DNA of 64,000 nucleotides from Chloroflexota bacterium (GTDB lineage: Bacteria; Chloroflexota; UBA11872; VXOZ01). The DNA lies in the NCBI GenBank assembly GCA_965221905.1, contig OZ244922.1, forward strand, positions 3,008,001 to 3,072,000, read 5' to 3'. This document shows positions 1 to 64,000 of this stretch, in pieces; within the stretch, counting starts at the first letter, position 1; every line of letters begins with the position of its first letter. Both the position numbers and the translations under genes were made by a program. The notes under the pieces were generated by a model. It worked only from the letters and a program-made list of their open reading frames with translations. It ran no database searches and was not told where the DNA came from.

Positions 1-121
1 CTTCGTCTACCGGCTCAGCTACCTGCCCACAGGCCGCCAAGAGTCCCACGCTTCCAAGCATGCCGGCGCCGATGCTAAGCATCCGCCGTCGTGTTAGACC
101 CAAATTATGTACACGATCCAT
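1..121 (-). CDS. 5' part of a Tat-exported lipoprotein, probably an extracellular solute-binding protein (runs off the window edge)
   Basis: Own translation: MDRVHNLGLTRRRMLSIGAGMLGSVGLLAACGQVAEPVDE. It has a twin-arginine motif, a LAAC lipobox and an AAGGAG RBS upstream. Confidence 0.75.
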   Translation of the reverse strand, partial: MDRVHNLGLTRRRMLSIGAGMLGSVGLLAACGQVAEPVDE

Positions 122-389
122 CGTTTCTCTCCTTGAAAACTACATTATCTACGCTTCACTCTCGCAAGTCTGCTAGATCAACGCGGGGCCGCCCTTAGTG
201 GTACCACGAGGGGTGGAACAACACCACCAGCCTTTCTATCGGCGTATTTGCCAACGAAAGCGATATCCGGCTTCCCTTCTCCTTCCCTGTGTGCTGTCTG
301 CTTGTGCTGCATCATATCAATTGACTAGCAACGCGACAAGCTTAAAAGGGAGCGTAAGGAGTCCCTTGTTCGCGAGCCTGTGCACATGA

Positions 390-1427
390 CTAACTAGCCG
401 TGCCTTCGACGATACTCACCACTGCATTCGTGGGCACGACCCGAGACAGGCAAAGGCCCGCCTGCCCAAAGAGTTCGGCATATTCTTCTTCGGTGCGCTC
501 CCGCCCGCCTGGTGTCAGCGCCAACATCACGACGTCCCAGAGCTTGCTGTTCGACGCCACATTGCCGGGCGGCATCACGCCTTCCACGACCAGCACTCTT
601 CCCCCCGCCGCCATCGCTTCCCTGCAGTTCCGCAAGATTATGGCAGACCGCGCATCGTCCCAGTCATGAATTATGTGCTTCAGCATGTAGAGGTCGCCGC
701 CCGCGGGAACGTTGGCAAAGAAGTCGCCGCCCACCACCTGACAGCGCTTACCGTAGTCTCCGGACGCAAGCTCCGGCCCGGCTGCCTCGACAACGCTCGG
801 CCGGTCGTAGAGAATGCCTCTCAGCGTCGGATAAGCGGTCAGTATGTCGGTCAGCAATCGACCGCGACCGCCCCCGACGTCCACCACCGTGCCGCAGCCG
901 GTAAAGTCATAGGCTGCACAGACACCGGCAGCCTCGAATCGCGAGAGAGCCGTCATGGAGTTGTCGAAGTCAGTTGCCGCTGCCGGATGCTGCTCCAGGA
1001 AATCAAAGAGCGAAAGTCCGTACGCGTGGTCGAATGCCGGCCGGCCTGTCTCCACACTATAGAGAAGGTGTGCCCAGGCCCGGTTATACCACTCGCTGCC
1101 GTGCACAATTGCGTAGTCCCTAAAGGAACACGGCGCATCGGCTTGCAGCAACTCCGCCATCGGCGTGAGCGCAAACTGCCTGGGCTCCAGTTCCACAAAC
1201 ACTTCCAGGCTTGCCAGCAAGCGCATGACCCGATAGAGCGCCGAGGCATTGGCGCCCGTCTCCGCTGCCAGATCATCTATTGTCCGTGGACCGTCCGCCA
1301 GCAGATCGGCAATGCCTAACTTGGCCGCAACGAATAGACATTGCGTGGTCGCCTTGCCCCATACCAACTGCTGGAGGCGAGGAACAAGCGACGCGTCGGG
1401 GAATGAGTCGGGCCAGTCAGGCGTCAC
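390..1427 (-). CDS. SAM-dependent O-methyltransferase (dimerisation domain plus class I methyltransferase domain)
   Basis: VVDVGGGRG SAM motif, GDFF and KHIIHDWDD. Start moved to GTG 1427 (GGAG RBS) because the ORF-track ATG at 1484 lies inside a REP sequence. Confidence 0.9.
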   Translation of the reverse strand: MTPDWPDSFPDASLVPRLQQLVWGKATTQCLFVAAKLGIADLLADGPRTIDDLAAETGANASALYRVMRLLASLEVFVELEPRQFALTPMAELLQADAPCSFRDYAIVHGSEWYNRAWAHLLYSVETGRPAFDHAYGLSLFDFLEQHPAAATDFDNSMTALSRFEAAGVCAAYDFTGCGTVVDVGGGRGRLLTDILTAYPTLRGILYDRPSVVEAAGPELASGDYGKRCQVVGGDFFANVPAGGDLYMLKHIIHDWDDARSAIILRNCREAMAAGGRVLVVEGVMPPGNVASNSKLWDVVMLALTPGGRERTEEEYAELFGQAGLCLSRVVPTNAVVSIVEGTAS

Positions 1428-1487
1428 GATATTCTCCCTGTACTGCAGGATAAGAGGCCCACACGGCACGTTCCGTTCCGTCATTCC

Positions 1488-1780
1488 TGTAAGTGTTGAC
1501 TAATTCGTTGACAGTTTCATCAGTCCAATTGAAACCATGACAAGTAGAAGACGTTCAACTCCGTCATTCCGGCGCAAGCCGGAATCCATCTTCGCTGCAC
1601 CCCTGGACTCCGGCTTTCGCCGGAGTGACGATTCTCGTGCCGTCTGCGCTATTAGTCTTTGATGCATGAGCTGTCATTGCTCGTGATGCAGCAACCCAAT
1701 GTGGATGGCAGCCGATACGAGGGCATAATCTCTGGTTGTTATATTTTCCCATTCTGTCAACGAGATACCTAACACTCACA
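1488..1780. mobile_element. MITE-like element (family A, copy 1) with 27-bp imperfect TIRs TGT...ACA, inserted in a REP
   Basis: Left end tgtaagtgttgactaattcgttgacag, right end ctgtcaacgagatacctaacactcaca. Flanks attcc/actcc resemble a 5-bp target duplication and rejoin into cgtcattcccgcgaaagcgggaa. Second copy at 16928-17191. Confidence 0.75.
1562..1630. repeat. Inverted REP doublet (GTCATTCCGGC...GCCGGAATCC class)
   Basis: cgtcattccggcgcaagccggaatcc ... ggactccggctttcgccggagtgacg. Confidence 0.85.
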
Positions 1781-1902
1781 ACTCCCGCGAAAGCGGGAAA
1801 TTCATCTCAGTCTTGAACAGCTCGCTATTCCGATGATGCATTGACCGCCGCACTACCCTTGGGATTGGCGGAAAGCTGAGTCCCTTTGTGCCAAGTTTCC
1901 AC

Positions 1903-3648
1903 CTAGCGGCCCATGGCGTACGGCATCATCGTCCTTGGCGAGGCGGCTCCTTCGATCAAGCCGCTGTCGGGGTTGAAGCGCACGCCTGTCACCTGACCGT
2001 GTGCCCAGTCGGCGCCTACCACGATTTCATGGCCTCTCGCTTCCAGCGCCGCGCGCGTCTCTTCTGAAACACGCCCCTCCACCACCACGCGTTTCGGAAA
2101 CGCCGCGCGCGGGTAGAACGAACTGGGGAAGTGCATGCTATGGAACGAAGGCGCATCTATCGCCTCTTGCAAGTTCATGCCAAAATCAACCACATTGAGG
2201 AAAAACTGCAACGTCCATTGGTCCTGCATATCGCCGCCAGGCGTGCCGAACACCATGTGGGGCCGTCCGTCTTTCATGGCCAGCGACGGTGTCAGCGTCG
2301 TGCGCGGACGTTTGCCCGGCATGAGGGCATTGGGATGAGCGGGGTCGAGCGAGAACATCTGTCCGCGCGTGCCTAGGGGGAAGCCCAATCCTTCCACGAC
2401 CGGCGAGGTCGTCAACCAGCCCCCGCTCGGCGTGGCGGAGAACATGTTGCCTTCTGCGTCGATGACGTCGAGATGGGTCGTATCGTACGCGTAGACCGCG
2501 GGATCGCCGGGCCGCGCCTCAAGGGCCGACGGCGGCAGATCGCCCGGTCGCAAATCGGGAGAAGCAACCGCCGGATCTATGAGCGTGCTGCGCTGCGCTG
2601 CATACCCCTTATCCAAGAGCCGATCAAGCGGCACGTGCACGAACGCCGGATCGCCGTAGTAGGTCTCGCGGTCCGCAAACGCCAGCTTCGCCGCCTCAAC
2701 CACGGTATGAATGTATTCAGGCGTATTGTGGCCCAGGGAGGCCAAGTCGAATTGCTCGAGCAGTGTGAGTTGCTGCAGGAACACGGGTCCCTGGCACCAA
2801 GGCCCGCACTTATAGACGTCCAGACCGCGATAGTTCACGGTGACCGGCTGCTCCACTTTCGTGCGGAAGGCTGCGAAGTCATCCTCCGCTATTAGACCGC
2901 GGTGGGTTTGGCCGTTAGCATCGAGCACCTCAGTGTTCGCCGCGAATGCAGCCGCCTTTGCGGCAACGTCGCCTCGATAGAAATAGTCTAGGGCGGCGCG
3001 CAGGCCCGCTTCACGTCCGCGGTGTTGCTCCCGCATTTCGGCGTCTATGGCCCCTTGAAAGGTGCGGGCCCAGTCCGGTTGCTTCCAAATTGAGCCAACC
3101 GCCGGCACGGCCCCGTTGTCCAGAAACGCCTGCGCCGAAGTCGGCCACCGCGTGCGAAACTTTTCTGCTTGTTTGCCAATGCTGCGGTGCAATTCCGCGT
3201 ACATGGGAAAGCCGTCCCTCGCCAGATCCACCACCGGGCCCAGCGTCTCCTTGAGGCCCAACCGCCCGTAACGCAGCAAGGACGTGACCCAAGCGCCAAA
3301 GGCTCCGGGCACCGTTGCGGGCAAGAACCCGTCGCCTGGGATGAGGTCGATATTCTGGGAGCGAAACCACTCGATGGTCGCTCGCTTTGGCGCGATCCCC
3401 TGCCCGTTGATGGCAGCCACCTGCGGCCCGTCACCGCCGTCGCGGTGAATGAGAATCGGACTTTCGCCGCCGATGCCGTTGGACTGCGGCTTTAGCATAT
3501 TGAGCGCAAAGCCCGCCGCCACGCCTGCGTCTATTGCGTTTCCTCCCTGGTCCAGCACCCGCATGCCGATAGCCGTCGCTAAGTAATGCCCCGTCGTCAC
3601 GACGCCGTGCGTACCCATGATTACGGGGCGTGTCGTAAATCCCGCCAT
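1903..3648 (-). CDS. Gamma-glutamyltransferase family protein
   Basis: GGNAIDA, DTTH nucleophile Thr, PGKRPRTTLTP and FGTPGG. Start at ATG 3648 with AAGGAG RBS. Confidence 0.92.
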   Translation of the reverse strand: MAGFTTRPVIMGTHGVVTTGHYLATAIGMRVLDQGGNAIDAGVAAGFALNMLKPQSNGIGGESPILIHRDGGDGPQVAAINGQGIAPKRATIEWFRSQNIDLIPGDGFLPATVPGAFGAWVTSLLRYGRLGLKETLGPVVDLARDGFPMYAELHRSIGKQAEKFRTRWPTSAQAFLDNGAVPAVGSIWKQPDWARTFQGAIDAEMREQHRGREAGLRAALDYFYRGDVAAKAAAFAANTEVLDANGQTHRGLIAEDDFAAFRTKVEQPVTVNYRGLDVYKCGPWCQGPVFLQQLTLLEQFDLASLGHNTPEYIHTVVEAAKLAFADRETYYGDPAFVHVPLDRLLDKGYAAQRSTLIDPAVASPDLRPGDLPPSALEARPGDPAVYAYDTTHLDVIDAEGNMFSATPSGGWLTTSPVVEGLGFPLGTRGQMFSLDPAHPNALMPGKRPRTTLTPSLAMKDGRPHMVFGTPGGDMQDQWTLQFFLNVVDFGMNLQEAIDAPSFHSMHFPSSFYPRAAFPKRVVVEGRVSEETRAALEARGHEIVVGADWAHGQVTGVRFNPDSGLIEGAASPRTMMPYAMGR

Positions 3649-3872
3649 TGCGCTTGTTCGCTCCTTATACCACCCAAGGGCTGCGTCGCGAGCGATTAGC
3701 TCCACCGCGTGCGCTTAGCTGGCAATCGTACTCTCGGTTTATCCACAGAATTCTGCAATGAACGTAGCACGCCACTCTCAAATCCGCAAACACTGACGCT
3801 TGTAGCCACCCAATCCCAGCCAGTGGTACGATTGGGCGAGCACCCTACCAAGTAGTAGAGCCATTCGTTCCC

Positions 3873-5231
3873 ATGAAGCCGCCAAACACACCGACTTTGC
3901 CCCGGACGCCCATCGACCTGGGCGACAACTTGCGCCTGCGCTTTGCCGTTCCCGATGACTTCGACGCCTGGGTTGACTTCAACGAGCGCATGCGCGAGTA
4001 CGATCCGTCCTCGAACCGCGTCGGTGTCTGGGCGCATGAACTCATGTCCGGCAGACACCCGACGACCAGAGCCGGCGACTTCACGGTTGTGGAGGATACG
4101 GCCACCGGCAAGATCGTTTCGTCGCTTTGCCTAATCCCGCAGACCTGGTCGTACGGCGGGATTCCGTTCGGCTGCGGCCGCATTGAGCAGGTGGGCACCG
4201 ATCCCCTTTACCGGCGGCGCGGCCTCATTCGCAAGCAAATGGACGTCATCCACACGCTCAGCGATTCCAAAGGCGAGCTGATACAAGCCATCACCGGCAT
4301 TCCCTGGTATTATCGCCAATTTGGCTATGAATTCGCCCTCGATCTTTACTGCGGCCGTGTTGTGCGGGTTTCGCCGCCTAGCCCGCAGACCACCGCGCAT
4401 TTTCATGTGCGGCCCCTAACCGATGCCGACCACGCGTTCGTCCGCTCTGTTTACGCGCATGCCGAACAGCGGCAACCCTTTAGCGTCGTGCGCTCAGACG
4501 AGCATTGGGAATGGGAATTCTCCGGGCGCACCACTGACAGCGAGGTGTACAGGGAGTGGCTCGTCATAGAGGACACGGCGCATAGGCCGGTTGGCTTCAT
4601 CCAGTACCACCCGCTCCTTAGCTCCGCAGAGCCGAAACCGTGGCGCATGGTCGTGCGCCAATGTGCGCTCGCGCCGGGCGTCAGTTACCTAAACGTCATG
4701 CCTGACCTGTTAACGGCACTCCATGCCTATGTACAATCGCTCAACAACTCCGGCGGAGGGAAAGCGGAATCGCAACCTGGCGAGATTGTGTTCATGCTGG
4801 GACGCGATAATCCAGCCTACGCCACGTTCCCAAATCTGGTAACATCCTCGCTCCAGGGATACGCCTGGTACCTCCGCGTGCCGGACCTTGCCGCCTTTCT
4901 CCGCCACGTGCGCCCTGCCCTGGAAATGCATCTGTTGGGCACGCCTGCCGAAGGCTACACCGGCACGCTCACACTAGATTTCTTCCGTAGCGGTCTGAGA
5001 CTCGAATTCAATCAGGGACAGGTCTCGGCAGTCACTGCTTTAAACCATACGGAAGTCTCATCCAGCGACGCCAGCTTTCCAGACTTGACCTTCTTACAAC
5101 TTCTCGGCGGTCGCCGCACCTATACCCAGCTCAAAGAGAGTTATCCCGATTGCAGCGCCACACCCACGGCCCAAGCCCTTTTAACCGCGCTCTTCCCGCC
5201 GTTTTCGGGGAATCTCTGGCATTCGGACTAG
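3873..5231 (+). CDS. GNAT family N-acetyltransferase (Eis-like, multi-domain)
   Basis: VGTDPLYRRRGL acetyl-CoA motif and GIPWYYRQFGY; 452 aa. Confidence 0.8.
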   Translation: MKPPNTPTLPRTPIDLGDNLRLRFAVPDDFDAWVDFNERMREYDPSSNRVGVWAHELMSGRHPTTRAGDFTVVEDTATGKIVSSLCLIPQTWSYGGIPFGCGRIEQVGTDPLYRRRGLIRKQMDVIHTLSDSKGELIQAITGIPWYYRQFGYEFALDLYCGRVVRVSPPSPQTTAHFHVRPLTDADHAFVRSVYAHAEQRQPFSVVRSDEHWEWEFSGRTTDSEVYREWLVIEDTAHRPVGFIQYHPLLSSAEPKPWRMVVRQCALAPGVSYLNVMPDLLTALHAYVQSLNNSGGGKAESQPGEIVFMLGRDNPAYATFPNLVTSSLQGYAWYLRVPDLAAFLRHVRPALEMHLLGTPAEGYTGTLTLDFFRSGLRLEFNQGQVSAVTALNHTEVSSSDASFPDLTFLQLLGGRRTYTQLKESYPDCSATPTAQALLTALFPPFSGNLWHSD

Positions 5232-5333
5232 GTGTGCTGGAGTTAGAGCCCAGCGGAACCGGGCGTATTTCAGCCGGATCCGGTTAGTACCCCTAGAGAG
5301 GCGCTTGCCAGGACAGTAAAGTGGTCAAGCAAG

Positions 5334-6095
5334 TTACTGCGCGGTATAGCCGCCGTCCACCGGCAGCGCCGCGCCGGTCACGAATGACGCCGCATCGGAG
5401 CAGAGCCACGTCACCACTGCGGCGACTTCCTCCGGGCTGGCAAAGCGACCGTTCGGCTGCGAAGCCAACAGTCTTTCGCCCACCTGCGGATTACGCGTCA
5501 CGAGCGTTTCTAGCATTGGGCTGTAAACCGCGGCCGGGCAAACGCAATTGACCCGGATTCCATGGGGCGCGTACTGGAGCGCCGCCGTTTTCGTAAGACC
5601 CACCACACCGTGTTTGCTGGCGGCGTAGGCCGGACTGTGCTGGCTGCCGACCAAACCGGCAATTGAGGAAGTATTGACAATCGCGCCGCCGCCCGCTTGG
5701 ATCATGGCCGGAATCTCGTGCTTCATGCAGAGCCACACGCCTTTGAGATTGATGCCCATCACATCGTCCCAATCGTCTTCCGTAAAGTCGATCATGGCCG
5801 CGCCGCTGCCCAGCACGCCGGCATTGTTGAAGGCGATGTCCAGACGCCCAAAGGACTGCACGGCAGCCGCAACCATTGCCTCCACATCTACAGCCGCGCG
5901 CACGTCGGTCTTTACAAAGACGGCCTCACCGCCTTCTGCCTTGACAAGGCACACGGTTTCTTCCCCTCCCGCTTGGTCAACGTCGGCAACCACCACGCGC
6001 GCCCCGCCGTGAGCAAAGCTGAGCGCCGCGGCACGGCCGATTCCTGATGCTCCACCCGTTACCAACGCTGCCTTGTCTGCAAATTGAAGTGACAC
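5334..6095 (-). CDS. Short-chain dehydrogenase/reductase
   Basis: TGGASGIG, NNAG and YAASK motifs. Confidence 0.93.
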   Translation of the reverse strand: MSLQFADKAALVTGGASGIGRAAALSFAHGGARVVVADVDQAGGEETVCLVKAEGGEAVFVKTDVRAAVDVEAMVAAAVQSFGRLDIAFNNAGVLGSGAAMIDFTEDDWDDVMGINLKGVWLCMKHEIPAMIQAGGGAIVNTSSIAGLVGSQHSPAYAASKHGVVGLTKTAALQYAPHGIRVNCVCPAAVYSPMLETLVTRNPQVGERLLASQPNGRFASPEEVAAVVTWLCSDAASFVTGAALPVDGGYTAQ

Positions 6096-6167
6096 GCTAC
6101 CGCTCCTCGCGCCTCTTGCATACGTAAACTTTCACGCTCTGACAGGAAGTGAGCGTGCACTCTGGCT

Positions 6168-6198
6168 CGTCATTCCCGCGCACGCGGGAATCCATCTT
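6168..6198 (+). repeat. REP-like palindrome
   Basis: cgtcattcccgcgcacgcgggaatccatctt, same class as the copies at 11.7-11.9 kb. Confidence 0.85.
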
Positions 6199-6247
6199 CT
6201 CTTCCGTAACCCGATACCCACAAGTCTCCCGGTTGGCAGTAAATTAG

Positions 6248-7207
6248 TCACTGCGCTATCTCGGACTCCGGCCCCCCATCCGCATTGCCGAACATCTCGC
6301 CAATCACGGGCCGCACCAGTTCCCAGTCCGGCAGCAAAACCTGCGCGCCGCCCTCCGTGACATAGTCGTAAACCAGCGGCGGCTCGATGACGCGCGCGTT
6401 GATCGGCGCATCGCGCAACAGATAGAGGTCGCGCAAGAGAATGAGCTGCTCCGTAAGTGTCAGGTCAGTCTCGATGATCTCATTGAACTGCTGAAAGAGG
6501 ATGGGGAACAAGAGGATCATCTCGTCCGAAAAGAGACTGGAGTGCGCCGAGGCAATGACGTTCTGCTGGCGGCCCATGCGTTTGAAGTCATTGTCCGGAT
6601 GCCGTGTACGCGCGTAGACCAGCGCCGTTTCGCCATCCATGTGCTGCATGCCTTGGGGGATGAAGATGCTCGTGTATCCGTAGTCCATGGTCGGATAGGC
6701 ATTGTCTACCAGGTTCTTGGCCACCGTGACGTCTATGCCGCCGAAAGCGTCGATGAGGGCTACAAAGCCGGCAAAGTCAATCGCGGCCACAGCGTGCACC
6801 GGCACGTCGAAGACCGATTCAACCGTCTGGCGCGCCAATTCGGCGCCGCTATCTTCGTAGACCTCGCCAAAGAGATAGGCGGCATTTATGCGGTACCAGC
6901 CGTAGTCGGGGATGGTCACCCACAGGTCGCGCGGGATCGAGAGCAGCGAGAGCGAGCGCGACTTGCGCTCGATGCTGAGCAGCATGATAACGTCGCTGTT
7001 CGAGGGTTCGCCGGGTTGCCGTCGGTCGAGCCCTACGAGCAGGATGGTAAAGCGCTCGCCGGCGCCCAAGTCCGGTCGCGCGGTCTCTGCACGGGCGACC
7101 GGTACGAACAACGTCGCCAGCACACACCCAGCCAGCAGCATTAGACAGAGCGCGGCCAGGCGCAGGTGCAGCCGGAAGCGCTGCGGGCAACACTCCTGAA
7201 CGCTCAC
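6248..7207 (-). CDS. LytR-CpsA-Psr (LCP) family phosphotransferase
   Basis: N-terminal TM helix, ILLVGLD, SDVIML, SIPRDLWV, RINAAY and ARTRH..DFKRMGRQQ. Overlaps the dnaE stop codon. Confidence 0.92.
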   Translation of the reverse strand: MSVQECCPQRFRLHLRLAALCLMLLAGCVLATLFVPVARAETARPDLGAGERFTILLVGLDRRQPGEPSNSDVIMLLSIERKSRSLSLLSIPRDLWVTIPDYGWYRINAAYLFGEVYEDSGAELARQTVESVFDVPVHAVAAIDFAGFVALIDAFGGIDVTVAKNLVDNAYPTMDYGYTSIFIPQGMQHMDGETALVYARTRHPDNDFKRMGRQQNVIASAHSSLFSDEMILLFPILFQQFNEIIETDLTLTEQLILLRDLYLLRDAPINARVIEPPLVYDYVTEGGAQVLLPDWELVRPVIGEMFGNADGGPESEIAQ

Positions 7208-10200
7208 GTGTCCATCTTTCGCAGCGGCGCCGTGCCCAACAGCTCCTCTATCTCGTCCTCCACCTCCGGCGTCAGCGCAATCCGATCATGCGTATCTATG
7301 CGCACGTGCACTCCGTTGAGAATAATCCGCAGCGCAACGCGCGTGTCGCCGGGATTTCGGGTCAAGACGTTTGCGACCCGCTGCAACAGTCCCAAGTCCT
7401 GCGCGTCATCCGACGTGCGTTGGAGCACCAGCTCCACCTCCGGCCCCGTCTGATCTACGACATCCGCAACCGGCTGCATTTCCTGCTCAGGATCGGGTTC
7501 GACGCTATCGTTTCGCGGCGAAGCATCTGCGGTGGGTGCTGCAGGGGTCTCTGACTCTTCACCACTGGCAGCCACGGGTTCATCCACAACAGCGGGCCGG
7601 TCAGTGGGGACATCATTGTCGCCAAGAACCCATTCGGGCAAGTCACTGCCGCTGGCAGGCAGCGATGCGCCTTCCCTTACAGCTACCGTAACCGGCGGCA
7701 TTGCCGTGTCCGGCTCTTGCCGCTCTGCGACTGCATCGTCCAAGGGTGCCACGCTCTCCGCCAGGACTTTCATAACATCATCCCGGCTATCCTGTTCCAC
7801 GCGCCCCCGCAGGACAACAAAGTTGCCGTTCACAAGCAGTGCGGCCCGCTCCGCGTAGAGATTGGGGAAGACCGTAACGTCAATTTGGCCGCTCTCATCT
7901 TCTAAAGTAAGCAATGCCATATTCTGACCCTTACGGGTGAGTATCTTGCGCACAGACTCAACTCGCCCTGCCAGAGTGACCCGCTTGCCTTCTCTCTCTT
8001 TGGTGACTTCCGCAGTAGTAGTACCGGCCGCGGCATGCATCCGTTCGATATGCGGCTTGAAGGGGTTTTCGGAGAGGTAGTCGCCGAGCAATTCCTTCTC
8101 CCAGATGCCCTTCTCTTCCGGCGTGGCGGGTTCAGCTTGGGGCAGCGTAAAGCTCGTAAGCATGGCTGCCTGCTCCTCGCCAAGGAATGTCTCGAATAGC
8201 GTGGGGCCCTGGTTGCCTATGCTCTGAGCTTTCTGCGAGGACGCCAGCACGTCGTCCAAGCTCGCGAGCAGGGCGGCGCGATCCCCCATGGTGTCCAGCG
8301 CTCCCACTTTGATGAGGCTCTCCAGCGCGCGCCGATTTACAGCCCGTTGATCGATCCGGACGCAAAAATCATAAAATTCCTGGTATGGGCCGTCAGCGCG
8401 CTGTGCGGCGATAGCCTCTGCCGCCGCCGTCCCCACATTCTTCACCGCGGCAAGCCCGAAGTAGACCGTGCCCTCTTTGATGGCAAAATTGGATTCGCTC
8501 TCGTGCACACTCGGCGGCGCCACGGTAACTTTCAACCGGCGGCACTCGCGCACCGCTTCTACGATCTTGTCCGTGTTGCCGAGCTCGGTACTCAAGACCG
8601 CTGTCATATATTCGGTGGGGTAGTTGGCCTTGAGATAGGCGGTCTGATATGCAATCGTGCCGTAGCACGTAGCGTGCGCTTGATTAAATCCGTACCGCGC
8701 AAAGGGCTCGAAGTCGGCGAAGATCTCCTCCGCGAGCTTTTTCGACAAACCGTTTGCCACTGCGCCCTGGACAAATCGCTCGCGATGCTCCTGCAACTCG
8801 TGCGCAATCTTCTTGCGGACGGCGTAGCAGAGCTTGTCTGCCTCGGCCAGGGTGTAGCCGGCCACCGCCTGCGCCACAGCCATCACGTCCTCCTGATAGA
8901 CCATGATGCCGTAGGTGCGCTCCAGTACCGCTGACATCAGCGGATGCCGCGCCGTCGCCTTTTCGCGGCCATGCCGCCGCGCAACGTACTGCGGAATATA
9001 TGCCATGGGGCCCGGACGATAGAGCGCCACCAGCGCCATGACGTCCTCGATCCGGTCCGGCTGCAATTCCTTCACGTAGCGGCGCATGCCATCGGATTCC
9101 AGTTGGAAGACGCCGGTCGTCTCGCCCGAGGAGAGCAATTTAAAGGTCTTGCTATCGTCCAGCGGAATCTTTTTCAGATCGATGGACTCACCGCGCGTCT
9201 CCGCGATGAAGCGTACAGCGCGGTCCAGGACGGTGAGGTTGCGCAAGCCGAGGAAGTCCATCTTGAGCAACCCGATCTTTTCGATGGCGTTCATCTCAAA
9301 CTGGGTCATTACGCCATCGTCGCCCACGTTCCGCTGCAGGGGGACGTACTCGGTGAGCGGCTCGCGCGAAATCACCACCCCCGCCGCATGGGTGGATGCA
9401 TGGCGCGCCACGCCTTCCAGGTTCTTGGCCAGGTCAAGCAGGCGCTGCACCTGGGCGTCGTCCGCCACGAGTTGCTGCAGGTCTGGTGAATCCCGCAGCG
9501 CATCATCCACCGTGGACATGGTGGGGACCAGCTTCGCGACGCGGTCCACCTCGCCGTACGTCATGCCCAGCGCCCGACCCACGTCGCGCACTGCCGCCCG
9601 CGCCTTCATCGTCCCGAAGGTGATGATCTGCGCCACGTGATCGGCGCCGTATTTCTCCGTAACGTATTCGATGACCTCATTGCGGCGTACGTCCATGAGG
9701 TCTACGTCAATGTCCGGCATGGTGTAGCGCGAAGGATTGAGGAATCGCTCGAAGATGAGACCGTAGTGCAAGGGATCGATGTCGGTAATGCCGGCGGTAT
9801 AGCACACGAGACTGCCCGCAGCCGAACCCCGCACGGTGGTGGGTATCCCCTGCTCTTTGGCCCAGTTTACAAAGTCCGCCGCGATCAGGAGGTAGGAGGA
9901 AAAGCCCATTTCCCCGATCACGCCTAACTCGTATTCCAAGCGCTCGTGCGCGGCGGCATCGGGCTCGGCATAGAGCGCCGCCAAGCCTGCTGTGCACCGC
10001 TCGTGCAGGAACGTGCGCGCCGTATGCCCTTCCGGTACCTCGAAATGGGGCAGAATACGCTGGTCGAGGGCAAGCTCCACGTTGCAGGCTTCCGCAATTT
10101 TGACGGTGTTCGTCAGGGCTTCGGGAAACTCGGAAAAGATTTCCCACATCTCATCGGCGCTGCGCAGGTAGAACGCATCCTTCTCCATACGCATGCGGTT

Positions 10201-10899
10201 GGAGTCGTTCACATTGCTGTTCGTCTGGATGCACAGGAGCACGTCGTGGGCATCGGCATCCTCACGGCGGGTGTAATGCCCATCGTTCGTGGCAACCAGC
10301 GGCAGGTCGAGTTCCCTTGCCAGCTTCACGAGCTTCCCGGTAACTTCCTGCTCCCAGTCCATACCGTGGTCTTGGATTTCGATGTAGAAGCTATCCGGAC
10401 CGAACAGATCGCGGTAGCGGAGCGCCAATTCCCGCGCCTTGTCCTCGTTCCCGTCCCGGAGCGCCCGCGGAATCTCGCCCGCCGGACAACCCGAAAGGCA
10501 AATGAGACCCTCGTGATATTGCTCCAGCAGTTCGTGGTCCGCCCGCGGCTTGTAGTAGAAGCCTTCCAACTGCGCCTGCGTCGCCAGTTTGACGAGATTC
10601 TTGTAGCCTTGGTTGTTTTTCGCCAAAAGCGTGAGGTGGTATTGCCGGTCGTCTAATTTCGGCTCGCGGTCGAAGCGCGAGCGGGTCGCCATGTACACCT
10701 CGCAGCCCAAGATGGGCTTGATGTCCCGTTTGCGCGCTTCTTCATAGAACTCGATGGCGCCGTAGAGCACGCCGTGATCGGTGAGCGCGATAGCCGAAAA
10801 ACCCAGTTCCTTGGCGCGGTCCATCAACTCCGGCATGCGGCTCATGCCGTCCAGCAGACTGTAGTGCGTATGCAGATGCAGGTGGGTAAATTGCTTCAT
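7204..10899 (-). CDS. dnaE: DNA polymerase III subunit alpha
   Basis: PHP motif HLHLHTHYSLLDG, RGSAAGS, PDIDVD, KMDFLGL and a C-terminal OB fold. Confidence 0.97.
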   Translation of the reverse strand: MKQFTHLHLHTHYSLLDGMSRMPELMDRAKELGFSAIALTDHGVLYGAIEFYEEARKRDIKPILGCEVYMATRSRFDREPKLDDRQYHLTLLAKNNQGYKNLVKLATQAQLEGFYYKPRADHELLEQYHEGLICLSGCPAGEIPRALRDGNEDKARELALRYRDLFGPDSFYIEIQDHGMDWEQEVTGKLVKLARELDLPLVATNDGHYTRREDADAHDVLLCIQTNSNVNDSNRMRMEKDAFYLRSADEMWEIFSEFPEALTNTVKIAEACNVELALDQRILPHFEVPEGHTARTFLHERCTAGLAALYAEPDAAAHERLEYELGVIGEMGFSSYLLIAADFVNWAKEQGIPTTVRGSAAGSLVCYTAGITDIDPLHYGLIFERFLNPSRYTMPDIDVDLMDVRRNEVIEYVTEKYGADHVAQIITFGTMKARAAVRDVGRALGMTYGEVDRVAKLVPTMSTVDDALRDSPDLQQLVADDAQVQRLLDLAKNLEGVARHASTHAAGVVISREPLTEYVPLQRNVGDDGVMTQFEMNAIEKIGLLKMDFLGLRNLTVLDRAVRFIAETRGESIDLKKIPLDDSKTFKLLSSGETTGVFQLESDGMRRYVKELQPDRIEDVMALVALYRPGPMAYIPQYVARRHGREKATARHPLMSAVLERTYGIMVYQEDVMAVAQAVAGYTLAEADKLCYAVRKKIAHELQEHRERFVQGAVANGLSKKLAEEIFADFEPFARYGFNQAHATCYGTIAYQTAYLKANYPTEYMTAVLSTELGNTDKIVEAVRECRRLKVTVAPPSVHESESNFAIKEGTVYFGLAAVKNVGTAAAEAIAAQRADGPYQEFYDFCVRIDQRAVNRRALESLIKVGALDTMGDRAALLASLDDVLASSQKAQSIGNQGPTLFETFLGEEQAAMLTSFTLPQAEPATPEEKGIWEKELLGDYLSENPFKPHIERMHAAAGTTTAEVTKEREGKRVTLAGRVESVRKILTRKGQNMALLTLEDESGQIDVTVFPNLYAERAALLVNGNFVVLRGRVEQDSRDDVMKVLAESVAPLDDAVAERQEPDTAMPPVTVAVREGASLPASGSDLPEWVLGDNDVPTDRPAVVDEPVAASGEESETPAAPTADASPRNDSVEPDPEQEMQPVADVVDQTGPEVELVLQRTSDDAQDLGLLQRVANVLTRNPGDTRVALRIILNGVHVRIDTHDRIALTPEVEDEIEELLGTAPLRKMDT

Positions 10900-11154
10900 G
10901 TAGACACACCGCTCCTAAGATCGGCTCCGTGCCAAATGGGAAATTTTCTTGGTCTAGAATACCTGGACGGCGACGATAATGAAAGCGAAATTACGGTCTT
11001 GACGGAAGGTATTTTAGGGCCTCCAGGCCGCTCGATTCCGCCTACCGCAAGGATCTCGCAATGGTGGGGAAAACGTTCAGAATATGTGTAGCTTCCATGA
11101 GGGTTTCCAGCATCGAATTCCACTTCTGCTGTATGCGTGAGAAGCGGCAGTCTT

Positions 11155-11883
11155 CGTCATTCCGGCTTGCGCCGGATTCCATCTTGTCCAAGCCGACCCA
11201 ACTTCCGATAGTGCTATAGCAACCTCATTGAAACGGGAACCCCCCCGCCATCATCTCTTGCTGCAAAATTCCGCTCTAACTGCTCACGCCGGCGGCGAAT
11301 CGGCCCGTCATTCACGCAAAAGCGGGAATCCATTTTCCTCTTGTCAAGCGTACTGCAAGACACGTGTATGCCCGCCCACAACCAGGGCCGTAGTCGGAAA
11401 ATCCCCTCTCCATCGAGGAGACCTTTGCATAACTCCGTCAATCCGGCGAAAGCCGGAATCCAGAGCGGGGTGTGGGTAGACAGGGATTGCTTGTAGTGAG
11501 GCCGTTATTCACCCCCATCCCGACCTTCCCCATCAAGGGGGAAGGGGTATCGCAATGGTCTCATGTCGAGGGAGAGGGCAAGGGTGAGGGTGAGGGTGAA
11601 TCCTCGCCAGCAATGACCAAGCCCGTTCGCTTTGTCGAATTACGCGGAGGTTGCCAAGGAGGGAAAAGCCCCCGCGCAACCATGTTCCCAATGCCACTGC
11701 CATGAGTATTTGCCGCATTCCTCTCCGTCATTCCCGCGAAAGCGGGAATCCATCTTCTCCATGCAATTGCCCCTACCCTGCGAAGGACAAGCCACACGCC
11801 CTACGACCTACCCACCGCAATTCCTACAAGAAACAGCGCCAATCCTCTCCGTCTTTCCCGCGAAAGCGGGAATCCATCTTCTC
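11155..11883. repeat. Intergenic cluster of REP-like palindromes of several classes
   Basis: GTCATTCC-type units near 11155, 11306 and 11436, plus a 41-bp direct repeat at 11719-11759 and 11843-11883 (1 mismatch). Also ccctctcc/ggagaggg...gtgagggtga and cccccatccc...ccttcccc...gggggaagggg units. Confidence 0.85.
11418..11562 (+). mobile_element. MITE-like element (family B, copy 1) with GAGACC...GGTCTC ends, carrying two REP classes
   Basis: gagacctttgcataac ... tcgcaatggtctc. A colinear homologous copy lies in reverse orientation at 59519-59712. Confidence 0.65.
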
Positions 11884-11904
11884 TTCGACTTAAGGTATTC
11901 ACCA

Positions 11905-11939
11905 AACAGAAAAGTCCCGCTCCGCAGGAGCAGGACTTC
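11905..11939 (-). terminator. Intrinsic terminator downstream of the HesB/IscA gene
   Basis: Minus strand reads aagtcctgctcc-tgc-ggagcgggactt followed by ttctgttt. Confidence 0.7.
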
Positions 11940-11964
11940 ACCTTCCGACCTAAGAACAATTACG

Positions 11965-12324
11965 TCAAGTACTGCACGGCCTTGCCTCACCGGCGCTTTC
12001 TGCCGTATCGAAAGACTGACCGCACGAGCACGACTGCTCGGCATTAGGATTGAGGATAGTAAAGCCGCCGCCAATCAAGGCAGTGCTAAAGTCGATTTCC
12101 GAGCCGCTGAGGTACATCAGGCTGAACGGGTCCACAAAGACGCGCACTCCCCCGTCCTCGACCACCTCGTCACCCTCGTCCGCGCGCTCTTCCATGGACA
12201 TGCCGTACTGAAACCCGGAGCACCCGCCAGGCGACACAAACACCCGCAGCCCCGCCTCAGGATTCCCCTGCTCCGTCAGCAAGCCCTTCAAATGCTCCAC
12301 CGCAGTCGTCGTCATAGATAACAT
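11965..12324 (-). CDS. HesB/IscA/ErpA family Fe-S cluster assembly accessory protein
   Basis: GGCSGFQY and NPNAEQSCSCGQSF motifs. Start codon uncertain. Confidence 0.92.
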   Translation of the reverse strand: MLSMTTTAVEHLKGLLTEQGNPEAGLRVFVSPGGCSGFQYGMSMEERADEGDEVVEDGGVRVFVDPFSLMYLSGSEIDFSTALIGGGFTILNPNAEQSCSCGQSFDTAESAGEARPCST

Positions 12325-12506
12325 TGCAGACAATCCTACCGGTTCAGCGCAACGTAACTCTTCTAACCAATTCGTACCTCTACCGCAATCGTACTGATTC
12401 CAAGCCAAGTAGTCAAGCGGAAACACCTCACACGTTCTTCTGCCAAGGAGACTCGCATCACTCTACTCCTAAGAATCCAACTCCGCCCGGCTGCAGCATC
12501 TTGGGC

Positions 12507-12515
12507 TGATATACT
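12507..12515 (+). promoter_or_regulatory. Putative extended -10 promoter of the five-gene cassette
   Basis: TGaTATACT about 50 nt upstream of the first gene. Confidence 0.4.
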
Positions 12516-12569
12516 GGGATTATAGTAGTACATGCTAACTGAGTTGGGCGGGTAGAAGGAGTGGAGACC

Positions 12570-13043
12570 ATGAAACTTGGGCAATTATTCAAAGACGCAA
12601 ATCTGGACAAAATTAACCTGTCTACGACTGGAGTGAGTGCTGAGATATCTTTCAAGGCTACCGATAAGAACGCGGCCTGGGAGCTATACATTGAAATGTT
12701 GACGAGGATCGTCACTCAGCCTTTGCCAGAAGAAGCAGGAGACGAAAAGACCGCTCTCGATAGCGTCTACTCGCTGTTCCCAACCACCCGCGAGATATTA
12801 CGCAGGCATGGCCGCAAGGCAATTGAGTTCAGTAAGGTCGCAATTCCAGTCTTGAACCAGGTAGTTCGACCTTTTACCGCAAAGTGGCACAGAGAGTCCA
12901 TCTCCGGTGCGTTCGATGATCCGGCAATACGACAGGACTTTCGTGAAGAGCTCGCGATGTTACAAGTAGAGTTACGCAACTACAACAGCCTGCTGGCAGA
13001 CATCGCCGATGTAGAGGACTTAACGAACTTGGAAGAGAATTAA
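12570..13043 (+). CDS. Hypothetical, largely alpha-helical protein; first gene of the cassette
   Basis: Clean ORF with AGGAG/GGAG RBS and motif-like segments AWELYIEMLTRI, ALDSVYSLF and VLNQVVRPFTAKWH. Function unknown. Confidence 0.75.
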   Translation: MKLGQLFKDANLDKINLSTTGVSAEISFKATDKNAAWELYIEMLTRIVTQPLPEEAGDEKTALDSVYSLFPTTREILRRHGRKAIEFSKVAIPVLNQVVRPFTAKWHRESISGAFDDPAIRQDFREELAMLQVELRNYNSLLADIADVEDLTNLEEN

Positions 13044-13221
13044 GGGGGCATTAGAATTCACTTTCCACCAAAGAGAGCCAGGAGGAAAGTTCAGCCTAGA
13101 AAATACATCAATGCTGACATTAGCGCTGAAGGCGTATTCGAATTCTTAAAGGGGTCAGAGCATTGTGGGAGAATCGTATGCGCCATCAGTATGGTCTTTA
13201 TCAAAAAGGGAGTAGTCAAGC

Positions 13222-13701
13222 ATGTCTGAGAGCATCAAGAACGTCTTCATAAGCCACATACACGAGGACGATGAAGGAATTAGCCGAATCAAGAGCGTGG
13301 TCGAGGGGCAGGGCTTGACAGTCCGAGATAGTTCAATTACTTCGGACAAGCCGAATACAGCCACCAACGAGGACTACATCAAGTATCAAATCTTAGCGCC
13401 GCGAATCAACTGGGCGAGCGTACTAGCTGTCTACGTGTCTCCAGAAACTAAACAGAGCTGGTGGGTGAACTGGGAAATAGAATATGCCCACAAGCAAGGC
13501 AAGAGAGTCGTTGGTATATGGGAATGGGGAGCTAAAGGCTGTGAACTACCGGAAGCCCTCCATCGATATGGTGACGCGTTGGTCGGTTGGAATGGGGAAA
13601 GTATCATAGACGCAATAAACGGCGGGTCCGACAACTGGTACGGCCCAGATGGGTCGCAGCAAGAGCGTCGGGCAATCGCGCGCTATTCTTGTGCAAGCTG
13701 A
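13222..13701 (+). CDS. TIR-domain protein, ThsB/DUF1863 (MTH538-like) type
   Basis: NVFISH beta-A strand and SWWVNWEIEYA with the catalytic Glu, followed by GKRVVGI. Confidence 0.88.
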   Translation: MSESIKNVFISHIHEDDEGISRIKSVVEGQGLTVRDSSITSDKPNTATNEDYIKYQILAPRINWASVLAVYVSPETKQSWWVNWEIEYAHKQGKRVVGIWEWGAKGCELPEALHRYGDALVGWNGESIIDAINGGSDNWYGPDGSQQERRAIARYSCAS

Positions 13702-13708
13702 TTTTGCA

Positions 13709-14311
13709 GTGCCGAGACTGTTTTCTTACGTCGTTACTAGAGACTATGGGTTCGCCCCAAATCCATTTTACGGTTGTTGCACTTTGGCAACCTGTAAGCC
13801 ACGGATTAGAAACGTCGCTTCGATAGGAGATTGGATAATCGGTACAGGAAGCAAGAAGCAGGGGAGGGATGGATTCCTGGTCTTTGTCATGCAGGTTACA
13901 AAGACCATGACGTTCAACGAATACTGGAATAGTGATCGTTTTCGACCAAAGAGACCTAACTTAAGGGGTAGCATGAAGCAGGCCTTTGGGGACAACATCT
14001 ACTTCAACGACATTGCTGGCGAATGGCAACAACAAGACTCACATCATAGCTACAGAGACGGTTCGCCAAACCACTCAAATATTGCGCTTGACACTCAAAC
14101 TGATAGGGTCCTGATAAGCTCTAACTTTGTATATTGGGGTAAGTCAGGACCCAGAATTCCCCACCGCTTTAGAAACTACAACGGGACCGATATCTGCGCC
14201 GGTCGCGGCCATAAAAGCCAGTTTCCTGAGGCATTGGTCGAGGACTTTGTATACTGGTTTCAGTCACTAAGAGTAACGGGTTATGTGGACGCACCTTCAG
14301 AGTGGGATTGA
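13709..14311 (+). CDS. Nucleotide-modification-associated domain 2 (Nmad2)-like protein
   Basis: SYVV.RDYGFAPNPF.G.CTLATCKP.IR...IGDWIIG signature, GDNIY and VLIS..F.YWG. GTG start 7 nt after the TIR stop. Confidence 0.8.
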   Translation: MPRLFSYVVTRDYGFAPNPFYGCCTLATCKPRIRNVASIGDWIIGTGSKKQGRDGFLVFVMQVTKTMTFNEYWNSDRFRPKRPNLRGSMKQAFGDNIYFNDIAGEWQQQDSHHSYRDGSPNHSNIALDTQTDRVLISSNFVYWGKSGPRIPHRFRNYNGTDICAGRGHKSQFPEALVEDFVYWFQSLRVTGYVDAPSEWD

Positions 14312-14370
14312 TCATCTTCAGGACTAAGATCAGCTTGGGGTCAAGTTAAGACAAAGGAGAATTATATCTC

Positions 14371-15492
14371 TTGCAGTTGCTAAATGACTATGTGACAGCG
14401 ATTCAACGCACCGACAAACTTCCTCACAATGATCTTCAGCCTGTCCTACTGGGCTTGTTTGGTGAGGTCGGCAGCGTAATGGCTACAGCCAAGAAACGTC
14501 ACCGAGAGGATGCAGCTTACGCCGGATATCAACAAGCACTGGAAGAAGAATTCGGTGACGTACTATGGTATTTTGAGGCACTGTGCCGACGCCTGAACTC
14601 TAATTTAGCCGAACTATTCGAAGTCGCGATGGGTCGTAGCGATTACGAGACTGCCTCCTTCGAGAGCAACCTAACCAGGGACATTCCTTCGCTCGCTTTG
14701 CCAGCCCCAAAACCGCAACTGCTAAATGTAGCGTTGTTGGAATTAGGCAAAACGGTCTCTGTCTTGCTCGATTCCGCGGGCCGTAATGAAGAAACAAAAT
14801 CCATGCTCTACACGTTCGCTGATCGCTATTTGCAGGCTATTCAGGCAGCTCACGTGAGTTTTCCAAAGATTGTCGGAATTAATGCTAATAAGGCATGCGG
14901 ACGATTTCTCGATCCTGATATTCCATCCCTACCTACCTTCGACAGCGACTTCCCTGAAGAAGAGAGGCTTCCTGATTACTTTGAGATCAAGATCACCCAA
15001 CGAAAGAGTGGCCAATGTTACCTACAGTGGAACGGCGTATTCATTGGCGATCCTCTCACGGACAACATCAAGGAGCCAGATGGTTATCGGTTCCATGATG
15101 TATTCCATTTGGCGCACGCTGCCGTGCTTCATTGGGCACCCACTTTCCGGTCGCTCATAAAACAGAAGCGAAAGAGTGATCCGAAGGTCGACGAGGCCCA
15201 GGATGGCGGCAGAGCAATTGTCATTGAGGAGGGGCTCAGTGCCTGGTTGTTTTCACGCGCAAAACTCCTTGACTTCTTTGAAGGTCATGACAGCGTATCT
15301 TTTGATTTGCTGAAGACCATACAGCAGTTTACACAAGGATATGAGGTAGAAGAGTGTCCTCTACGTTTGTGGGAGCAGGCGATCCTGCAAGGTTACGAGG
15401 TTTTCAGAGAAGTGCAAAAAAACGGTGGCGGCGTGGTAATAGGTGATCGAAATACTCGCACTATCAAGTTTAGGCCACTAAACGAGGAATAG
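14371..15492 (+). CDS. MazG-like nucleotide pyrophosphohydrolase with MazG C-terminal domain
   Basis: GLFGEVGS...KK..RE...EEEFGDVLWY, and C-terminal GDPLTDN...DGYRFHDVFH...KRKSDP.VDEAQDGGRA.VIEEG. AAAGGAG RBS before a TTG start. Confidence 0.85.
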   Translation: MQLLNDYVTAIQRTDKLPHNDLQPVLLGLFGEVGSVMATAKKRHREDAAYAGYQQALEEEFGDVLWYFEALCRRLNSNLAELFEVAMGRSDYETASFESNLTRDIPSLALPAPKPQLLNVALLELGKTVSVLLDSAGRNEETKSMLYTFADRYLQAIQAAHVSFPKIVGINANKACGRFLDPDIPSLPTFDSDFPEEERLPDYFEIKITQRKSGQCYLQWNGVFIGDPLTDNIKEPDGYRFHDVFHLAHAAVLHWAPTFRSLIKQKRKSDPKVDEAQDGGRAIVIEEGLSAWLFSRAKLLDFFEGHDSVSFDLLKTIQQFTQGYEVEECPLRLWEQAILQGYEVFREVQKNGGGVVIGDRNTRTIKFRPLNEE

Positions 15493-15494
15493 TA

Positions 15495-16154
15495 ATGAGG
15501 CTTGTCCGATTTGTTGAGAGACTGAGCGACTTGAGTCTTGAGAACACCTTTAATCCCTATGCCGAGCGATGCGTTGTTCACGACCGAGATGACGCGCCCC
15601 AATACCGGTCGAGTACACTGCTGAAAATACTTGAGAGAGCTTCAGCGCAGGAGATAGATTCCATTTGGATTGGTCGCGACCTGGGTTATCGAGGGGGAAG
15701 ACGGACTGGGCTCGCATTCACAGACGACATGCACTTCCGCGCTCACGCCGCGAGGTGGGGACTATCAGCCAGTCGGCCAACTATGGGCAACCCGGTAAAG
15801 GAACGCACGGCCGCCGCAGTCTGGAGCGCCCTTTCAAGAATTGAACAATCAGTTTTTCTTTGGAATGTGTTTCCGCTACACCCGCATGAGCCAAATAACC
15901 CATTTAGCAACCGCTCTCACAATAGGCTTGAGAAGCAAGTTGGGGAGAATCTACTCTCTCAACTCGTTTCGATTCTCCGCCCCAGTCGGCTAATTGCAAT
16001 TGGGAAAGTTGCTGAACAAACAGCACACAATTTGGGCTGCTCCTATAAGGTAGTTCGCCACCCCAGCTATGGGGGACAAACGGAGTTCCTAACGCAAGTA
16101 GCTGAGTTGTACGACCTGCCAGATCGCTACCAGAGCGTGCTTTTTGAGCAATGA
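15495..16154 (+). CDS. Uracil-DNA glycosylase superfamily protein (divergent)
   Basis: FNPY, IGRDLGYRGGRRTGLAFTD (motif A variant), WNVFPLHPH, SNR, AIGKVA and RHPSYGG (motif B). Confidence 0.82.
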   Translation: MRLVRFVERLSDLSLENTFNPYAERCVVHDRDDAPQYRSSTLLKILERASAQEIDSIWIGRDLGYRGGRRTGLAFTDDMHFRAHAARWGLSASRPTMGNPVKERTAAAVWSALSRIEQSVFLWNVFPLHPHEPNNPFSNRSHNRLEKQVGENLLSQLVSILRPSRLIAIGKVAEQTAHNLGCSYKVVRHPSYGGQTEFLTQVAELYDLPDRYQSVLFEQ

Positions 16155-16383
16155 AGGTCGGACCTCAGCGGCGAATTCTGATCCCGGACCTCAACATTCT
16201 CGCGAATCCTTCAGCTTGAAGTGACTGAGATTTCTGTCAGCCTTTTGGGAGATGGCTGGCCCAAATCGGCAGCCGTCGCAGACCAAAAGCCGTAAAGTGA
16301 TTTGCTGGCATGCCCTTAGCCCCTAGAACAAGCTCGCGGGTTGGACCTACCGGCATTGCCTAAGCCTACCATGCCACAATTGC

Positions 16384-16413
16384 TTGACGCTTTGGGTTTG
16401 CTTTGCGTAGCAT
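16384..16413 (+). promoter_or_regulatory. Sigma70-type promoter of SRP RNA
   Basis: TTGACG-N18-TAGCAT immediately upstream of the RNA 5' end. Confidence 0.6.
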
Positions 16414-16421
16414 GAGTCATG

Positions 16422-16692
16422 AGGCCGTGCTAGACGGGGAACTAGCGGTGCCCTGAACCCGCAATCCGCTATAGCGGGGTTGACAGCTTTCCATGAGGTT
16501 TGTGTTCCTTGAAGGCTGCTGCGAGGTAGCGGCGTTGATGGCTGGGTCTTGCGCGGCGAGAGGCCGTGAACCCCGTCAGGTCCGGAAGGAAGCAGCGGTA
16601 AGCGGTTACTCTCGGGTGCCGCAAGGAAGCTTGGCCGGAGCTAGCGCCACGTGGGCGCTTCAGGGAGCAGGATCGAAGGAAAGGCACGGCCT
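16422..16692 (+). ncRNA. ffs: Large (Alu-domain) signal recognition particle RNA
   Basis: Conserved helix 8 tcaggtccggaaggaagcagc, terminal pairing aggccgtgc/gcacggcct, 5' Alu-like gtgctagacgggg..tagcggtgccctg. About 270 nt, upstream of dnaX. Confidence 0.93.
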
Positions 16693-16927
16693 CATTTCAT
16701 CTACCTCACCTCGGCGTTTCGGGTACGTCATCGGCAACCAGGAGTAGCCTGATTCTGCCTGCGTGCCGATCCCGGCCCCACCCAATGCCCTCCCGCCTTC
16801 GCACGCATGGCGCGCTCCCGGGGTCCGACTTGTCCCTCGTCCACCCCAGAATTAGCCTTGCCCGTTCTTTTTACAGGGCCGTAGTCCGAGGCGTGGCGCG
16901 AAGATGGATTCCCGCTTTCGCGGGATT

Positions 16928-17191
16928 TGTAAGTGTTGAGTAATTCGTTGACAGAATTCGCTTTCCACCAGGCAGTGTTGACCGATTATGTCATTCCGAG
17001 CGGGCAGCGGCCCCGTGCGAATCACGGGGAGGAATCTGGAGTCCATGTCGCATCTAGTCCAATAGGCTCAGCACTTTAGATTCCTCTCTGCGCTACGCTT
17101 CGATCGGAATGACATGTGTGCAAGGCATGCACGACACGTCGCTTATCTTCTCTTTATTGAAAATCTGTCAACGAATTACCTGACACCTACA
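16928..17191. mobile_element. MITE-like element (family A, copy 2) inserted in a REP
   Basis: Left end tgtaagtgttgagtaattcgttgacaga, right end tctgtcaacgaattacctgacacctaca. Flanks ggatt/ggagt rejoin to ggattcccgctttcgcgggaNtgacgg. Internal tgtcattccgag...cggaatgaca doublet. Confidence 0.78.
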
Positions 17192-17340
17192 GGAGTGACG
17201 GACCCAAGTACCCTCCTCGTTCCCCGCAGCCGGCACTCCAGATTCCCCGCAGGCGGCACTCCAGCGACGTTTGGCGACGGATTTCTCAGGCCACCTGGAT
17301 TTTTGCGGACCGAAGTTCACTTGACCTCGTTAACATTGAC

Positions 17341-17370
17341 TCTAGATTCCTCGCTGCGCTCGGAATGACG
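17341..17370 (-). repeat. REP-like unit (GTCATTCCGAGCGCAGCGAGGAATCT class)
   Basis: tctagattcctcgctgcgctcggaatgacg. Confidence 0.75.
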
Positions 17371-17492
17371 TACAATTCAACATAGAGGCGGCTTAGAGTT
17401 TCTATCGACTGACTTCGGTGAATTCTTGCCATCACAGCGTTCGCCAAATAACAAATAGCGTGCGCTAACCAAATCGAGGAGATACTGCATCG

Positions 17493-19190
17493 GTGTCGCG
17501 GGTGGTGTTGTACAACAAGTGGCGGCCGCAGACGTTCGCCGACGTGGTCGGCCAGGAGCCTACGGTACGCACGCTGCAGAACTCCCTGGCAACGGGGCAG
17601 GTAGCGCACGCCTACATCTTCGCCGGGCCGCGCGGGTCGGGCAAGACCTCGCTGGCGCGCATCCTGGCAAAATCCCTCAACTGCCTGCAGGGCGTTCAAC
17701 CCGAGCCGTGCAGCAAGTGCGACGCGTGCACGGACATCGTGGAAGGCCGCTTTCTCGACCTCGTTGAACTCGACGCCGCCTCAAACCGTGGCATCGAGGA
17801 CATTCGCAGCCTGCGCGAGCGCGTAAACTTCGCGCCGGTGAGCGGCCGCTACAAATTTTACCTCATCGACGAGGTGCACCAACTCACGCCGGAAGCGTCC
17901 AATGCGCTCCTTAAGACGCTGGAAGAGCCGCCGGAACACGCCGTATTCGTGCTGGCAACTACCGAAATCCACCGGGTGCTGCCCACCATCCTGTCGCGGT
18001 GCCAGCGGTTCGACTTCCGACGCATTCCCGTGCGGGCGCTGGTGGGCCGCTTGCAGGAGATTGCCGCAGCGGAGAAGGTGAGCGCGGAAACGGAAGCGCT
18101 GAACATCCTGGCGCGCATGGCCGGCGGCAGCGCCCGCGACGCCGTGAGCCTCTTCGACCAGGCCGTCATCTACGCCGCCGGTGACGTGACCGCCGCGAAA
18201 GTGCGCGAGATGTTGGGATTGGCGCACACGGCGGTCGTGGCTGAATTCGTCGATACGCTGGCCCGCCGCGATACTAAGGAAGGCCTGCGCGTCCTCGCCC
18301 AAGCCGCCGACCAGGGCCTGGACATGCGGCAGTTCGCGCGCGAAACCATCCGCTACCTGCGCGGCACGCTCCTCCACAAGAGCGGCATGGAGGCTGCCGA
18401 ACTCCTCGAAATGAGCGAGGAAGAAGCCACGCTCATGGATGGCCTGGCCGGGCGGATTTCGCTCTCCGAAATCGTGCAGGCCATTCGCCTCTTCTCAGAA
18501 GCCGAACAGTCGCTGCGCTTAGGAGTCTTTCCACAGCTACCTATCGAGCTGGCATTGGTGGAGTTCTGCACCAATGCTGGAACCCAAGGCACAGCAGCGG
18601 CTCCGGCACCAGCCGCCCGGCAAGCGACTGCGGCACCCCGCCAGCAAGCGGCAAGAGCGGCGCCTCCGCCAAGCAAAACCGCTGTAGAGAGCCCAGCGGC
18701 AGAGAGCCCCAGCACAACGGACTCCGTTCCTAGAACGAGCGGCACGCCCGCTGAAACTCGACCCGATGCATCGCCAGCGGACGGACCGCCGCCAGCCGCA
18801 AGCTTGGATGACTCGCCGCTGGCAGAGATCCAGCAGCGTTGGGATGCCGTGGTCGACTCTTTCCGCAGACCGAACGTGCATTTGCGCGGCGTGCTGCGCG
18901 ATTGCACACCGAAGTCCGTGCGCGACCGATTGTTGACGCTGGAGTTTGCCCACGGCTGGCACCGCGACCAGGTGCGCCAGCCAGACAATCTCATTCTCGT
19001 GGAGAAAGCCATCGCGCAAACCATCGGCCGCCATTTCTCCATTGAGTGCACGCTGGCGCCAAAAGAATCATTGGAAAGTCTCTACGAGAAAGACCCTGCG
19101 CAGGATCCGGTAGTGCGCAAGGCTCAGCAGCTCTTTCCAGGTACCACCACCTATGAAAACTCCGATGAGGATACGCCCCCTTCCGCATAA
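17493..19190 (+). CDS. dnaX: DNA polymerase III subunit gamma/tau
   Basis: KWRPQTFADVVGQ, GPRGSGKTS, zinc module cysteines, IDEVH, LLKTLEEPP and SRC, followed by an Ala/Pro-rich linker. Confidence 0.97.
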   Translation: MSRVVLYNKWRPQTFADVVGQEPTVRTLQNSLATGQVAHAYIFAGPRGSGKTSLARILAKSLNCLQGVQPEPCSKCDACTDIVEGRFLDLVELDAASNRGIEDIRSLRERVNFAPVSGRYKFYLIDEVHQLTPEASNALLKTLEEPPEHAVFVLATTEIHRVLPTILSRCQRFDFRRIPVRALVGRLQEIAAAEKVSAETEALNILARMAGGSARDAVSLFDQAVIYAAGDVTAAKVREMLGLAHTAVVAEFVDTLARRDTKEGLRVLAQAADQGLDMRQFARETIRYLRGTLLHKSGMEAAELLEMSEEEATLMDGLAGRISLSEIVQAIRLFSEAEQSLRLGVFPQLPIELALVEFCTNAGTQGTAAAPAPAARQATAAPRQQAARAAPPPSKTAVESPAAESPSTTDSVPRTSGTPAETRPDASPADGPPPAASLDDSPLAEIQQRWDAVVDSFRRPNVHLRGVLRDCTPKSVRDRLLTLEFAHGWHRDQVRQPDNLILVEKAIAQTIGRHFSIECTLAPKESLESLYEKDPAQDPVVRKAQQLFPGTTTYENSDEDTPPSA

Positions 19191-19410
19191 CGATTCTCAA
19201 AGAGATGGGCCGACGGACGTGACGGGGAGCCTGCAACGGGGCGGCTCTCGTTCAAGACCCGCATGGGCAAGTGCATTGCCTCTTGGAAAAGAGCGCCGAA
19301 GTCGATGCAATGGTACATTAAACAGGTAAAATTGCAGAATTAGCGGCCCGGCGCAAATGGGTTCGCGGCCGGGCGGTGTGCGGCGGCATAGTGCAAAGGA
19401 GATCTGAACC

Positions 19411-20712
19411 ATGGCTCTAGATATATTCGAGCGGGGAAAACTCCCGCGTTGGGTACGGGTACGGCAGAATCTCGTTACTGCCACTATCGATGACGTGGCC
19501 GCTGCCGTTGCCAGTGAGTTTGCACGACCGGAGATTCGCAAGACCATACAACCGGGACAACGTGTGGCGCTTACCGGCGGCAGCCGCGGCATCGACCGCA
19601 TCGATCTGGTGCTGAAGGCGGCGGCACAGGAAGTAAAGCGTCTTGGCGCAGAACCCTTCATCGTGCCCGCCATGGGCAGCCACGGCGGCGCAACGGCAGA
19701 GGGCCAGCTTGAGATACTCGCCCATTACGGCGTAACCGAAGAGGCCATGGGCTGCCCAATTCGCTCCAGCATGGACACCGTCCTGCTCGGCCACGTTGAA
19801 GGCGGCGTGCCGGTCTGGTTCGATAAGACGGCCTACAGTGAAGCAGACATCACCATTCCCATCAATCGCGTCAAGCCCCATACCGACTTTCACGGGCCCA
19901 TCGAGTCCGGGTTGATGAAGTTGCTCGCGATCGGCCTTGGCAAGCAGAAGGGCGCCGATACGTTCCACGGCCGCAGTTTTGCAGAATTCCCCACACTCAT
20001 ACCCGCAGTCGGCCGCTTCACGCTGCAGCATGTGCCAATTCCCTTCGGCCTGGCCTTGGTGGAAGACGGCCACTCCCGCCTTTCGCTGGTGGAGGCCGTG
20101 CCGGCCGACAGTGTCTGGGAGAGAGAGCAGGAGTTGCTCAAGATTGCCCGTGACCGTATGGCCCGCCTGCCTGGAGAAAAGATCGACGTGCTGATCGTTG
20201 ACCAGCTCGGCAAGGACATCAGCGGCATCGGCGCGGATACCAACGTCATCAACCGGTACTGGCACGGTCCGCTGCCGCAGCCTCCCCACATTCAGCGCGT
20301 CGTCATGCGCGATTTGACGAAAGATACGGAAGGCAACGCCTGCGGAATCGGTCTGGGTGACGTGGTTCTAAAGCAGATTGTGGACAAGCTGGACCCAGTG
20401 CAGACGTATATGAACTGCGTCACCGCCAAGGGGCCGGAAGGCGCGCGGATCCCGCTCACGGTCGCCAACGACCGCGAAGCGATATTCGTGGCGCTGGCCT
20501 GTTGCTTGCAGACCGAGAACGAGACCGCCCGCATCATGCGCATTCAAGATACAAAGCACCTCGAGGATCTCTGGGTCTCCGAGCCGCTGCTGCCACAGAT
20601 GGAAGCTACCGGGCGCGTGCACCGCGTAGGCGAGGCGGAAGAAATAGCCTTCGACGCGCAGGGCATGTTCACACAGGCTACACGGAATGGCGCTGCCGTC
20701 GCTGCTTCATGA
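19411..20712 (+). CDS. Lactate racemase (LarA-like/DUF2088) domain protein
   Basis: GSRGI, PAMGSHGGATAEGQ, NRVKPHT, GLGKQKGA and GKDISG.GAD motifs. Confidence 0.75.
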   Translation: MALDIFERGKLPRWVRVRQNLVTATIDDVAAAVASEFARPEIRKTIQPGQRVALTGGSRGIDRIDLVLKAAAQEVKRLGAEPFIVPAMGSHGGATAEGQLEILAHYGVTEEAMGCPIRSSMDTVLLGHVEGGVPVWFDKTAYSEADITIPINRVKPHTDFHGPIESGLMKLLAIGLGKQKGADTFHGRSFAEFPTLIPAVGRFTLQHVPIPFGLALVEDGHSRLSLVEAVPADSVWEREQELLKIARDRMARLPGEKIDVLIVDQLGKDISGIGADTNVINRYWHGPLPQPPHIQRVVMRDLTKDTEGNACGIGLGDVVLKQIVDKLDPVQTYMNCVTAKGPEGARIPLTVANDREAIFVALACCLQTENETARIMRIQDTKHLEDLWVSEPLLPQMEATGRVHRVGEAEEIAFDAQGMFTQATRNGAAVAAS

Positions 20713-20743
20713 ACGAGTATCTAGTGTGGAAGAGCTTAAGGGA

Positions 20744-21070
20744 ATGGCAGTCAAAAGCAAGAACTCTCGCGGAACTGCACGGCGTGCATTCTCCCAAGAA
20801 GCTGCTGAACTCTATGAGAAATTCGCTCTACCGCTAGAAGCCGAGCATGAAGGAGAATTCGTTGCTATCTCCAAGCTAGGACAGGTCGTGCGTGCACCCA
20901 CGTTGCAGCAAGTACTAGACCTTTCCCTAAGAGTGCTCGGCAGGGGGAGCTTTGTCTTTCGGCTGGGTGCAGACCGCGCTGTCGTCAAATTCAGAGAAAC
21001 AGACCTCTATTGCAGCCACCGTGAAAAGCAAACGCCCACCCATACATCCAGATTCACGCCCACTAGTTGA
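20744..21070 (+). CDS. Small hypothetical protein (DUF5678-like)
   Basis: LYEKFALPLEAEHEGEFVAIS..G pattern recalled for small Chloroflexi proteins; AAGGGA RBS. The C-terminal tail looks aberrant. Confidence 0.55.
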   Translation: MAVKSKNSRGTARRAFSQEAAELYEKFALPLEAEHEGEFVAISKLGQVVRAPTLQQVLDLSLRVLGRGSFVFRLGADRAVVKFRETDLYCSHREKQTPTHTSRFTPTS

Positions 21071-21105
21071 GCGCAAGCTTCAATGCTGCCAGGAAGGAAC
21101 TCTAC

Positions 21106-21861
21106 ATGCTCGATGCATTTGATCTCACCGGCAGGACCGTTATCGTCACCGGCGCGAGCCGCGGCATCGGTCGCACCACGGCAGAAGTGCTCGCGGCTGC
21201 GGGCGCCAATGTCGTTGCCGTGGCGCGCACCGAGTCGGCGCTCCATTCTCTCGTGCAGGACATCGCGGGCTCCGGCGGCAAAGCGCTGGCGGTGCGCGCC
21301 GACGCGAACGTGCCGGAAGACACGGAGATGCTGGTAGAACGCACCATGGATGCCTTTGGCGCGGTGGACGTGCTTGTGAACAACGCCGGTGAATCAGGCA
21401 GGCACGGCGCTATGAAAGAGACTTCCGCAGCGGATTGGGACGACCTGCTGGAGAACAACCTGCGCAGTGCATTCCTGTGCGCAAAAGCCGTCTTTCCCAT
21501 TATGGAACAGCAGCAGCGCGGCAATGTCGTCAACATGGCGAGCATCAGCGGCCAAAACGGCGGCCAAAGCGCGCGTGTGCATTACGCGGCGTCAAAAGGC
21601 GGCATGATCGCGTTCACCAAGGCGCTCGCCCGGCAGATGGCCCCCTGGGGCCGCGCTAACAATATTGCGCCCGGCCAGATAGACACCGGCTTCGCTCGTA
21701 TTCCGGAAGACCGCTTGCGTGCTGTGCTCGACCGCACGCCGCTGCAACGCCTCGCCAAATCGGAAGATATCGCCTATGGAGTGCTCTATCTCGCCAGTGA
21801 CGCTTCATCGTTCGTCACCGGTCATACGCTCGCCATAAACGGTGGGATACTTATGGATTAG
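21106..21861 (+). CDS. Short-chain dehydrogenase/reductase (FabG-like)
   Basis: TGASRGIG, NNAG and YAASKGG. Confidence 0.92.
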   Translation: MLDAFDLTGRTVIVTGASRGIGRTTAEVLAAAGANVVAVARTESALHSLVQDIAGSGGKALAVRADANVPEDTEMLVERTMDAFGAVDVLVNNAGESGRHGAMKETSAADWDDLLENNLRSAFLCAKAVFPIMEQQQRGNVVNMASISGQNGGQSARVHYAASKGGMIAFTKALARQMAPWGRANNIAPGQIDTGFARIPEDRLRAVLDRTPLQRLAKSEDIAYGVLYLASDASSFVTGHTLAINGGILMD

Positions 21862-21961
21862 GTGAGAAGCAGCACGATAACGCATTATGTAGATAGCAGA
21901 GTACAAAGCCCTGACAAGAGGTGCAGAAGCCTTCAGCAGCATAGCAGGAATGTAGAAAACA

Positions 21962-23377
21962 ATGGCCGCAAAAACCACGAGTGCCGCACTGCACAGTCCG
22001 CCTGGGCCGCGAAGTTTCTTGGGCATACGAACTTCGCGAACACTGAAGCGCGACCCTCTGAAGATAATACAAGACTTCCATCGCGCCTATGGAGAGATCG
22101 TTCATTATTCCCTGCTTTCTGCCCCAATCTACTTTCTCTCACACCCTGACCACGTCAGTTACGTACTCCACAAGAACGAGCGCAACTATGGGCGCAGCCG
22201 CGATCATGTAGCGCTCAAGCGGGTCCTTGGCAATGGCTTACTGACCAATGACGGCGCGTCGTGGCTCAAGCAACGCCGTCTAATTCAGCCGGGCTTCCAC
22301 CGCAGCCGCATCGTCCACTTCGGCGAGATTATGACTGAAGAAACGGAGAAGATGCTAGAAAAGTGGAAGACCGAGGCGCCTAGCGGGGAACCGCTTGACG
22401 TCAGCAGCGAAATGATGCGCCTGACTCTCGCCATCATAAGCCGCACGATGTTCGGCGCCACAGTGTCACGTGATGCTGTGCAGCTCGAGCCAGCCATCAC
22501 GCTGGCGCAAGAAGAGGCTCGTAAACGTATGTACACGCTGGTTGACTTACCAGAGTGGGTTCCCTTGCCGGGGATTCGCCGCGCGGTCTTGGCGCGGCAG
22601 ACCATCGAACGGGTTGTGATGAGGATTATCGATGAGAGGCGTCAGACGAACGCGCTGGATCAGGATGATCTGCTCTCCATGTTACTCAACGCCAGGGATG
22701 CCGATAGCGGCGAGCCAATGGACGACAATCAACTGCGCGATGAGGTGCGTACTATCTTTCTCGCCGGACACGAAACAACGGCAAACGCGCTCACGTGGAC
22801 GTGGTATTTGCTCGCGCGCAATCCTGCCGCTGCCAAGAAGCTGCGGGCAGAACTCGCCCACGTCCTGTGTGGTCGCTTACCCACCGTTGCCGACCTCCCG
22901 CAGCTTCCCTACACGAAGATGGTCGTTGAAGAGTCAATGCGCCTCCTGCCACCGGTCTGGGCCTTGTCGCGTAAAGCTATAGCTGATGATGAGATTGGCG
23001 GGTACCGCATACGGTCAGGCGGCACAGTAATCGTCAGCCAGTTCATCACACATCGGCACCCCGATTTCTGGGAGGACCCCGAGTCCTTCGACCCGGAGCG
23101 CTTTGCGCCGGAACGTGTGAAAGAGCGCCACCGCTTCGCTTATTTTCCCTTTGGCGGTGGGCAGCGAATCTGCATCGGCAGGAGTTTTGCGATTATCGAA
23201 GCGCAACTGATACTCGCCACGATTGCCCAGCAGTACGAGTTGGACCTTGTACCCGATCACCCGATCGAAATGGAGCCTCTCGTCACCCTACGTCCCAAAT
23301 TCGGGATGATGATGACGCTCAATCCGTGCGCATCGATCGACGAGCGGAAGACCGGCCACGCGCAACGCACTGCGTGA
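21962..23377 (+). CDS. Cytochrome P450
   Basis: AGHETT, ESMR, FDPERF and heme ligand FGGGQRICIG. Confidence 0.96.
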   Translation: MAAKTTSAALHSPPGPRSFLGIRTSRTLKRDPLKIIQDFHRAYGEIVHYSLLSAPIYFLSHPDHVSYVLHKNERNYGRSRDHVALKRVLGNGLLTNDGASWLKQRRLIQPGFHRSRIVHFGEIMTEETEKMLEKWKTEAPSGEPLDVSSEMMRLTLAIISRTMFGATVSRDAVQLEPAITLAQEEARKRMYTLVDLPEWVPLPGIRRAVLARQTIERVVMRIIDERRQTNALDQDDLLSMLLNARDADSGEPMDDNQLRDEVRTIFLAGHETTANALTWTWYLLARNPAAAKKLRAELAHVLCGRLPTVADLPQLPYTKMVVEESMRLLPPVWALSRKAIADDEIGGYRIRSGGTVIVSQFITHRHPDFWEDPESFDPERFAPERVKERHRFAYFPFGGGQRICIGRSFAIIEAQLILATIAQQYELDLVPDHPIEMEPLVTLRPKFGMMMTLNPCASIDERKTGHAQRTA

Positions 23378-23402
23378 TCTCCTTTACGCTCACCGCACCA
23401 CT

Positions 23403-24062
23403 ATGGCAGCCCTCGAATCGTTCGCATTCGTATTCGCCGCGTCGTTCTCCATCGGCCTCTCCGGCGCAATGTCGCCGGGCCCGCTGACCGTATTCGTGAT
23501 GGGGCAAAGTGCCCGCTACGGAGTACTGGCCGGTCCATTGGCAGCGCTGGGGCACGGGTTGCTGGAATTCGCGCTCGTTGTGCTGCTGTGGCTCGGACTC
23601 GCCCGCGTTCTTCAGTGGGAACCGGTGCTTGCTGCTATCGGCGTGGTCGGCGGCCTCGTAATGATTTGGATGGGCTGGAAACTCGTTAGCGATGTACGGC
23701 GCCAAGGCGCAAGACTGGCCGCATCTGCTTCCGACCGGCACGCAGATAACCCTTTGGTCGGCGGAGCCTTGCTCAGCCTCGCGAACCCTTATTGGTCGTT
23801 CTGGTGGGCTACCGTGGGCATTTCCACGATGACAACGCTTGCCTTACCGCGCGGCATACTCGGTCTCGCTGCCTTCACCATCGGCCACGTTGCCAGCGAT
23901 TTCTTCTGGTTTACTTTGGTTGCCATCGTCTTCGCTACCGGGAGACGTTTCATCACGGACCGCGTGTACCAAACGGCGCTCTACCTCTTCGGCATTGTGC
24001 TGGCGCTCTTTGGGCTCTACTTCATCTGGTACGGGGGTACGGCACTGTTCGCCCTTCTCTAG
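23403..24062 (+). CDS. LysE family translocator
   Basis: GLSGAMSPGP, GHGLLE, ANPYW..WW and about six hydrophobic helices. Confidence 0.88.
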   Translation: MAALESFAFVFAASFSIGLSGAMSPGPLTVFVMGQSARYGVLAGPLAALGHGLLEFALVVLLWLGLARVLQWEPVLAAIGVVGGLVMIWMGWKLVSDVRRQGARLAASASDRHADNPLVGGALLSLANPYWSFWWATVGISTMTTLALPRGILGLAAFTIGHVASDFFWFTLVAIVFATGRRFITDRVYQTALYLFGIVLALFGLYFIWYGGTALFALL

Positions 24063-24272
24063 ACTCGCCTCGGATATCCGCCTGCTTCAGCGATTAGGGT
24101 CTCAGACGCGTTGGCGCAAAGCAGGCGGCAATACTGACAGCCGTCATCCAGTAGCAATCGCTTGCGAGCTAACCGCTGTCAGCACCTGCTCGCAGGTGGC
24201 CCCATGCCATTGCTGAAGCCAAGTAGCGGGGTTCGTAGAGCGATAAGCCAATAGACGATCTCCAATTTGCGT

Positions 24273-24281
24273 TGCTATAAT
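24273..24281 (+). promoter_or_regulatory. Extended -10 promoter (TGcTATAAT)
   Basis: Perfect TGnTATAAT 7 nt before the candidate ncRNA and tRNA unit. Confidence 0.65.
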
Positions 24282-24288
24282 TGTAATT

Positions 24289-24422
24289 GGCGCACATGCG
24301 GTGAGAACCGATGAGAAGCGTTGCCCGGATGGAGCGACAGGTTTGAGATAGCCGGTGTGCGATGCGAGCCTTCGTCACGCTCCGAGCCGGCAAGCCCAGC
24401 GCGATTGAACCAGAGGTGCGCC
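24289..24422 (+). ncRNA. Candidate rod-like structured RNA (possibly 6S-like)
   Basis: Nested pairings ggcgcac/gtgcgcc, ttgcc/ggcaa, tggagcg/cgctccg and aggtttg/cgagcct around a central bubble. Begins at the expected +1 of a consensus promoter. Confidence 0.45.
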
Positions 24423-24442
24423 GCGTACGGCCCATCCCTCTT

Positions 24443-24518
24443 GCCCCCGTAGCTCAGTGGACAGAGCAACTGCCTTCTAAGTAGTGGGTCGGGTGTTCGA
24501 GTCACCCCGGGGGCGCCA
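24443..24518 (+). tRNA. tRNA-Arg (anticodon TCT)
   Basis: GCCCCCG/CGGGGGC acceptor stem, D arm tagctcagtggacagagc, anticodon loop cTTCTaa, T arm gttcgagtc and encoded CCA. Confidence 0.95.
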
Positions 24519-24536
24519 CTGGTCCGGCATTGTAAC

Positions 24537-25757
24537 TCACCGGCCGGACCCACCGGCAAAGGCTCTCCCTACCCTTGGTTCGCTGGGGATCACCAGCGGC
24601 GCGCGCATGACGGCCTGCATGCCAAACTTCTCACGAATAGTATCCACGGCCCGGTCGCGTTGGCTCAGCCGGTCCTCCGGTTCAAGCCAGAGCGCCAACT
24701 GTCCGCCCTTCGCAGGCATCAAGTCGTGGACTCCTACGCCCACGAGTCTATATCCGTCCGCATTGAGTTGAATGCTCGTGAGGAGGCGCTTTGCTGCGGC
24801 ATAGATAACGTCAGTCGCATCGGTCGGTCGCGCGAGCGTCGTCTGCCGAGAAATCGTTGCAAAGTTGGCTGAGCGTAACTTGAGCGCAACCGTGCGGCCG
24901 CGGAACCCTTTGCTGCGCAGTCGCTTGCCAACTTGCTCGGAGAGCGCCATGAGCATGTGGAGCAGCGACTCTTGCTCGAACACCGTGTGGGGAAACGTCG
25001 ACTCATTACTCACGCTCTTAATCACCCGTTTCGTGACCACGGCGCGCCTGTCGTTGCCGTTCGCCAAGCGGTAGGCGTACAGGCCCCACGCACCGAACGC
25101 CCGCTGCAAAGCCTCGCATGAATACGCTGCCAGTTGGCCGATAGTGAGAATGCCGTAGGCGCGCAGCCGCTCTCCCATTTGCGGGCCCACACCCCACAAC
25201 GCTCCAATCGGCAATGGCGCAAGAAAGGCCCGCTCCTCTCCTTGTGGTACCACAACCAGGCCATCCGGTTTGCCGGTATTCGTCGCCATCTTGGCCACAA
25301 GCTTGGAACTCGCAATGCCGATCGAGATTGTCAGCCCGCACTCAGTGCGGACTCGCTCTCTAATCTCCCTGGCCGCGGGCACCGGGCCGCCTTTCCAGCG
25401 CTCCAAACCGGTCGCATCGAGAAAGGCCTCATCAATTGAGAGCGCCTCCACCGTTGGCGAGAAGTCGCGCAAGATGGCCATCACGCGCGCGGATTCGGCT
25501 TGATACTTGCTATAGCTGCCTTTCACGAAGATGCCCTGCGGGCACAAGCGCCGTGCCTGCGCACCCGGCATTGCCGCGTGGACGCCAAAGGTACGCGCCT
25601 CATAAGACGCCGCCGTGACCACGCCGCGGCCCCCGGCGCCGCCCACCATCACCGGCTTGCCGCGCAACGCGGGATTGTCCCGCTGTTCCACGGCGGCAAA
25701 GAAGGCATCGAGATCGGCGTGGATGATCCAACGCGGCGCCATTGCGTTTCCCTTCAT
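24537..25757 (-). CDS. dinB: DNA polymerase IV
   Basis: HADLDAFFAAVE, SYEAR, SIDEAFLD and KPDG. Confidence 0.95.
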   Translation of the reverse strand: MKGNAMAPRWIIHADLDAFFAAVEQRDNPALRGKPVMVGGAGGRGVVTAASYEARTFGVHAAMPGAQARRLCPQGIFVKGSYSKYQAESARVMAILRDFSPTVEALSIDEAFLDATGLERWKGGPVPAAREIRERVRTECGLTISIGIASSKLVAKMATNTGKPDGLVVVPQGEERAFLAPLPIGALWGVGPQMGERLRAYGILTIGQLAAYSCEALQRAFGAWGLYAYRLANGNDRRAVVTKRVIKSVSNESTFPHTVFEQESLLHMLMALSEQVGKRLRSKGFRGRTVALKLRSANFATISRQTTLARPTDATDVIYAAAKRLLTSIQLNADGYRLVGVGVHDLMPAKGGQLALWLEPEDRLSQRDRAVDTIREKFGMQAVMRAPLVIPSEPRVGRAFAGGSGR

Positions 25758-26038
25758 TCCTCTATCCGGTTATTCCTGCTGCCACGATCTGCATGCGGAG
25801 AAAGGCTTCACAAGAGAGCATTCTTGAAGGGGCGAATAACGCAACTCCACAAGCTATCAAAAGGACTCCACGTCCCAGGAAAACTATTGCAGGACAAGCC
25901 GACGCCCAAGTGGTTCAGCAGCCCCAGTGCCTTCTCTTCTGAAAACGGTTACACTGGGATTGCTGCCCGTAAAGGAGTGTATTCTCCACCAGCGGGCACC
26001 GGAAGAAAGAGCAATTTCACAGGAGCAAATACAGAAAA

Positions 26039-26995
26039 ATGGTGACACTTGGCGACGGCAAGTATACCTACGCCCTATCGGGAACAAACTGGGGCAATCT
26101 CCCGGCAGGTGCGAATTACAAAGAAGCCACGTCGGTTGCGGTAGACTCGCAAGACAACGTATACGTTTTCAATAGGGGTACCCACCCGATGGTCGTCTAC
26201 AACTCTGAGGGCAACGTACTGCACACCTGGGGACACGGCATCTTCGACACGCCGCACGGTGTGGCTGTGGGGTCGGACGACTCCGTCTACTGCATCGATA
26301 GCGGCGACCATACCGTGCGCAAGTTCACGCCGGAGGGCGAATTACTAATGACGCTCGGCACGCCGGGCGAGGCGCCGCCGCCGATGAGCGGCGTGCCCTT
26401 TAATCGCCCGACAACTGTCGCGTTTGAGCCGGGTACAGACGCCTTTTACGTGGCAGACGGCTACAGCAACGCTCACGTGCACAAGTTTTCGGGGGATGGC
26501 GAATTGCTTCACTCCTGGGGCGCGTCCGGCACGGAGCCGGGGCACTTTAATATCGTGCACGATATCTCGGTGGATTCCGCCGGGCGCGTGTACATTGCCG
26601 ACCGCGAGAATCACCGCGTGCAGATCTTCTCGGGAGACGGCACGTACGTAACGCAGTGGGTGAATCTTTCGAAGGCCGCCTGCGTGCTCGCGGACCCGCG
26701 CGGCGAAGACCTCGTCTACGTCGGCGAGTATTTTGGCGGGATTGATTCGAACGCAATGGGCACGGACCTCGGCCCGCGCGTTTCCATTCTGGACACCGCC
26801 GGCAACGTGCTGGCGCGTCTCGGCAGAGAGTCCTACGGCGACGAGCCTGGCCGGTTCTATTCGCCGCACAGCCTCGCCGTCGACTCTAAGGGCGACATCT
26901 ACGTCGCTGAAGTCTCCTGGAGCGAGTACGGCATGAACTTGGACCCGCCCCGCGAGCTGCGGTCGCTGCAAAAGCTGATTCACCAGCCGGTGTGA
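26039..26995 (+). CDS. NHL-repeat beta-propeller protein (peptidyl-alpha-hydroxyglycine lyase-like)
   Basis: Repeated PHGVAV, YVADGYSN, YIADRENHRVQIF and PHSLAVDSKGDIYV units. Confidence 0.88.
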   Translation: MVTLGDGKYTYALSGTNWGNLPAGANYKEATSVAVDSQDNVYVFNRGTHPMVVYNSEGNVLHTWGHGIFDTPHGVAVGSDDSVYCIDSGDHTVRKFTPEGELLMTLGTPGEAPPPMSGVPFNRPTTVAFEPGTDAFYVADGYSNAHVHKFSGDGELLHSWGASGTEPGHFNIVHDISVDSAGRVYIADRENHRVQIFSGDGTYVTQWVNLSKAACVLADPRGEDLVYVGEYFGGIDSNAMGTDLGPRVSILDTAGNVLARLGRESYGDEPGRFYSPHSLAVDSKGDIYVAEVSWSEYGMNLDPPRELRSLQKLIHQPV

Positions 26996-27136
26996 CTCGG
27001 AGCTAAGGTGAGAGATAGCAGAGCAGAAAATCGGAAAGCAAAGAGAGCGGGCAGACCAAGATGGTTTGCCCGCTCTCCAGTTTTCGATGATCGCCCTTGT
27101 CAGCCGGTCAAGCGGCTTCAAGCGCGAGAACCGGAA

Positions 27137-28570
27137 CTACCCGCTGCCGGCCTCATCGATGAGGGAGTTCAACTGGTCTTGCAGTTGCTTCAAGCCCTCG
27201 GCCACGGTGATCTCATTATCAAAGATCGGATGCATGCTGGGGTTGACGCCTTCGCGGATCATTTGCTGCCAAGTCACGACATCGTGGGTCGGCAGCGAGA
27301 TGGTAGCGCGGAGCGAGTCCTCGAGCATGGCGCGTGACGCAGGCGGCCCCGCTGCCTCTGTGCTGGTGTAGAACTCAAGCGCGGAGTCTAGCCGTCCCGG
27401 CACCTCGTTGAAGAGTTCCACCACGCGATCCTGCACCGGCTTCGTGATCGAGTGCGCCATCCACTTCCACGCCGCATCCGGATTGTTGGCCGCTGCGTTC
27501 ATGACGGTGCCGCGGAAGTTACTGTTGTTTCCGGTCTGCCCGGTGTTTGGTGACTTCGCCAGAAACGTCACGTCCCAATTCAATTCAGGATCTTCGAAGT
27601 AGCGGTTAAAGTACCAGTCGCCGGCCGAGAAGATCGAAACCAAGCCCTGGTTCATGAAGTAGGCGGGGTGGAGGTTGTTTTCGCCGCGCAGCGCCGTGTA
27701 TTCGTCTCTAGTGGGTGCCACCCGGTGCTTCTGTACCATGTCGACGCAGAACTGCACCGCATCAATCGCCTCCTGTGAGGCAATCACACACCGCGAGCGG
27801 TCCTCGCTGAGCACGCTGCCGCCGTTCATCTGGATGAAGTTGCCCCAGCCGGTCTCTATGCCGTGCAAGTGTCCAGAGCCAAAGCGCGCAATGTTTTCGC
27901 CTTCGCGCTGTGTAAGCTTCTCCGCGTACTCTTGCAGAGCGTTCCAGTCCCAGCCGTCACCCAGCTCGGCAGGCGGGGTCAGGCCGCCGGCAACGACGTG
28001 GTCCACATTGTACTGCGTGTTGCTGGTACTGTAGTTCCAGGGAGTACCGGACGCCTTGCCGTCGGTTGAGTACCAATCGACGAATGAAGGCAATGCCGCG
28101 CCCAGGTCCGCCGTGGCCTGCTGATCGCTGGAAACATACTGAGAGAGGTCCGCGGCGACACGACCGCCCGTAATCCACGACTTGACATTCACACCGTTCA
28201 TCAAGAAGATGTCGGGGCCGGTCTGTGCGGCAAGCGCCGCCAGGACTTTGTCCCAATAGCCGGACGGATTCTCGACCGTCAGGTCAACCTCATCCTGCGT
28301 TTCGTTGTACTCACCGACCAGCACATCAAAGCCGGGTACGTATGTGGAACCCCACTGCCAAAAGAGTACGGATTGAGCATCTGCGGCTGCGGGCGCCTTG
28401 GCACCCTCTTTAGCAGGAGCGTCGTCTTTGGCCATCTCCTCGCCATCACCGGTCGGACCGGCCTGCATGCCGCAGGCAGCCAGCAGCACGCCGGCGCCGG
28501 ACACTGCCGCCCCGCCGAGAAAGGTGCGACGGCTCACACCAAGACTATCGCTTCCTATCAATCTATCCAT
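27137..28570 (-). CDS. Sugar-type ABC extracellular solute-binding lipoprotein (Tat)
   Basis: SRRTFL, LAAC lipobox, GPDIF and W.W..L...A.KLT. GGAGG RBS before ATG 28570. Confidence 0.88.
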   Translation of the reverse strand: MDRLIGSDSLGVSRRTFLGGAAVSGAGVLLAACGMQAGPTGDGEEMAKDDAPAKEGAKAPAAADAQSVLFWQWGSTYVPGFDVLVGEYNETQDEVDLTVENPSGYWDKVLAALAAQTGPDIFLMNGVNVKSWITGGRVAADLSQYVSSDQQATADLGAALPSFVDWYSTDGKASGTPWNYSTSNTQYNVDHVVAGGLTPPAELGDGWDWNALQEYAEKLTQREGENIARFGSGHLHGIETGWGNFIQMNGGSVLSEDRSRCVIASQEAIDAVQFCVDMVQKHRVAPTRDEYTALRGENNLHPAYFMNQGLVSIFSAGDWYFNRYFEDPELNWDVTFLAKSPNTGQTGNNSNFRGTVMNAAANNPDAAWKWMAHSITKPVQDRVVELFNEVPGRLDSALEFYTSTEAAGPPASRAMLEDSLRATISLPTHDVVTWQQMIREGVNPSMHPIFDNEITVAEGLKQLQDQLNSLIDEAGSG

Positions 28571-28794
28571 CTCTAAGCCTCCTCTATAAGAAAACACCAC
28601 CTACCGGCTGCGCTTACCGCGGTCGCTGTGTGCAGCATAACCATGTTCTTCGCCAGCGTCAAGAGGAACATAGCTACTTCTAAGAGCAATCTCGCCAAAG
28701 TGATCCAAACTACTGGACCACTGCCGCGTTGAGACGCCGAATTTCCAGTTTAGCAGCGAGAATTACGGCTTGAATTGTCGGATGGCCGTCGGTT

Positions 28795-29919
28795 CTAAGT
28801 TCCCAGCGCAGCCCGCACGCCATACTGCACGGCAACCAGTTGTCCGGTGCGTGCCGCACGATACGCGGCCTCGATGACTTGCAGCACGTGGAGCGCATCC
28901 TCCAGAGAGACCGCAGGTGGGCGATCTGTGGAAATCTCCTCCACGAACCGCCGCATGATCTCAAAGAACCAGCGGTGGCCGCCATATACTGCCATCGGCG
29001 TTGGTGAATACGCAATCTGCTTCTGGGGCGCACCCGACCACGCCTGCGCTTCACTGGACACCTCCAAATGTGGCCCGCCAACAGGCATCCAGTTCGCCCA
29101 ACCGTGTAGGCCGCGATAGACAAGGCACGAGTCATACCCACCAGCGAGAGGCGGTAGCGCGTACGCCGCGTGCAAGCTGCCAAGAGCGCCGTTCTCATAC
29201 TCCAGCGCCACAACTGCCACGTCTTCAAGGGGTTCATCAATGTGCCCCACCGGTCGGCCCATGAGCGCCTGCACTGTCTTGACCTCGCACTGCATGAGGT
29301 GCCGCATCAATTCGATGTAGTGCCCGCCGAGCATGTGCAGCACGCCGCCACCTTCGGTCTCCGCCCCGTACATGAAGTGCGCTGGGTCGCGGCTGCCGGG
29401 GCGAACCTGGGTGGTGACAAGACGACTCTCGAGGGAGAGCGGAGCGCCAAAGACGCCTTGGTCGATGAACTGCTTCAAGTCCTGCATCACCGGATGAAAG
29501 CGCCAGGGATACCCGGCAAGCACTCTGACCTGATTCCGCTCCACGGCATCCACCAACCGCGCTAGGTCAGCCGCCGTGCGGGCAAACTGCTTTTCCACGA
29601 AGAAATGCTTACCGGCTTCCGCCAGCTTGATACCGATGGCAGGGATTTCGTTCGCAGGCAGCACAACGCACGCCAGCGCAAAGTCCTCTTTTTCCAAGAG
29701 TTCGTCCACGCTTGCGTAGACGTGCGCAAACGGATCAAACTCACGCGCCCGGTCCAAAAGCAACGGGTCGCTATCCTCGCAGTAGGCAACAACCTGCGCA
29801 TCCGGTATCTGCTTGAAGGTATGAATGTACCCTGGCGACGGCCGTGTCGGATCCAGGCTGCCCACGTGCGGGTGCCGCAGCCCAATCATGGCAGCGCGGA
29901 GCGGTTTCTCGATAGACAT
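28795..29919 (-). CDS. Gfo/Idh/MocA family oxidoreductase
   Basis: Rossmann N-terminus, AGKHFFVEK, GGGVLHMLGGHYI and ED.A. Confidence 0.88.
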   Translation of the reverse strand: MSIEKPLRAAMIGLRHPHVGSLDPTRPSPGYIHTFKQIPDAQVVAYCEDSDPLLLDRAREFDPFAHVYASVDELLEKEDFALACVVLPANEIPAIGIKLAEAGKHFFVEKQFARTAADLARLVDAVERNQVRVLAGYPWRFHPVMQDLKQFIDQGVFGAPLSLESRLVTTQVRPGSRDPAHFMYGAETEGGGVLHMLGGHYIELMRHLMQCEVKTVQALMGRPVGHIDEPLEDVAVVALEYENGALGSLHAAYALPPLAGGYDSCLVYRGLHGWANWMPVGGPHLEVSSEAQAWSGAPQKQIAYSPTPMAVYGGHRWFFEIMRRFVEEISTDRPPAVSLEDALHVLQVIEAAYRAARTGQLVAVQYGVRAALGT

Positions 29920-30043
29920 ATCTTTACCTCTTTTTTGAACGGTGACAATTGTGAAATCCTGGATGATTCACACGAATAATGTCCACAACCAGGTTGCGTC
30001 CTCGCCCCTAGACTTTCCCTTTTAGATACGATTCTTGCCCGTA

Positions 30044-30071
30044 GTAGGGGCACGACATGTCGTGCCCCTAC
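30044..30071. repeat. Perfect 28-bp GTAG-type REP palindrome
   Basis: GTAGGGGCACGACATGTCGTGCCCCTAC is its own reverse complement. Confidence 0.85.
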
Positions 30072-30231
30072 ACCCCGTTGCTCCAGGAGGAAGACACTTC
30101 ACATAAACCGGAACCTGCTTCCGCAGAGAAAGGGCTGAATGCATTGGCTCAATTGTACGCAAGGTTGCGCCTGCTGCCCAGCAGTTCTCGAACCTACAAA
30201 CACTTTCGGCCCGGTTGTCGCGCCTAAAGAA

Positions 30232-30250
30232 CCCCCCCCCCCCCCCCCCC
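30232..30250. repeat. C19 homopolymer
   Basis: 19 consecutive C bases. Confidence 0.9.
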
Positions 30251-30261
30251 ACGCAACCGTC

Positions 30262-31308
30262 TCACGTCGCCGTTATCAATTGTGCCTCTTTATCACCAAA
30301 CGGCAGATCTATTCGCCCGCAACCACGCCGGTAGGATTCCCGCATGGCCAGCGCAATCTCCAAATCGGCGTAACCATCCTCACCATTGCAGTCCGGTTCA
30401 TTGTCGGTCTCCAGGCACTGGATCATATCGGCAACCGCCTGCGACGTGGGGCTGGGCAGTCGCTGCGGACGCGGGAATGCTTCTCGTACGGGTCGATCGG
30501 TCTTGCCGTTCCCTGCGCGCCGCCAGAGTTCGAACTCTCGGCCGCCGTCCAGCGCCCGAATGCGTCCGCGCTCGCCGATGATGTCCCACTCTTGCACCGC
30601 CGCGCCTGTGCCCATCATACGCAAGTACCCGCGCACGCCGTTGCGGAATGCAACGTAGGCGTTGCCCCCGTACCGGTCCCTATCGTCGGTAAGGGCCGCT
30701 GCACTGCCAATTTCGCCAACGAACCAATCCACCGGCGCGTCGCCGGCAAAGTAGCGCATCAGGTCGACCCAATGGCTGCCGTCATGGGAGAGGTTGGAAG
30801 CGCAGTAGCCCGTAACTTGGAGCACTTGACCGATAGCGCCCTCATCGATCAACTGCTTGGCTTTGCGGTAGAAGGGATGCCAACGGCGCAGGCAACCTAC
30901 ACCGAGCTTGACGCCGTGGTGGCGGCACGCAGCGACCATTGCCTCAGCCTCTCCCAGCGTCCACGCCAGCGGCTTCTCGGCATAGATCACTTTCACGCCC
31001 GCTTCCGCGCAGGCGATGACCACGTCGGGCCGCTCCTCAGCACGGGTGCAGACACTGACTATATCCAGTTTCTCACGCTCCAAGAGGTCAGCATGGCTCT
31101 CGCAGACATGCTCCACGTCCCAGCGCTGCCGGTAGGCTGCGCGTTTGTCTGGATCCACGTCCGCGGCGGCAACCACGTGCACCCGCGGCTCCTCCATGTA
31201 GGCCGCAGTGTGCGAAAAGGGAAGGATAACGCTGGCATTGCCCTGAACTTCGTCATCGATGGTGCTGCCCATGCGGCCGCAACCGATCACCCCAACCCAG
31301 TATGTCAT
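30262..31308 (-). CDS. Gfo/Idh/MocA family oxidoreductase
   Basis: GVIGCGRMG, AEKPLA and HDGSHWVD. GAGGAGG RBS before ATG 31308. Confidence 0.9.
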   Translation of the reverse strand: MTYWVGVIGCGRMGSTIDDEVQGNASVILPFSHTAAYMEEPRVHVVAAADVDPDKRAAYRQRWDVEHVCESHADLLEREKLDIVSVCTRAEERPDVVIACAEAGVKVIYAEKPLAWTLGEAEAMVAACRHHGVKLGVGCLRRWHPFYRKAKQLIDEGAIGQVLQVTGYCASNLSHDGSHWVDLMRYFAGDAPVDWFVGEIGSAAALTDDRDRYGGNAYVAFRNGVRGYLRMMGTGAAVQEWDIIGERGRIRALDGGREFELWRRAGNGKTDRPVREAFPRPQRLPSPTSQAVADMIQCLETDNEPDCNGEDGYADLEIALAMRESYRRGCGRIDLPFGDKEAQLITAT

Positions 31309-31418
31309 AGAATGACACCTCCTCATTCCAAACGCTTTCGCGAGGCGCAACGGTGAGATTTCCCTTAGCCGTAGGGCTGCGCACGAAGGCGCCGGGGAAT
31401 CCAGCGATAGAGTAGAAC

Positions 31419-31453
31419 CAAGAAGCCAGATAGATTATCTATCTGGCTTCTTG
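31419..31453. terminator. Perfect 17-bp inverted repeat (terminator or operator)
   Basis: caagaagccagatagat-t-atctatctggcttcttg. Confidence 0.55.
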
Positions 31454-31570
31454 TTATTCTTCCAAGACTCTGGCTGCGCAACTTTCGCGGCACGGTGGGC
31501 GCTACCACTTACCCAAATTAGCTAGTTTGACACAGTAGCGATAACGCTTGCGCCGCTGTTTCGGTTTGAC

Positions 31571-31654
31571 CTAGCCACCCATGCGGGCGATGTCAGCCTC
31601 AAGCTGCACCTGCGCATAGAGAAGTTTTCGACGACTAATTCGCTGCATGGGCAT
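31571..31654 (-). pseudogene. 27-codon ORF resembling an internally deleted Tat solute-binding-protein gene
   Basis: Strong GGAGG RBS. MPMQRISRRKLLYAQVQLEADIARMGG has a twin-Arg start joined directly to a C-terminus-like helix. Confidence 0.4.
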
Positions 31655-32053
31655 TTCCTCCCTCGCACACTTCACAAAAAAAACTGGAGCAGGCCGTTCT
31701 AGCGATAGAAGCTTTCTACCGCAACTGCTCCAGATTCCTAACTGAACCCACAATTTTTCCCGCTGTCAAACAACCTGCTACAGCAGGCTCTTGCTTGCAC
31801 GTAACAGAGGTGGGTAGAGATGCGTTCGCCCCTGCGGGCCTACTCCATGAACCAGCCTAATTGGCGTGTGGCTCTCGTGTCGAAGCGCTTATGACCCTTA
31901 ACGCTAAGCCTCACACACCCAACAGCTAGGACTGACGCTACGCAACCGCACCCCAACGTACACACGCAGCATTTTAAATGACGAAGCCTAAAGCAAACCT
32001 AGCTGCTCTTGGGGCAGTTGCTACCCGGGCAGGCATAGACCACCCTTGGCCTC

Positions 32054-32263
32054 TTAGGCTCCCATCGTCCTTCGGACTTTAGCCTCGCGTCTACGCTGAC
32101 GGCGAATAGCCCTTTGTAGTGCCAAACGCTCTTTTTCTGATTTCGAGCGATAGAACCGCCGCAAGCGGACTTCTCGCATTACTCCGGACCGGTTTATAGA
32201 TGAGCGAAAACGCTGCAAGAGACTATCAAAGCTCTCACCGTCGCGCAAGGACACTGCTGACAA
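32054..32263 (-). CDS. rpsU: 30S ribosomal protein S21
   Basis: V.LRDGESFDSLLQRF...GVMREVR.RRFY.SKSEK. GAGGAG RBS; TTG or GTG start uncertain. Confidence 0.85.
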   Translation of the reverse strand: MSAVSLRDGESFDSLLQRFRSSINRSGVMREVRLRRFYRSKSEKERLALQRAIRRQRRREAKVRRTMGA

Positions 32264-32412
32264 ATCAACCACACTCCTCTTGACGTATCTGCACTTTGCA
32301 AATAAGAAACATGCGTACGTTCGCATCAAACCTAACCTAGGCTAACTACAATACCATACTTCGCGCATTGCAACAATCCAAGAACTACACTACCTTCCCG
32401 ACAATCCAAGAA

Positions 32413-33387
32413 TTACACCACCTCCCTGACGGCGCTCTCTTGCTTCAAATCGCTATCCACCATCATCTTAATGAGACCTGGAAAGTCTACGGTTGGCATC
32501 CAACCCAGCTTCTCTTTTGCTTTCGAGTTGTCGGCGATCAAGAGGTTGACTTCTGCCGGGCGGAGGAACCGCGGGTCTTTGCCCACAAATTCCTGCCAGT
32601 CCAAGCCAACGTGATCGAATGCCACCGCGCACATCTCCTGGATCGAGTGCGTTTCGCCGGTGCCGACCACATAGTCGTCAGGCTCGTCCTGTTGCAGCAT
32701 CAGGTGCATCGCCTGCACGTAATCACCGGCGTATCCCCAATCGCGCTTCGGCGACAGATCGCCCATTAGAAGGCTATCCTGCTTGCCAAGCTTGATGCGC
32801 GCTGCCGCGTTTGTCGTCTTGCGCGTTACAAATTCCAGGCCGCGGCGCGGCGATTCATGATTGAAGAGAATCCCTGAGCAAGCAAACATGTCGTAGCTCT
32901 CGCGGTAGTTCACCGTAGTGTAGTGCCCGTACGCCTTGGCCACGCCGTAAGGGCTGCGGGGATGAAAAGGCGTCGCCTCGCTCTGCGGCATTTCGCGCAC
33001 CTTGCCAAACACTTCACTGCTCGACGCTTGGTAGAAACGGATGTCCCGGTTTACCATGCGGATAGCTTCCAACAGTCGAATGACTCCCAATCCCGTAATC
33101 TCACTCGTGAGCACCGGCTGGCGCCACGACAATGGCACGAAGCTGATCGCACCCAGGTTGTAAACCTCATCCGGTTGCGCGCTCTCCACGGCGGCGATGA
33201 GTGAACTCTGGTCTAAGAGGTCTCCTTCAATGAGTTCCAGATCGGGGACGAGCCGCTGTACGGCCTCCGCTTTGGGGTTGTTCTGGCCCCGAATGAGGCC
33301 GTATACGCTATACCCCAAGCCGATAAGATACTCGGCAAGATAGGTGCCGTCCTGCCCGGTGATTCCAGTAATTAGTGCTGTTTTCAC
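32413..33387 (-). CDS. gmd: GDP-mannose 4,6-dehydratase
   Basis: [43 protein letters not shown] and RDWG. Confidence 0.95.
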
Positions 33388-33961
33388 ACGCGATCCCCCA
33401 CAAGCGACTGGTGACAAAACCGTAGGGCACACACAAGTTTCAAAAGCTCAATTCGTGTTTCTCAGTGAAGAGCCCGCCGCTATGCACAAGCCCCTCCACG
33501 CTTTGGCCTTGCCTCGGACCCGAATTCTACAGCGCACAGCATCGCGAGTAGAGAGAGAAGGGAGGCCGAGCGAACGACACCGCTAGCACCCCAGCGCACA
33601 AACGAATGCACCTGCTTGCGCCCACCTATCCGGCCAACAGGCGCGGCTGGAAGCCCCTGGAGGTCGACTCTTCAAGACTACAATCATGCTATATATTCTA
33701 ATGCTATCATAGGAGCGAAGACATGCGCATTGGGCCCACCACGTGCGGCAATCAGGGCGAAGGCGCCGCTGTGTAGTGCGCAATTAATTGCTGGAGTGTA
33801 AGCTGTGTCATCGCGAAGGTACGGCCGCATTGCTTAGACTGAATGGATTTGTGCCGCCATGCTAGCGTCCAGCCAACACAGAATTCGATTGTTTCGCTGA
33901 CCAACGCAAGAATGTCCGGCAAGTCACGTGCCTGCCGCTGGAAGCCCCCAGGGAGAAGAGA

Positions 33962-34216
33962 ATGGCCGAAGAACGGCAGCCGCTAACGCTAAAAGTGGAA
34001 ACTGCGCGCGGCGTGCGCACGCTCACCTTTCCCGAAGAAATCGTCGCGCAGGGACGCGGTGTGCCGCGCACTGTTAGATGCTACGCCATGTCGGACGAGG
34101 TGCGCATGATACGCATCGAAGCACGGCGAGCAGACGGTCTGCGCTTCAACGTGCTCGACGAGTACAATCAGCCGCTCAATGACGCCCCGGTGCAATGGGA
34201 AATTATCTGGCGCTAG
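33962..34216 (+). CDS. Hypothetical protein (84 aa)
   Basis: GGGAGAAG RBS and natural amino-acid composition; no family recognised. Confidence 0.55.
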   Translation: MAEERQPLTLKVETARGVRTLTFPEEIVAQGRGVPRTVRCYAMSDEVRMIRIEARRADGLRFNVLDEYNQPLNDAPVQWEIIWR

Positions 34217-34342
34217 TATTCATCCGGCAGTGAGCGGTCACGCGCCGCAACCTGTGTACAAATCACTCCTATCGCCTTGCCGTGAAGGGCGAGATTGTTA
34301 CACTTAAAGCGGCAAGCGTCGTTCGAGAGGATCGGATAGGCA

Positions 34343-34672
34343 ATGAGAAAACGGGACGAGTGCCGCGATATGCAGGACATTCGCGCAGAGATCGACAGGA
34401 TAGACCAAGCGGTCATCCGGCTGCTCAGCGAGCGGTTCGAGTATGTGCAGCAGGCATCTCGGTTCAAGACCAGTGCCACCTCGGTGCGCGCACCGGACCG
34501 CTTCAAGGCCATGCTGAAGCAACGTCGGGTCTGGGCGCAGGAAGCCGGCCTGGACGCTGACGTTATCGAAAGCATGTACCGCGACCTGGTGAACTACTTC
34601 ATCGAGGAAGAGTTGAAGCGGTGGCAAGCGGAAAAGAGTGGAAGTGATCCAGCGCCTGATGCCACCGCCTAG
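34343..34672 (+). CDS. AroQ-type chorismate mutase / isochorismate-pyruvate lyase (PchB-like)
   Basis: C..MQDIRAEIDRID...LL.ER..YV..A.RFK...V.APDR...ML..RR.WA. Confidence 0.85.
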   Translation: MRKRDECRDMQDIRAEIDRIDQAVIRLLSERFEYVQQASRFKTSATSVRAPDRFKAMLKQRRVWAQEAGLDADVIESMYRDLVNYFIEEELKRWQAEKSGSDPAPDATA

Positions 34673-34768
34673 GGCAGTTGCACACAAGCTACTTTCATTC
34701 AAGTAGTCGCCGCCCTTAGTCATGATTCAGCACAAAGATTAAACGCCGCTCCCTATTGATCGATATCT

Positions 34769-37700
34769 ATGCCTTACGTAGACGATGCTCTTCTCTTGCC
34801 CCTCGGCACCAGCCTCCTGCTCTTGCTTTGGCTCTCTTTCTGCGGCGCCGTCCTCGTCCGCTTCTGCTGCTCTATTCGCAGTTGGACGCTGCTGCCTCCC
34901 CTCGGCCTCGCTGCCGGTTGCGCTATCTTCCTCGTCTGCGCCAATCTCCTCGGCAAGGTCGGCGCTCTACCTGAGGGTTCCGGAATCGCCGTCCTTGTCG
35001 GCACAGTCGGCACTGTGCCTCTGGCCTTCGGCGGCGCCTTCCTCTTGCTCAGCGCCCTCGGCATCTTCGCCTCTTTCCAATTACGGCCACACTCCTGGCA
35101 GCTACCCTCCCGTCGAACGCTCCTCGCAGTCTGCGGCTATTCCCTCTTAGCTCTCGTGCTCGCCTACGTCTGTCTCGCCATTCGCAACCAGTCCTACTTC
35201 TATGACTTCCCTACCCACTTGGCATTCGCGACTACCATCGCACGCGACAACCTGCCCGTGCGCAACCCCTACTCTCCGGTCTCCCCCTCCGGCTACCACT
35301 ACGGCGCCGCTCTCCTCGTCGCTGCCCTCTCCCGCGCCGCCGGCCTGCCCGCTGTTACCGGTTATCAACTCCTCGCTGCTTTGCAAGGCGCAGCACTTCT
35401 CCTGCTCGTCTTCGCCTTGGGCCGCGAGGCCGGTAAACTCTTCCTCTGGGGCCTTGCCTGCCTCCTCGCCGCTCTCTCCATGGGAAGCTTGGTGCTCTGG
35501 CGGCCTTTCGCCGCGTTACCTCCTGCTCTCTCTCATTTGCTTGGCGGCAATCTGTCGCTCGATGCCCTCCTCCAGTTCCCCAGCCTCCGCCAATATATCG
35601 AACTCGTCTATCCCATCGTCTCTTTCTCTTCCGACCTCCACTGGCTCTTGATCTATCCCCATCGACTCGCGGCCTTCTTCACTGTCGCCGCGTTGGCCGT
35701 GTTGCTTGTCGGACCAGGGCGCCGACGTTGGGGCCACACCACTATGGCCTTATCTATTACCATCGCTGCTGCCATCGCCCTCTATGATGAAACTATGCTC
35801 CCCCTTGCTCTCATGGCCCTCGCTTGGCCTCTGCTCTCCCTCCGCCGTAATCCCCAACGCCTCGCCATTTGGTCGGGCGGCATCATCGCCACTATCGGCC
35901 TCATTGCACTTCAAGGCGGCTCTGTCACCGACGCGCTATTTGGCACTTCCGGCTCGCGACCCCCTTTTTCCCTTTACTCCCCTGCCGAATTCTCCCGCTC
36001 GCTTATCTTTACCAAAGCGTTGCCTGAGGGGTGGCTCTGGATACTCCCTCCCCTACCCCTCGCCGCCTCCGCCCTCATCTTCATCTGGAAACGCTGGTGG
36101 CTGGGGCTCATGCTCTGCGGCTTCGGCTTCGCAGGCTACCTCGGCTTTCATATTGTGGATTACCAGGGAGCCATCGGTTCTGGCCAATGGGCCCGTGTCG
36201 TGAACCTCTCATTTCTCACACTCGCTTTGGTAACGCCCTTGGCGGTTGCCCGTCTTCTCCGTGATGCACAGCCGTGGCGCACAGCGCTTGTCGCCTTCTT
36301 ACTGATGCCCGTTGCATTGCCTACGCTCTTGCAGCCAGTGGCAAGCGTCTTATCCGAGCTCCCCCGTGAAATTTCACTCCACGATCCAGATCTCCCGGGC
36401 CTAGCTTATACTCCCCAAATCACCGACCCTTACGTACACCAAGAGCTTGTCAACTTTCACGATGTCTATCGGGACGTCGGGCAGTTGCTTCCCGATGACA
36501 GCGTCGTGCTGACGCAGCATCCCGTTTCATTCGCAATTGCCACGGGCCTCACCACAGCCTATGCCCCGACCTCCGGTCTCACACTGTTTCCTTCTCACCG
36601 CTACATTCCGGATCCGGCGTTCTACGATGCTTTCTGGCGTCTTGATCCCGCTGCCTGGCGCGCCTTGGGCGCGACTGCCGTCCTCTATCACCACAATACC
36701 TACCACTCCCTCCCACTAGCAGCTCGCAGACTGGTCGAGGACAGTGGCTGGTTCATTACGCACTACGATGAGAGCGACTTCTTGCTTCTAGCGCCTAACG
36801 AAGCCTTCTTCCGCTATGGGAATGCGTCTCCCAGTACCTTCGCCTCGTTCCGCGCGGCCCTTACTCCCAGGGATACCGTATTTCTTTCGCCTAATCTGCC
36901 TTACGGCGTCGGACAAGCACTGGTGCATCTCCTGAGCGACCATCCTGTTGCGGGCCTAGGGCCCGACCTCAGTTCACACCACTGGATGGAGCTCATGCGG
37001 CCCCCAGGGCTTGATGCGGCGTCCGCCGTGTGGCACGCGCGCAGCCATATGGATACGCGGCTTGCCGGCGTCTTTCCAGAGGCTGCTCTTTGGGAGTGGC
37101 GGGCGCCAAGCGAAAGCGCGGGCGTGTACCCCAATGCTCCGATTCCCGCATTCGCTCCCCTAGAGCTTTCCGCCGGCCAGTCATTGGCCTTGCAAGCTAA
37201 TCACAGTAGACTTGCCTTGGACGACGCGCCCGGCATGGCCACATCCGTTCACTTCCGCTCACTCTCTCTCGTGCTTGCCGGGCACCCTGGAAGCGTGGTC
37301 CAGATCTGTGCGCCCGCAGGATGTGCGCAGCGCGACCTGGGCGGCGCCACATGGACGTACAGCCTGCCCTTGATCGCAGAAAACACCCAATTCACGCTCT
37401 CGGTACTGCACGGCCGGGCCTTTGTCGCCGGCACGCTTGGCTTCTCCGACCGGCTCGCCGCGGTCCGCACTACCGGCGTTGTCATTCGACCCCGGCAAAC
37501 TGACAATGCCATTAAAGTAGACGTGAGTTACTTCAACTTTCAAGGATGGACACTTGGCAACGGCATAGCGTGGCAACTTGTGCGCGTTGACTCTGAGCAG
37601 GAGCGTCGGGTGCTTTCCCGCCCCAGCCAACTCATCATCTTTGGTGAGCTCGGCGACGTAGTCTACACGCTTGGTCCTGACGGGAGCCACGCTGAGCACA

Positions 37701-37927
37701 ATTTCACTGAATCGCCGCCGCTGTTCGAGCAGGCTCGGGCACTGACCGATGGCGAGTACCGCCTCTTCCTCAGCTTCTTCATCGATCAATTTAAGGCCGC
37801 CGATTGGATACCTGCCGCTCACTTTCGCGTGCAAGAGGGTACCATAGTATCGTTCACTCCACTGCCCCAGATTGCACGCCTGAGTTTTGGCGCGGAACAC
37901 ACGGAAACTGTTGTCTTGGAAGAATGA
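34769..37927 (+). CDS. Large polytopic membrane protein (GT-C glycosyltransferase-like), copy 1
   Basis: About 13 hydrophobic segments, a D.PTH...NPY...YHYG first loop and a soluble C-terminal half. Confidence 0.7.
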   Translation: MPYVDDALLLPLGTSLLLLLWLSFCGAVLVRFCCSIRSWTLLPPLGLAAGCAIFLVCANLLGKVGALPEGSGIAVLVGTVGTVPLAFGGAFLLLSALGIFASFQLRPHSWQLPSRRTLLAVCGYSLLALVLAYVCLAIRNQSYFYDFPTHLAFATTIARDNLPVRNPYSPVSPSGYHYGAALLVAALSRAAGLPAVTGYQLLAALQGAALLLLVFALGREAGKLFLWGLACLLAALSMGSLVLWRPFAALPPALSHLLGGNLSLDALLQFPSLRQYIELVYPIVSFSSDLHWLLIYPHRLAAFFTVAALAVLLVGPGRRRWGHTTMALSITIAAAIALYDETMLPLALMALAWPLLSLRRNPQRLAIWSGGIIATIGLIALQGGSVTDALFGTSGSRPPFSLYSPAEFSRSLIFTKALPEGWLWILPPLPLAASALIFIWKRWWLGLMLCGFGFAGYLGFHIVDYQGAIGSGQWARVVNLSFLTLALVTPLAVARLLRDAQPWRTALVAFLLMPVALPTLLQPVASVLSELPREISLHDPDLPGLAYTPQITDPYVHQELVNFHDVYRDVGQLLPDDSVVLTQHPVSFAIATGLTTAYAPTSGLTLFPSHRYIPDPAFYDAFWRLDPAAWRALGATAVLYHHNTYHSLPLAARRLVEDSGWFITHYDESDFLLLAPNEAFFRYGNASPSTFASFRAALTPRDTVFLSPNLPYGVGQALVHLLSDHPVAGLGPDLSSHHWMELMRPPGLDAASAVWHARSHMDTRLAGVFPEAALWEWRAPSESAGVYPNAPIPAFAPLELSAGQSLALQANHSRLALDDAPGMATSVHFRSLSLVLAGHPGSVVQICAPAGCAQRDLGGATWTYSLPLIAENTQFTLSVLHGRAFVAGTLGFSDRLAAVRTTGVVIRPRQTDNAIKVDVSYFNFQGWTLGNGIAWQLVRVDSEQERRVLSRPSQLIIFGELGDVVYTLGPDGSHAEHNFTESPPLFEQARALTDGEYRLFLSFFIDQFKAADWIPAAHFRVQEGTIVSFTPLPQIARLSFGAEHTETVVLEE

Positions 37928-39124
37928 CGGAGGCCGGTCAGCCGCTTCCCTTTGGCATGGGCTTGCGTTCTAACGTTTTCCATTGCTGTCTAGTGCTGTC
38001 TAGCCGACCGGTCGAATTCGTAGAACAGCGAAAAATTCTAATACCGAAAATTTCGAGAATTCCCTCGCCTTGTGAAAGACTGCGAAACTTAGAACCAAGG
38101 GCGGCCTTTCGGCCGCCTACTGCAAAGTAATGCCCATGCCTTACGTAGACGATGCTCTTCTCTTGCCCCTCGGCACCAGCCTCCTGCTCTTGCTTTGGCT
38201 CTCTTTCTGCGGCGCCGTCCTCGTCCGCTTCTGCTGCTCTATTCGCAGTTGGACGCTGCTGCCTCCCCTCGGCCTCGCTGCCGGTTGCGCTATCTTCCTC
38301 GTCTGCGCCAATCTCCTCGGCAAGGTCGGCGCTCTACCTGAGGGTTCCGGAATCGCCGTCCTTGTCGGCACAGTCGGCACTGTGCCTCTGGCCTTCGGCG
38401 GCGCCTTCCTCTTGCTCAGCGCCCTCGGCATCTTCGCCTCTTTCCAATTACGGCCACACTCCTGGCAGCTACCCTCCCGTCGAACGCTCCTCGCAGTCTG
38501 CGGCTATTCCCTCTTAGCTCTCGTGCTCGCCTACGTCTGTCTCGCCATTCGCAACCAGTCCTACTTCTATGACTTCCCTACCCACTTGGCATTCGCGACT
38601 ACCATCGCACGCGACAACCTGCCCGTGCGCAACCCCTACTCTCCGGTCTCCCCCTCCGGCTACCACTACGGCGCCGCTCTCCTCGTCGCTGCCCTCTCCC
38701 GCGCCGCCGGCCTGCCCGCTGTTACCGGTTATCAACTCCTCGCTGCTTTGCAAGGCGCAGCACTTCTCCTGCTCGTCTTCGCCTTGGGCCGCGAGGCCGG
38801 TAAACTCTTCCTCTGGGGCCTTGCCTGCCTCCTCGCCGCTCTCTCCATGGGAAGCTTGGTGCTCTGGCGGCCTTTCGCCGCGTTACCTCCTGCTCTCTCT
38901 CATTTGCTTGGCGGCAATCTGTCGCTCGATGCCCTCCTCCAGTTCCCCAGCCTCCGCCAATATATCGAACTCGTCTATCCCATCGTCTCTTTCTCTTCCG
39001 ACCTCCACTGGCTCTTGATCTATCCCCATCGACTCGCGGCCTTCTTCACTGTCGCCGCGTTGGCCGTGTTGCTTGTCGGACCAGGGCGCCGACGTTGGGG
39101 CCACACCACTATGGCCTTATCTAT
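34769..39124 (+). repeat. Direct repeat of about 989 bp (34769-35757 and 38136-39124), period 3367 bp
   Basis: Identical sequence by eye and identical translations in several reading frames. Confidence 0.9.
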
Positions 39125-41288
39125 AGCCATCGCCGCTGCCATCGCTCTCTACGATGAAACTATGCTCCCCCTTGCTCTCATGGCCCTCGCTTGGCCTCTG
39201 CTCTCCCTCCGCCGTAATCCCCAACGCCTCGCCATTTGGCTCGGCGGCGCCCTGGCCGCTATCGGCCTCATTGCACTTCAAGGCGGCTCTGTCTCATACG
39301 CACTGTTTGGCAATGCCGGCACCGGCTCCCTCTTATCTCTGCGATCTGTGCCGGACGCCGCCCGCTCTGTCACCTTGACCAGAGTGCTCCCGGAAGGGTG
39401 GCTCTGGATACTCCCTCCCCTACCCCTCGCCGCCTCCGCCCTCATCTTCACCTGGAAACGCTGGTGGCTGGGGCTCATGCTCTGCGGCTTCGGCTTCGCA
39501 GGCTACCTCGGCTTTCATATTGTGGATTACCAGGGAGCCATCGGTTCTGGCCAATGGGCCCGTGTCGTGAACCTCTCATTTCTCACACTCGCTTTGGTAA
39601 CGCCCTTGGCGGTTGCCCGTCTTCTCCGTGATGCACAGCCGTGGCGCACAGCGCTTGTCGCCTTCTTACTGATGCCTGTATTCCTACCCACGCTTACCCA
39701 ACCAGCGGCCAGCATCATCTCCGATCTCCGTAAGGAAGTTACGTTTCACCACCCGGAGTCTCCAGGGCTGGTTTACACCCCCCAGATCACCGATCCATGG
39801 GTCACGCGCCGGTTATTCGAGAATCGAGATGTCTACAGGGATATCGCCCAAGTGCTGCCCGATGACAGCGTCGTGCTTACTCAACATCCCGTCTCATTCG
39901 TCATCGCAACAGGCCTACCTGCCGCCTATGGATCTATCGACGGCATTACCCTATACGCTTCCCACATCTACTTTCCCGGCCCAGCCTTCTACGATGCTTT
40001 CTGGCGACTTGATCCCGCAGCGTGGAGCTCATTAGGCGCTACTGCGGTTCTCTATCACCAAAGAATGTACTACTCACTGCCACAATCGGCGCGGGAACTC
40101 TTAGAAACCGATGGCTGGTTTTTACGCCGCAACGACGACCGCCAACTTCTGCTCTTCACTCCTACCGAGGCATTCCTCCAGTATGGCCCAACCCCTGCGA
40201 ACACTCTATCCGCATTGATGACGTTACTACCGTCTACAGATACGCTCTATCTGTCGACTGACTTACCCTTTGGGATGGGACAAGCACTTGTGCGGAAACT
40301 TAAGGATCGCCCAACGGTTGGCCTCGGGCCAGAAAATAGAGTACACCAGTGGATAACGGTAAATAGACCTGTATGGTTAACAGAAGCTGAGGCGACATGG
40401 CACGTGCGCAAGGATTCGGAGGTGCGGCTATCCGGAACACTCCCTGAGGCCGCGTTGTGGCATTGGCGCGCGCCAAGCGAAAGTGTAGGGGTCTACCCAA
40501 ACGACACGATACCGGCCTTTTCTCCCAGACTGCTTGCGGCCGGCCAGTCCTTACGCTTGCACGCAAGCCGCCAAGACCTTGTTTTGGAAGATGGGCCCAC
40601 CGTCACCTCGCCTGTGCAGTTCCGCTCACTCTCTCTCGTACTTGCCGGGCATCCTGGTAGCGTTGTCCAAGTCTGTGGCCCGACAGGATGTGCGCAACGA
40701 GACTTGGGTGGTGGGACGTGGGTCATTGGGCTGCCACTGAATGCTGATCTTTCGCAGTTCACGCTCTCCGCAGTACAAGGCGAGGCTTTCATCGCTGGTA
40801 CGCTCGGCTTCAGTGAACACCTCACTGCGGTTCGCGCACCCGGTGTCGTCCTTCGATCTCGGCAAACTGGCAACACTATTGAAGTGGATGCCAATTACTT
40901 TAATCGCCAAGGGTGGACCCAAGGGGATGGCGTAGCGTGGCACCTTGTCAAAGCAAAAACCAGTAAGGGCGAGGGCGGACTGTGGTGGCCCAGCCAGCTC
41001 ATCATCCATGGTGAGCGCGGTGACGTTCGCCTTACCCTGGACCCGTCCGGCACATTCGCCGAATATAACTTCACGACTCCCCCGTCGCTAAATCAAGTCG
41101 AAGCGTTGACTGATGCAGAATATCAGCTATACCTCGCCTTCACCATTGATCCCTTTGGGGTTGTAGATCGGGTACCTGCAGCGCGGTTTCTTGTTAGTGA
41201 GGGTTCTATCGTAGCGTTCACCCCGCTACCGCAAATAGCGCTCCTGAGCTATGGTACGGAACACGTCGAGCCATTTATTTTAGAGTAG
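38136..41288 (+). CDS. Large polytopic membrane protein (GT-C glycosyltransferase-like), copy 2
   Basis: Tandem paralogue of 34769-37927. Confidence 0.7.
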   Translation: MPYVDDALLLPLGTSLLLLLWLSFCGAVLVRFCCSIRSWTLLPPLGLAAGCAIFLVCANLLGKVGALPEGSGIAVLVGTVGTVPLAFGGAFLLLSALGIFASFQLRPHSWQLPSRRTLLAVCGYSLLALVLAYVCLAIRNQSYFYDFPTHLAFATTIARDNLPVRNPYSPVSPSGYHYGAALLVAALSRAAGLPAVTGYQLLAALQGAALLLLVFALGREAGKLFLWGLACLLAALSMGSLVLWRPFAALPPALSHLLGGNLSLDALLQFPSLRQYIELVYPIVSFSSDLHWLLIYPHRLAAFFTVAALAVLLVGPGRRRWGHTTMALSIAIAAAIALYDETMLPLALMALAWPLLSLRRNPQRLAIWLGGALAAIGLIALQGGSVSYALFGNAGTGSLLSLRSVPDAARSVTLTRVLPEGWLWILPPLPLAASALIFTWKRWWLGLMLCGFGFAGYLGFHIVDYQGAIGSGQWARVVNLSFLTLALVTPLAVARLLRDAQPWRTALVAFLLMPVFLPTLTQPAASIISDLRKEVTFHHPESPGLVYTPQITDPWVTRRLFENRDVYRDIAQVLPDDSVVLTQHPVSFVIATGLPAAYGSIDGITLYASHIYFPGPAFYDAFWRLDPAAWSSLGATAVLYHQRMYYSLPQSARELLETDGWFLRRNDDRQLLLFTPTEAFLQYGPTPANTLSALMTLLPSTDTLYLSTDLPFGMGQALVRKLKDRPTVGLGPENRVHQWITVNRPVWLTEAEATWHVRKDSEVRLSGTLPEAALWHWRAPSESVGVYPNDTIPAFSPRLLAAGQSLRLHASRQDLVLEDGPTVTSPVQFRSLSLVLAGHPGSVVQVCGPTGCAQRDLGGGTWVIGLPLNADLSQFTLSAVQGEAFIAGTLGFSEHLTAVRAPGVVLRSRQTGNTIEVDANYFNRQGWTQGDGVAWHLVKAKTSKGEGGLWWPSQLIIHGERGDVRLTLDPSGTFAEYNFTTPPSLNQVEALTDAEYQLYLAFTIDPFGVVDRVPAARFLVSEGSIVAFTPLPQIALLSYGTEHVEPFILE

Positions 41289-41590
41289 TAACATTTTTGA
41301 ACGGCAAGTGCCACGCAAGTAAGCGCCCGAGCTCTTCACTGGTGCCCATCGCAATTGCAACGAAGGAGCGAAGCAAAGGCATACCCAGGTTCGCCCAATG
41401 CCCAGATTTTACAACTGCATTCGCGCCAGATACCTAGCTCAATTGGGAGTGGTGGACGGCACTGACCGACTGTGTGCGCGGACAGGCGTGCATCCACGCC
41501 GTGGCCGAGACTAATACGGTAAAATCCATGTGTTTGAGCGGCCTTCGCTCGCCGGATTAAGATACCCTCATCTGGGAGTAAGATCACTCT

Positions 41591-42085
41591 GTGACACCCT
41601 CACAACTCATGGGCCTGCTCCACCGGCACATCGCGGCGGGCCTTGCCTCCCGGAATGAGACACTCGCGTGCGTTGAAATCGGAAGCGGCGGGCAGGTCTC
41701 CTCCTTCCTTACGTCAGAGCCGGGAAGTTCAGCCTTCTTCGCCGGCGCACTGATACTTACTGCGGATGCTTCCGTTTGGCCCCGGTCAATCATGGGCCGC
41801 TGCGGCTGGCGACATGACCCGTTGGAGAGTCTCGATCGCTTGTGCGGGCTTGCTGCAATTGCACAAAGTGAGTTTGGCGCGGATTGGGGACTTGCGGTGG
41901 TTTGCAAGGCTGCTGCAGCCCGGCACCCCGCGCATTTCGCGCTGCGTTCCCCAAGTGGCAATGCAACCCTTGAGACCGCGTTACTTTCGGAGGAAGTGCT
42001 GCAATTTGGCGGGGCACAACTGGTACATTACGTCCTACAGCACGTGGCAGAGCGCCTAACAGACTACCGTGAGGATCCACCATGA
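41591..42085 (+). CDS. Divergent CinA C-terminal / PncC-like protein
   Basis: TLACVE..SGG...S.LT..PGSSAFFAG and FGADWGLAV. Confidence 0.65.
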   Translation: MTPSQLMGLLHRHIAAGLASRNETLACVEIGSGGQVSSFLTSEPGSSAFFAGALILTADASVWPRSIMGRCGWRHDPLESLDRLCGLAAIAQSEFGADWGLAVVCKAAAARHPAHFALRSPSGNATLETALLSEEVLQFGGAQLVHYVLQHVAERLTDYREDPP

Positions 42086-42354
42086 TGCGCGCCCCCCATG
42101 ATCGCGCCGCACTCCTACTGCAAGTCGAAACCTACGACCTACAGGGAGTCGATCACTACAAACTAATGCTCGTCTGGCGAGAGGACCGTCACACCATTCA
42201 CGAAGTGCATCTTCCTGCGGATTCGGTCTACGCCGACCCCCAAGCCGGACACCGCATAGCAATCACGTACTTAATGGATACGCCCCTGCGTGTCAAACCC
42301 CTTTCAGATCCTCCAACCGACGTTTCCCCTAACAACTCGGATGCGCAAGTATAG
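42082..42354 (+). CDS. Hypothetical protein
   Basis: ATGA overlap with the upstream gene and GAGG RBS. Confidence 0.6.
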   Translation: MMRAPHDRAALLLQVETYDLQGVDHYKLMLVWREDRHTIHEVHLPADSVYADPQAGHRIAITYLMDTPLRVKPLSDPPTDVSPNNSDAQV

Positions 42355-42451
42355 GCGGGTTCGGTACTATAGCAAGAGAGTTTTAGTATTTGCTGGAAGG
42401 CGCAGGCAGTGCTCTAGACTCTGGCAACCCGCCGCTAACCAAGGAGCAAGT

Positions 42452-43582
42452 ATGCCGACAATAGAGAACGTAGAAGTTTTCTCATTTACCCTCCCTTTCA
42501 AGGGACTGTTCCGCACGTCGCGGGGGACCGTGGGCAGTGCCGCAACCGGACGTCCCATCGTGTTGACGAAACTGACCGCCAGTGACGGCACCGTCGGGTG
42601 GGGTGAAGGTTCGCCTTCCCACACGTGGTCGCCGGAGACTCGCGAATCGGTGGTGAGTGTACTCAATGATCACTTCGTTCCCGCTGTGATCGGCAAGCCG
42701 CTCGCCGATCTCGATGGCCTTCATCAAGCCATGAATGGCGCGATCGCACCCCTCTGGGGCCTGAGCATGCCAATTGCCCGCGCCGCGATTGATGTTGCGG
42801 CCCACGATGCCCTGGCGCGGCACTACGGCGCGCCCCTCTCCGACCTGCTCGCGCACCGCCGAGCGGACCGCATTCGCCTGAGCTGGACCGTGACCGGAAG
42901 CACCCCGGCTGAAGTGGAAGAAAGTCTGCGCGAGGCTGAAGAGCGCGGCTATCGAAGCTGCAATGTCAAGGTAGGTGGCTCCATGGAATGGGACCTTCAA
43001 CTCTGTGCCTTGGTGCGGAGCGCCTTTCCCGAAGGCTTTCTTTGGGCCGACGCCAATGGCGGCTTTCCGCCTCATGAGGCGCGCCAGCGGATGCATGCGC
43101 TCGTAGACACAGGCGTTGCACTGCTCGAACAGCCCGTTGCGCCGGACCGTCCCGACGTTGCAGCGCGCATTACGGCAGAATCGCCAATTCCCGTGGCGCT
43201 GGATGAGTCCATTTCCGGGCCGGTACCGTTGCTCACCATGATCAAGCAAGAAGCGCTCACAGCCTACACGTTCAAGGTCACGCGCACCGGCGGACTTTGG
43301 CCGTCCCGAATCTGTGCGTCGCTTGCGGACGCCGCCGGGCTGATGCTGGTGTGCAGCGGCCTTACCGAGTGCAGCGTGGCGTTCGCCGCCAGCGTCCATC
43401 TTGCCGCGGCATGGGGCATAGTGCACCCGTGCGCGCTAAACGGCCCACAGTTTCTCACCGACGACGTGGCAGCCAAGACCCTCCCCCGTGAGGGCGACGC
43501 GGTGCTCGTCACCGATGATCCGGGACTTGGTATCGAAGTAGACGAGGACAAAGTCCGGCATTTTGCCGCGCAGGAGGCTTGA
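42452..43582 (+). CDS. Mandelate racemase/muconate lactonising enzyme (enolase superfamily)
   Basis: GTVGWGE, ADANGG, LEQP, ALDES and PGLGIEVD. AAGGAG RBS before ATG 42452. Confidence 0.92.
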   Translation: MPTIENVEVFSFTLPFKGLFRTSRGTVGSAATGRPIVLTKLTASDGTVGWGEGSPSHTWSPETRESVVSVLNDHFVPAVIGKPLADLDGLHQAMNGAIAPLWGLSMPIARAAIDVAAHDALARHYGAPLSDLLAHRRADRIRLSWTVTGSTPAEVEESLREAEERGYRSCNVKVGGSMEWDLQLCALVRSAFPEGFLWADANGGFPPHEARQRMHALVDTGVALLEQPVAPDRPDVAARITAESPIPVALDESISGPVPLLTMIKQEALTAYTFKVTRTGGLWPSRICASLADAAGLMLVCSGLTECSVAFAASVHLAAAWGIVHPCALNGPQFLTDDVAAKTLPREGDAVLVTDDPGLGIEVDEDKVRHFAAQEA

Positions 43583-43587
43583 CCGAC

Positions 43588-44598
43588 ATGACTGGGCAAG
43601 ACCCTATTCGTACTATTCACGTTGGTGTCGGCCGCCGCGGCCGCTGGCCGCTGGAAGTGCTTACCGCCGATCCGCGATTTCGGCCCGTGGCCCTAGTCGA
43701 CGTTTCCCCCGATTTGCTCGCGGAGGCGCAGGCGCTTACGGGACTCGATGAGTCAGTTTCGTTTTCGCATCTGGAAATAGCACTCGCAACCGTGCAGGCC
43801 GACGCCGTCATCATCTGTACACCCACGGCTTTCCACGCCCCTTTGGCGAGGCTGGCGTTTGATGCGGGCAAGCACGTGCTGGTTGAAAAAGGCATGACGA
43901 CCAATTGGCAAGATGCAGTGGGTCTCGTAGCCGAGGCGGATCGCGCGGGCGTAAAGTTCTGCGTCTCGCAGAATTACCGCTATCGGCCTGAGGTGCTTAC
44001 CCTGAAATCCGCTATCGAAAGCGGCGACCACGGTACGCCGCATCTCATCGACCTGGTTCATCACCGCTTCCGGCCCACGCCCCGCACGCTGGACTATCCC
44101 TTTGCCATGGTTTGGGACATGAGCGTGCACCATCTGGATAACCTGGTCTTCTGCTTTGGGCCGGTTGCTGAAGCCACGGCAAGGAGTTTCACTGCGCCCT
44201 GGTCGCAGTACTCCCACGACGCGGGCATCTCTGCGGTGCTGCACTTTGCAAGCGGGCCCGTTGCCACGTACGCCATGACTCACATCGCCAGCTACAACGA
44301 CTATCGCTTTGTGGTGCAGAGCGCCGAAGGCGTGTTGGCCTGGGACGGTGCCGACTGGCAATGGCAGGAAACACCTGCGTTGGATTTCGGCAAGGCGCAG
44401 CCGCCCCGGGCGGTACCCCACGCGCCGGCGCCACATCGAAGCGAGCAGGGCGTTATCGACGACCTCTACCGGTACATCGTGGATGGCATCGAGCCCGGCA
44501 TCAGCGGGCGCAATAACCTGGAAATTCTCCGCGCCTGCGAGATGCTCTGCCGCTCAAGCCAAGAACAGGGCACCGTGCACAGAGATGAGGTAAGTTAG
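43588..44598 (+). CDS. Gfo/Idh/MocA family oxidoreductase
   Basis: CTPTAFH, AGKHVLVEK, SQNYRY and DMSVHHLD. Confidence 0.9.
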   Translation: MTGQDPIRTIHVGVGRRGRWPLEVLTADPRFRPVALVDVSPDLLAEAQALTGLDESVSFSHLEIALATVQADAVIICTPTAFHAPLARLAFDAGKHVLVEKGMTTNWQDAVGLVAEADRAGVKFCVSQNYRYRPEVLTLKSAIESGDHGTPHLIDLVHHRFRPTPRTLDYPFAMVWDMSVHHLDNLVFCFGPVAEATARSFTAPWSQYSHDAGISAVLHFASGPVATYAMTHIASYNDYRFVVQSAEGVLAWDGADWQWQETPALDFGKAQPPRAVPHAPAPHRSEQGVIDDLYRYIVDGIEPGISGRNNLEILRACEMLCRSSQEQGTVHRDEVS

Positions 44599-44725
44599 CG
44601 ATTTGCAGAGGGGCGCTACCGCGTTGGGTTGAGAGGTAGACCACACTGCTTAGCACAATGACTTAGAATCAAATACAATACGCCGGTCGTAATCGTAGAA
44701 AAGCAATCGACGGTATCGATTTGTA

Positions 44726-45316
44726 ATGAAAACTCGCTTTTTAGTATTGTTGGCAGCGCTCATAGCAGTCATGGCTTGCGAATCCCCGGCTGAATCCACT
44801 CTGGTTTACACGCCGGAGCGGCAGCCTACGGTTGCTCCATCGGCCACGCCTCAAAACGCGATCCCAACTCCATCTCCTGAGAGCCTCATCATGCTGCGGG
44901 ATCCGCTCGACGAGCCGGAATTCTATTGCGTAGACGTTGCGGGCTTTGGCAACAATCTAAATCTGAACAGTCCGCTCCAGGCCCACACGTGCAAGCCAGG
45001 GGCCGACGACGAACTCTTCATCTTCAACCATCCCACACCAGGTCAGTTCTACATGGACGCTTACGCTGTCTGTCTCGAGGCGGCGGAAGGCTTGCTCTAC
45101 GTGCGAGCATGCTCGGAATCACCAAACCAACGATTCGTCTTGAGCGACGACGGCGCAATTCGTTTGGGTGACTCCGATCTATGCCTCGCGGTCAAGTCCG
45201 GTGACGGTCAGCCCGCAGGCGGCAGATCGCACGTGCGCCGCGACTTGCTGCTGCAAAGCTGCGCCGACGCGGAGCAGAGCCTCACCCGTTGGTCACTGCC
45301 GGGACCGAGTCCTTAG
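44726..45316 (+). CDS. Lipoprotein with ricin-B (beta-trefoil) lectin-like domain
   Basis: Lipobox VMAC and repeated YCVDV, VCLEA, NQRF, LCLAV and TRW motifs. Confidence 0.72.
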   Translation: MKTRFLVLLAALIAVMACESPAESTLVYTPERQPTVAPSATPQNAIPTPSPESLIMLRDPLDEPEFYCVDVAGFGNNLNLNSPLQAHTCKPGADDELFIFNHPTPGQFYMDAYAVCLEAAEGLLYVRACSESPNQRFVLSDDGAIRLGDSDLCLAVKSGDGQPAGGRSHVRRDLLLQSCADAEQSLTRWSLPGPSP

Positions 45317-45401
45317 CAGCAATTCTTACCCTGCTTGCCGGCCCCGCACTTTCCCAAGTACTCACCGGCGTGGTGAGTAACGCGCCCAATCTGAGTGAAT
45401 T

Positions 45402-45631
45402 GCGCCGCGGAATTAGTAGATTTAGGCTTACATGGGTCACATGCAAGACACGTGGCCGTACCCAGGCCAAAGCCAGATTCTCAAACTGTCATTCCGAGGA
45501 GCGCAGCGACGAGGAATCTAGAGTCAGGAGCTTTCTAAATTCCTTGAACTCTGGTTCGCCGCTACGCTCGGAATGACAAGAACCGCTGCCTCGCAAAAGC
45601 TTCAAGCCTATATCTACTAATTCCGTTGCGC
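45402..45631. mobile_element. Third MITE-like unit: 28-bp inverted repeats around a REP doublet
   Basis: gcgccgcggaattagtagatttaggctt and aagcctatatctactaattccgttgcgc (3 mismatches) enclose tgtcattccgagg...ctcggaatgaca (45487-45578). Confidence 0.55.
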
Positions 45632-45638
45632 CGCTAGT

Positions 45639-45668
45639 TTGACACGCTCATTTGCCGCCTGTTATCAT
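45639..45668 (+). promoter_or_regulatory. Sigma70-type promoter of the aro operon leader
   Basis: TTGACA-N18-TATCAT with a TG extension. Confidence 0.7.
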
Positions 45669-45723
45669 GCCTCAGTATTTGCAGCGTGCCATGCACGCTT
45701 GGCAGTGCAACAAAGGAATTAGT

Positions 45724-45783
45724 GTGGTAGTCGCAGCTCTCAACTATTATTATCTGTTTATTGAGCCGGAGGGTCCGGCTTAA
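45724..45783 (+). CDS. Putative Tyr/Phe attenuator leader peptide MVVAALNYYYLFIEPEGPA
   Basis: AAAGGA RBS, GTG start, TAT-TAT-TAT-CTG-TTT codons and TAA stop. Lies between the promoter and a terminator upstream of DAHP synthase. Confidence 0.72.
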   Translation: MVVAALNYYYLFIEPEGPA

Positions 45784-45839
45784 GCAGATTTGCTTTGTCC
45801 CAGCGGACAATACGAGAGCAGACGACACCCTCCGGCGAT

Positions 45840-45873
45840 AGCAGAAAGTGAAAGACTTTCTGCTTTTTCTTTT
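45840..45873 (+). terminator. Attenuator terminator
   Basis: agcagaaagt-gaaag-actttctgct followed by ttttctttt. Confidence 0.8.
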
Positions 45874-46018
45874 ATAGAAGGGAGTAGGTGGCAGCATAGA
45901 TTCGCTAGAGCGACAACCACCGCGGAACCAGTTGTCAAAGACGTTGTGCATATAAGGCAGCCTCACACAACGAAGGCGCAATGCAGCAACTATGCAAAGG
46001 AATGAAAGGTAGAGCGAC

Positions 46019-47068
46019 ATGATTGTGATAATGCGACCCGAAGCAACACCGGAGCAGATCGCTGCCGTACGCCAGCGCATTGAAGACGAGGGCTTGGAGT
46101 CGACCGTCAGCCAAGGTGTTAATAAGGCAGTGATCGGCCTCATCGGCAAACGTCCTCCCGGCATGTTGGAGCGCGTACAGGTGCTGCCGGGAGTGGAGAT
46201 GGTCATTCCGGTTGACAAGCCGTACAAGTTCGCAGCCCGGGGTGAGGGCGGCGATGATACGCAAATTCGCGTTGGCAACGTGACCATCGGCAGCAATGAA
46301 ATTGCCGTGATTGGCGGTCCGTGCAGCGTGGAGAGTGAGGAGCAAATCGTCGCTACGGCAGAGGCCGTGAAGGAAGCGGGCGGGCACATCCTGCGGGGCG
46401 GCGCCTTCAAGCCGCGCTCCTCTCCATACAGCTTCCAAGGCAAGGGCAGAGAGGGCCTGGAGCTACTCCGCACTGCCGCAAATGCCACCGGTCTGCCCCT
46501 CATTACGGAGGTCATGGAACCCGGTAGAGTGCCGCTGGTAGCCGAATACGTCGATATCCTGCAGATCGGCACCCGCAACATGCAAAACTTCCCCCTGCTG
46601 CAAGCTGTCGGCAACACCGATAAACCGGTGCTGCTCAAACGCGGCATGGCGGCAACCATCGAAGACTTGCTGATGTCCGCGGAATACATTATGGCCGCCG
46701 GTAATATGCGCGTGATCCTCTGCGAGCGGGGCATTCGCACCTTTGAAACGGCCACCCGCAACACACTAGACCTGAGTGCCATACCGGTGATAAAAGAACA
46801 ATCTCATCTGCCGGTGATCGTCGATCCCAGTCATGCCACGGGTATGTGGGAGCTGGTAAAGCCGATGTCGCTAGCTGCTGTCGCCGCCGGAGCTGACGGT
46901 GTGATGATTGAGGTGCACCCACATCCGGAGCTGGCGCTTTCAGACGGGCCCCAGAGCGTCACACCGGCACGTTTCTTCGACATCATGGATGCCATTCGCA
47001 AAGTGGCGGCCTCGGTAGGTCGGGAAGTACCCGCCGCCACAGCCGAGATGGAAGCCGCCACCCCGTAA
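46019..47068 (+). CDS. aroF: DAHP synthase type I-beta with N-terminal regulatory (ACT-like) domain
   Basis: [40 protein letters not shown] and DPSH. Confidence 0.95.
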
Positions 47069-47101
47069 CCGGAACACGCATGCTTGCATGGGAAGAAAAA
47101 C

Positions 47102-47650
47102 GTGAACGCCTGGGTGCAGATGATAGCGGAGGACAAAGCAGAGGGTCAGTTACGCGCGGTCTACCAAGAGCTTCTCGGTGAAGGAAGGCAGGGCAATGTC
47201 CCTGACTTCCTTCGTTTGCACAGCCTCGTGCCCGGCGCGATTGCTCCGCTGGCCCAACTACACAGAGCCATAGCGTATGGCCCTGGCGAATTGTCGCGCG
47301 TACAACGCGAGTTGATCGCCACAGTGGTGTCAGTCATAAACGGCTGCGCACTCTGCCAGGAACTCCATAGCCGCCTGCTTCTCCATCGCACACGTGACGA
47401 AGCGCTCGTGGCGCAAGTCCTACGCGACTTTCGCAGCGCGCCGCTCTCGGCGGCGGACCGCGCATTGCTAGAGTATGCGGCAAAGCTCACGACTTCACCG
47501 GCCGCCGTAACCCAGGAAGACGTTGGCCGCCTGCGCCGGATCGGCTTTAGCGACGCAGCTATCGTCGAGACGGCTACGCAAACCGCACTCTTCAATTACC
47601 TGAATCGCGTCATTCAAGGTCTCGGTCTTGGAGAACCTGCCCTACCATGA
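47102..47650 (+). CDS. AhpD/carboxymuconolactone decarboxylase family (peroxidase-related) protein
   Basis: LSR.QRELIATVVS..NGCALC...H and FNYLNR. Confidence 0.85.
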   Translation: MNAWVQMIAEDKAEGQLRAVYQELLGEGRQGNVPDFLRLHSLVPGAIAPLAQLHRAIAYGPGELSRVQRELIATVVSVINGCALCQELHSRLLLHRTRDEALVAQVLRDFRSAPLSAADRALLEYAAKLTTSPAAVTQEDVGRLRRIGFSDAAIVETATQTALFNYLNRVIQGLGLGEPALP

Positions 47651-48936
47651 AGCGAATCGATCCTATCGATCACCCCGTAAACGCGACCGTTACCCTGCCG
47701 GGATCGAAAAGCTATACCAACCGAGCGCTCATCATCGCCGCCATGGCCGCCGGGACGTCGCAGTTGCGACAGGCCCTCTTCAGCGACGACACCGTCTACA
47801 TGGCCCAAGCGCTCCGGGAGCTTGGCATTCCCGTAACGGCGGATGAGACCACCAATACGTTCACTGTGGAAGGCCGGGGCGGCTCCATTCCCGCCAGCCG
47901 GGCCGATCTCTTCGTCGGTCTTTCCGGTACAAGCTCCCGCTTTCTCACGGCACTCGCCGCTTTGGGCCACGGTCAATACTGCATCAATGGGGTCGCGCGC
48001 ATGCGCGAGCGTCCGATGCAACCCTTACTCGCAAGCATCCGTCAGCTTGGCGGCACGGTTCGGTCCCGTCATGACAACGACTGCCTGCCCATTGAGATTT
48101 CTGGGCACGGACTGCGTGGCGGTGCTGCCGTGATGGCCGGCGACCAGAGCAGCCAATACTTCAGTGCTCTCCTGATGGTAGCGCCATACATGACACAAGG
48201 ACTTGATCTCTCTGTGGAAGGGCGCCTGATTCACGGTCAGTACATCACGATGACGATGAAGAGCATGGCGGACTTCGGGGTTGTGGCAACCGGCGAGGAA
48301 AACAAGCGCTTCCGCGTGGCGCCCGGGCAACGCTATCAGGCCCGCACGTACGATATCGAACCGGACGCCTCAGCCGCTTCGTACTTCTTTGCTGCCGCTG
48401 CGCTTACGGGAGGTACCATGCGCGTGGAGAATCTCGGCGCTGACTCTGCCCAGGGAGACTTGGACTTTGTCGACGTGCTGTCAGAGATGGGCTGCAACGT
48501 TGAAAAGGGCGCCGATCACGTGAGAGTAACTGGGCCCGGAAAACTACGGGGCGTGGACGTTGACATGGGATCGCTCTCCGATACGTTCATGACTCTTGCC
48601 GCCCTTGCGCCGTTTGCGGACGGCCCGACCGTCATTCGCGGCATAGCGCACACCCGGCTGCAAGAAACCGACCGTGTCCATGCCACCGCCCAAGAGTTGC
48701 AGAAGCTCGGGGTTGCAGTTGAAGAATTCGAAGACGAACTACACATCAGGCCCGGCCCCATGCACGGGGCTACCATCGATCCCCACAACGACCACCGCAT
48801 TGCCATGAGCTTTGCGCTGGTGGGTCTACGGCAGCCTGGTGTTGTAATCGGCAATCCCGCTTGCGTAGCCAAGACATTCCCCGATTTCTTTGACCGTTTG
48901 GATGCGGCAACATCCCCCACCAGCGCGCCGGTCTAG
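47647..48936 (+). CDS. aroA: 3-phosphoshikimate 1-carboxyvinyltransferase (EPSP synthase)
   Basis: PGSKSYTNR, RERPM, SSQYFS, R.QETDR, DHRIAM and V.KTFP. Confidence 0.96.
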   Translation: MKRIDPIDHPVNATVTLPGSKSYTNRALIIAAMAAGTSQLRQALFSDDTVYMAQALRELGIPVTADETTNTFTVEGRGGSIPASRADLFVGLSGTSSRFLTALAALGHGQYCINGVARMRERPMQPLLASIRQLGGTVRSRHDNDCLPIEISGHGLRGGAAVMAGDQSSQYFSALLMVAPYMTQGLDLSVEGRLIHGQYITMTMKSMADFGVVATGEENKRFRVAPGQRYQARTYDIEPDASAASYFFAAAALTGGTMRVENLGADSAQGDLDFVDVLSEMGCNVEKGADHVRVTGPGKLRGVDVDMGSLSDTFMTLAALAPFADGPTVIRGIAHTRLQETDRVHATAQELQKLGVAVEEFEDELHIRPGPMHGATIDPHNDHRIAMSFALVGLRQPGVVIGNPACVAKTFPDFFDRLDAATSPTSAPV

Positions 48937-49296
48937 CGTGTAATGCCGCCATTGCGCCTGCGATCGGCTTGGGTCTGTCCGGTATTTCGGAGGGATGTGC
49001 TATTAACGTGGTTTCATGCGCCTTTGGCTGAATTCCTCCCGCTTGCTTCTCGCTCAATGTGCTGCCGCTCAGTCCAGGAGCGGGCCTCCCTAACGCAGTC
49101 GCAAGAGCGTTGGCTGTAAAGCTCACGGTCGGAAGGACACTAGTGCCGCGCGGTGAAGGGGAAGGACTCAACTCGCACAGGGCTGCGGAAAATTCCATTG
49201 AGACCGGTCGTAATCGCGTTGTTGCAGAGGCGCTCTGCCTAGCGTAGAGTGAGGTTATCCCGTTAGGTAGCAAGCAACTATATACGAGAAACACGC

Positions 49297-50043
49297 ATGC
49301 CCAGGCAAGAGAGCATCTCTGTCTTTTTTCCCGCCTACAACGATGAGCACACGATTGGTACCCTCGTAGAGCAGTCCATTTCCGTGATTGAACGGCTGGG
49401 ATTCACTGACTATGAGGTCATCGCCATCAATGACGGCAGCGAAGACGGCACAGCGGCAGTGCTGGCGCGGTTGGAAAGCGATCTACCGCAATTTCGCGTG
49501 ATTACGCACCCAAAGAATCGCGGCTATGGCGGGGCGCTCCGCAGCGGCTTCAGCGCAGCCTGTAAAGACTTGGTCTTCTACACTGACGGCGACGCCCAGT
49601 ATGACGTGGAAGAGCTACCATTGCTCTTGGAAAAACTGGCGGATGCCGTTGACGTTGTGAACGGCTACAAAATTTCACGGAAAGATTTCTGGGTTCGAGA
49701 TATTGTTGGAAAGCTGTATCGCAGCACTATGCGTTTGTTCTTCAAGACACCGATTCAAGACATTGACTGTGATTTCCGCCTCATCCGGCGTCGGGCATTG
49801 GACTCAATTCACCTTACTATGAATAGTGGCGCCATTTGCTTAGAGCTCGTCGCAGAGCTAGCTGCTAGTGGCTCCCGCTTCGCCGAGGTAGGCGTGACAC
49901 ATCTTCCCCGTCAATATGGCCGCTCACAGTTCTTTCGTCCGCGCCACATCATTCAGACGTTGGCGGATGATTTTCGCTTTTGGTTTCGCTTGCGCCAGGC
50001 GCGCCGATCCTACATCGCGCGGGAAGAGCAAGATACCCCCTAG
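49297..50043 (+). CDS. Glycosyltransferase family 2 (polyprenol-phosphate glycosyltransferase-like)
   Basis: FPAYND, NDGSEDGT, NRGYG.A, TDGDAQY and DIDCDFRL. Confidence 0.92.
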   Translation: MPRQESISVFFPAYNDEHTIGTLVEQSISVIERLGFTDYEVIAINDGSEDGTAAVLARLESDLPQFRVITHPKNRGYGGALRSGFSAACKDLVFYTDGDAQYDVEELPLLLEKLADAVDVVNGYKISRKDFWVRDIVGKLYRSTMRLFFKTPIQDIDCDFRLIRRRALDSIHLTMNSGAICLELVAELAASGSRFAEVGVTHLPRQYGRSQFFRPRHIIQTLADDFRFWFRLRQARRSYIAREEQDTP

Positions 50044-50344
50044 GCACGCTTTCAACCTCGCCTGTGCTCTCCAATTGCGGCTAAGACTCTCTCCCAGTTC
50101 GCCCTAGAACCATGCTGCCCTAAGCCCAATCTAAACTGAAGGCAACCTGTCAAGAGACATGGACTGCGATCGGGGATTTTGGCAATCCTTGCCACGTATT
50201 TCCCAAACCAGCGAGAGTTTCCAGGCCAAATTCTAGTACATACGAAGTCGTTCGCAGCCGAGCGCCTTGGCTGAGAATACCACCACTGGCCGACTCCTTC
50301 TAAGCCAGGCACCGTCTACATAGCGTGTTTGCTACAGTGCGCGA

Positions 50345-52642
50345 TTGCCTGCTACTATCGCTTGTATGAGGCGCTTTCACTCTACTCATGCGACACCGCT
50401 CGCAGGATTCCATCCCTCCCTGGAAGACGCACCGAAGCACACACTGCGGCTGCTTGGCGTAATATTCCTCTTCTTTTTCTTGGTGTACGTCTTGACTGCA
50501 GGCGGTCATGAGTATAGCCCTGACGGACGCTTTGCGTACAACATGGGGCAAAGTCTCATATTGGACCCCGATCACGCCTACTTAAGGCAAGAATATCGCG
50601 GTCTGGCGTGGTGGGGAATTGGGTTACCCTTGCTCTTCCAACCTACCTTGGTCTTGGGCGGCATGATCAGCCCCTTGCTGCCGCAGAAGGACACTTTTGA
50701 GCACGAGGGGCGCACGTATGTGCTCGGAGACTATCCTGTACTCGCATTTAGAGGCACTCCCAATAGGGTGGAGACGTTCTACATTCCTATTAAGGACGTG
50801 CGCGCCAGAGGTCTTGTTATTTTTTCCTACCTGGCGTCGTCCTTAGAGATCAGTGAAGGTACACGAGTCGCCACAGTCACGTTAGATACCGTTCCGACAG
50901 GCAGATTCTTTGGAGAGATGATAGCTGGGCGAGACACGGCGGAGTGGGCATACGACCGCCCGGACGTGCGCGGTAAGGTGGCACACGGCAAGGCAAGTGC
51001 CGCGGCGAGCCGTATTGGGATCCCAAGTTCCAGCATTTACGTTTCCGAACTGCTCTTTCCGCAGAGCGTGACCGTAAAGAGCGTGACCATCCAGTATCTG
51101 GCTAACGAAGGCAACTTGCACATTTCATCCCTCAACCTCATCGATGCCGAAACTGACCAGCCGATAATGATCGGCGCCCGAGGTAGGGTCTGGTCCGAGC
51201 GGGAAAACAGCGGCTTCTTCACGCGCTTGTTTGCTCTATTCACCAACGCCTGGGTAACGGCCCTGAACGCCGTACTGTTATTTCTCATTGCGCGTCGACT
51301 TGGGTATCACGGCCACGTTGCACTTTCCTTGACATTCCTATTTGGTTTTGCAACGCTTGCGTGGCCGTACGCAAAATACGACTTCGCTGAACCAGGCGTT
51401 ACGCTAGCGCTTCTTGGCACAGTCTACTTCCTGCTGCGCGGTCTCCAAGACCAGCAGTTAGGCTGGCTGCTTGTTGGTGGATTTACAATACTAGGCGGCA
51501 TCGCCATAAAATACGTAACGGCCATGAATCTTGCTATACTGGCAGCTATCCCGGCACTTGTCACTTTGCAAAGCGCCAACCGGTCTCTGCGAACCCTTGC
51601 CCGGGCCCTCGCACGCACCATCGTGTTTTTGGCCCCAGCAGGCGTACTCGGTTCGGCAGCACTTGCCGTACTCGTATTCGTTCTTAACATACGGCCTCCT
51701 GTGCTGACGAATTTCGCTGACAGGTTTGCTGCCTGGCTTGACCTCCCAATCTGGATCGGCCTCTACGGCAACCTGCTGAGTCCGGGAAAGAGCGTCTTCC
51801 TCTATGCGCCGCCCCTGATCCTGGCCCTATTCGGCAGCCTACCCTTTATTTCACGGCACAAGTGGTGGGCGCTGCCCTTTATTGGAATACCGCTGCTTTA
51901 TTTGCTGGTCTATAGCGCCAAGGGTGTCTGGTACGGAGGCAGTAGCTGGGGGCCGCGCTATCTGGTTCCGGCGGTACCCCTCTTCCTCGTCATGGCCTCT
52001 CCTATAATCGAGAAAGCCATCTTCGACAATGGCATCAGGGAGCTTCGGGCAACTCTAGTGCTAGGTGCTACCGGAATCGGCATCCAGATTCTTGCAATTG
52101 CCAATCACTTCGACTGGTACTTCGGCCTGTTGCGCTCCCAGATCCTCCCGCAAGTACCGGAAAGCGGTGCTTTTCTCGCCGGTCGAGTGGGTCAAGCCTA
52201 TTTTGCCCACCCTACGAACAACCCTTGGGATCAAGAGAATGTCCTATATCTTTTCGCGGCTCCGTTTTCACCCATCTTTGCCCATGTCTGGATGCTGGCA
52301 GCAGACTTCGCAAAACTCTTCTTGCCGACACGACCCGACCTCCTCCTCGGTATACTCGGTCACCCGCCCTGGTCTATTCTCGGCGTTGCCATATGGCCGC
52401 AGAATCCAGAATACCTCCTGGGCCTTGACTTTTGGTCTATGATTCTCTGGCGGGAATATTCCAATCACATGTTCTTTCTGGCGATCGTGCTGATCGTTGT
52501 CTTGGCCGTAGAAGCGGCAATCCTCTATTGCTGGTCCTGGCTGTGCCGGAAATTTGAACTGCCCCTGCGTCTCTATTGGGGCGGGATTGCCGGCTTGGCG
52601 GCGTTTTTCATTCTCTTCGACATGGCTCACATCCTGCAGTAG
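50345..52642 (+). CDS. Polytopic membrane protein, GT-C-like, with an inserted extracytoplasmic domain
   Basis: Many TM segments, SPDG loop, WPYAK.DFAEP, LLSPGKSVFLYAP and WGPRYLVP. Start codon uncertain. Confidence 0.7.
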   Translation: MPATIACMRRFHSTHATPLAGFHPSLEDAPKHTLRLLGVIFLFFFLVYVLTAGGHEYSPDGRFAYNMGQSLILDPDHAYLRQEYRGLAWWGIGLPLLFQPTLVLGGMISPLLPQKDTFEHEGRTYVLGDYPVLAFRGTPNRVETFYIPIKDVRARGLVIFSYLASSLEISEGTRVATVTLDTVPTGRFFGEMIAGRDTAEWAYDRPDVRGKVAHGKASAAASRIGIPSSSIYVSELLFPQSVTVKSVTIQYLANEGNLHISSLNLIDAETDQPIMIGARGRVWSERENSGFFTRLFALFTNAWVTALNAVLLFLIARRLGYHGHVALSLTFLFGFATLAWPYAKYDFAEPGVTLALLGTVYFLLRGLQDQQLGWLLVGGFTILGGIAIKYVTAMNLAILAAIPALVTLQSANRSLRTLARALARTIVFLAPAGVLGSAALAVLVFVLNIRPPVLTNFADRFAAWLDLPIWIGLYGNLLSPGKSVFLYAPPLILALFGSLPFISRHKWWALPFIGIPLLYLLVYSAKGVWYGGSSWGPRYLVPAVPLFLVMASPIIEKAIFDNGIRELRATLVLGATGIGIQILAIANHFDWYFGLLRSQILPQVPESGAFLAGRVGQAYFAHPTNNPWDQENVLYLFAAPFSPIFAHVWMLAADFAKLFLPTRPDLLLGILGHPPWSILGVAIWPQNPEYLLGLDFWSMILWREYSNHMFFLAIVLIVVLAVEAAILYCWSWLCRKFELPLRLYWGGIAGLAAFFILFDMAHILQ

Positions 52643-52911
52643 CTACAGCGTGCGCTGTAACGGGCTCTGGGCGGCCCGTGCCGGAGCCACTTGAAGAGGT
52701 GGGCTTAGTAGCGGCCGCCCTGCCTATTCAATCACACAGCAGCGGCGGCACTCGACTATGCGGCAATGCAGGTACGGTTTGGTGAGAATCGCCCGCCGCA
52801 GACACGCCTCAGATAGGAATTGAAGCCTGAATGAAGTGCCGCTTTAACTCAATGAGACGCAGCGAGAGACAGTCCACAGGGGTGGTGGAACTCAAGAGAC
52901 AAGAGCGAGAC

Positions 52912-53316
52912 CTACACGTTGCACGGAATTATTTGCACTGCCACTGTGCGCCGCGGGCGCGGCCCGTCAAGCTCCACGAAGAAGACGCTTTGCCAGGTCC
53001 CCAGAACCAAACGGCCTTCATGGACCGGGATCATAAGATTGCTCCCTACGATCCCTGCGGTTAGGTGTGACCGCGCATTGTTGTCCAGGCAGTCATGCCG
53101 ATAATGAGCTTGCGGTAACAGTGCTTCCACAACGGTTTCGAAGTCCTGCTTTAGGCCATGCTCGTTCTCGTTGACAATCAAGCAAGAGGTAGTATGCAAA
53201 CAGAAGACACTGCATACACCTTCATGTATGCCGGATTCCCCTACAGCGTCGTGAAGATCGCTGGTTATGTCGAGGAGTTCAGTTGATTGTGTGGAAGCAA
53301 GAGTAATCGTCTTCAT
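52912..53316 (-). CDS. YjbQ (UPF0047) family protein
   Basis: HTT.C..VNENE, Y.HD..DNNARSH and LGTWQSVFFVELDGPR. Confidence 0.92.
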   Translation of the reverse strand: MKTITLASTQSTELLDITSDLHDAVGESGIHEGVCSVFCLHTTSCLIVNENEHGLKQDFETVVEALLPQAHYRHDCLDNNARSHLTAGIVGSNLMIPVHEGRLVLGTWQSVFFVELDGPRPRRTVAVQIIPCNV

Positions 53317-53812
53317 AGCTCTAATCTCACAATACCACACGCTTCCGCACCCAAACAAAGACGCAAGGTAAGATTTCTCTCAGCTTGCTATGTGCACAGA
53401 CTCAGTCTTTTATTTCCAAATAGTCGGCCCCCCACGGAGGAAATCACAAGGAGAGATTCTTCTTCCTTACCAAAGCCGTCATTCGGCCCCGTACATTCTC
53501 TTCGACCAACGTAGTTTCGGGCGCAGTTTGTGCTCACGTGCAGGATGTTTCGCGAGCTCTTGCACACGCCTTCACTCCTGCCCGTTCATCCAGGAAGGAC
53601 GACAAGAAGTGGTCCGAAAGCCACTTCTTATGCCCTCGTTGCACTACATAGTACGAGACGTCCATCGCGACAAAGCAGTCAGGTCGCAGGCGGCCGGCTT
53701 TACTACTCCAGAATCTCAGTCCTGTCACACGGACTACTGCCACGATGGGCACTACAGGTGACGCGGCGCCGCTGTTATTCAAGACATTTGCAGAGACAAG
53801 AATGAGTCATGC

Positions 53813-56800
53813 CTACCTCCCCGCATCACTCATTCCTACAGTTCGCGACTGCGTTCGGGTAGTCGCATAAATGAGAGCGCACAACGCTGCAGACAACCAG
53901 AACCAACTTGCCAAGTCCGGCAGGAAATAGTAATTATCCAACAGCCCATGGCTCACTGCGGCGAGTTGGCTCCCAGCGAGACCAACGCCCATGGCGCGAG
54001 CCGCTCCTTCGTCGCTGCTATAGACTATGCGGTGTGTGAACAGGAAAAATCGCACGAGATAACCGACTATAAAAACAAGACCCACTATTCCAAGGCGTAG
54101 CCAAAAGTCGAGGAAGAGGTTATGGGGGTGCGAGAGGTTTGGTTCACGCCAGGCTGCCGGGTTCAAGTACTGCGCATGGACATAGAGGAAGTTGTCCAGT
54201 CCGACGCCCGTAATTGGGTAATCTGCGATCATTCGGAGTGAAGACTGCCCTTGAATTAGCCGCGTATGCGTGGTCGTGCCCGGCTCCAGACTCAGCAGCG
54301 AGCGCACGCGCTCCGGGCCGAAGGAGACGCCTCCAGCTACCAGCAGCACTGTCACCAGCACAACGCCCCCCACGATACGAACCCGTTGTCTGCCAGCCGG
54401 AATGAGCACCCAAATGATGAATAGCAGCAATACGAACCCGGCTATCCAGCCTGCGCGCGAAAAGCTGCCCAGTAGCGTGAGCGCCAGGATACCTGCAATC
54501 GGCCACGCCACCCGGGAGGGCCACAGCTTGAATATGCCTGCAGCGACCACAAAGGGCAGTGCGCGCTCCACTATCATTGCCAGATGATTTGGCGAGGGAT
54601 AGAAACCCGTAAGCCGCATCACTCCTTCCGCCCTTACCACGGAGCTGGGAGCGAGGATCGGCTCTGCGAGTGCTGCGACGGCCGCAATTACGGCCCCCGC
54701 CACAAATGCCTGTATCAACCACCAGGCCTGTTGGCGATTTTCCAAAAGCCAGCTCGCCACCAGAAACAAGAGAACCGGCACGATGATCGTCTGCCGTAGC
54801 TCACGCAGGCTAAAGACCGCGTAATGCGAAAACAGAAGGGAAACCGCCCCGATCCCGATCAGACCGATTGCCCACCATGAGAACTCGCGCCGCGGGAACG
54901 GTAAGCGCTGTTGAATGTACGCGTGCGCGATGAGCGATCCCGTAAGCAGCACCGCCAAAGTCTCGCTAACCGGCAGTGTCAGACGGCCAGCGGCGGGTAT
55001 CAGCACGGTAAAGGGCAGTGTTAGCGCTAGCACGAACAGCAGCGCACGAGGCCAAACGAGCGCACCGAGGGCGAGCAATGCCACAACCAGAATCTGTGGC
55101 CCCGTTCCCGGTGCCATCCAGAGCACCACGGACATCGCGAGGAGCAACGCAAACCTAGCCCGTTCAAATCGCCATACGCCGCTCGCGGTCCATCCCACGG
55201 CCCTCTGGAAAATCCGGTGCGCCCAGCGCCGCTGCCGCAGCCATCCGGTCAGGACCCAGCCCAACGCAGCAAAGAAACCCACGTAGAGTCCGCCCAGAGT
55301 GACATAGGGCCACAGCGGTCGTTCGCGAACCACTACCACCGCATCGATGTCTATGCCGGAGGCGCTAGACTGCGGGCTGTGCTCGCCTTTCACCACAACT
55401 TCGACGTCGTGCACGCGGTCCGGGAGTCGATCTGCCAGCAACACCTCTTCCTGCCATCGGTCCTCGGGAGCATAGAGATCAAGAATGGCCTGTCCACCCG
55501 CGTCTTTGTCCAACCGGTGTGCCAGCGACTGTGTGCCGTTGATGCGAACAAGCGCGAAGCCTTTGTCCGGCCCTTTGTTCACCACCAGCGAAACCGCAGT
55601 ACCCCGAAAGTGAAAGCGCAGGCGGGCGCCCGCCAGCGGACTGCCCCGCGCCTGACCCAACGAATAGCGTTCGTGCTCGATGTCAATCCATTCGCTCTCC
55701 CAATTGAGCGCCGGATGCGTTTCCTGATGGTAGCCGGGACCCAGGACGGGTGGCGCGCGCATCAACTCCTGCATTGCCGTAAGCACCGGCCGCGGCGCAA
55801 AGTTCGCATCCACAATGCCGAAGTACTGTGTGGGGTCATCGGGGTCGGCTTGGGCCCAATAGAAGTGCCAGAGGTTAATCATCGGCATCCACGGCCACTC
55901 AGCCTGTGCGCGCTGCATCCCCTCTACGGTATAGCGCGCCTGTGTCTCCTCCGACACATTGCCCCACGGCGAAGGCTTGCCCTGCCAGTCCGGCGGCAGC
56001 GCAACCCACCCGTACTCACCGGCCCAGACGGGTTTTGCCGCGTCGCCATTTCTCACCATAACTTCACGAAAAAGAACCGCCCGCGAGAGATTGGTGCGGT
56101 GCGGTGCGACGTAACGGTCGTCCGGGGCATGCCACAACCCATAGGCTGCGCTACTCGCCACGTCGAAGTAGGGTGCACCGCCATGCTCATACATCCCCTG
56201 CAGGAAGATAAGTTCGCTGAGGTTCTTTGGGCCGGTCTCAATGGTAGGCGCGAGTACGGCGGCGACAATAATCGCCTCCGGATTCGCCTCCCGAATCCGC
56301 TGCGAAGCAACTTTCAGCATCTCAACGTATGCCGCCGGATCCGGGTTGTGCGGCCACCATTCTCCATAGAGATTGGGCTCGTTCCAGACCTGAAAGATCT
56401 GCACGTCCCCGCGATACCGCTGCGCGAACGCATACGCGAAGTCGCCAAAGTCCTCGAGTCGCTCCGGCGGCCCTTGGTTACGCCCATCATCCGGCGGTTG
56501 GCGATTAGGATACGCCCAGGGCGGCGGCCGTTCGAGGCGGGCGATGATGGTTAGGTTGTGTTGCTTGGCCAGTGCTACCAGCCGGTCGTACTTCTTCCAA
56601 CTGCTTTCCTGCAGAAGGTCGTTCCAGTACCTGCCCTTCAGCGGGCGCTCGATGTCTTCCCAGGGAAAGACCTGCCGAATGTAGGTAAAGCCAGCTTCCT
56701 CCAAGAGCGCCATGCCGCGCTCCACTCGTTCCCAGTCCGGCTCCTGGTCGAAGCGCGTGTTGATGCCGTAGCGGTATACGGCGGCATTCTGGATCGGGTA

Positions 56801-56917
56801 AATCAAATCGCGTCCGTAGGCAACACCGGTTTCAAACCAAAAGCGGAAACCCACCAGTGCAAGCGTCGCCCCGACAAGCAAGATGAGGTAGCCAATTAAA
56901 AAGTAGAATCGCTTCAT
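53813..56917 (-). CDS. Fusion of a clan GH-A glycoside hydrolase domain, a beta-sandwich and an O-antigen ligase/polymerase-like membrane domain
   Basis: WNEPN acid/base and GEYGW nucleophile-like motifs. C-terminal SPNHLA, SFSRAGW, GVGLDNF and HPHNLFLD. Confidence 0.82.
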   Translation of the reverse strand: MKRFYFLIGYLILLVGATLALVGFRFWFETGVAYGRDLIYPIQNAAVYRYGINTRFDQEPDWERVERGMALLEEAGFTYIRQVFPWEDIERPLKGRYWNDLLQESSWKKYDRLVALAKQHNLTIIARLERPPPWAYPNRQPPDDGRNQGPPERLEDFGDFAYAFAQRYRGDVQIFQVWNEPNLYGEWWPHNPDPAAYVEMLKVASQRIREANPEAIIVAAVLAPTIETGPKNLSELIFLQGMYEHGGAPYFDVASSAAYGLWHAPDDRYVAPHRTNLSRAVLFREVMVRNGDAAKPVWAGEYGWVALPPDWQGKPSPWGNVSEETQARYTVEGMQRAQAEWPWMPMINLWHFYWAQADPDDPTQYFGIVDANFAPRPVLTAMQELMRAPPVLGPGYHQETHPALNWESEWIDIEHERYSLGQARGSPLAGARLRFHFRGTAVSLVVNKGPDKGFALVRINGTQSLAHRLDKDAGGQAILDLYAPEDRWQEEVLLADRLPDRVHDVEVVVKGEHSPQSSASGIDIDAVVVVRERPLWPYVTLGGLYVGFFAALGWVLTGWLRQRRWAHRIFQRAVGWTASGVWRFERARFALLLAMSVVLWMAPGTGPQILVVALLALGALVWPRALLFVLALTLPFTVLIPAAGRLTLPVSETLAVLLTGSLIAHAYIQQRLPFPRREFSWWAIGLIGIGAVSLLFSHYAVFSLRELRQTIIVPVLLFLVASWLLENRQQAWWLIQAFVAGAVIAAVAALAEPILAPSSVVRAEGVMRLTGFYPSPNHLAMIVERALPFVVAAGIFKLWPSRVAWPIAGILALTLLGSFSRAGWIAGFVLLLFIIWVLIPAGRQRVRIVGGVVLVTVLLVAGGVSFGPERVRSLLSLEPGTTTHTRLIQGQSSLRMIADYPITGVGLDNFLYVHAQYLNPAAWREPNLSHPHNLFLDFWLRLGIVGLVFIVGYLVRFFLFTHRIVYSSDEGAARAMGVGLAGSQLAAVSHGLLDNYYFLPDLASWFWLSAALCALIYATTRTQSRTVGMSDAGR

Positions 56918-57060
56918 ATTTGGATAGTCTGCATCTGAATGCCCGCGCTCACGCGAGGCAACGGCACGCGGCATTGAACCACGAGGCGGCCGTTTGCTCG
57001 CGTGCCTATGGGCGCCTGCTGATCGACGCCGGCACTACTCCGGCCGGGAGCCTGAAGGCG

Positions 57061-58026
57061 TCAACTCGATACGTCCGCAAGCATCTCACGTTTGTACCAC
57101 TCCACGAAGCGCCCGACGCCCTCACTAAACGTGATCTTAGGTGCGAATCCAAGCAACTGCTCTGCCCGGTGAATGTCGGCATACGTCCGTGGCACGTCGC
57201 CCGGCTGCGGCGGGAGCATGATTCGCTCCGCCGTCACACCCAGCACCTTCTCAACTGTAGCGATCATGTCCCGTAAGAGCACGGGATGATTGCCGCCTAG
57301 ATTGATCACCTTGTGAGGGAATACGTTGTGCAGCGCCGCCACGACGCCATCGATAATGTCGTCAACGTACGTATAGTCCCGCCCGCTGGAACCGTCGCCA
57401 TAGAATGGGATTGGCTCATTCTGCAACAAGAGACGGACAAAGGTGTAGACTGCCAAATCTGGGCGCTGTCGCGGCCCGTGCACATTGAAGAACCGCAGAC
57501 ACGTCATTGGCAGGTCATAGTTATGTGCGTAGGCGTAGCAGTAAAGCTCCGCGGCGCGCTTGCCGGCTGCATACGGCGAGATGGTGGTACTGATTGGATC
57601 GTCTTCGGAGAACGGCACCTTGGCATTAAGACCGTACACCGATGACGACGATCCCAGAATGAACTGCTCCACGCTGAATTCCCGCGCTTGTTCCAGCACA
57701 TTGATCGTACCTTCGCCAAGCACCCGAGCATATGCTGCCGGTTCCTTAAGCGCCAGGCGCGCGTTGGCGCGCGCCGCAAGATGGACTACGCGCTCAGGTC
57801 TTGCTTCCTTGAAGACGTGGTGCAGTCCGCAGCTATCTAAAATATCCGCATCAAACAGGTGAAATCGAGGGTGGTTGTTGACCGCGGCAAGATTCCGACG
57901 CTTGCGCCGAGGATCATAGAACGAATCGAAGTTGTCCACCACGGAAACATCGTGATCTTCATGCAAGAGCCGTTCCACGAGATGCGAGCCAATGAAACCG
58001 GCCCCGCCGGTAACGAGAATCTTCAT
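57061..58026 (-). CDS. NAD-dependent nucleotide-sugar epimerase (UDP-glucuronate 4-epimerase-like)
   Basis: TGGAGFIG, SSSSVYG, YAAGK, LRFFNV.GPRQRPD and RDYTYVDD. Confidence 0.92.
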   Translation of the reverse strand: MKILVTGGAGFIGSHLVERLLHEDHDVSVVDNFDSFYDPRRKRRNLAAVNNHPRFHLFDADILDSCGLHHVFKEARPERVVHLAARANARLALKEPAAYARVLGEGTINVLEQAREFSVEQFILGSSSSVYGLNAKVPFSEDDPISTTISPYAAGKRAAELYCYAYAHNYDLPMTCLRFFNVHGPRQRPDLAVYTFVRLLLQNEPIPFYGDGSSGRDYTYVDDIIDGVVAALHNVFPHKVINLGGNHPVLLRDMIATVEKVLGVTAERIMLPPQPGDVPRTYADIHRAEQLLGFAPKITFSEGVGRFVEWYKREMLADVSS

Positions 58027-58283
58027 GTTGCTTGGCTAGACTCCTGCATGACTCTACAATTTGCGCTTATTATAGCGAGGTTTGTTACAAGAGACTCACG
58101 CCGGGGCTCAGCCATGACAGCGCAATGCTTGCATCACCATCTAGAAAATGATTTTCCGTGACCACGCAAAGCTCTTGCGTGGAGGGATTGACAGAAGACC
58201 GCAAGGAGAGACCGGAGCAAACAGTCGTCCCTAAGCTCTGCCGGGCGCCCGTCACGAAGAAGACGTTCGTTCCGGAGAGGATG

Positions 58284-59426
58284 TCACACCGCAGTTGCAA
58301 GAGATTCCTGCACCGGGCTGAGAGCATGTTCAATGCGCCCGCCGCCAATCACCTCGTCGTCCTGATAGAACACCGCAGCTTGACCGGGCGCAACCGCGCG
58401 TATTGGCTGCGCGAACGCAACCTTCGCTTCCCCGTTCTCCGTCGGCTCCACGGTTGCTTCCACTTCCGCCATGCGGTAGCGGGTGCGCACGCTCACGCGC
58501 ATGGGCTCTCGCGGAGGAGTATCCGCCACCCAGTGCACGTCAACGGCCTGCAAGGCATGCGCATAGAGGTCTGCCTCTTCACCGACGAATACGGTGTTTG
58601 CTTCCGGGTCCAATGCAATAACGTAAAGTGGACGCGGCCACGTCAAGCCCAGCCCTCGGCGCTGCCCAACCGTGTAGTTTACGATACCGCCATGCTCACC
58701 CAGCACCTGTCCGTCCTTGTAGCAAATGGGGCCGGAGCGCGCGATACCGGGCTGCCAAGACTCCAAAAACTCGCGATAATTGTCACTGGTCACAAAGCAA
58801 ATCTCGAAACTATCCGGCTTATCCGCCACGTGGAGGCCGTATCGCCTTGCCAAATCTCGTGTCTCAGACTTCGATTGGCCCCCCATTGGAAACAGAGTCT
58901 GCGCCAGTTGGTGCTGACCCAGCATATAGAGCACGTAGGACTGGTCTTTCTGGGGATCGAGCGCGCGAAACAGGCGATAGCTCCCCGATTCCGCATCCTG
59001 CTGGATGCGCGCGTAGTGGCCGGTAGCGAGGTAGTCGGCGTCAAGCTCCTGCGCCCGCTTGAGAAAGGCCGCGAACTTCACGAATTGGTTGCAATCGACG
59101 CACGGGTTCGGTGTGCGACCTGCGGCGTACGAGGCGACAAATCGCGCCATCACCTCCCGCGCAAATATCTCGCGAAAGTTCAGCGAGTAGTGGGGAATGC
59201 CGATGCGGTCCGCTACCCTCTGGGCGTCGTGAGTCGCGCTCATCGAGCAGCATGCATGCAGGCGGGTATCTACCATGCCTTTCTGCCAGACATTGAGGGT
59301 AATGCCGATCACCTCATGTCCCTGGTCGGCAAGCATGGCAGCCACCACAGAGGAATCAACGCCGCCGGACATCGCGACCACGATGCGCAGCGGTTTCGTC
59401 GTTCGTGAAAATGCATTAGCTAACAT
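58284..59426 (-). CDS. mnmA: tRNA 2-thiouridine(34) synthase
   Basis: AMSGGVDSS, TPNPCVDCN, ATGHY, KDQSY, ICF, YTVGQRRGLG and PGQAAV. Confidence 0.96.
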   Translation of the reverse strand: MLANAFSRTTKPLRIVVAMSGGVDSSVVAAMLADQGHEVIGITLNVWQKGMVDTRLHACCSMSATHDAQRVADRIGIPHYSLNFREIFAREVMARFVASYAAGRTPNPCVDCNQFVKFAAFLKRAQELDADYLATGHYARIQQDAESGSYRLFRALDPQKDQSYVLYMLGQHQLAQTLFPMGGQSKSETRDLARRYGLHVADKPDSFEICFVTSDNYREFLESWQPGIARSGPICYKDGQVLGEHGGIVNYTVGQRRGLGLTWPRPLYVIALDPEANTVFVGEEADLYAHALQAVDVHWVADTPPREPMRVSVRTRYRMAEVEATVEPTENGEAKVAFAQPIRAVAPGQAAVFYQDDEVIGGGRIEHALSPVQESLATAV

Positions 59427-59518
59427 AGCATATTAAGTGTAGCACACCTCCCTTGCCACTCCCTTTTGGAGACCCTTGCAAAACCGGGGCCGGAGGTTCA
59501 TAATCCCCCTCCACTGAG

Positions 59519-59712
59519 GAGACCATCGTATAAATTAAGTCGTAGGTAGAAGACTCCCTCAACCACTGCATATCTATCTGAAACCCCTTCCCCCTTGATG
59601 GGGGAAGGCCGGGATGGGGGTGAAAGGTTGTTTGACGGCGCACAACCGCGAACTACCCACACACCTCTGGATTCCGGCTTTCGCCGGAATGACTGGTTAA
59701 TGCAAAGTTCCC
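59519..59712 (-). mobile_element. MITE-like element (family B, copy 2)
   Basis: Its reverse complement is colinear with 11418-11562 (end, GTCATTCCGGC REP, gtgtgggtag, CCCCCATCCC REP, end). An extra solo end gagacccttgcaaaac lies at 59469. Confidence 0.62.
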
Positions 59713-59921
59713 TTAGAGAAAAAGGGTTAGAGCTTGCCCCGTATCGAGTACGGGGATGAGTAGGAATCCTCGCCATTGTGCCCCGACCCCGCTCGCTTGC
59801 TCGACGTAGGCAATAGTCTTCCTTGCCGCAGACCCGCGTTCATTGGTCGCATGTGGCGCATACGCTATACTGATAGCAGCGGGAGCCAAGCACAAATATA
59901 CACACGTCCAGCACGCAGCGC

Positions 59922-60359
59922 ATGACACTCGACGTCCCAATTCGCGTTCGCTATGCCGAGACCGACGCCATGGGCGTGGCGTATCACGGGCATTACTTTA
60001 CGTGGTTCGAAGTAGCCAGAGTAGAACTTATGCGCGCGTTGGGGTTGCGGTATCGAGACCTGGAAGCGGAGGGCATCTACCTGCCGGTAGTGGATTGTCG
60101 GGCGCGCTTCCTCGCTGCCGCCCGCTACGATGCTCCCCTACAGGTGAGCACGGCCCTGATGGCGGCAACACGTGCCAAGATTGTGTTCGGCTATCAAGTG
60201 CGTGAACCTGAGGCTTCACCCGCGCTCCTCGCATGCGGCCAAACAACCCATGCGTTCACCACGCGCGTGGGCCGCGCCACGCGCCTGCCCCAAACCCATC
60301 CGCTTTGGCAGGGCATGCGCCAAGTCGCCTACATGCCTGAATTCGTATCCTTTGACTGA
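59922..60359 (+). CDS. Acyl-CoA thioesterase (4HBT/YbgC family)
   Basis: RVRYAETDAMGVAYHGHY.TWFEVAR. Confidence 0.93.
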   Translation: MTLDVPIRVRYAETDAMGVAYHGHYFTWFEVARVELMRALGLRYRDLEAEGIYLPVVDCRARFLAAARYDAPLQVSTALMAATRAKIVFGYQVREPEASPALLACGQTTHAFTTRVGRATRLPQTHPLWQGMRQVAYMPEFVSFD

Positions 60360-60378
60360 CCGGGAGGAACCGCCACCA

Positions 60379-60543
60379 ATGACCCCCCGCCCCCAGCGGC
60401 AGACGCCTTCCACCTTACGGCTTGCTCTCTACGCGCTCGTGCTCGTCATGCTTGTCGTAGCGTTCCTCTACGCGTACGAACTCCTTGGCGGGCCGGTCGA
60501 CGCCTTGCTGGACGCTATCGGCGACATCATCGGCCAGTTCTAA
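60379..60543 (+). CDS. Small single-TM membrane protein (54 aa)
   Basis: GGGAGGA RBS and one hydrophobic helix. Confidence 0.55.
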   Translation: MTPRPQRQTPSTLRLALYALVLVMLVVAFLYAYELLGGPVDALLDAIGDIIGQF

Positions 60544-60734
60544 CATCACAAGTTGCCATCATCGCCGCAAGCGCAAGCTCTGAGGCGGCGGCTGGGCGAT
60601 GTCCTACAGGGATTGCAGAGACCTACGCTCGCCCAACGATTGAAAGAAGCCATAGCCCGCCCGTCTCAGCACTTACTGGGCAAGATGTACTCACTACGAC
60701 TCGAAAGAATGAAGGCAATACAAGGCGAGGAGGG

Positions 60735-62144
60735 CTAACTCTCCGGCACGGGCGTGGGCGGCGGCTTGGGGGTGAGGTATTCTTCGATGGCCGCCTGGGC
60801 GTTTTGCGCCGCCTCTTCTACCGACACTTGGCCGCGGGCCAAGGGCAGCGTGAGCCGACTAAAGAGCAGCCAGCTCAGTTGGGTTGCCGTGGCCAAATGC
60901 GATGGTACGCTGTGCAACAGGAGATCGAGCAACACGTCGCGCGCCACGGGGTCCAGAAGCAGCGACATGTGCGCGCCGTCCGGCTTAGCAATGTAACCCT
61001 GCGCTTCGTAAACGGCCGGTACCAGTCGCGTGCGACCGACATGATGGGCTAAGTGGAGCATTGTAGTATAGCCCACATCGCCATTCTGACTGCCCGCGGG
61101 CATGACAAGCGCCTCTTGCAGGCCCAGAGGCGTGCCGCTCCGATCTTCAGTCGGTATCACCGCCGGCATGCGGTCCGCCCGCAAGCGGCCAAAGAACGGG
61201 TTGAAAACCATCGCCGCCTGCAAGCGCTGACCGTTAACGGTGCCGCGCAAAGTATTCGAATCGACTTCCGGCCCGTGGGGCATGGCTTGATGCGTGCGGC
61301 CAATCTCCTGCCAGAACGTCAGTCCCCGCAACGCCGGCCGCTCGGTAATCTTGATAGTCCCGGTATCCAGGTCTACAGCGTCGCCGCCTTCTTGCAGGAC
61401 GAAGGGCAGCCAACCGGGTATGCGCCATTCGGAGTACCCCCAAAAGTCGATCGCAGTATCGCCGTCAACGTCACGCGTCAGCGATTTAGCAGTGAAGACG
61501 AAGTCCTCGTGGTTCCAGGTGTTCGTGGGAGCCGCTACTTTGAACTCATTGAACTTGGTGCTGTTGTACATCACCATGGCGGGCAGCACGGCTACCGGCA
61601 CGCCCATGAGCTGGCGCCGATAGCGCATGAGCTGAACCGCGCTGGGCGCAAAGGATTCAAGGACGTCACTCTCATCGGTCTGGGCATAGCGATCCAGCGG
61701 CGAGACGATTTGGTGGGTAAACGTGCGCGGGAAGTCTAGAGCGGAATGCATCCACGCGATGTCGAGCGGCACACCGCTTGCGTCACGCACCACTACGAAC
61801 TCGGTAAAGCTGTCCCGCCACGACTTATTGCTCTGGCGGGCGATTTCTACGGCCTCTAGCTGGGAGCGAGGGCTCGGACCGGGAATCTGCTCTTGATTCC
61901 AGGCGGCGATGGCATTGGTGGCCTCATTCGATATGCCTGCCAGACGTCCCATGAAGACAAACGTCAGGGTCACCAATTCGGCAGACTGCCTGCCACTGGA
62001 TGATTTGGGAGCGTCGCGAAACGGCGCTTTGCCTTCCAGTTCAGGCCGCCCAGGCGCGCGCTCCGGGCCTCCGCCGCACGCTGCCAGCGCAACCGTACTG
62101 CCGCATAGGGCGGCAAGAGCCACAACACACTCTCGTCTAGTCAT
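60735..62144 (-). CDS. Divergent extracellular solute-binding lipoprotein (Tat-like signal)
   Basis: TRR.C, LAAC, YN...F...V..P...W...DF..AKSLTRD.DGD. Confidence 0.75.
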   Translation of the reverse strand: MTRRECVVALAALCGSTVALAACGGGPERAPGRPELEGKAPFRDAPKSSSGRQSAELVTLTFVFMGRLAGISNEATNAIAAWNQEQIPGPSPRSQLEAVEIARQSNKSWRDSFTEFVVVRDASGVPLDIAWMHSALDFPRTFTHQIVSPLDRYAQTDESDVLESFAPSAVQLMRYRRQLMGVPVAVLPAMVMYNSTKFNEFKVAAPTNTWNHEDFVFTAKSLTRDVDGDTAIDFWGYSEWRIPGWLPFVLQEGGDAVDLDTGTIKITERPALRGLTFWQEIGRTHQAMPHGPEVDSNTLRGTVNGQRLQAAMVFNPFFGRLRADRMPAVIPTEDRSGTPLGLQEALVMPAGSQNGDVGYTTMLHLAHHVGRTRLVPAVYEAQGYIAKPDGAHMSLLLDPVARDVLLDLLLHSVPSHLATATQLSWLLFSRLTLPLARGQVSVEEAAQNAQAAIEEYLTPKPPPTPVPES

Positions 62145-62189
62145 TTGGCATTCTCTTGTACGAAGTGCCTCCTGCCCGCTCTTCCAGTA

Positions 62190-63521
62190 CTAGCTCGGCG
62201 GTGAACCAAGCCAGTCACGCACTGCGGCTGCTCCTCTTTCAAGGGCGGCAGCGGCTGTGAGATTGCCGCGGAGCGCAGGCAAGGCCATCTGCTCTGTTAA
62301 AGATATCCCTAATCCACTATACAACGAGAGCGTGGTGCCGACACTATACGAGAGGCTACGCAAAACGACATCAGCGCGATCCAGCCCCAGGGCCAGATCG
62401 GCGTGCATCCGATTGGGACGCCGAACAAACTCGATTGCGTTGTTTCGCGGCGGTACGAGCAATTGAGAACCCAACTGCGCGGCCAGTGGCTTGGCAGCGG
62501 TATAGGCCGCGTCAAGGTCCGCGCTGTTTGCGGAAACACCGACCATATCGGTTACCAACATGGGCACGGCTTGCGCCGGCCCGCTTGGTGTTCCAACGAA
62601 GGCGTACGGCAGCGACGACGGATCCGTATTGTGCCAATTGATGAGTTCTAAGCGCAGCGGCGCGTTCGCTGTACCGGTGCGCCGCCGCAGGATGGAATCC
62701 ACGGTCACTTGCGGCCCACTCTCAAGCGCCCCGTATTGGCGGGCCAAATCCAACCAAAACTGAAACCCGCGCCGCGCCTCAGACTCATCGAGCGTAGTTC
62801 TCCCGGCGCCGAGGTCTGCCACACGCCCGCCTGCGCCGATAGTGAACAGCAGCCAGGCGGGAACCGTCCTCGTGCCAAACCCCCACACAGTAGCGCCATT
62901 CGCGGTGTGCGTGAGCGCCGCAGCTTTTGCGGCAAATTCATCCCATGTCCAACTTGACACCGGCGGCGGCACCTCGCGCGCAGAGAGCATGTCAGTATCG
63001 TAACGCACGGAAAGCACACCCAATGCGGCGGGGAGCGCCATCTGCTGTCCCCAATAACGCAGGGCGTGCAGAGATTCGGGATGGTAGCCTTTGAGCGTGT
63101 TGTCGGAATCGTTGTCGAGGAAGGGATTAAGGGGACGCAGCAAGTCGCCGCGCAATATCTCCGGCAGGTCGTCCTGCAGACTATACCAGACAATGTCCGG
63201 CGCCTCGCCCGCCGCAATGCGCTGACGCACGGCAGCCACAAACGAACGCTCCGGCCTAGGCACGATTGGGATTTCCGTGATGGTGGGCATCCCGCCGCGT
63301 CCGCCGGGCGCCATCCCATAGCGAACGAAGGGCAACACCTTCTCCAGCACAGCGCTCACCCGCTCGCCCGCTCGCACCGCAACGGTTACGTTGACGTCCC
63401 TTGGTTCCGGAGTCGGCGCATCGGAAGCGCCGCGCTTGCCGCAAGCAAGCAACAAGGCGCTGCCCACCACTGCACTTCCCGCCCGTAACAGGTCACGTCG
63501 CGTCATATTCGCAACCGCCAC
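62190..63521 (-). CDS. Divergent extracellular solute-binding lipoprotein (Tat)
   Basis: TRRDLL, LLAC, AGEAPDIV and WTWDEF...A.ALT. Confidence 0.8.
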   Translation of the reverse strand: MAVANMTRRDLLRAGSAVVGSALLLACGKRGASDAPTPEPRDVNVTVAVRAGERVSAVLEKVLPFVRYGMAPGGRGGMPTITEIPIVPRPERSFVAAVRQRIAAGEAPDIVWYSLQDDLPEILRGDLLRPLNPFLDNDSDNTLKGYHPESLHALRYWGQQMALPAALGVLSVRYDTDMLSAREVPPPVSSWTWDEFAAKAAALTHTANGATVWGFGTRTVPAWLLFTIGAGGRVADLGAGRTTLDESEARRGFQFWLDLARQYGALESGPQVTVDSILRRRTGTANAPLRLELINWHNTDPSSLPYAFVGTPSGPAQAVPMLVTDMVGVSANSADLDAAYTAAKPLAAQLGSQLLVPPRNNAIEFVRRPNRMHADLALGLDRADVVLRSLSYSVGTTLSLYSGLGISLTEQMALPALRGNLTAAAALERGAAAVRDWLGSPPS

Positions 63522-63595
63522 AAAGAGATGTCCTTAGGCTACATATTCCCACTGCGCTTCAAATGTGTCAATAGCCTGACTTGATTCCCTCCGCC

Positions 63596-64000
63596 TTATC
63601 CTCGCAGAGCATACTTTGCGAGCGTCCAGAGCGCGCGCGGACCATCGGTCCACATGTTCAACTTGCGTTGATTCTGACTGCGCGGCGCATACGAAATAGG
63701 CACTTCGACAATGCTGTAGCCCAGCCTCAGCACCTTTGCCGTAATCTCAGGCTCCAATTCGAACCCTGATGACTCTATCGTGATCTGATCGACGACCTCC
63801 TTGGCCATCATCTTGTAGCAGGTTTCCATGTCGTGTATAGGCGCCCGAAACAGAATCCGAGTCACCAGAGTAAGAAAGAGGTTGCCGAGACGCCGAAAGA
63901 ACTCCTGGTGCTCCAGAGAGCGCACGCCGTAGACGACCTTGGTCTCACCCCGCGCAATCGGCTCCAGCAGCACCGCGAAGTCTGCCGGGTCGTATTCCAG
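63596..64000 (-). CDS. 3' part of a glycosyltransferase family 2 protein (DPM-synthase-like)
   Basis: LEYDP, VVYG.R, DMETCYK, FELEPEITAK and EVPISY.PR. Truncated by the window edge. Confidence 0.88.
   Translation of the reverse strand: MEYDPADFAVLLEPIARGETKVVYGVRSLEHQEFFRRLGNLFLTLVTRILFRAPIHDMETCYKMMAKEVVDQITIESSGFELEPEITAKVLRLGYSIVEVPISYAPRSQNQRKLNMWTDGPRALWTLAKYALRG

Follow-up and report, generated by a model that had tools for sequence, protein, structure and literature searches.

Do the genes lodged between hesB and ffs in this chloroflexotal genome form a single defence system, and what might such a system act against? They lie in a low-GC island of approximately 4 kb (12420..16382, no strand assigned) within the window, by which we mean the whole 64-kb stretch of DNA analysed, and encode a helical protein (g1), a ThsB-type TIR, Nmad2, a MazG/MazG_C enzyme and a UDG-fold protein. 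Both flanks belong to the core genome: a hesB/IscA-type Fe-S assembly gene on the left (11965..12426, minus strand; PF01521, Fe-S_biosyn, E 6.2e-19) and the large SRP RNA gene ffs on the right (16425..16689, plus strand; RF01854, 207.8 bits), with dnaX (17493-19190, plus strand) downstream of ffs. An earlier note on this DNA had described a cassette of five co-oriented genes between hesB and ffs-dnaX, which is where the Fe-S_biosyn match, the RF01854 match and the dnaX reading frame place it. All five genes are plus-strand open reading frames, and the last four are packed as described, with gaps of 7, 59 and 2 nt given the Nmad2 start at 13709, while 178 nt separate g1 from the TIR gene. Spacing of 2 to 59 nt among the last four suggests that they are co-transcribed. 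Promoter and terminator scans gave a signal no better than chance, and RNA support consists of low-depth metatranscriptome contigs of one study, which may contain DNA.

The island is foreign and was horizontally acquired. Its GC content is 49.6%, against 59.0% in the remaining window and 64.0% in dnaX, and it is the 3963-bp stretch of lowest GC within the 64 kb; the lower GC reported previously is therefore real, although the spot counts then used overstated the size of the contrast. One metagenome contig, whose shorter side spans just 30 bases, fuses 12419 to 16383 and lacks the island. Among the 12 same-genus genomes examined, all keep hesB and ffs at one locus (ffs identity 91-99%); the intervening site is empty, at about 0.2 kb, in two and holds other cargo in ten. 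This cargo includes g1 with a ThsB-type TIR in four genomes and a KAP NTPase in a further four, the single one of which that was scanned against PADLOC matched PDC-S20, as well as an MTase-HNH protein and a RelA_SpoT protein (PADLOC PDC-S33), each scanned in one genome. The hesB-ffs site is thus a variable hotspot for defence-type genes in the genus. The cassette itself is patchy and mobile: MazG_C occurs in one of 16 other same-genus genomes and in none of 24 same-class genomes, and is carried by 35 plasmid records, including 18 conjugative ones. Elsewhere the cassette sits amid type I restriction-modification genes (hsdM, hsdS or hsdR, named from reading the sequences) in seven loci, four of which have hsdM upstream and hsdS downstream, and further neighbours match DISARM, Hachiman, a BREX helper and ThsA. 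Many of its closest neighbours are housekeeping genes or transposases. The defence-like setting proposed earlier is supported both by the defence-type neighbours and by the cargo of the hotspot.

The first part of our question, that of unity, is addressed by gene order. We compared 82 cassette loci, which by record title include members of Latescibacterota, Acidobacteriota, Alpha-, Beta- and Gammaproteobacteria, Binatia, Dehalococcoidia, Planctomycetia, Nitrospira, Bacteroidota, Omnitrophota, Spirochaetia and Thermodesulfobacteriota. A ThsB-type TIR partner is present in 75 of them, and in all 75 loci having both genes the TIR adjoins Nmad2. Nmad2 in turn shares a locus with MazG_C in 75 of 77 loci with room upstream (adjacent in 58), and UDG adjoins MazG in 71 of 78 with room downstream. 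Where there was room on both sides, the order TIR-Nmad2-MazG/MazG_C-UDG was tight and colinear in 50 of 73 loci, so the co-occurrence elsewhere that the earlier note looked to as a test is very strong. Since the same order recurs in dozens of loci across many phyla, it exceeds chance, and the core is a four-gene operon of ThsB-type TIR, Nmad2, MazG/MazG_C and UDG, which has stayed together in many bacterial phyla. The five-gene unit first proposed has to be reduced accordingly, as g1 occurs in just 17 of the 82 loci. A frequent companion in other genomes, overlooked by the earlier note, is a TIR + SLOG-cluster-2 protein, which accompanies the cassette in 46 of the 82 loci. It had no match in this genome, in a search that was equally silent in every control genome, so the copy in the window may lack a component or may work differently.

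Profile, Foldseek and PADLOC searches had been named earlier as checks; the profiles recognized ThsB_TIR, Nmad2 and MazG_C, and UDG barely above its cut-off. The TIR (159 aa; 13222..13701, plus strand) matches PF08937 (ThsB_TIR, E 1.8e-21) and, over the full length of the model, the PADLOC ThsB model PDLC00418 (E 6.3e-66). The catalytic glutamate noted previously in WVNWEIEYA corresponds to E85, which 38 of the 39 TIRs in the alignment retain. Nmad2 (200 aa; 13709..14311, plus strand; PF18753, E 1.5e-69) is taken to start at the GTG at 13709, as in its homologues; the longest reading frame opens at 13649. Its structure model (pLDDT 92.6) returned an ASCH domain as the top Foldseek match (E 5.4e-3, probability 0.94), followed by YTH, THYN1 and McrB N-terminal domains among others, and 23 of the best 24 matches in a second, independent fold search were PUA-like or modified-base-binding (Z 3.5-7.7). 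Both searches are dominated by reader domains of the ASCH, YTH, EVE, McrB N-terminal, VcaM4I and PD-T4-3 kinds, with matches of intermediate strength (Z at most 7.7; Foldseek E 5e-3), and a Z below 8 may reflect a common arrangement only. Nmad2 thus models as a PUA-like (ASCH/YTH/EVE) modified-base-reader fold, an assignment that is new here; all 47 sequences compared carry C29, W42, Y72, Y98, W106 and H113.

Also new is the prediction that Nmad2 binds the TIR directly. The complex scored 0.88 (median of three runs), against 0.00 for the best of three controls, with partner pLDDT of at least 93 and contact agreement between runs of at least 91%; in calibration the mark was reached by 58 of 80 solved complexes and by 2 of 110 mismatched pairs, counts which apply only roughly here because our own alignments were used. 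The modelled interface on the TIR comprises residues 90-93, 113-120, 137-139 and 146-158, so that Nmad2 would be held by the conserved C-terminal tail of the TIR. Rare longer proteins join Nmad2 to NOV_C (endonuclease-like), PIN, TIR, SLOG cluster 2 or MazG_C. Fusions to nuclease-type domains such as NOV_C and PIN suit a sensor better than an effector. By its fold, its predicted complex and these fusions together, Nmad2 looks like a TIR-bound reader or sensor rather than a signal-activated effector.

The two downstream genes encode putative nucleotide and DNA enzymes. The MazG/MazG_C protein (373 aa; 14371..15492, plus strand; MazG_C E 3.3e-81) is laid out as an all-alpha NTP pyrophosphohydrolase domain of the MazG or dimeric-dUTPase type (residues 1-180), sub-threshold in Pfam as MazG (14.7 bits versus a cut-off of 22), followed by MazG_C (187-369). 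The N-terminal half aligns with the Campylobacter jejuni dUTPase 1w2y over 155 residues at Z 12.2, a value of about 12 being in the uncertain range for helical bundles according to the search tool, with the dimeric dUTPase entry 5myd at Z 11.9 and with the MazG 1vmg at Z 7.0; to DCTPP1 it shows 24-28% identity (Foldseek probability 0.89-0.97). With dimeric dUTPases as its closest fold matches, it resembles these enzymes, which had not been noted before. E32, E60 and D63 of the MazG domain are invariant in 78 of 78 sequences, as are H242, D243, K266, R267, D278, R281 and E287 of MazG_C, whose invariant His, Asp, Lys and Arg point to catalysis. Whole-protein searches gave no fold match to the MazG_C half, all their rows being occupied by the N-terminal domain; one paper predicts MazG_C to be a nucleotide kinase. 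The UDG-fold protein (219 aa; 15495..16154, plus strand) passes PF03167 narrowly (24.5 bits versus 24.3), and its best profile match to a solved UDG, the family-4 enzyme 4zbx, is weak (E 0.21). It carries invariant GRD(L)G, FLWN and RHPS motifs, with D62, N124 and H189 kept in 38 of 38 sequences, and relatives on two plasmids are annotated 'uracil-DNA glycosylase'. In four loci (L003, L012, L020 and L063) it is swapped for a 5-hmdU-DNA-kinase-like protein (helical domain E 1.6e-111). The invariant Asp, Asn and His motifs and this replacement are new observations, and putative catalytic residues are conserved in all four core proteins.

With a defence role inferred from context and domains, we grant an even chance to the reading that the operon is an anti-phage system whose targets are pyrimidine nucleotides and DNA of a non-canonical kind, probably derived from uracil or modified in some other way, and in which Nmad2-TIR serves as sensor and NADase. 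Nmad2, mounted on the C-terminal tail of the TIR, would sense a modified base in DNA or as a nucleotide and turn the TIR on; NAD+ would then be cleaved, leading to NAD+ depletion or to an ADPR-derived signal. The dimeric-dUTPase-like MazG domain would hydrolyse the non-canonical dNTP, and the UDG-fold protein would strip the corresponding base from DNA. We counted in favour of the uracil theme the affinity of the MazG domain to dimeric dUTPases, the invariant UDG motifs and the 5-hmdU-DNA-kinase-like substitute. Of the two mechanisms raised in the earlier note, an attack on modified or non-canonical bases is thereby favoured, whereas Nmad2 as a signal-activated effector fits poorly with its reader fold, its predicted TIR complex and its fusions. 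Nmad2 as candidate sensor is a directly testable proposal.

The other mechanism, which the earlier note gave first, would amount to classical Thoeris-type signalling, in which the TIR alone senses infection and an ADPR-derived messenger activates Nmad2 or MazG_C to deplete nucleotides, with g1 or TIR-SLOG as a further receptor. The full-length ThsB match and the conserved glutamate speak for it, as does the position of Nmad2, since Thoeris effectors are usually recognized by lying next to ThsB (Yirmiya et al. 2025 preprint); SLOG domains of type I Thoeris bind TIR signals according to the same preprint, TIR + SLOG proteins are present in over half of our loci (46/82), and a nucleotide ligand could in principle fit a PUA-like pocket. 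We nevertheless consider it unlikely. The high-confidence predicted complex would make a diffusible signal between TIR and Nmad2 unnecessary, the NOV_C and PIN fusions suit a sensor better, and PADLOC recognizes no known Thoeris effector among the five proteins, in line with the earlier note; nor do the terms 'glycosylase', 'pyrophosph' and 'nucleotide modification' appear in the main text of the preprint. Distinctly unlikely, in our estimation, is that two or three independent modules (g1 + TIR, Nmad2, MazG + UDG) merely lie side by side in a defence island. Parts of the cassette do occur separately: g1 with a ThsB-type TIR at the hesB-ffs site of the four same-genus genomes, and MazG/MazG_C with UDG, lacking TIR and Nmad2, on a Tardibacter conjugative plasmid. 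Moreover, a TIR-SLOG gene stands between TIR-Nmad2 and MazG-UDG in ten loci, and the two pairs are divergent in one (L034). Against this stand the near-constant company of Nmad2 and MazG_C (75/77, adjacent in 58/77), the tight colinearity of all four genes in 50 of 73 loci from many phyla, spacing that suggests co-transcription, and one recorded protein which combines Nmad2 with a partial MazG_C domain.

House-cleaning and repair are the classical roles of MazG-type enzymes and UDGs, and DNA base hypermodification pathways are the setting in which the Nmad and MazG_C families were first named. The cassette might serve its mobile element rather than defence, by ridding transferred DNA of dUTP and uracil, or of a damaged base, or by taking part in base hypermodification. 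On the Tardibacter plasmid the MazG-UDG pair lies directly 3' of T4SS, coupling-protein and LPD7-domain genes, a placement which a DNA-sanitizing or plasmid-protecting role fits as well as defence; ArdA and ArdC genes occur near the cassette, as do transposases, and some loci hold thymidylate-kinase-like and 5-hmdU-DNA-kinase-like genes. We regard this reading as very unlikely, in that a ThsB-type TIR in 75 of 82 loci, with frequent TIR-SLOG, has no place in a repair or modification pathway, the hesB-ffs site is a defence hotspot, and we noticed in the cassette neither a hydroxymethylase nor a glycosyltransferase nor any other base-modifying transferase. Against 50,697 phage records Nmad2 had no match and the MazG/MazG_C protein matched over just its first 18%, in two records; judged by this lack of homologues of Nmad2 and MazG_C, the cassette is apparently not a phage pathway.

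The sensor-NADase reading may be placed among known systems. In short Argonaute-TIR systems a sensor subunit is bound to the TIR and NADase activity is the output, which is the logic proposed here for a nucleic-acid or nucleotide sensor; the sensor folds are unrelated, and activation by oligomerization would be pure analogy. Such TIRs are cited as NAD+-depleting effectors by Yirmiya et al. (2025 preprint), who name Thoeris types I-XI, each combining a ThsB TIR with an effector. The cassette shares with Thoeris the ThsB-type TIR with its catalytic-position Glu, the location in defence islands and, in many relatives, extra TIR genes plus a SLOG-domain protein. It differs in that its TIR adjoins a reader-like, putatively TIR-binding Nmad2 with no known effector match, and in adding two nucleotide/DNA enzymes, as known here from genes and models. 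Type III Thoeris, with several TIR proteins, a SLOG-domain effector and unknown signalling (van den Berg et al. 2024, via the Yirmiya et al. preprint), has a possible counterpart in the TIR + SLOG-cluster-2 proteins, fused or split, beside or inside the cassette and often with extra ThsB-type TIR genes; that partner is the one for which the search, silent in the control genomes too, gave no match in this genome. With type IV restriction enzymes Nmad2 shares a reader-type fold (McrB N-terminal, 6p0g; VcaM4I, 6yex; PD-T4-3, 9u75; Z 3.5-6.6) and rare fusions to NOV_C or PIN, except that the reader's partner here is a TIR enzyme on a separate chain instead of a nuclease. Residues 1-180 of the MazG/MazG_C protein share the fold of dimeric dUTPases, MazG and DCTPP1, and the UDG-fold protein shares conserved Asp, Asn and His motifs with uracil-DNA glycosylases; unlike house-cleaning enzymes, the MazG domain is fused to MazG_C, and the operon's patchy distribution, mobility, tie to a TIR and low GC set it apart from housekeeping dut and ung genes. 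Literature searches found no experimental characterization of the TIR-Nmad2-MazG/MazG_C-UDG combination, in agreement with the earlier note. DeWeirdt, Mahoney and Laub (Science 2026; PMC13092281) present eight predicted systems and state that validation is lacking for the uncharacterized domains highlighted in them, which include MazG, MazG-C and a nucleotide modification associated domain. Compared by domain names, these share the vocabulary of MazG, MazG-C, NMAD and UDG with the cassette, UDG appearing only among the abbreviations in the legend of their Fig. 6F; 'TIR' is absent from their main text, whereas the cassette has one.

There remains g1 (160 aa; 12561..13043, plus strand), which probably begins at the ATG at 12570. 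Searches of Pfam, PADLOC and NCBIfam assign it to no family. It has 4593 relatives at E<=0.001, and the 120 listed among them are all devoid of precomputed Pfam domains. In a phylum sample a TIR gene adjoins g1 in nine of ten g1-bearing genomes, and g1 pairs with other ThsB-type TIRs where the remaining cassette is missing. It is thus a member of a separate TIR-associated family, an optional TIR partner outside the core operon, and in our reading it would act as an accessory or effector module linked to the TIR. Some relatives have an N-terminal hydrophobic stretch resembling, by eye, a membrane helix, and others carry a C-terminal patatin-like phospholipase.

A four-gene operon, recurring in an order that is far beyond chance, forms the core of the cassette. 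ORF calling returned the five + strand ORFs at the positions given in the earlier note, namely g1 (12561-13043, 160 aa), TIR (13222-13701), Nmad2 (13709-14311), MazG/MazG_C (14371-15492) and UDG (15495-16154). The start of g1 is probably the ATG at 12570, because its close relatives are 157 aa long; for Nmad2 we took the GTG at 13709, as in homologues, the longest ORF opening at 13649. With the chosen starts, the gaps between successive ORFs are 178 (g1-TIR), 7, 59 and 2 nt. None of the five proteins matched an NCBIfam model, and in PADLOC the TIR alone had a match.

The recurrence of the operon was gauged through its MazG/MazG_C protein, for which 4827 relatives were found at E≤0.001 among the 8000 candidates scored, many of them 60-65% identical. 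MazG_C was found in one of 16 other genomes of the genus and in none of 24 genomes of the same class, and 35 plasmid records carry it. Scanning one genome per species for a sequence pattern gave 157 stretches, of which 119 encode a relative; the best 80 of these 119, taken with up to 6 kb on each side, and two loci from the same-genus genome G014 make up the set of 82 loci. With tblastn and clustering of ORFs, Nmad2 was located in 78 of them, TIR in 75 and UDG in 74. Wherever TIR and Nmad2 both occur they are side by side on the same strand (75/75); where 700 nt of sequence was available downstream (78 loci), UDG lies no more than 150 nt behind MazG in 71. Among the 77 loci with enough sequence upstream, Nmad2 lies ahead of MazG by at most 150 nt in 58 and is somewhere in the locus in 75. 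A tight, colinear arrangement of all four genes is seen in 50 of the 73 loci that extend far enough both ways, and record titles place the loci in many phyla. Co-occurrence beyond the window is thus established for a four-gene core; the earlier note had proposed a five-gene module, and g1 does not stand as a constant member of it, appearing in only 17 of the 82 loci.

Two pairs, TIR-Nmad2 and MazG-UDG, are the natural subunits of the cassette. Ten loci have a further gene between the pairs; in L034 they are divergently oriented, and in L007 and L041 they lie several kb apart. On a conjugative plasmid of Tardibacter, immediately behind T4SS genes, a more distant MazG/MazG_C clade (~41% identity) is accompanied by UDG only. 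A few copies look damaged: MazG carries an internal stop in L030, Nmad2 is broken across two ORFs in L026 and L071, and the UDG gene of L015 has a stop three codons before the end of the aligned stretch, all of which may reflect decay or assembly errors. G014, the only genome of the genus besides that of the window to contain MazG_C, has two copies of the cassette on separate contigs (L002 on C364 and L003 on C344) in a genome that is 69% complete. One copy includes UDG; in the other no UDG was found, and an ORF resembling a 5-hmdU kinase lies just beyond a shorter MazG/MazG_C ORF.

The TIR protein matches ThsB_TIR (PF08937, E 1.8e-21) and the PADLOC ThsB model (PDLC00418, E 6.3e-66, model positions 3-155 of 155). 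The glutamate of its WVNWEIEYA motif, E85, had been singled out in the earlier note; it is kept in 38 of 39 aligned sequences, and, following that note, we take it to be the catalytic residue. Nmad2 matches PF18753 at E 1.5e-69 (234 bits, cut-off 26.1) over positions 2-196 of the 200 in the model. Searching the PDB by sequence and by profile turned up nothing usable for it; a confident structural model (pLDDT 92.6, pTM 0.89) served for fold comparison. Foldseek placed an ASCH domain first (5y6b, E 5.4e-3, probability 0.94), followed mostly by ASCH, YTH, THYN1 (EVE) and McrB N-terminal domains. In a second search of 48,161 chains, independent of Foldseek, 23 of the top 24 rows were PUA-like or modified-base-binding domains (Z 3.5-7.7, 78-144 residues aligned), among them YTHDC1 (7.7, 132 aligned), ASCH (6.8), VcaM4I (6.6), THYN1 and the McrB N-terminal domain (both 5.6) and PD-T4-3 (3.5); the remaining row was a large DrmA chain (Z 5.6). 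All of these Z values are below 8, a range which may reflect a common arrangement, and the case is made by the consistency of the list. Such domains read modified bases, m6A, m5C and 5hmC being named in the entry titles. The models thus suggest a reader-like fold of the PUA-like (ASCH/EVE/YTH) kind, and the invariant aromatic residues F15, F20, W42, Y72, Y98 and W106 would be compatible with the binding of a flipped-out modified base.

Domain fusions point in the same direction. Eleven longer recorded proteins join Nmad2 to other domains, which include NOV_C (presumably a restriction-endonuclease-like domain), PIN, two TIR domains (in two proteins), SLOG cluster 2, MazG_C and Nmad3. By sequence, this is the fusion pattern of a putative sensor module, and it argues for a functional tie to the operon neighbors. 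A direct contact between the members of the pair is confidently predicted: the modeled TIR-Nmad2 complex scored 0.88, against 0.00 for the best of three controls, with partner pLDDT of at least 93 and contacts agreeing by at least 91% between runs. In calibration this mark was reached by 58 of 80 solved complexes and two of 110 mismatched pairs, counts that apply here only roughly, since the complex was modeled with alignments of our own. The predicted interface on the TIR side is a conserved C-terminal tail beyond the Pfam TIR core. Residues 113-118 and 146-158 of TIR and 84-93 and 111-116 of Nmad2 are among those placed at the interface. We know of no solved complex of this kind.

The second pair would consist of two enzymes. 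In the MazG/MazG_C protein, Pfam finds MazG_C at 271.8 bits (PF18722, E 3.3e-81, cut-off 29.7) over positions 3-188 of the 190 in the model, and the Pfam MazG model scores 14.7 bits on the N-terminal half, below its cut-off of 22. Profile searches of the PDB matched the protein weakly (iMazG 2q73, E 0.017; DCTPP1, E 0.24). The modeled fold of residues 1-180 was closest to dimeric dUTPases (1w2y, Z 12.2, 155 residues aligned at rmsd 3.0; 5myd, Z 11.9), values to be read with the caution that Z below about 13 is uncertain for helical bundles; MazG (1vmg, Z 7.0), YpjD, DCTPP1 and iMazG came next. DCTPP1 chains matched the same residues with a Foldseek probability of 0.89-0.97 at 24-28% identity. 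Acidic residues, which we take to be metal ligands, are conserved (E32, E60 and D63 in 78/78, E59 in 77/78 and E46 in 74/78). The model suggests, then, a helical-bundle, dUTPase-like enzyme with intact motifs. The MazG_C half is dense in invariant His, Asp, Lys, Arg and Glu. No fold match was obtained for it, both searches with the whole-protein model having been filled by the N-terminal domain, and the protein atlas gave no usable match once PF18722 was excluded. DeWeirdt et al. (PMC13092281) call MazG_C a predicted nucleotide kinase.

The UDG-fold protein matches PF03167 marginally (24.5 bits against a cut-off of 24.3), and its profile finds the family-4 UDG 4zbx only weakly, at E 0.21. All 38 sequences aligned share its motifs G60-R61-D62-x-G64, F121-L122-W123-N124 and R188-H189-P190-S191. 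Family-1 UDGs have, in the corresponding motifs, their catalytic Asp, an Asn that reads uracil and a His for the leaving group, and we assume that GRDxG, FLWN and RHPS are the counterparts of GQDPY, Asn and HPS. With these motifs intact, the sequence is like that of a UDG enzyme.

Around the core, the partners vary. The commonest extra gene, in 46 of the 82 loci, encodes a TIR_2 domain with SLOG cluster 2 (PF18163, E 1.1e-57), either as one protein of ~680 aa or as two of ~400 and ~300 aa. The position of this TIR-SLOG gene varies: it may be downstream, between Nmad2 and MazG, or upstream in either orientation. Further ThsB-type TIR genes often accompany it. The window holds no TIR-SLOG homologue; PF18163 also went without a match in the 3.52-Mb genome of the window, a search that was equally without a match in 14 of 14 control genomes. 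Four loci (L003, L012, L020 and L063) lack UDG and have instead a protein with the 5-hmdU-DNA-kinase helical domain (PF18723, E 1.6e-111); thymidylate-kinase-like genes occur in five loci, and TIR is preceded in four Dehalococcoidia loci by a small protein that matches PADLOC PDC-M50A (E 3.6e-32). Seven cassettes sit among type I restriction-modification genes, with hsdM upstream and hsdS downstream in four of the seven, the hsd names being assigned by reading of the sequences. A survey of the 146 nearest flanking ORFs of at least 150 aa counted 37 TIR-SLOG, 15 g1, five hsdS-like, four kinase-like, three TIR and three 5-hmdU-kinase-like genes. From the remaining neighbors, 69 (at most 800 aa and outside the named clusters) were scanned, and included seven more TIR_2 proteins, one SIR2+STALD ThsA, DrmA/DrmD, HmaA, BrxH, a phospholipase effector and PDC-S20, as well as transposases, ArdA, ArdC and ordinary metabolic enzymes.

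The gene upstream of TIR in the window, g1, belongs to no Pfam family. It has 4593 relatives at E≤0.001, and a precomputed Pfam domain was recorded on none of the 120 matches listed. Ten of 401 sampled genomes of the phylum contain it, and a TIR-family ORF adjoins it in nine of these: five are Pfam-verified and outside the genus, one is that of the window, and three are same-genus ORFs accepted by likeness to the verified ORF of genome G004. L111 has g1 without an adjoining TIR, and L112 repeats the full five-gene order of the window. Divergent members (L035, L048, L056, L066 and L067) have, by eye, an N-terminal hydrophobic stretch like a membrane helix, and others form the N-terminus of ~900-aa proteins with a patatin-like phospholipase domain; in the one scanned, L025, this domain scored just under its cut-off (PF01734, E 4.4e-6, 27.5 bits against 27.7). 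With its TIR adjacency and variable fusions, g1 behaves like a modular domain that serves TIR systems as sensor or adaptor, and the pairing of this family of ~4600 relatives with TIR genes makes it a further candidate for an effector or receptor domain linked to TIRs. A relationship with DUF6650 (PF20355; ThsG, the type VI Thoeris effector) was suggested by a protein-atlas score of 0.84, short of the 0.9 level; none of 27 g1-family members matched PF20355 in hmmscan at E≤10, and hhalign against three DUF6650 proteins gave a probability of 9.4% over 65 columns, which leaves this putative link as a lead only. A divergent g1-like protein (49% identity over 80 residues) was also noted in L113 (genome G170, 1318-2684), following a canonical 279-aa TIR_2 protein with a weak C-terminal match to Cas_csx3 (E 3e-4).

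The cassette resides in a low-GC island at window positions 12420-16382, the lowest-GC stretch of 3963 bp in the 64 kb. The flanking genes named in the earlier note, hesB (11965-12426, - strand), ffs (16425-16689, + strand) and dnaX, were all found, hesB by Pfam and ffs as a large SRP RNA at 207.8 bits. That note was also right in the direction of the GC difference and overstated its size, the measured values being 49.6% in the island, 59.0% in the rest of the window and 64.0% in dnaX. We compared the window with the 16 other genomes of the genus, the hesB-ffs interval being taken from 12. Both hesB and ffs are present in all 12, and because the content of the interval differs among them, hesB-ffs is a variable hotspot with defense-type cargo, in which the cassette is housed. 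Two genomes (G016 and G001) have no cargo, hesB lying ~0.2 kb from ffs. In G004, G013, G008 and G015 a g1 homologue (75-80% identical) is followed directly by a 187-aa ORF, which on scanning is ThsB_TIR in G004 (E 4.7e-17) and by reading is near-identical in the other three; g1 is thus cargo of the hotspot and outside the core genome. After this pair come a Hypoth_Ymh protein in G004 (scanned; a look-alike ORF in G015 by reading), an N6/N4 methylase fused to HNH in G013 (scanned; a look-alike in G008 by reading), and in G008 a RelA_SpoT protein matching PADLOC PDC-S33 (E 3.5e-119). G005, G007, G011 and G012 carry a KAP-family NTPase, the single one scanned with PADLOC matching PDC-S20 (E 3.7e-105), and G003 and G010 carry ORFs without a family. 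In all same-genus inserts GC is below that of the flanks.

The island bounds were fixed by one metagenome contig in which position 12419 is joined straight to 16383; its shorter side has only 30 bases, and it agrees with the empty form of the site. No tRNA was detected at 9000-20000 of the window, and a tRNA-linked integration site is accordingly not indicated. Scanning 12300-16500 for promoters and terminators gave about what chance would (five found against 3.5 expected, and five against 4.2), and we draw no operon boundary from it. Short low-depth contigs from two metatranscriptome runs of one study cover parts of g1, TIR and UDG at 94-100% identity and leave Nmad2 and most of MazG uncovered; such contigs cannot show absence and such libraries may contain DNA, and we counted them neither for nor against an operon transcript. 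Short repeats flank the region at ~11400-11640 and ~16880-17205. Both match dozens of places in this and same-genus genomes at ~70-96% identity, their translations being the recurring 'RKRESIF' and 'IPAFAGMTE' peptides of spurious ORFs, and they are probably REP- or MITE-like. Proteins of ~406-425 aa without a Pfam family also recur at the hotspot, one alone (L093:1145-2422, in G003) and one beside the methylase-HNH gene (L089:3751-4971, in G013), with a similar N-terminal sequence adjoining g1-TIR in L109; they are possibly an uncharacterized restriction or defense protein.

Elsewhere in the genome of the window, at G000:C1:2612325-2613605 (L100 and L102), two ThsB_TIR matches (E 1.3e-24 and 1.0e-16) lie ~1 kb apart and may represent a second TIR locus; the first match contains a TGA.

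Assigning a function to the cassette invites comparison with Thoeris, with which it shares a ThsB-type TIR and its conserved glutamate. Unlike Thoeris, and as the earlier note had observed of the canonical effectors, it offers PADLOC no ThsA or other described effector among the four non-TIR proteins; those sought beside the TIR included SIR2-SLOG, Macro-TM, caspase-like, DUF2270 and DUF6650 proteins. The PADLOC version, of 2023, predates newer Thoeris types, and DUF6650 was checked apart for g1. Pfam likewise found only Nmad2, MazG_C/MazG and UDG on the non-TIR proteins. Type III Thoeris combines several TIRs with a SLOG effector, of which the SLOG-domain protein of many related loci is a possible counterpart. 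A classical Thoeris signal with Nmad2 or MazG_C as its effector, which would make use of the ThsB-like TIR, seems to us rather unlikely. It is improbable that the operon merely juxtaposes independent modules: the pairs do come apart at some loci, and the conserved order and the Nmad2 fusions speak of a shared function. A sanitizing or modification role on behalf of mobile elements would suit the plasmid records and a dUTPase-like enzyme, and is quite improbable; no homologue of this Nmad2 or of MazG_C was found in 50,697 phage records, which disfavors a phage-type DNA-modification pathway.

Anti-phage defense as such is, in our judgment, a probable role, and we class the cassette as a putative TIR-based defense combined with nucleotide-directed enzymes. 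Its target would be a pyrimidine that phages make and that derives from uracil or is modified in some other way. Nmad2 would sense this pyrimidine and activate TIR, whose output would be NAD+ loss or a signal, and the MazG and UDG enzymes would attack the nucleotide pool and DNA. For this model as stated, with Nmad2-TIR sensing and a MazG/UDG attack on non-canonical pyrimidines, the chances appear to us about even. A more elaborate reading, unlikely if taken as a whole, is that the cassette performs pattern recognition of phage-specific modified nucleotides: the MazG domain and the UDG-fold enzyme, beyond destroying non-canonical dNTPs and bases, would release the modified dNMP or free base, the PUA-like Nmad2 would capture the released product and switch on its bound TIR, and TIR would deplete NAD+ or emit a signal for g1 or TIR-SLOG partners. 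If true, this would be immunity set off by a viral metabolite, as opposed to a viral protein or DNA ends.

Modified DNA bases are a main phage escape from restriction enzymes, and the known host answers to them are mostly modification-reading nucleases. The operon is widespread, with many phyla represented and more than 4800 relatives of the MazG/MazG_C protein alone, and would offer another kind of answer: a reader-like protein coupled to a TIR enzyme, along with enzymes acting on the nucleotide pool and on DNA. Nmad2 and MazG_C, families named in comparative genomics by the Aravind group, would thereby acquire concrete, testable roles.

The cassette is a computationally flagged candidate system. 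DeWeirdt et al. (Science 2026, PMC13092281) count MazG, MazG-C and a nucleotide modification associated domain among the uncharacterized domains of eight predicted systems, state that none of the uncharacterized domains highlighted there had been validated, and include NMAD and UDG among the abbreviations in the legend of their Fig. 6F. A report of domain-centric discovery (PMC13069673) makes no mention of MazG, Nmad, UDG or glycosylase. Our literature search found no experimental work on this combination; the supplementary tables and figures of the Yirmiya preprint and of DeWeirdt et al. may list the operon. New here are the four-gene definition, the Nmad2 fold and the predicted TIR complex, as well as the dUTPase likeness, the TIR-SLOG and g1 partnerships and the hotspot.

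Two plasmid loci merit description. On plasmid pHSL4 of Tardibacter chloracetimidivorans (L118, 4984-7853), MazG/MazG_C and UDG occur without TIR or Nmad2, directly after virB9-virB11, a coupling-protein gene and an LPD7-domain gene, with an AbiEii toxin gene nearby; other Sphingomonadales plasmids have MazG/MazG_C matches in the same identity class, and the MazG-UDG pair may have a role of its own on conjugative plasmids. The full cassette is present on the conjugative plasmid pBIND01 of a cultured type strain, Beijerinckia indica ATCC 9039 (L117, 2754-7769), where the four core genes run from BIND_RS19120 to BIND_RS19105, with a divergent 361-aa TIR protein and a 222-aa hypothetical protein upstream and an integrase, a VapBC pair and a DEAD/DEAH helicase nearby, which makes pBIND01 a convenient experimental source of the cassette.
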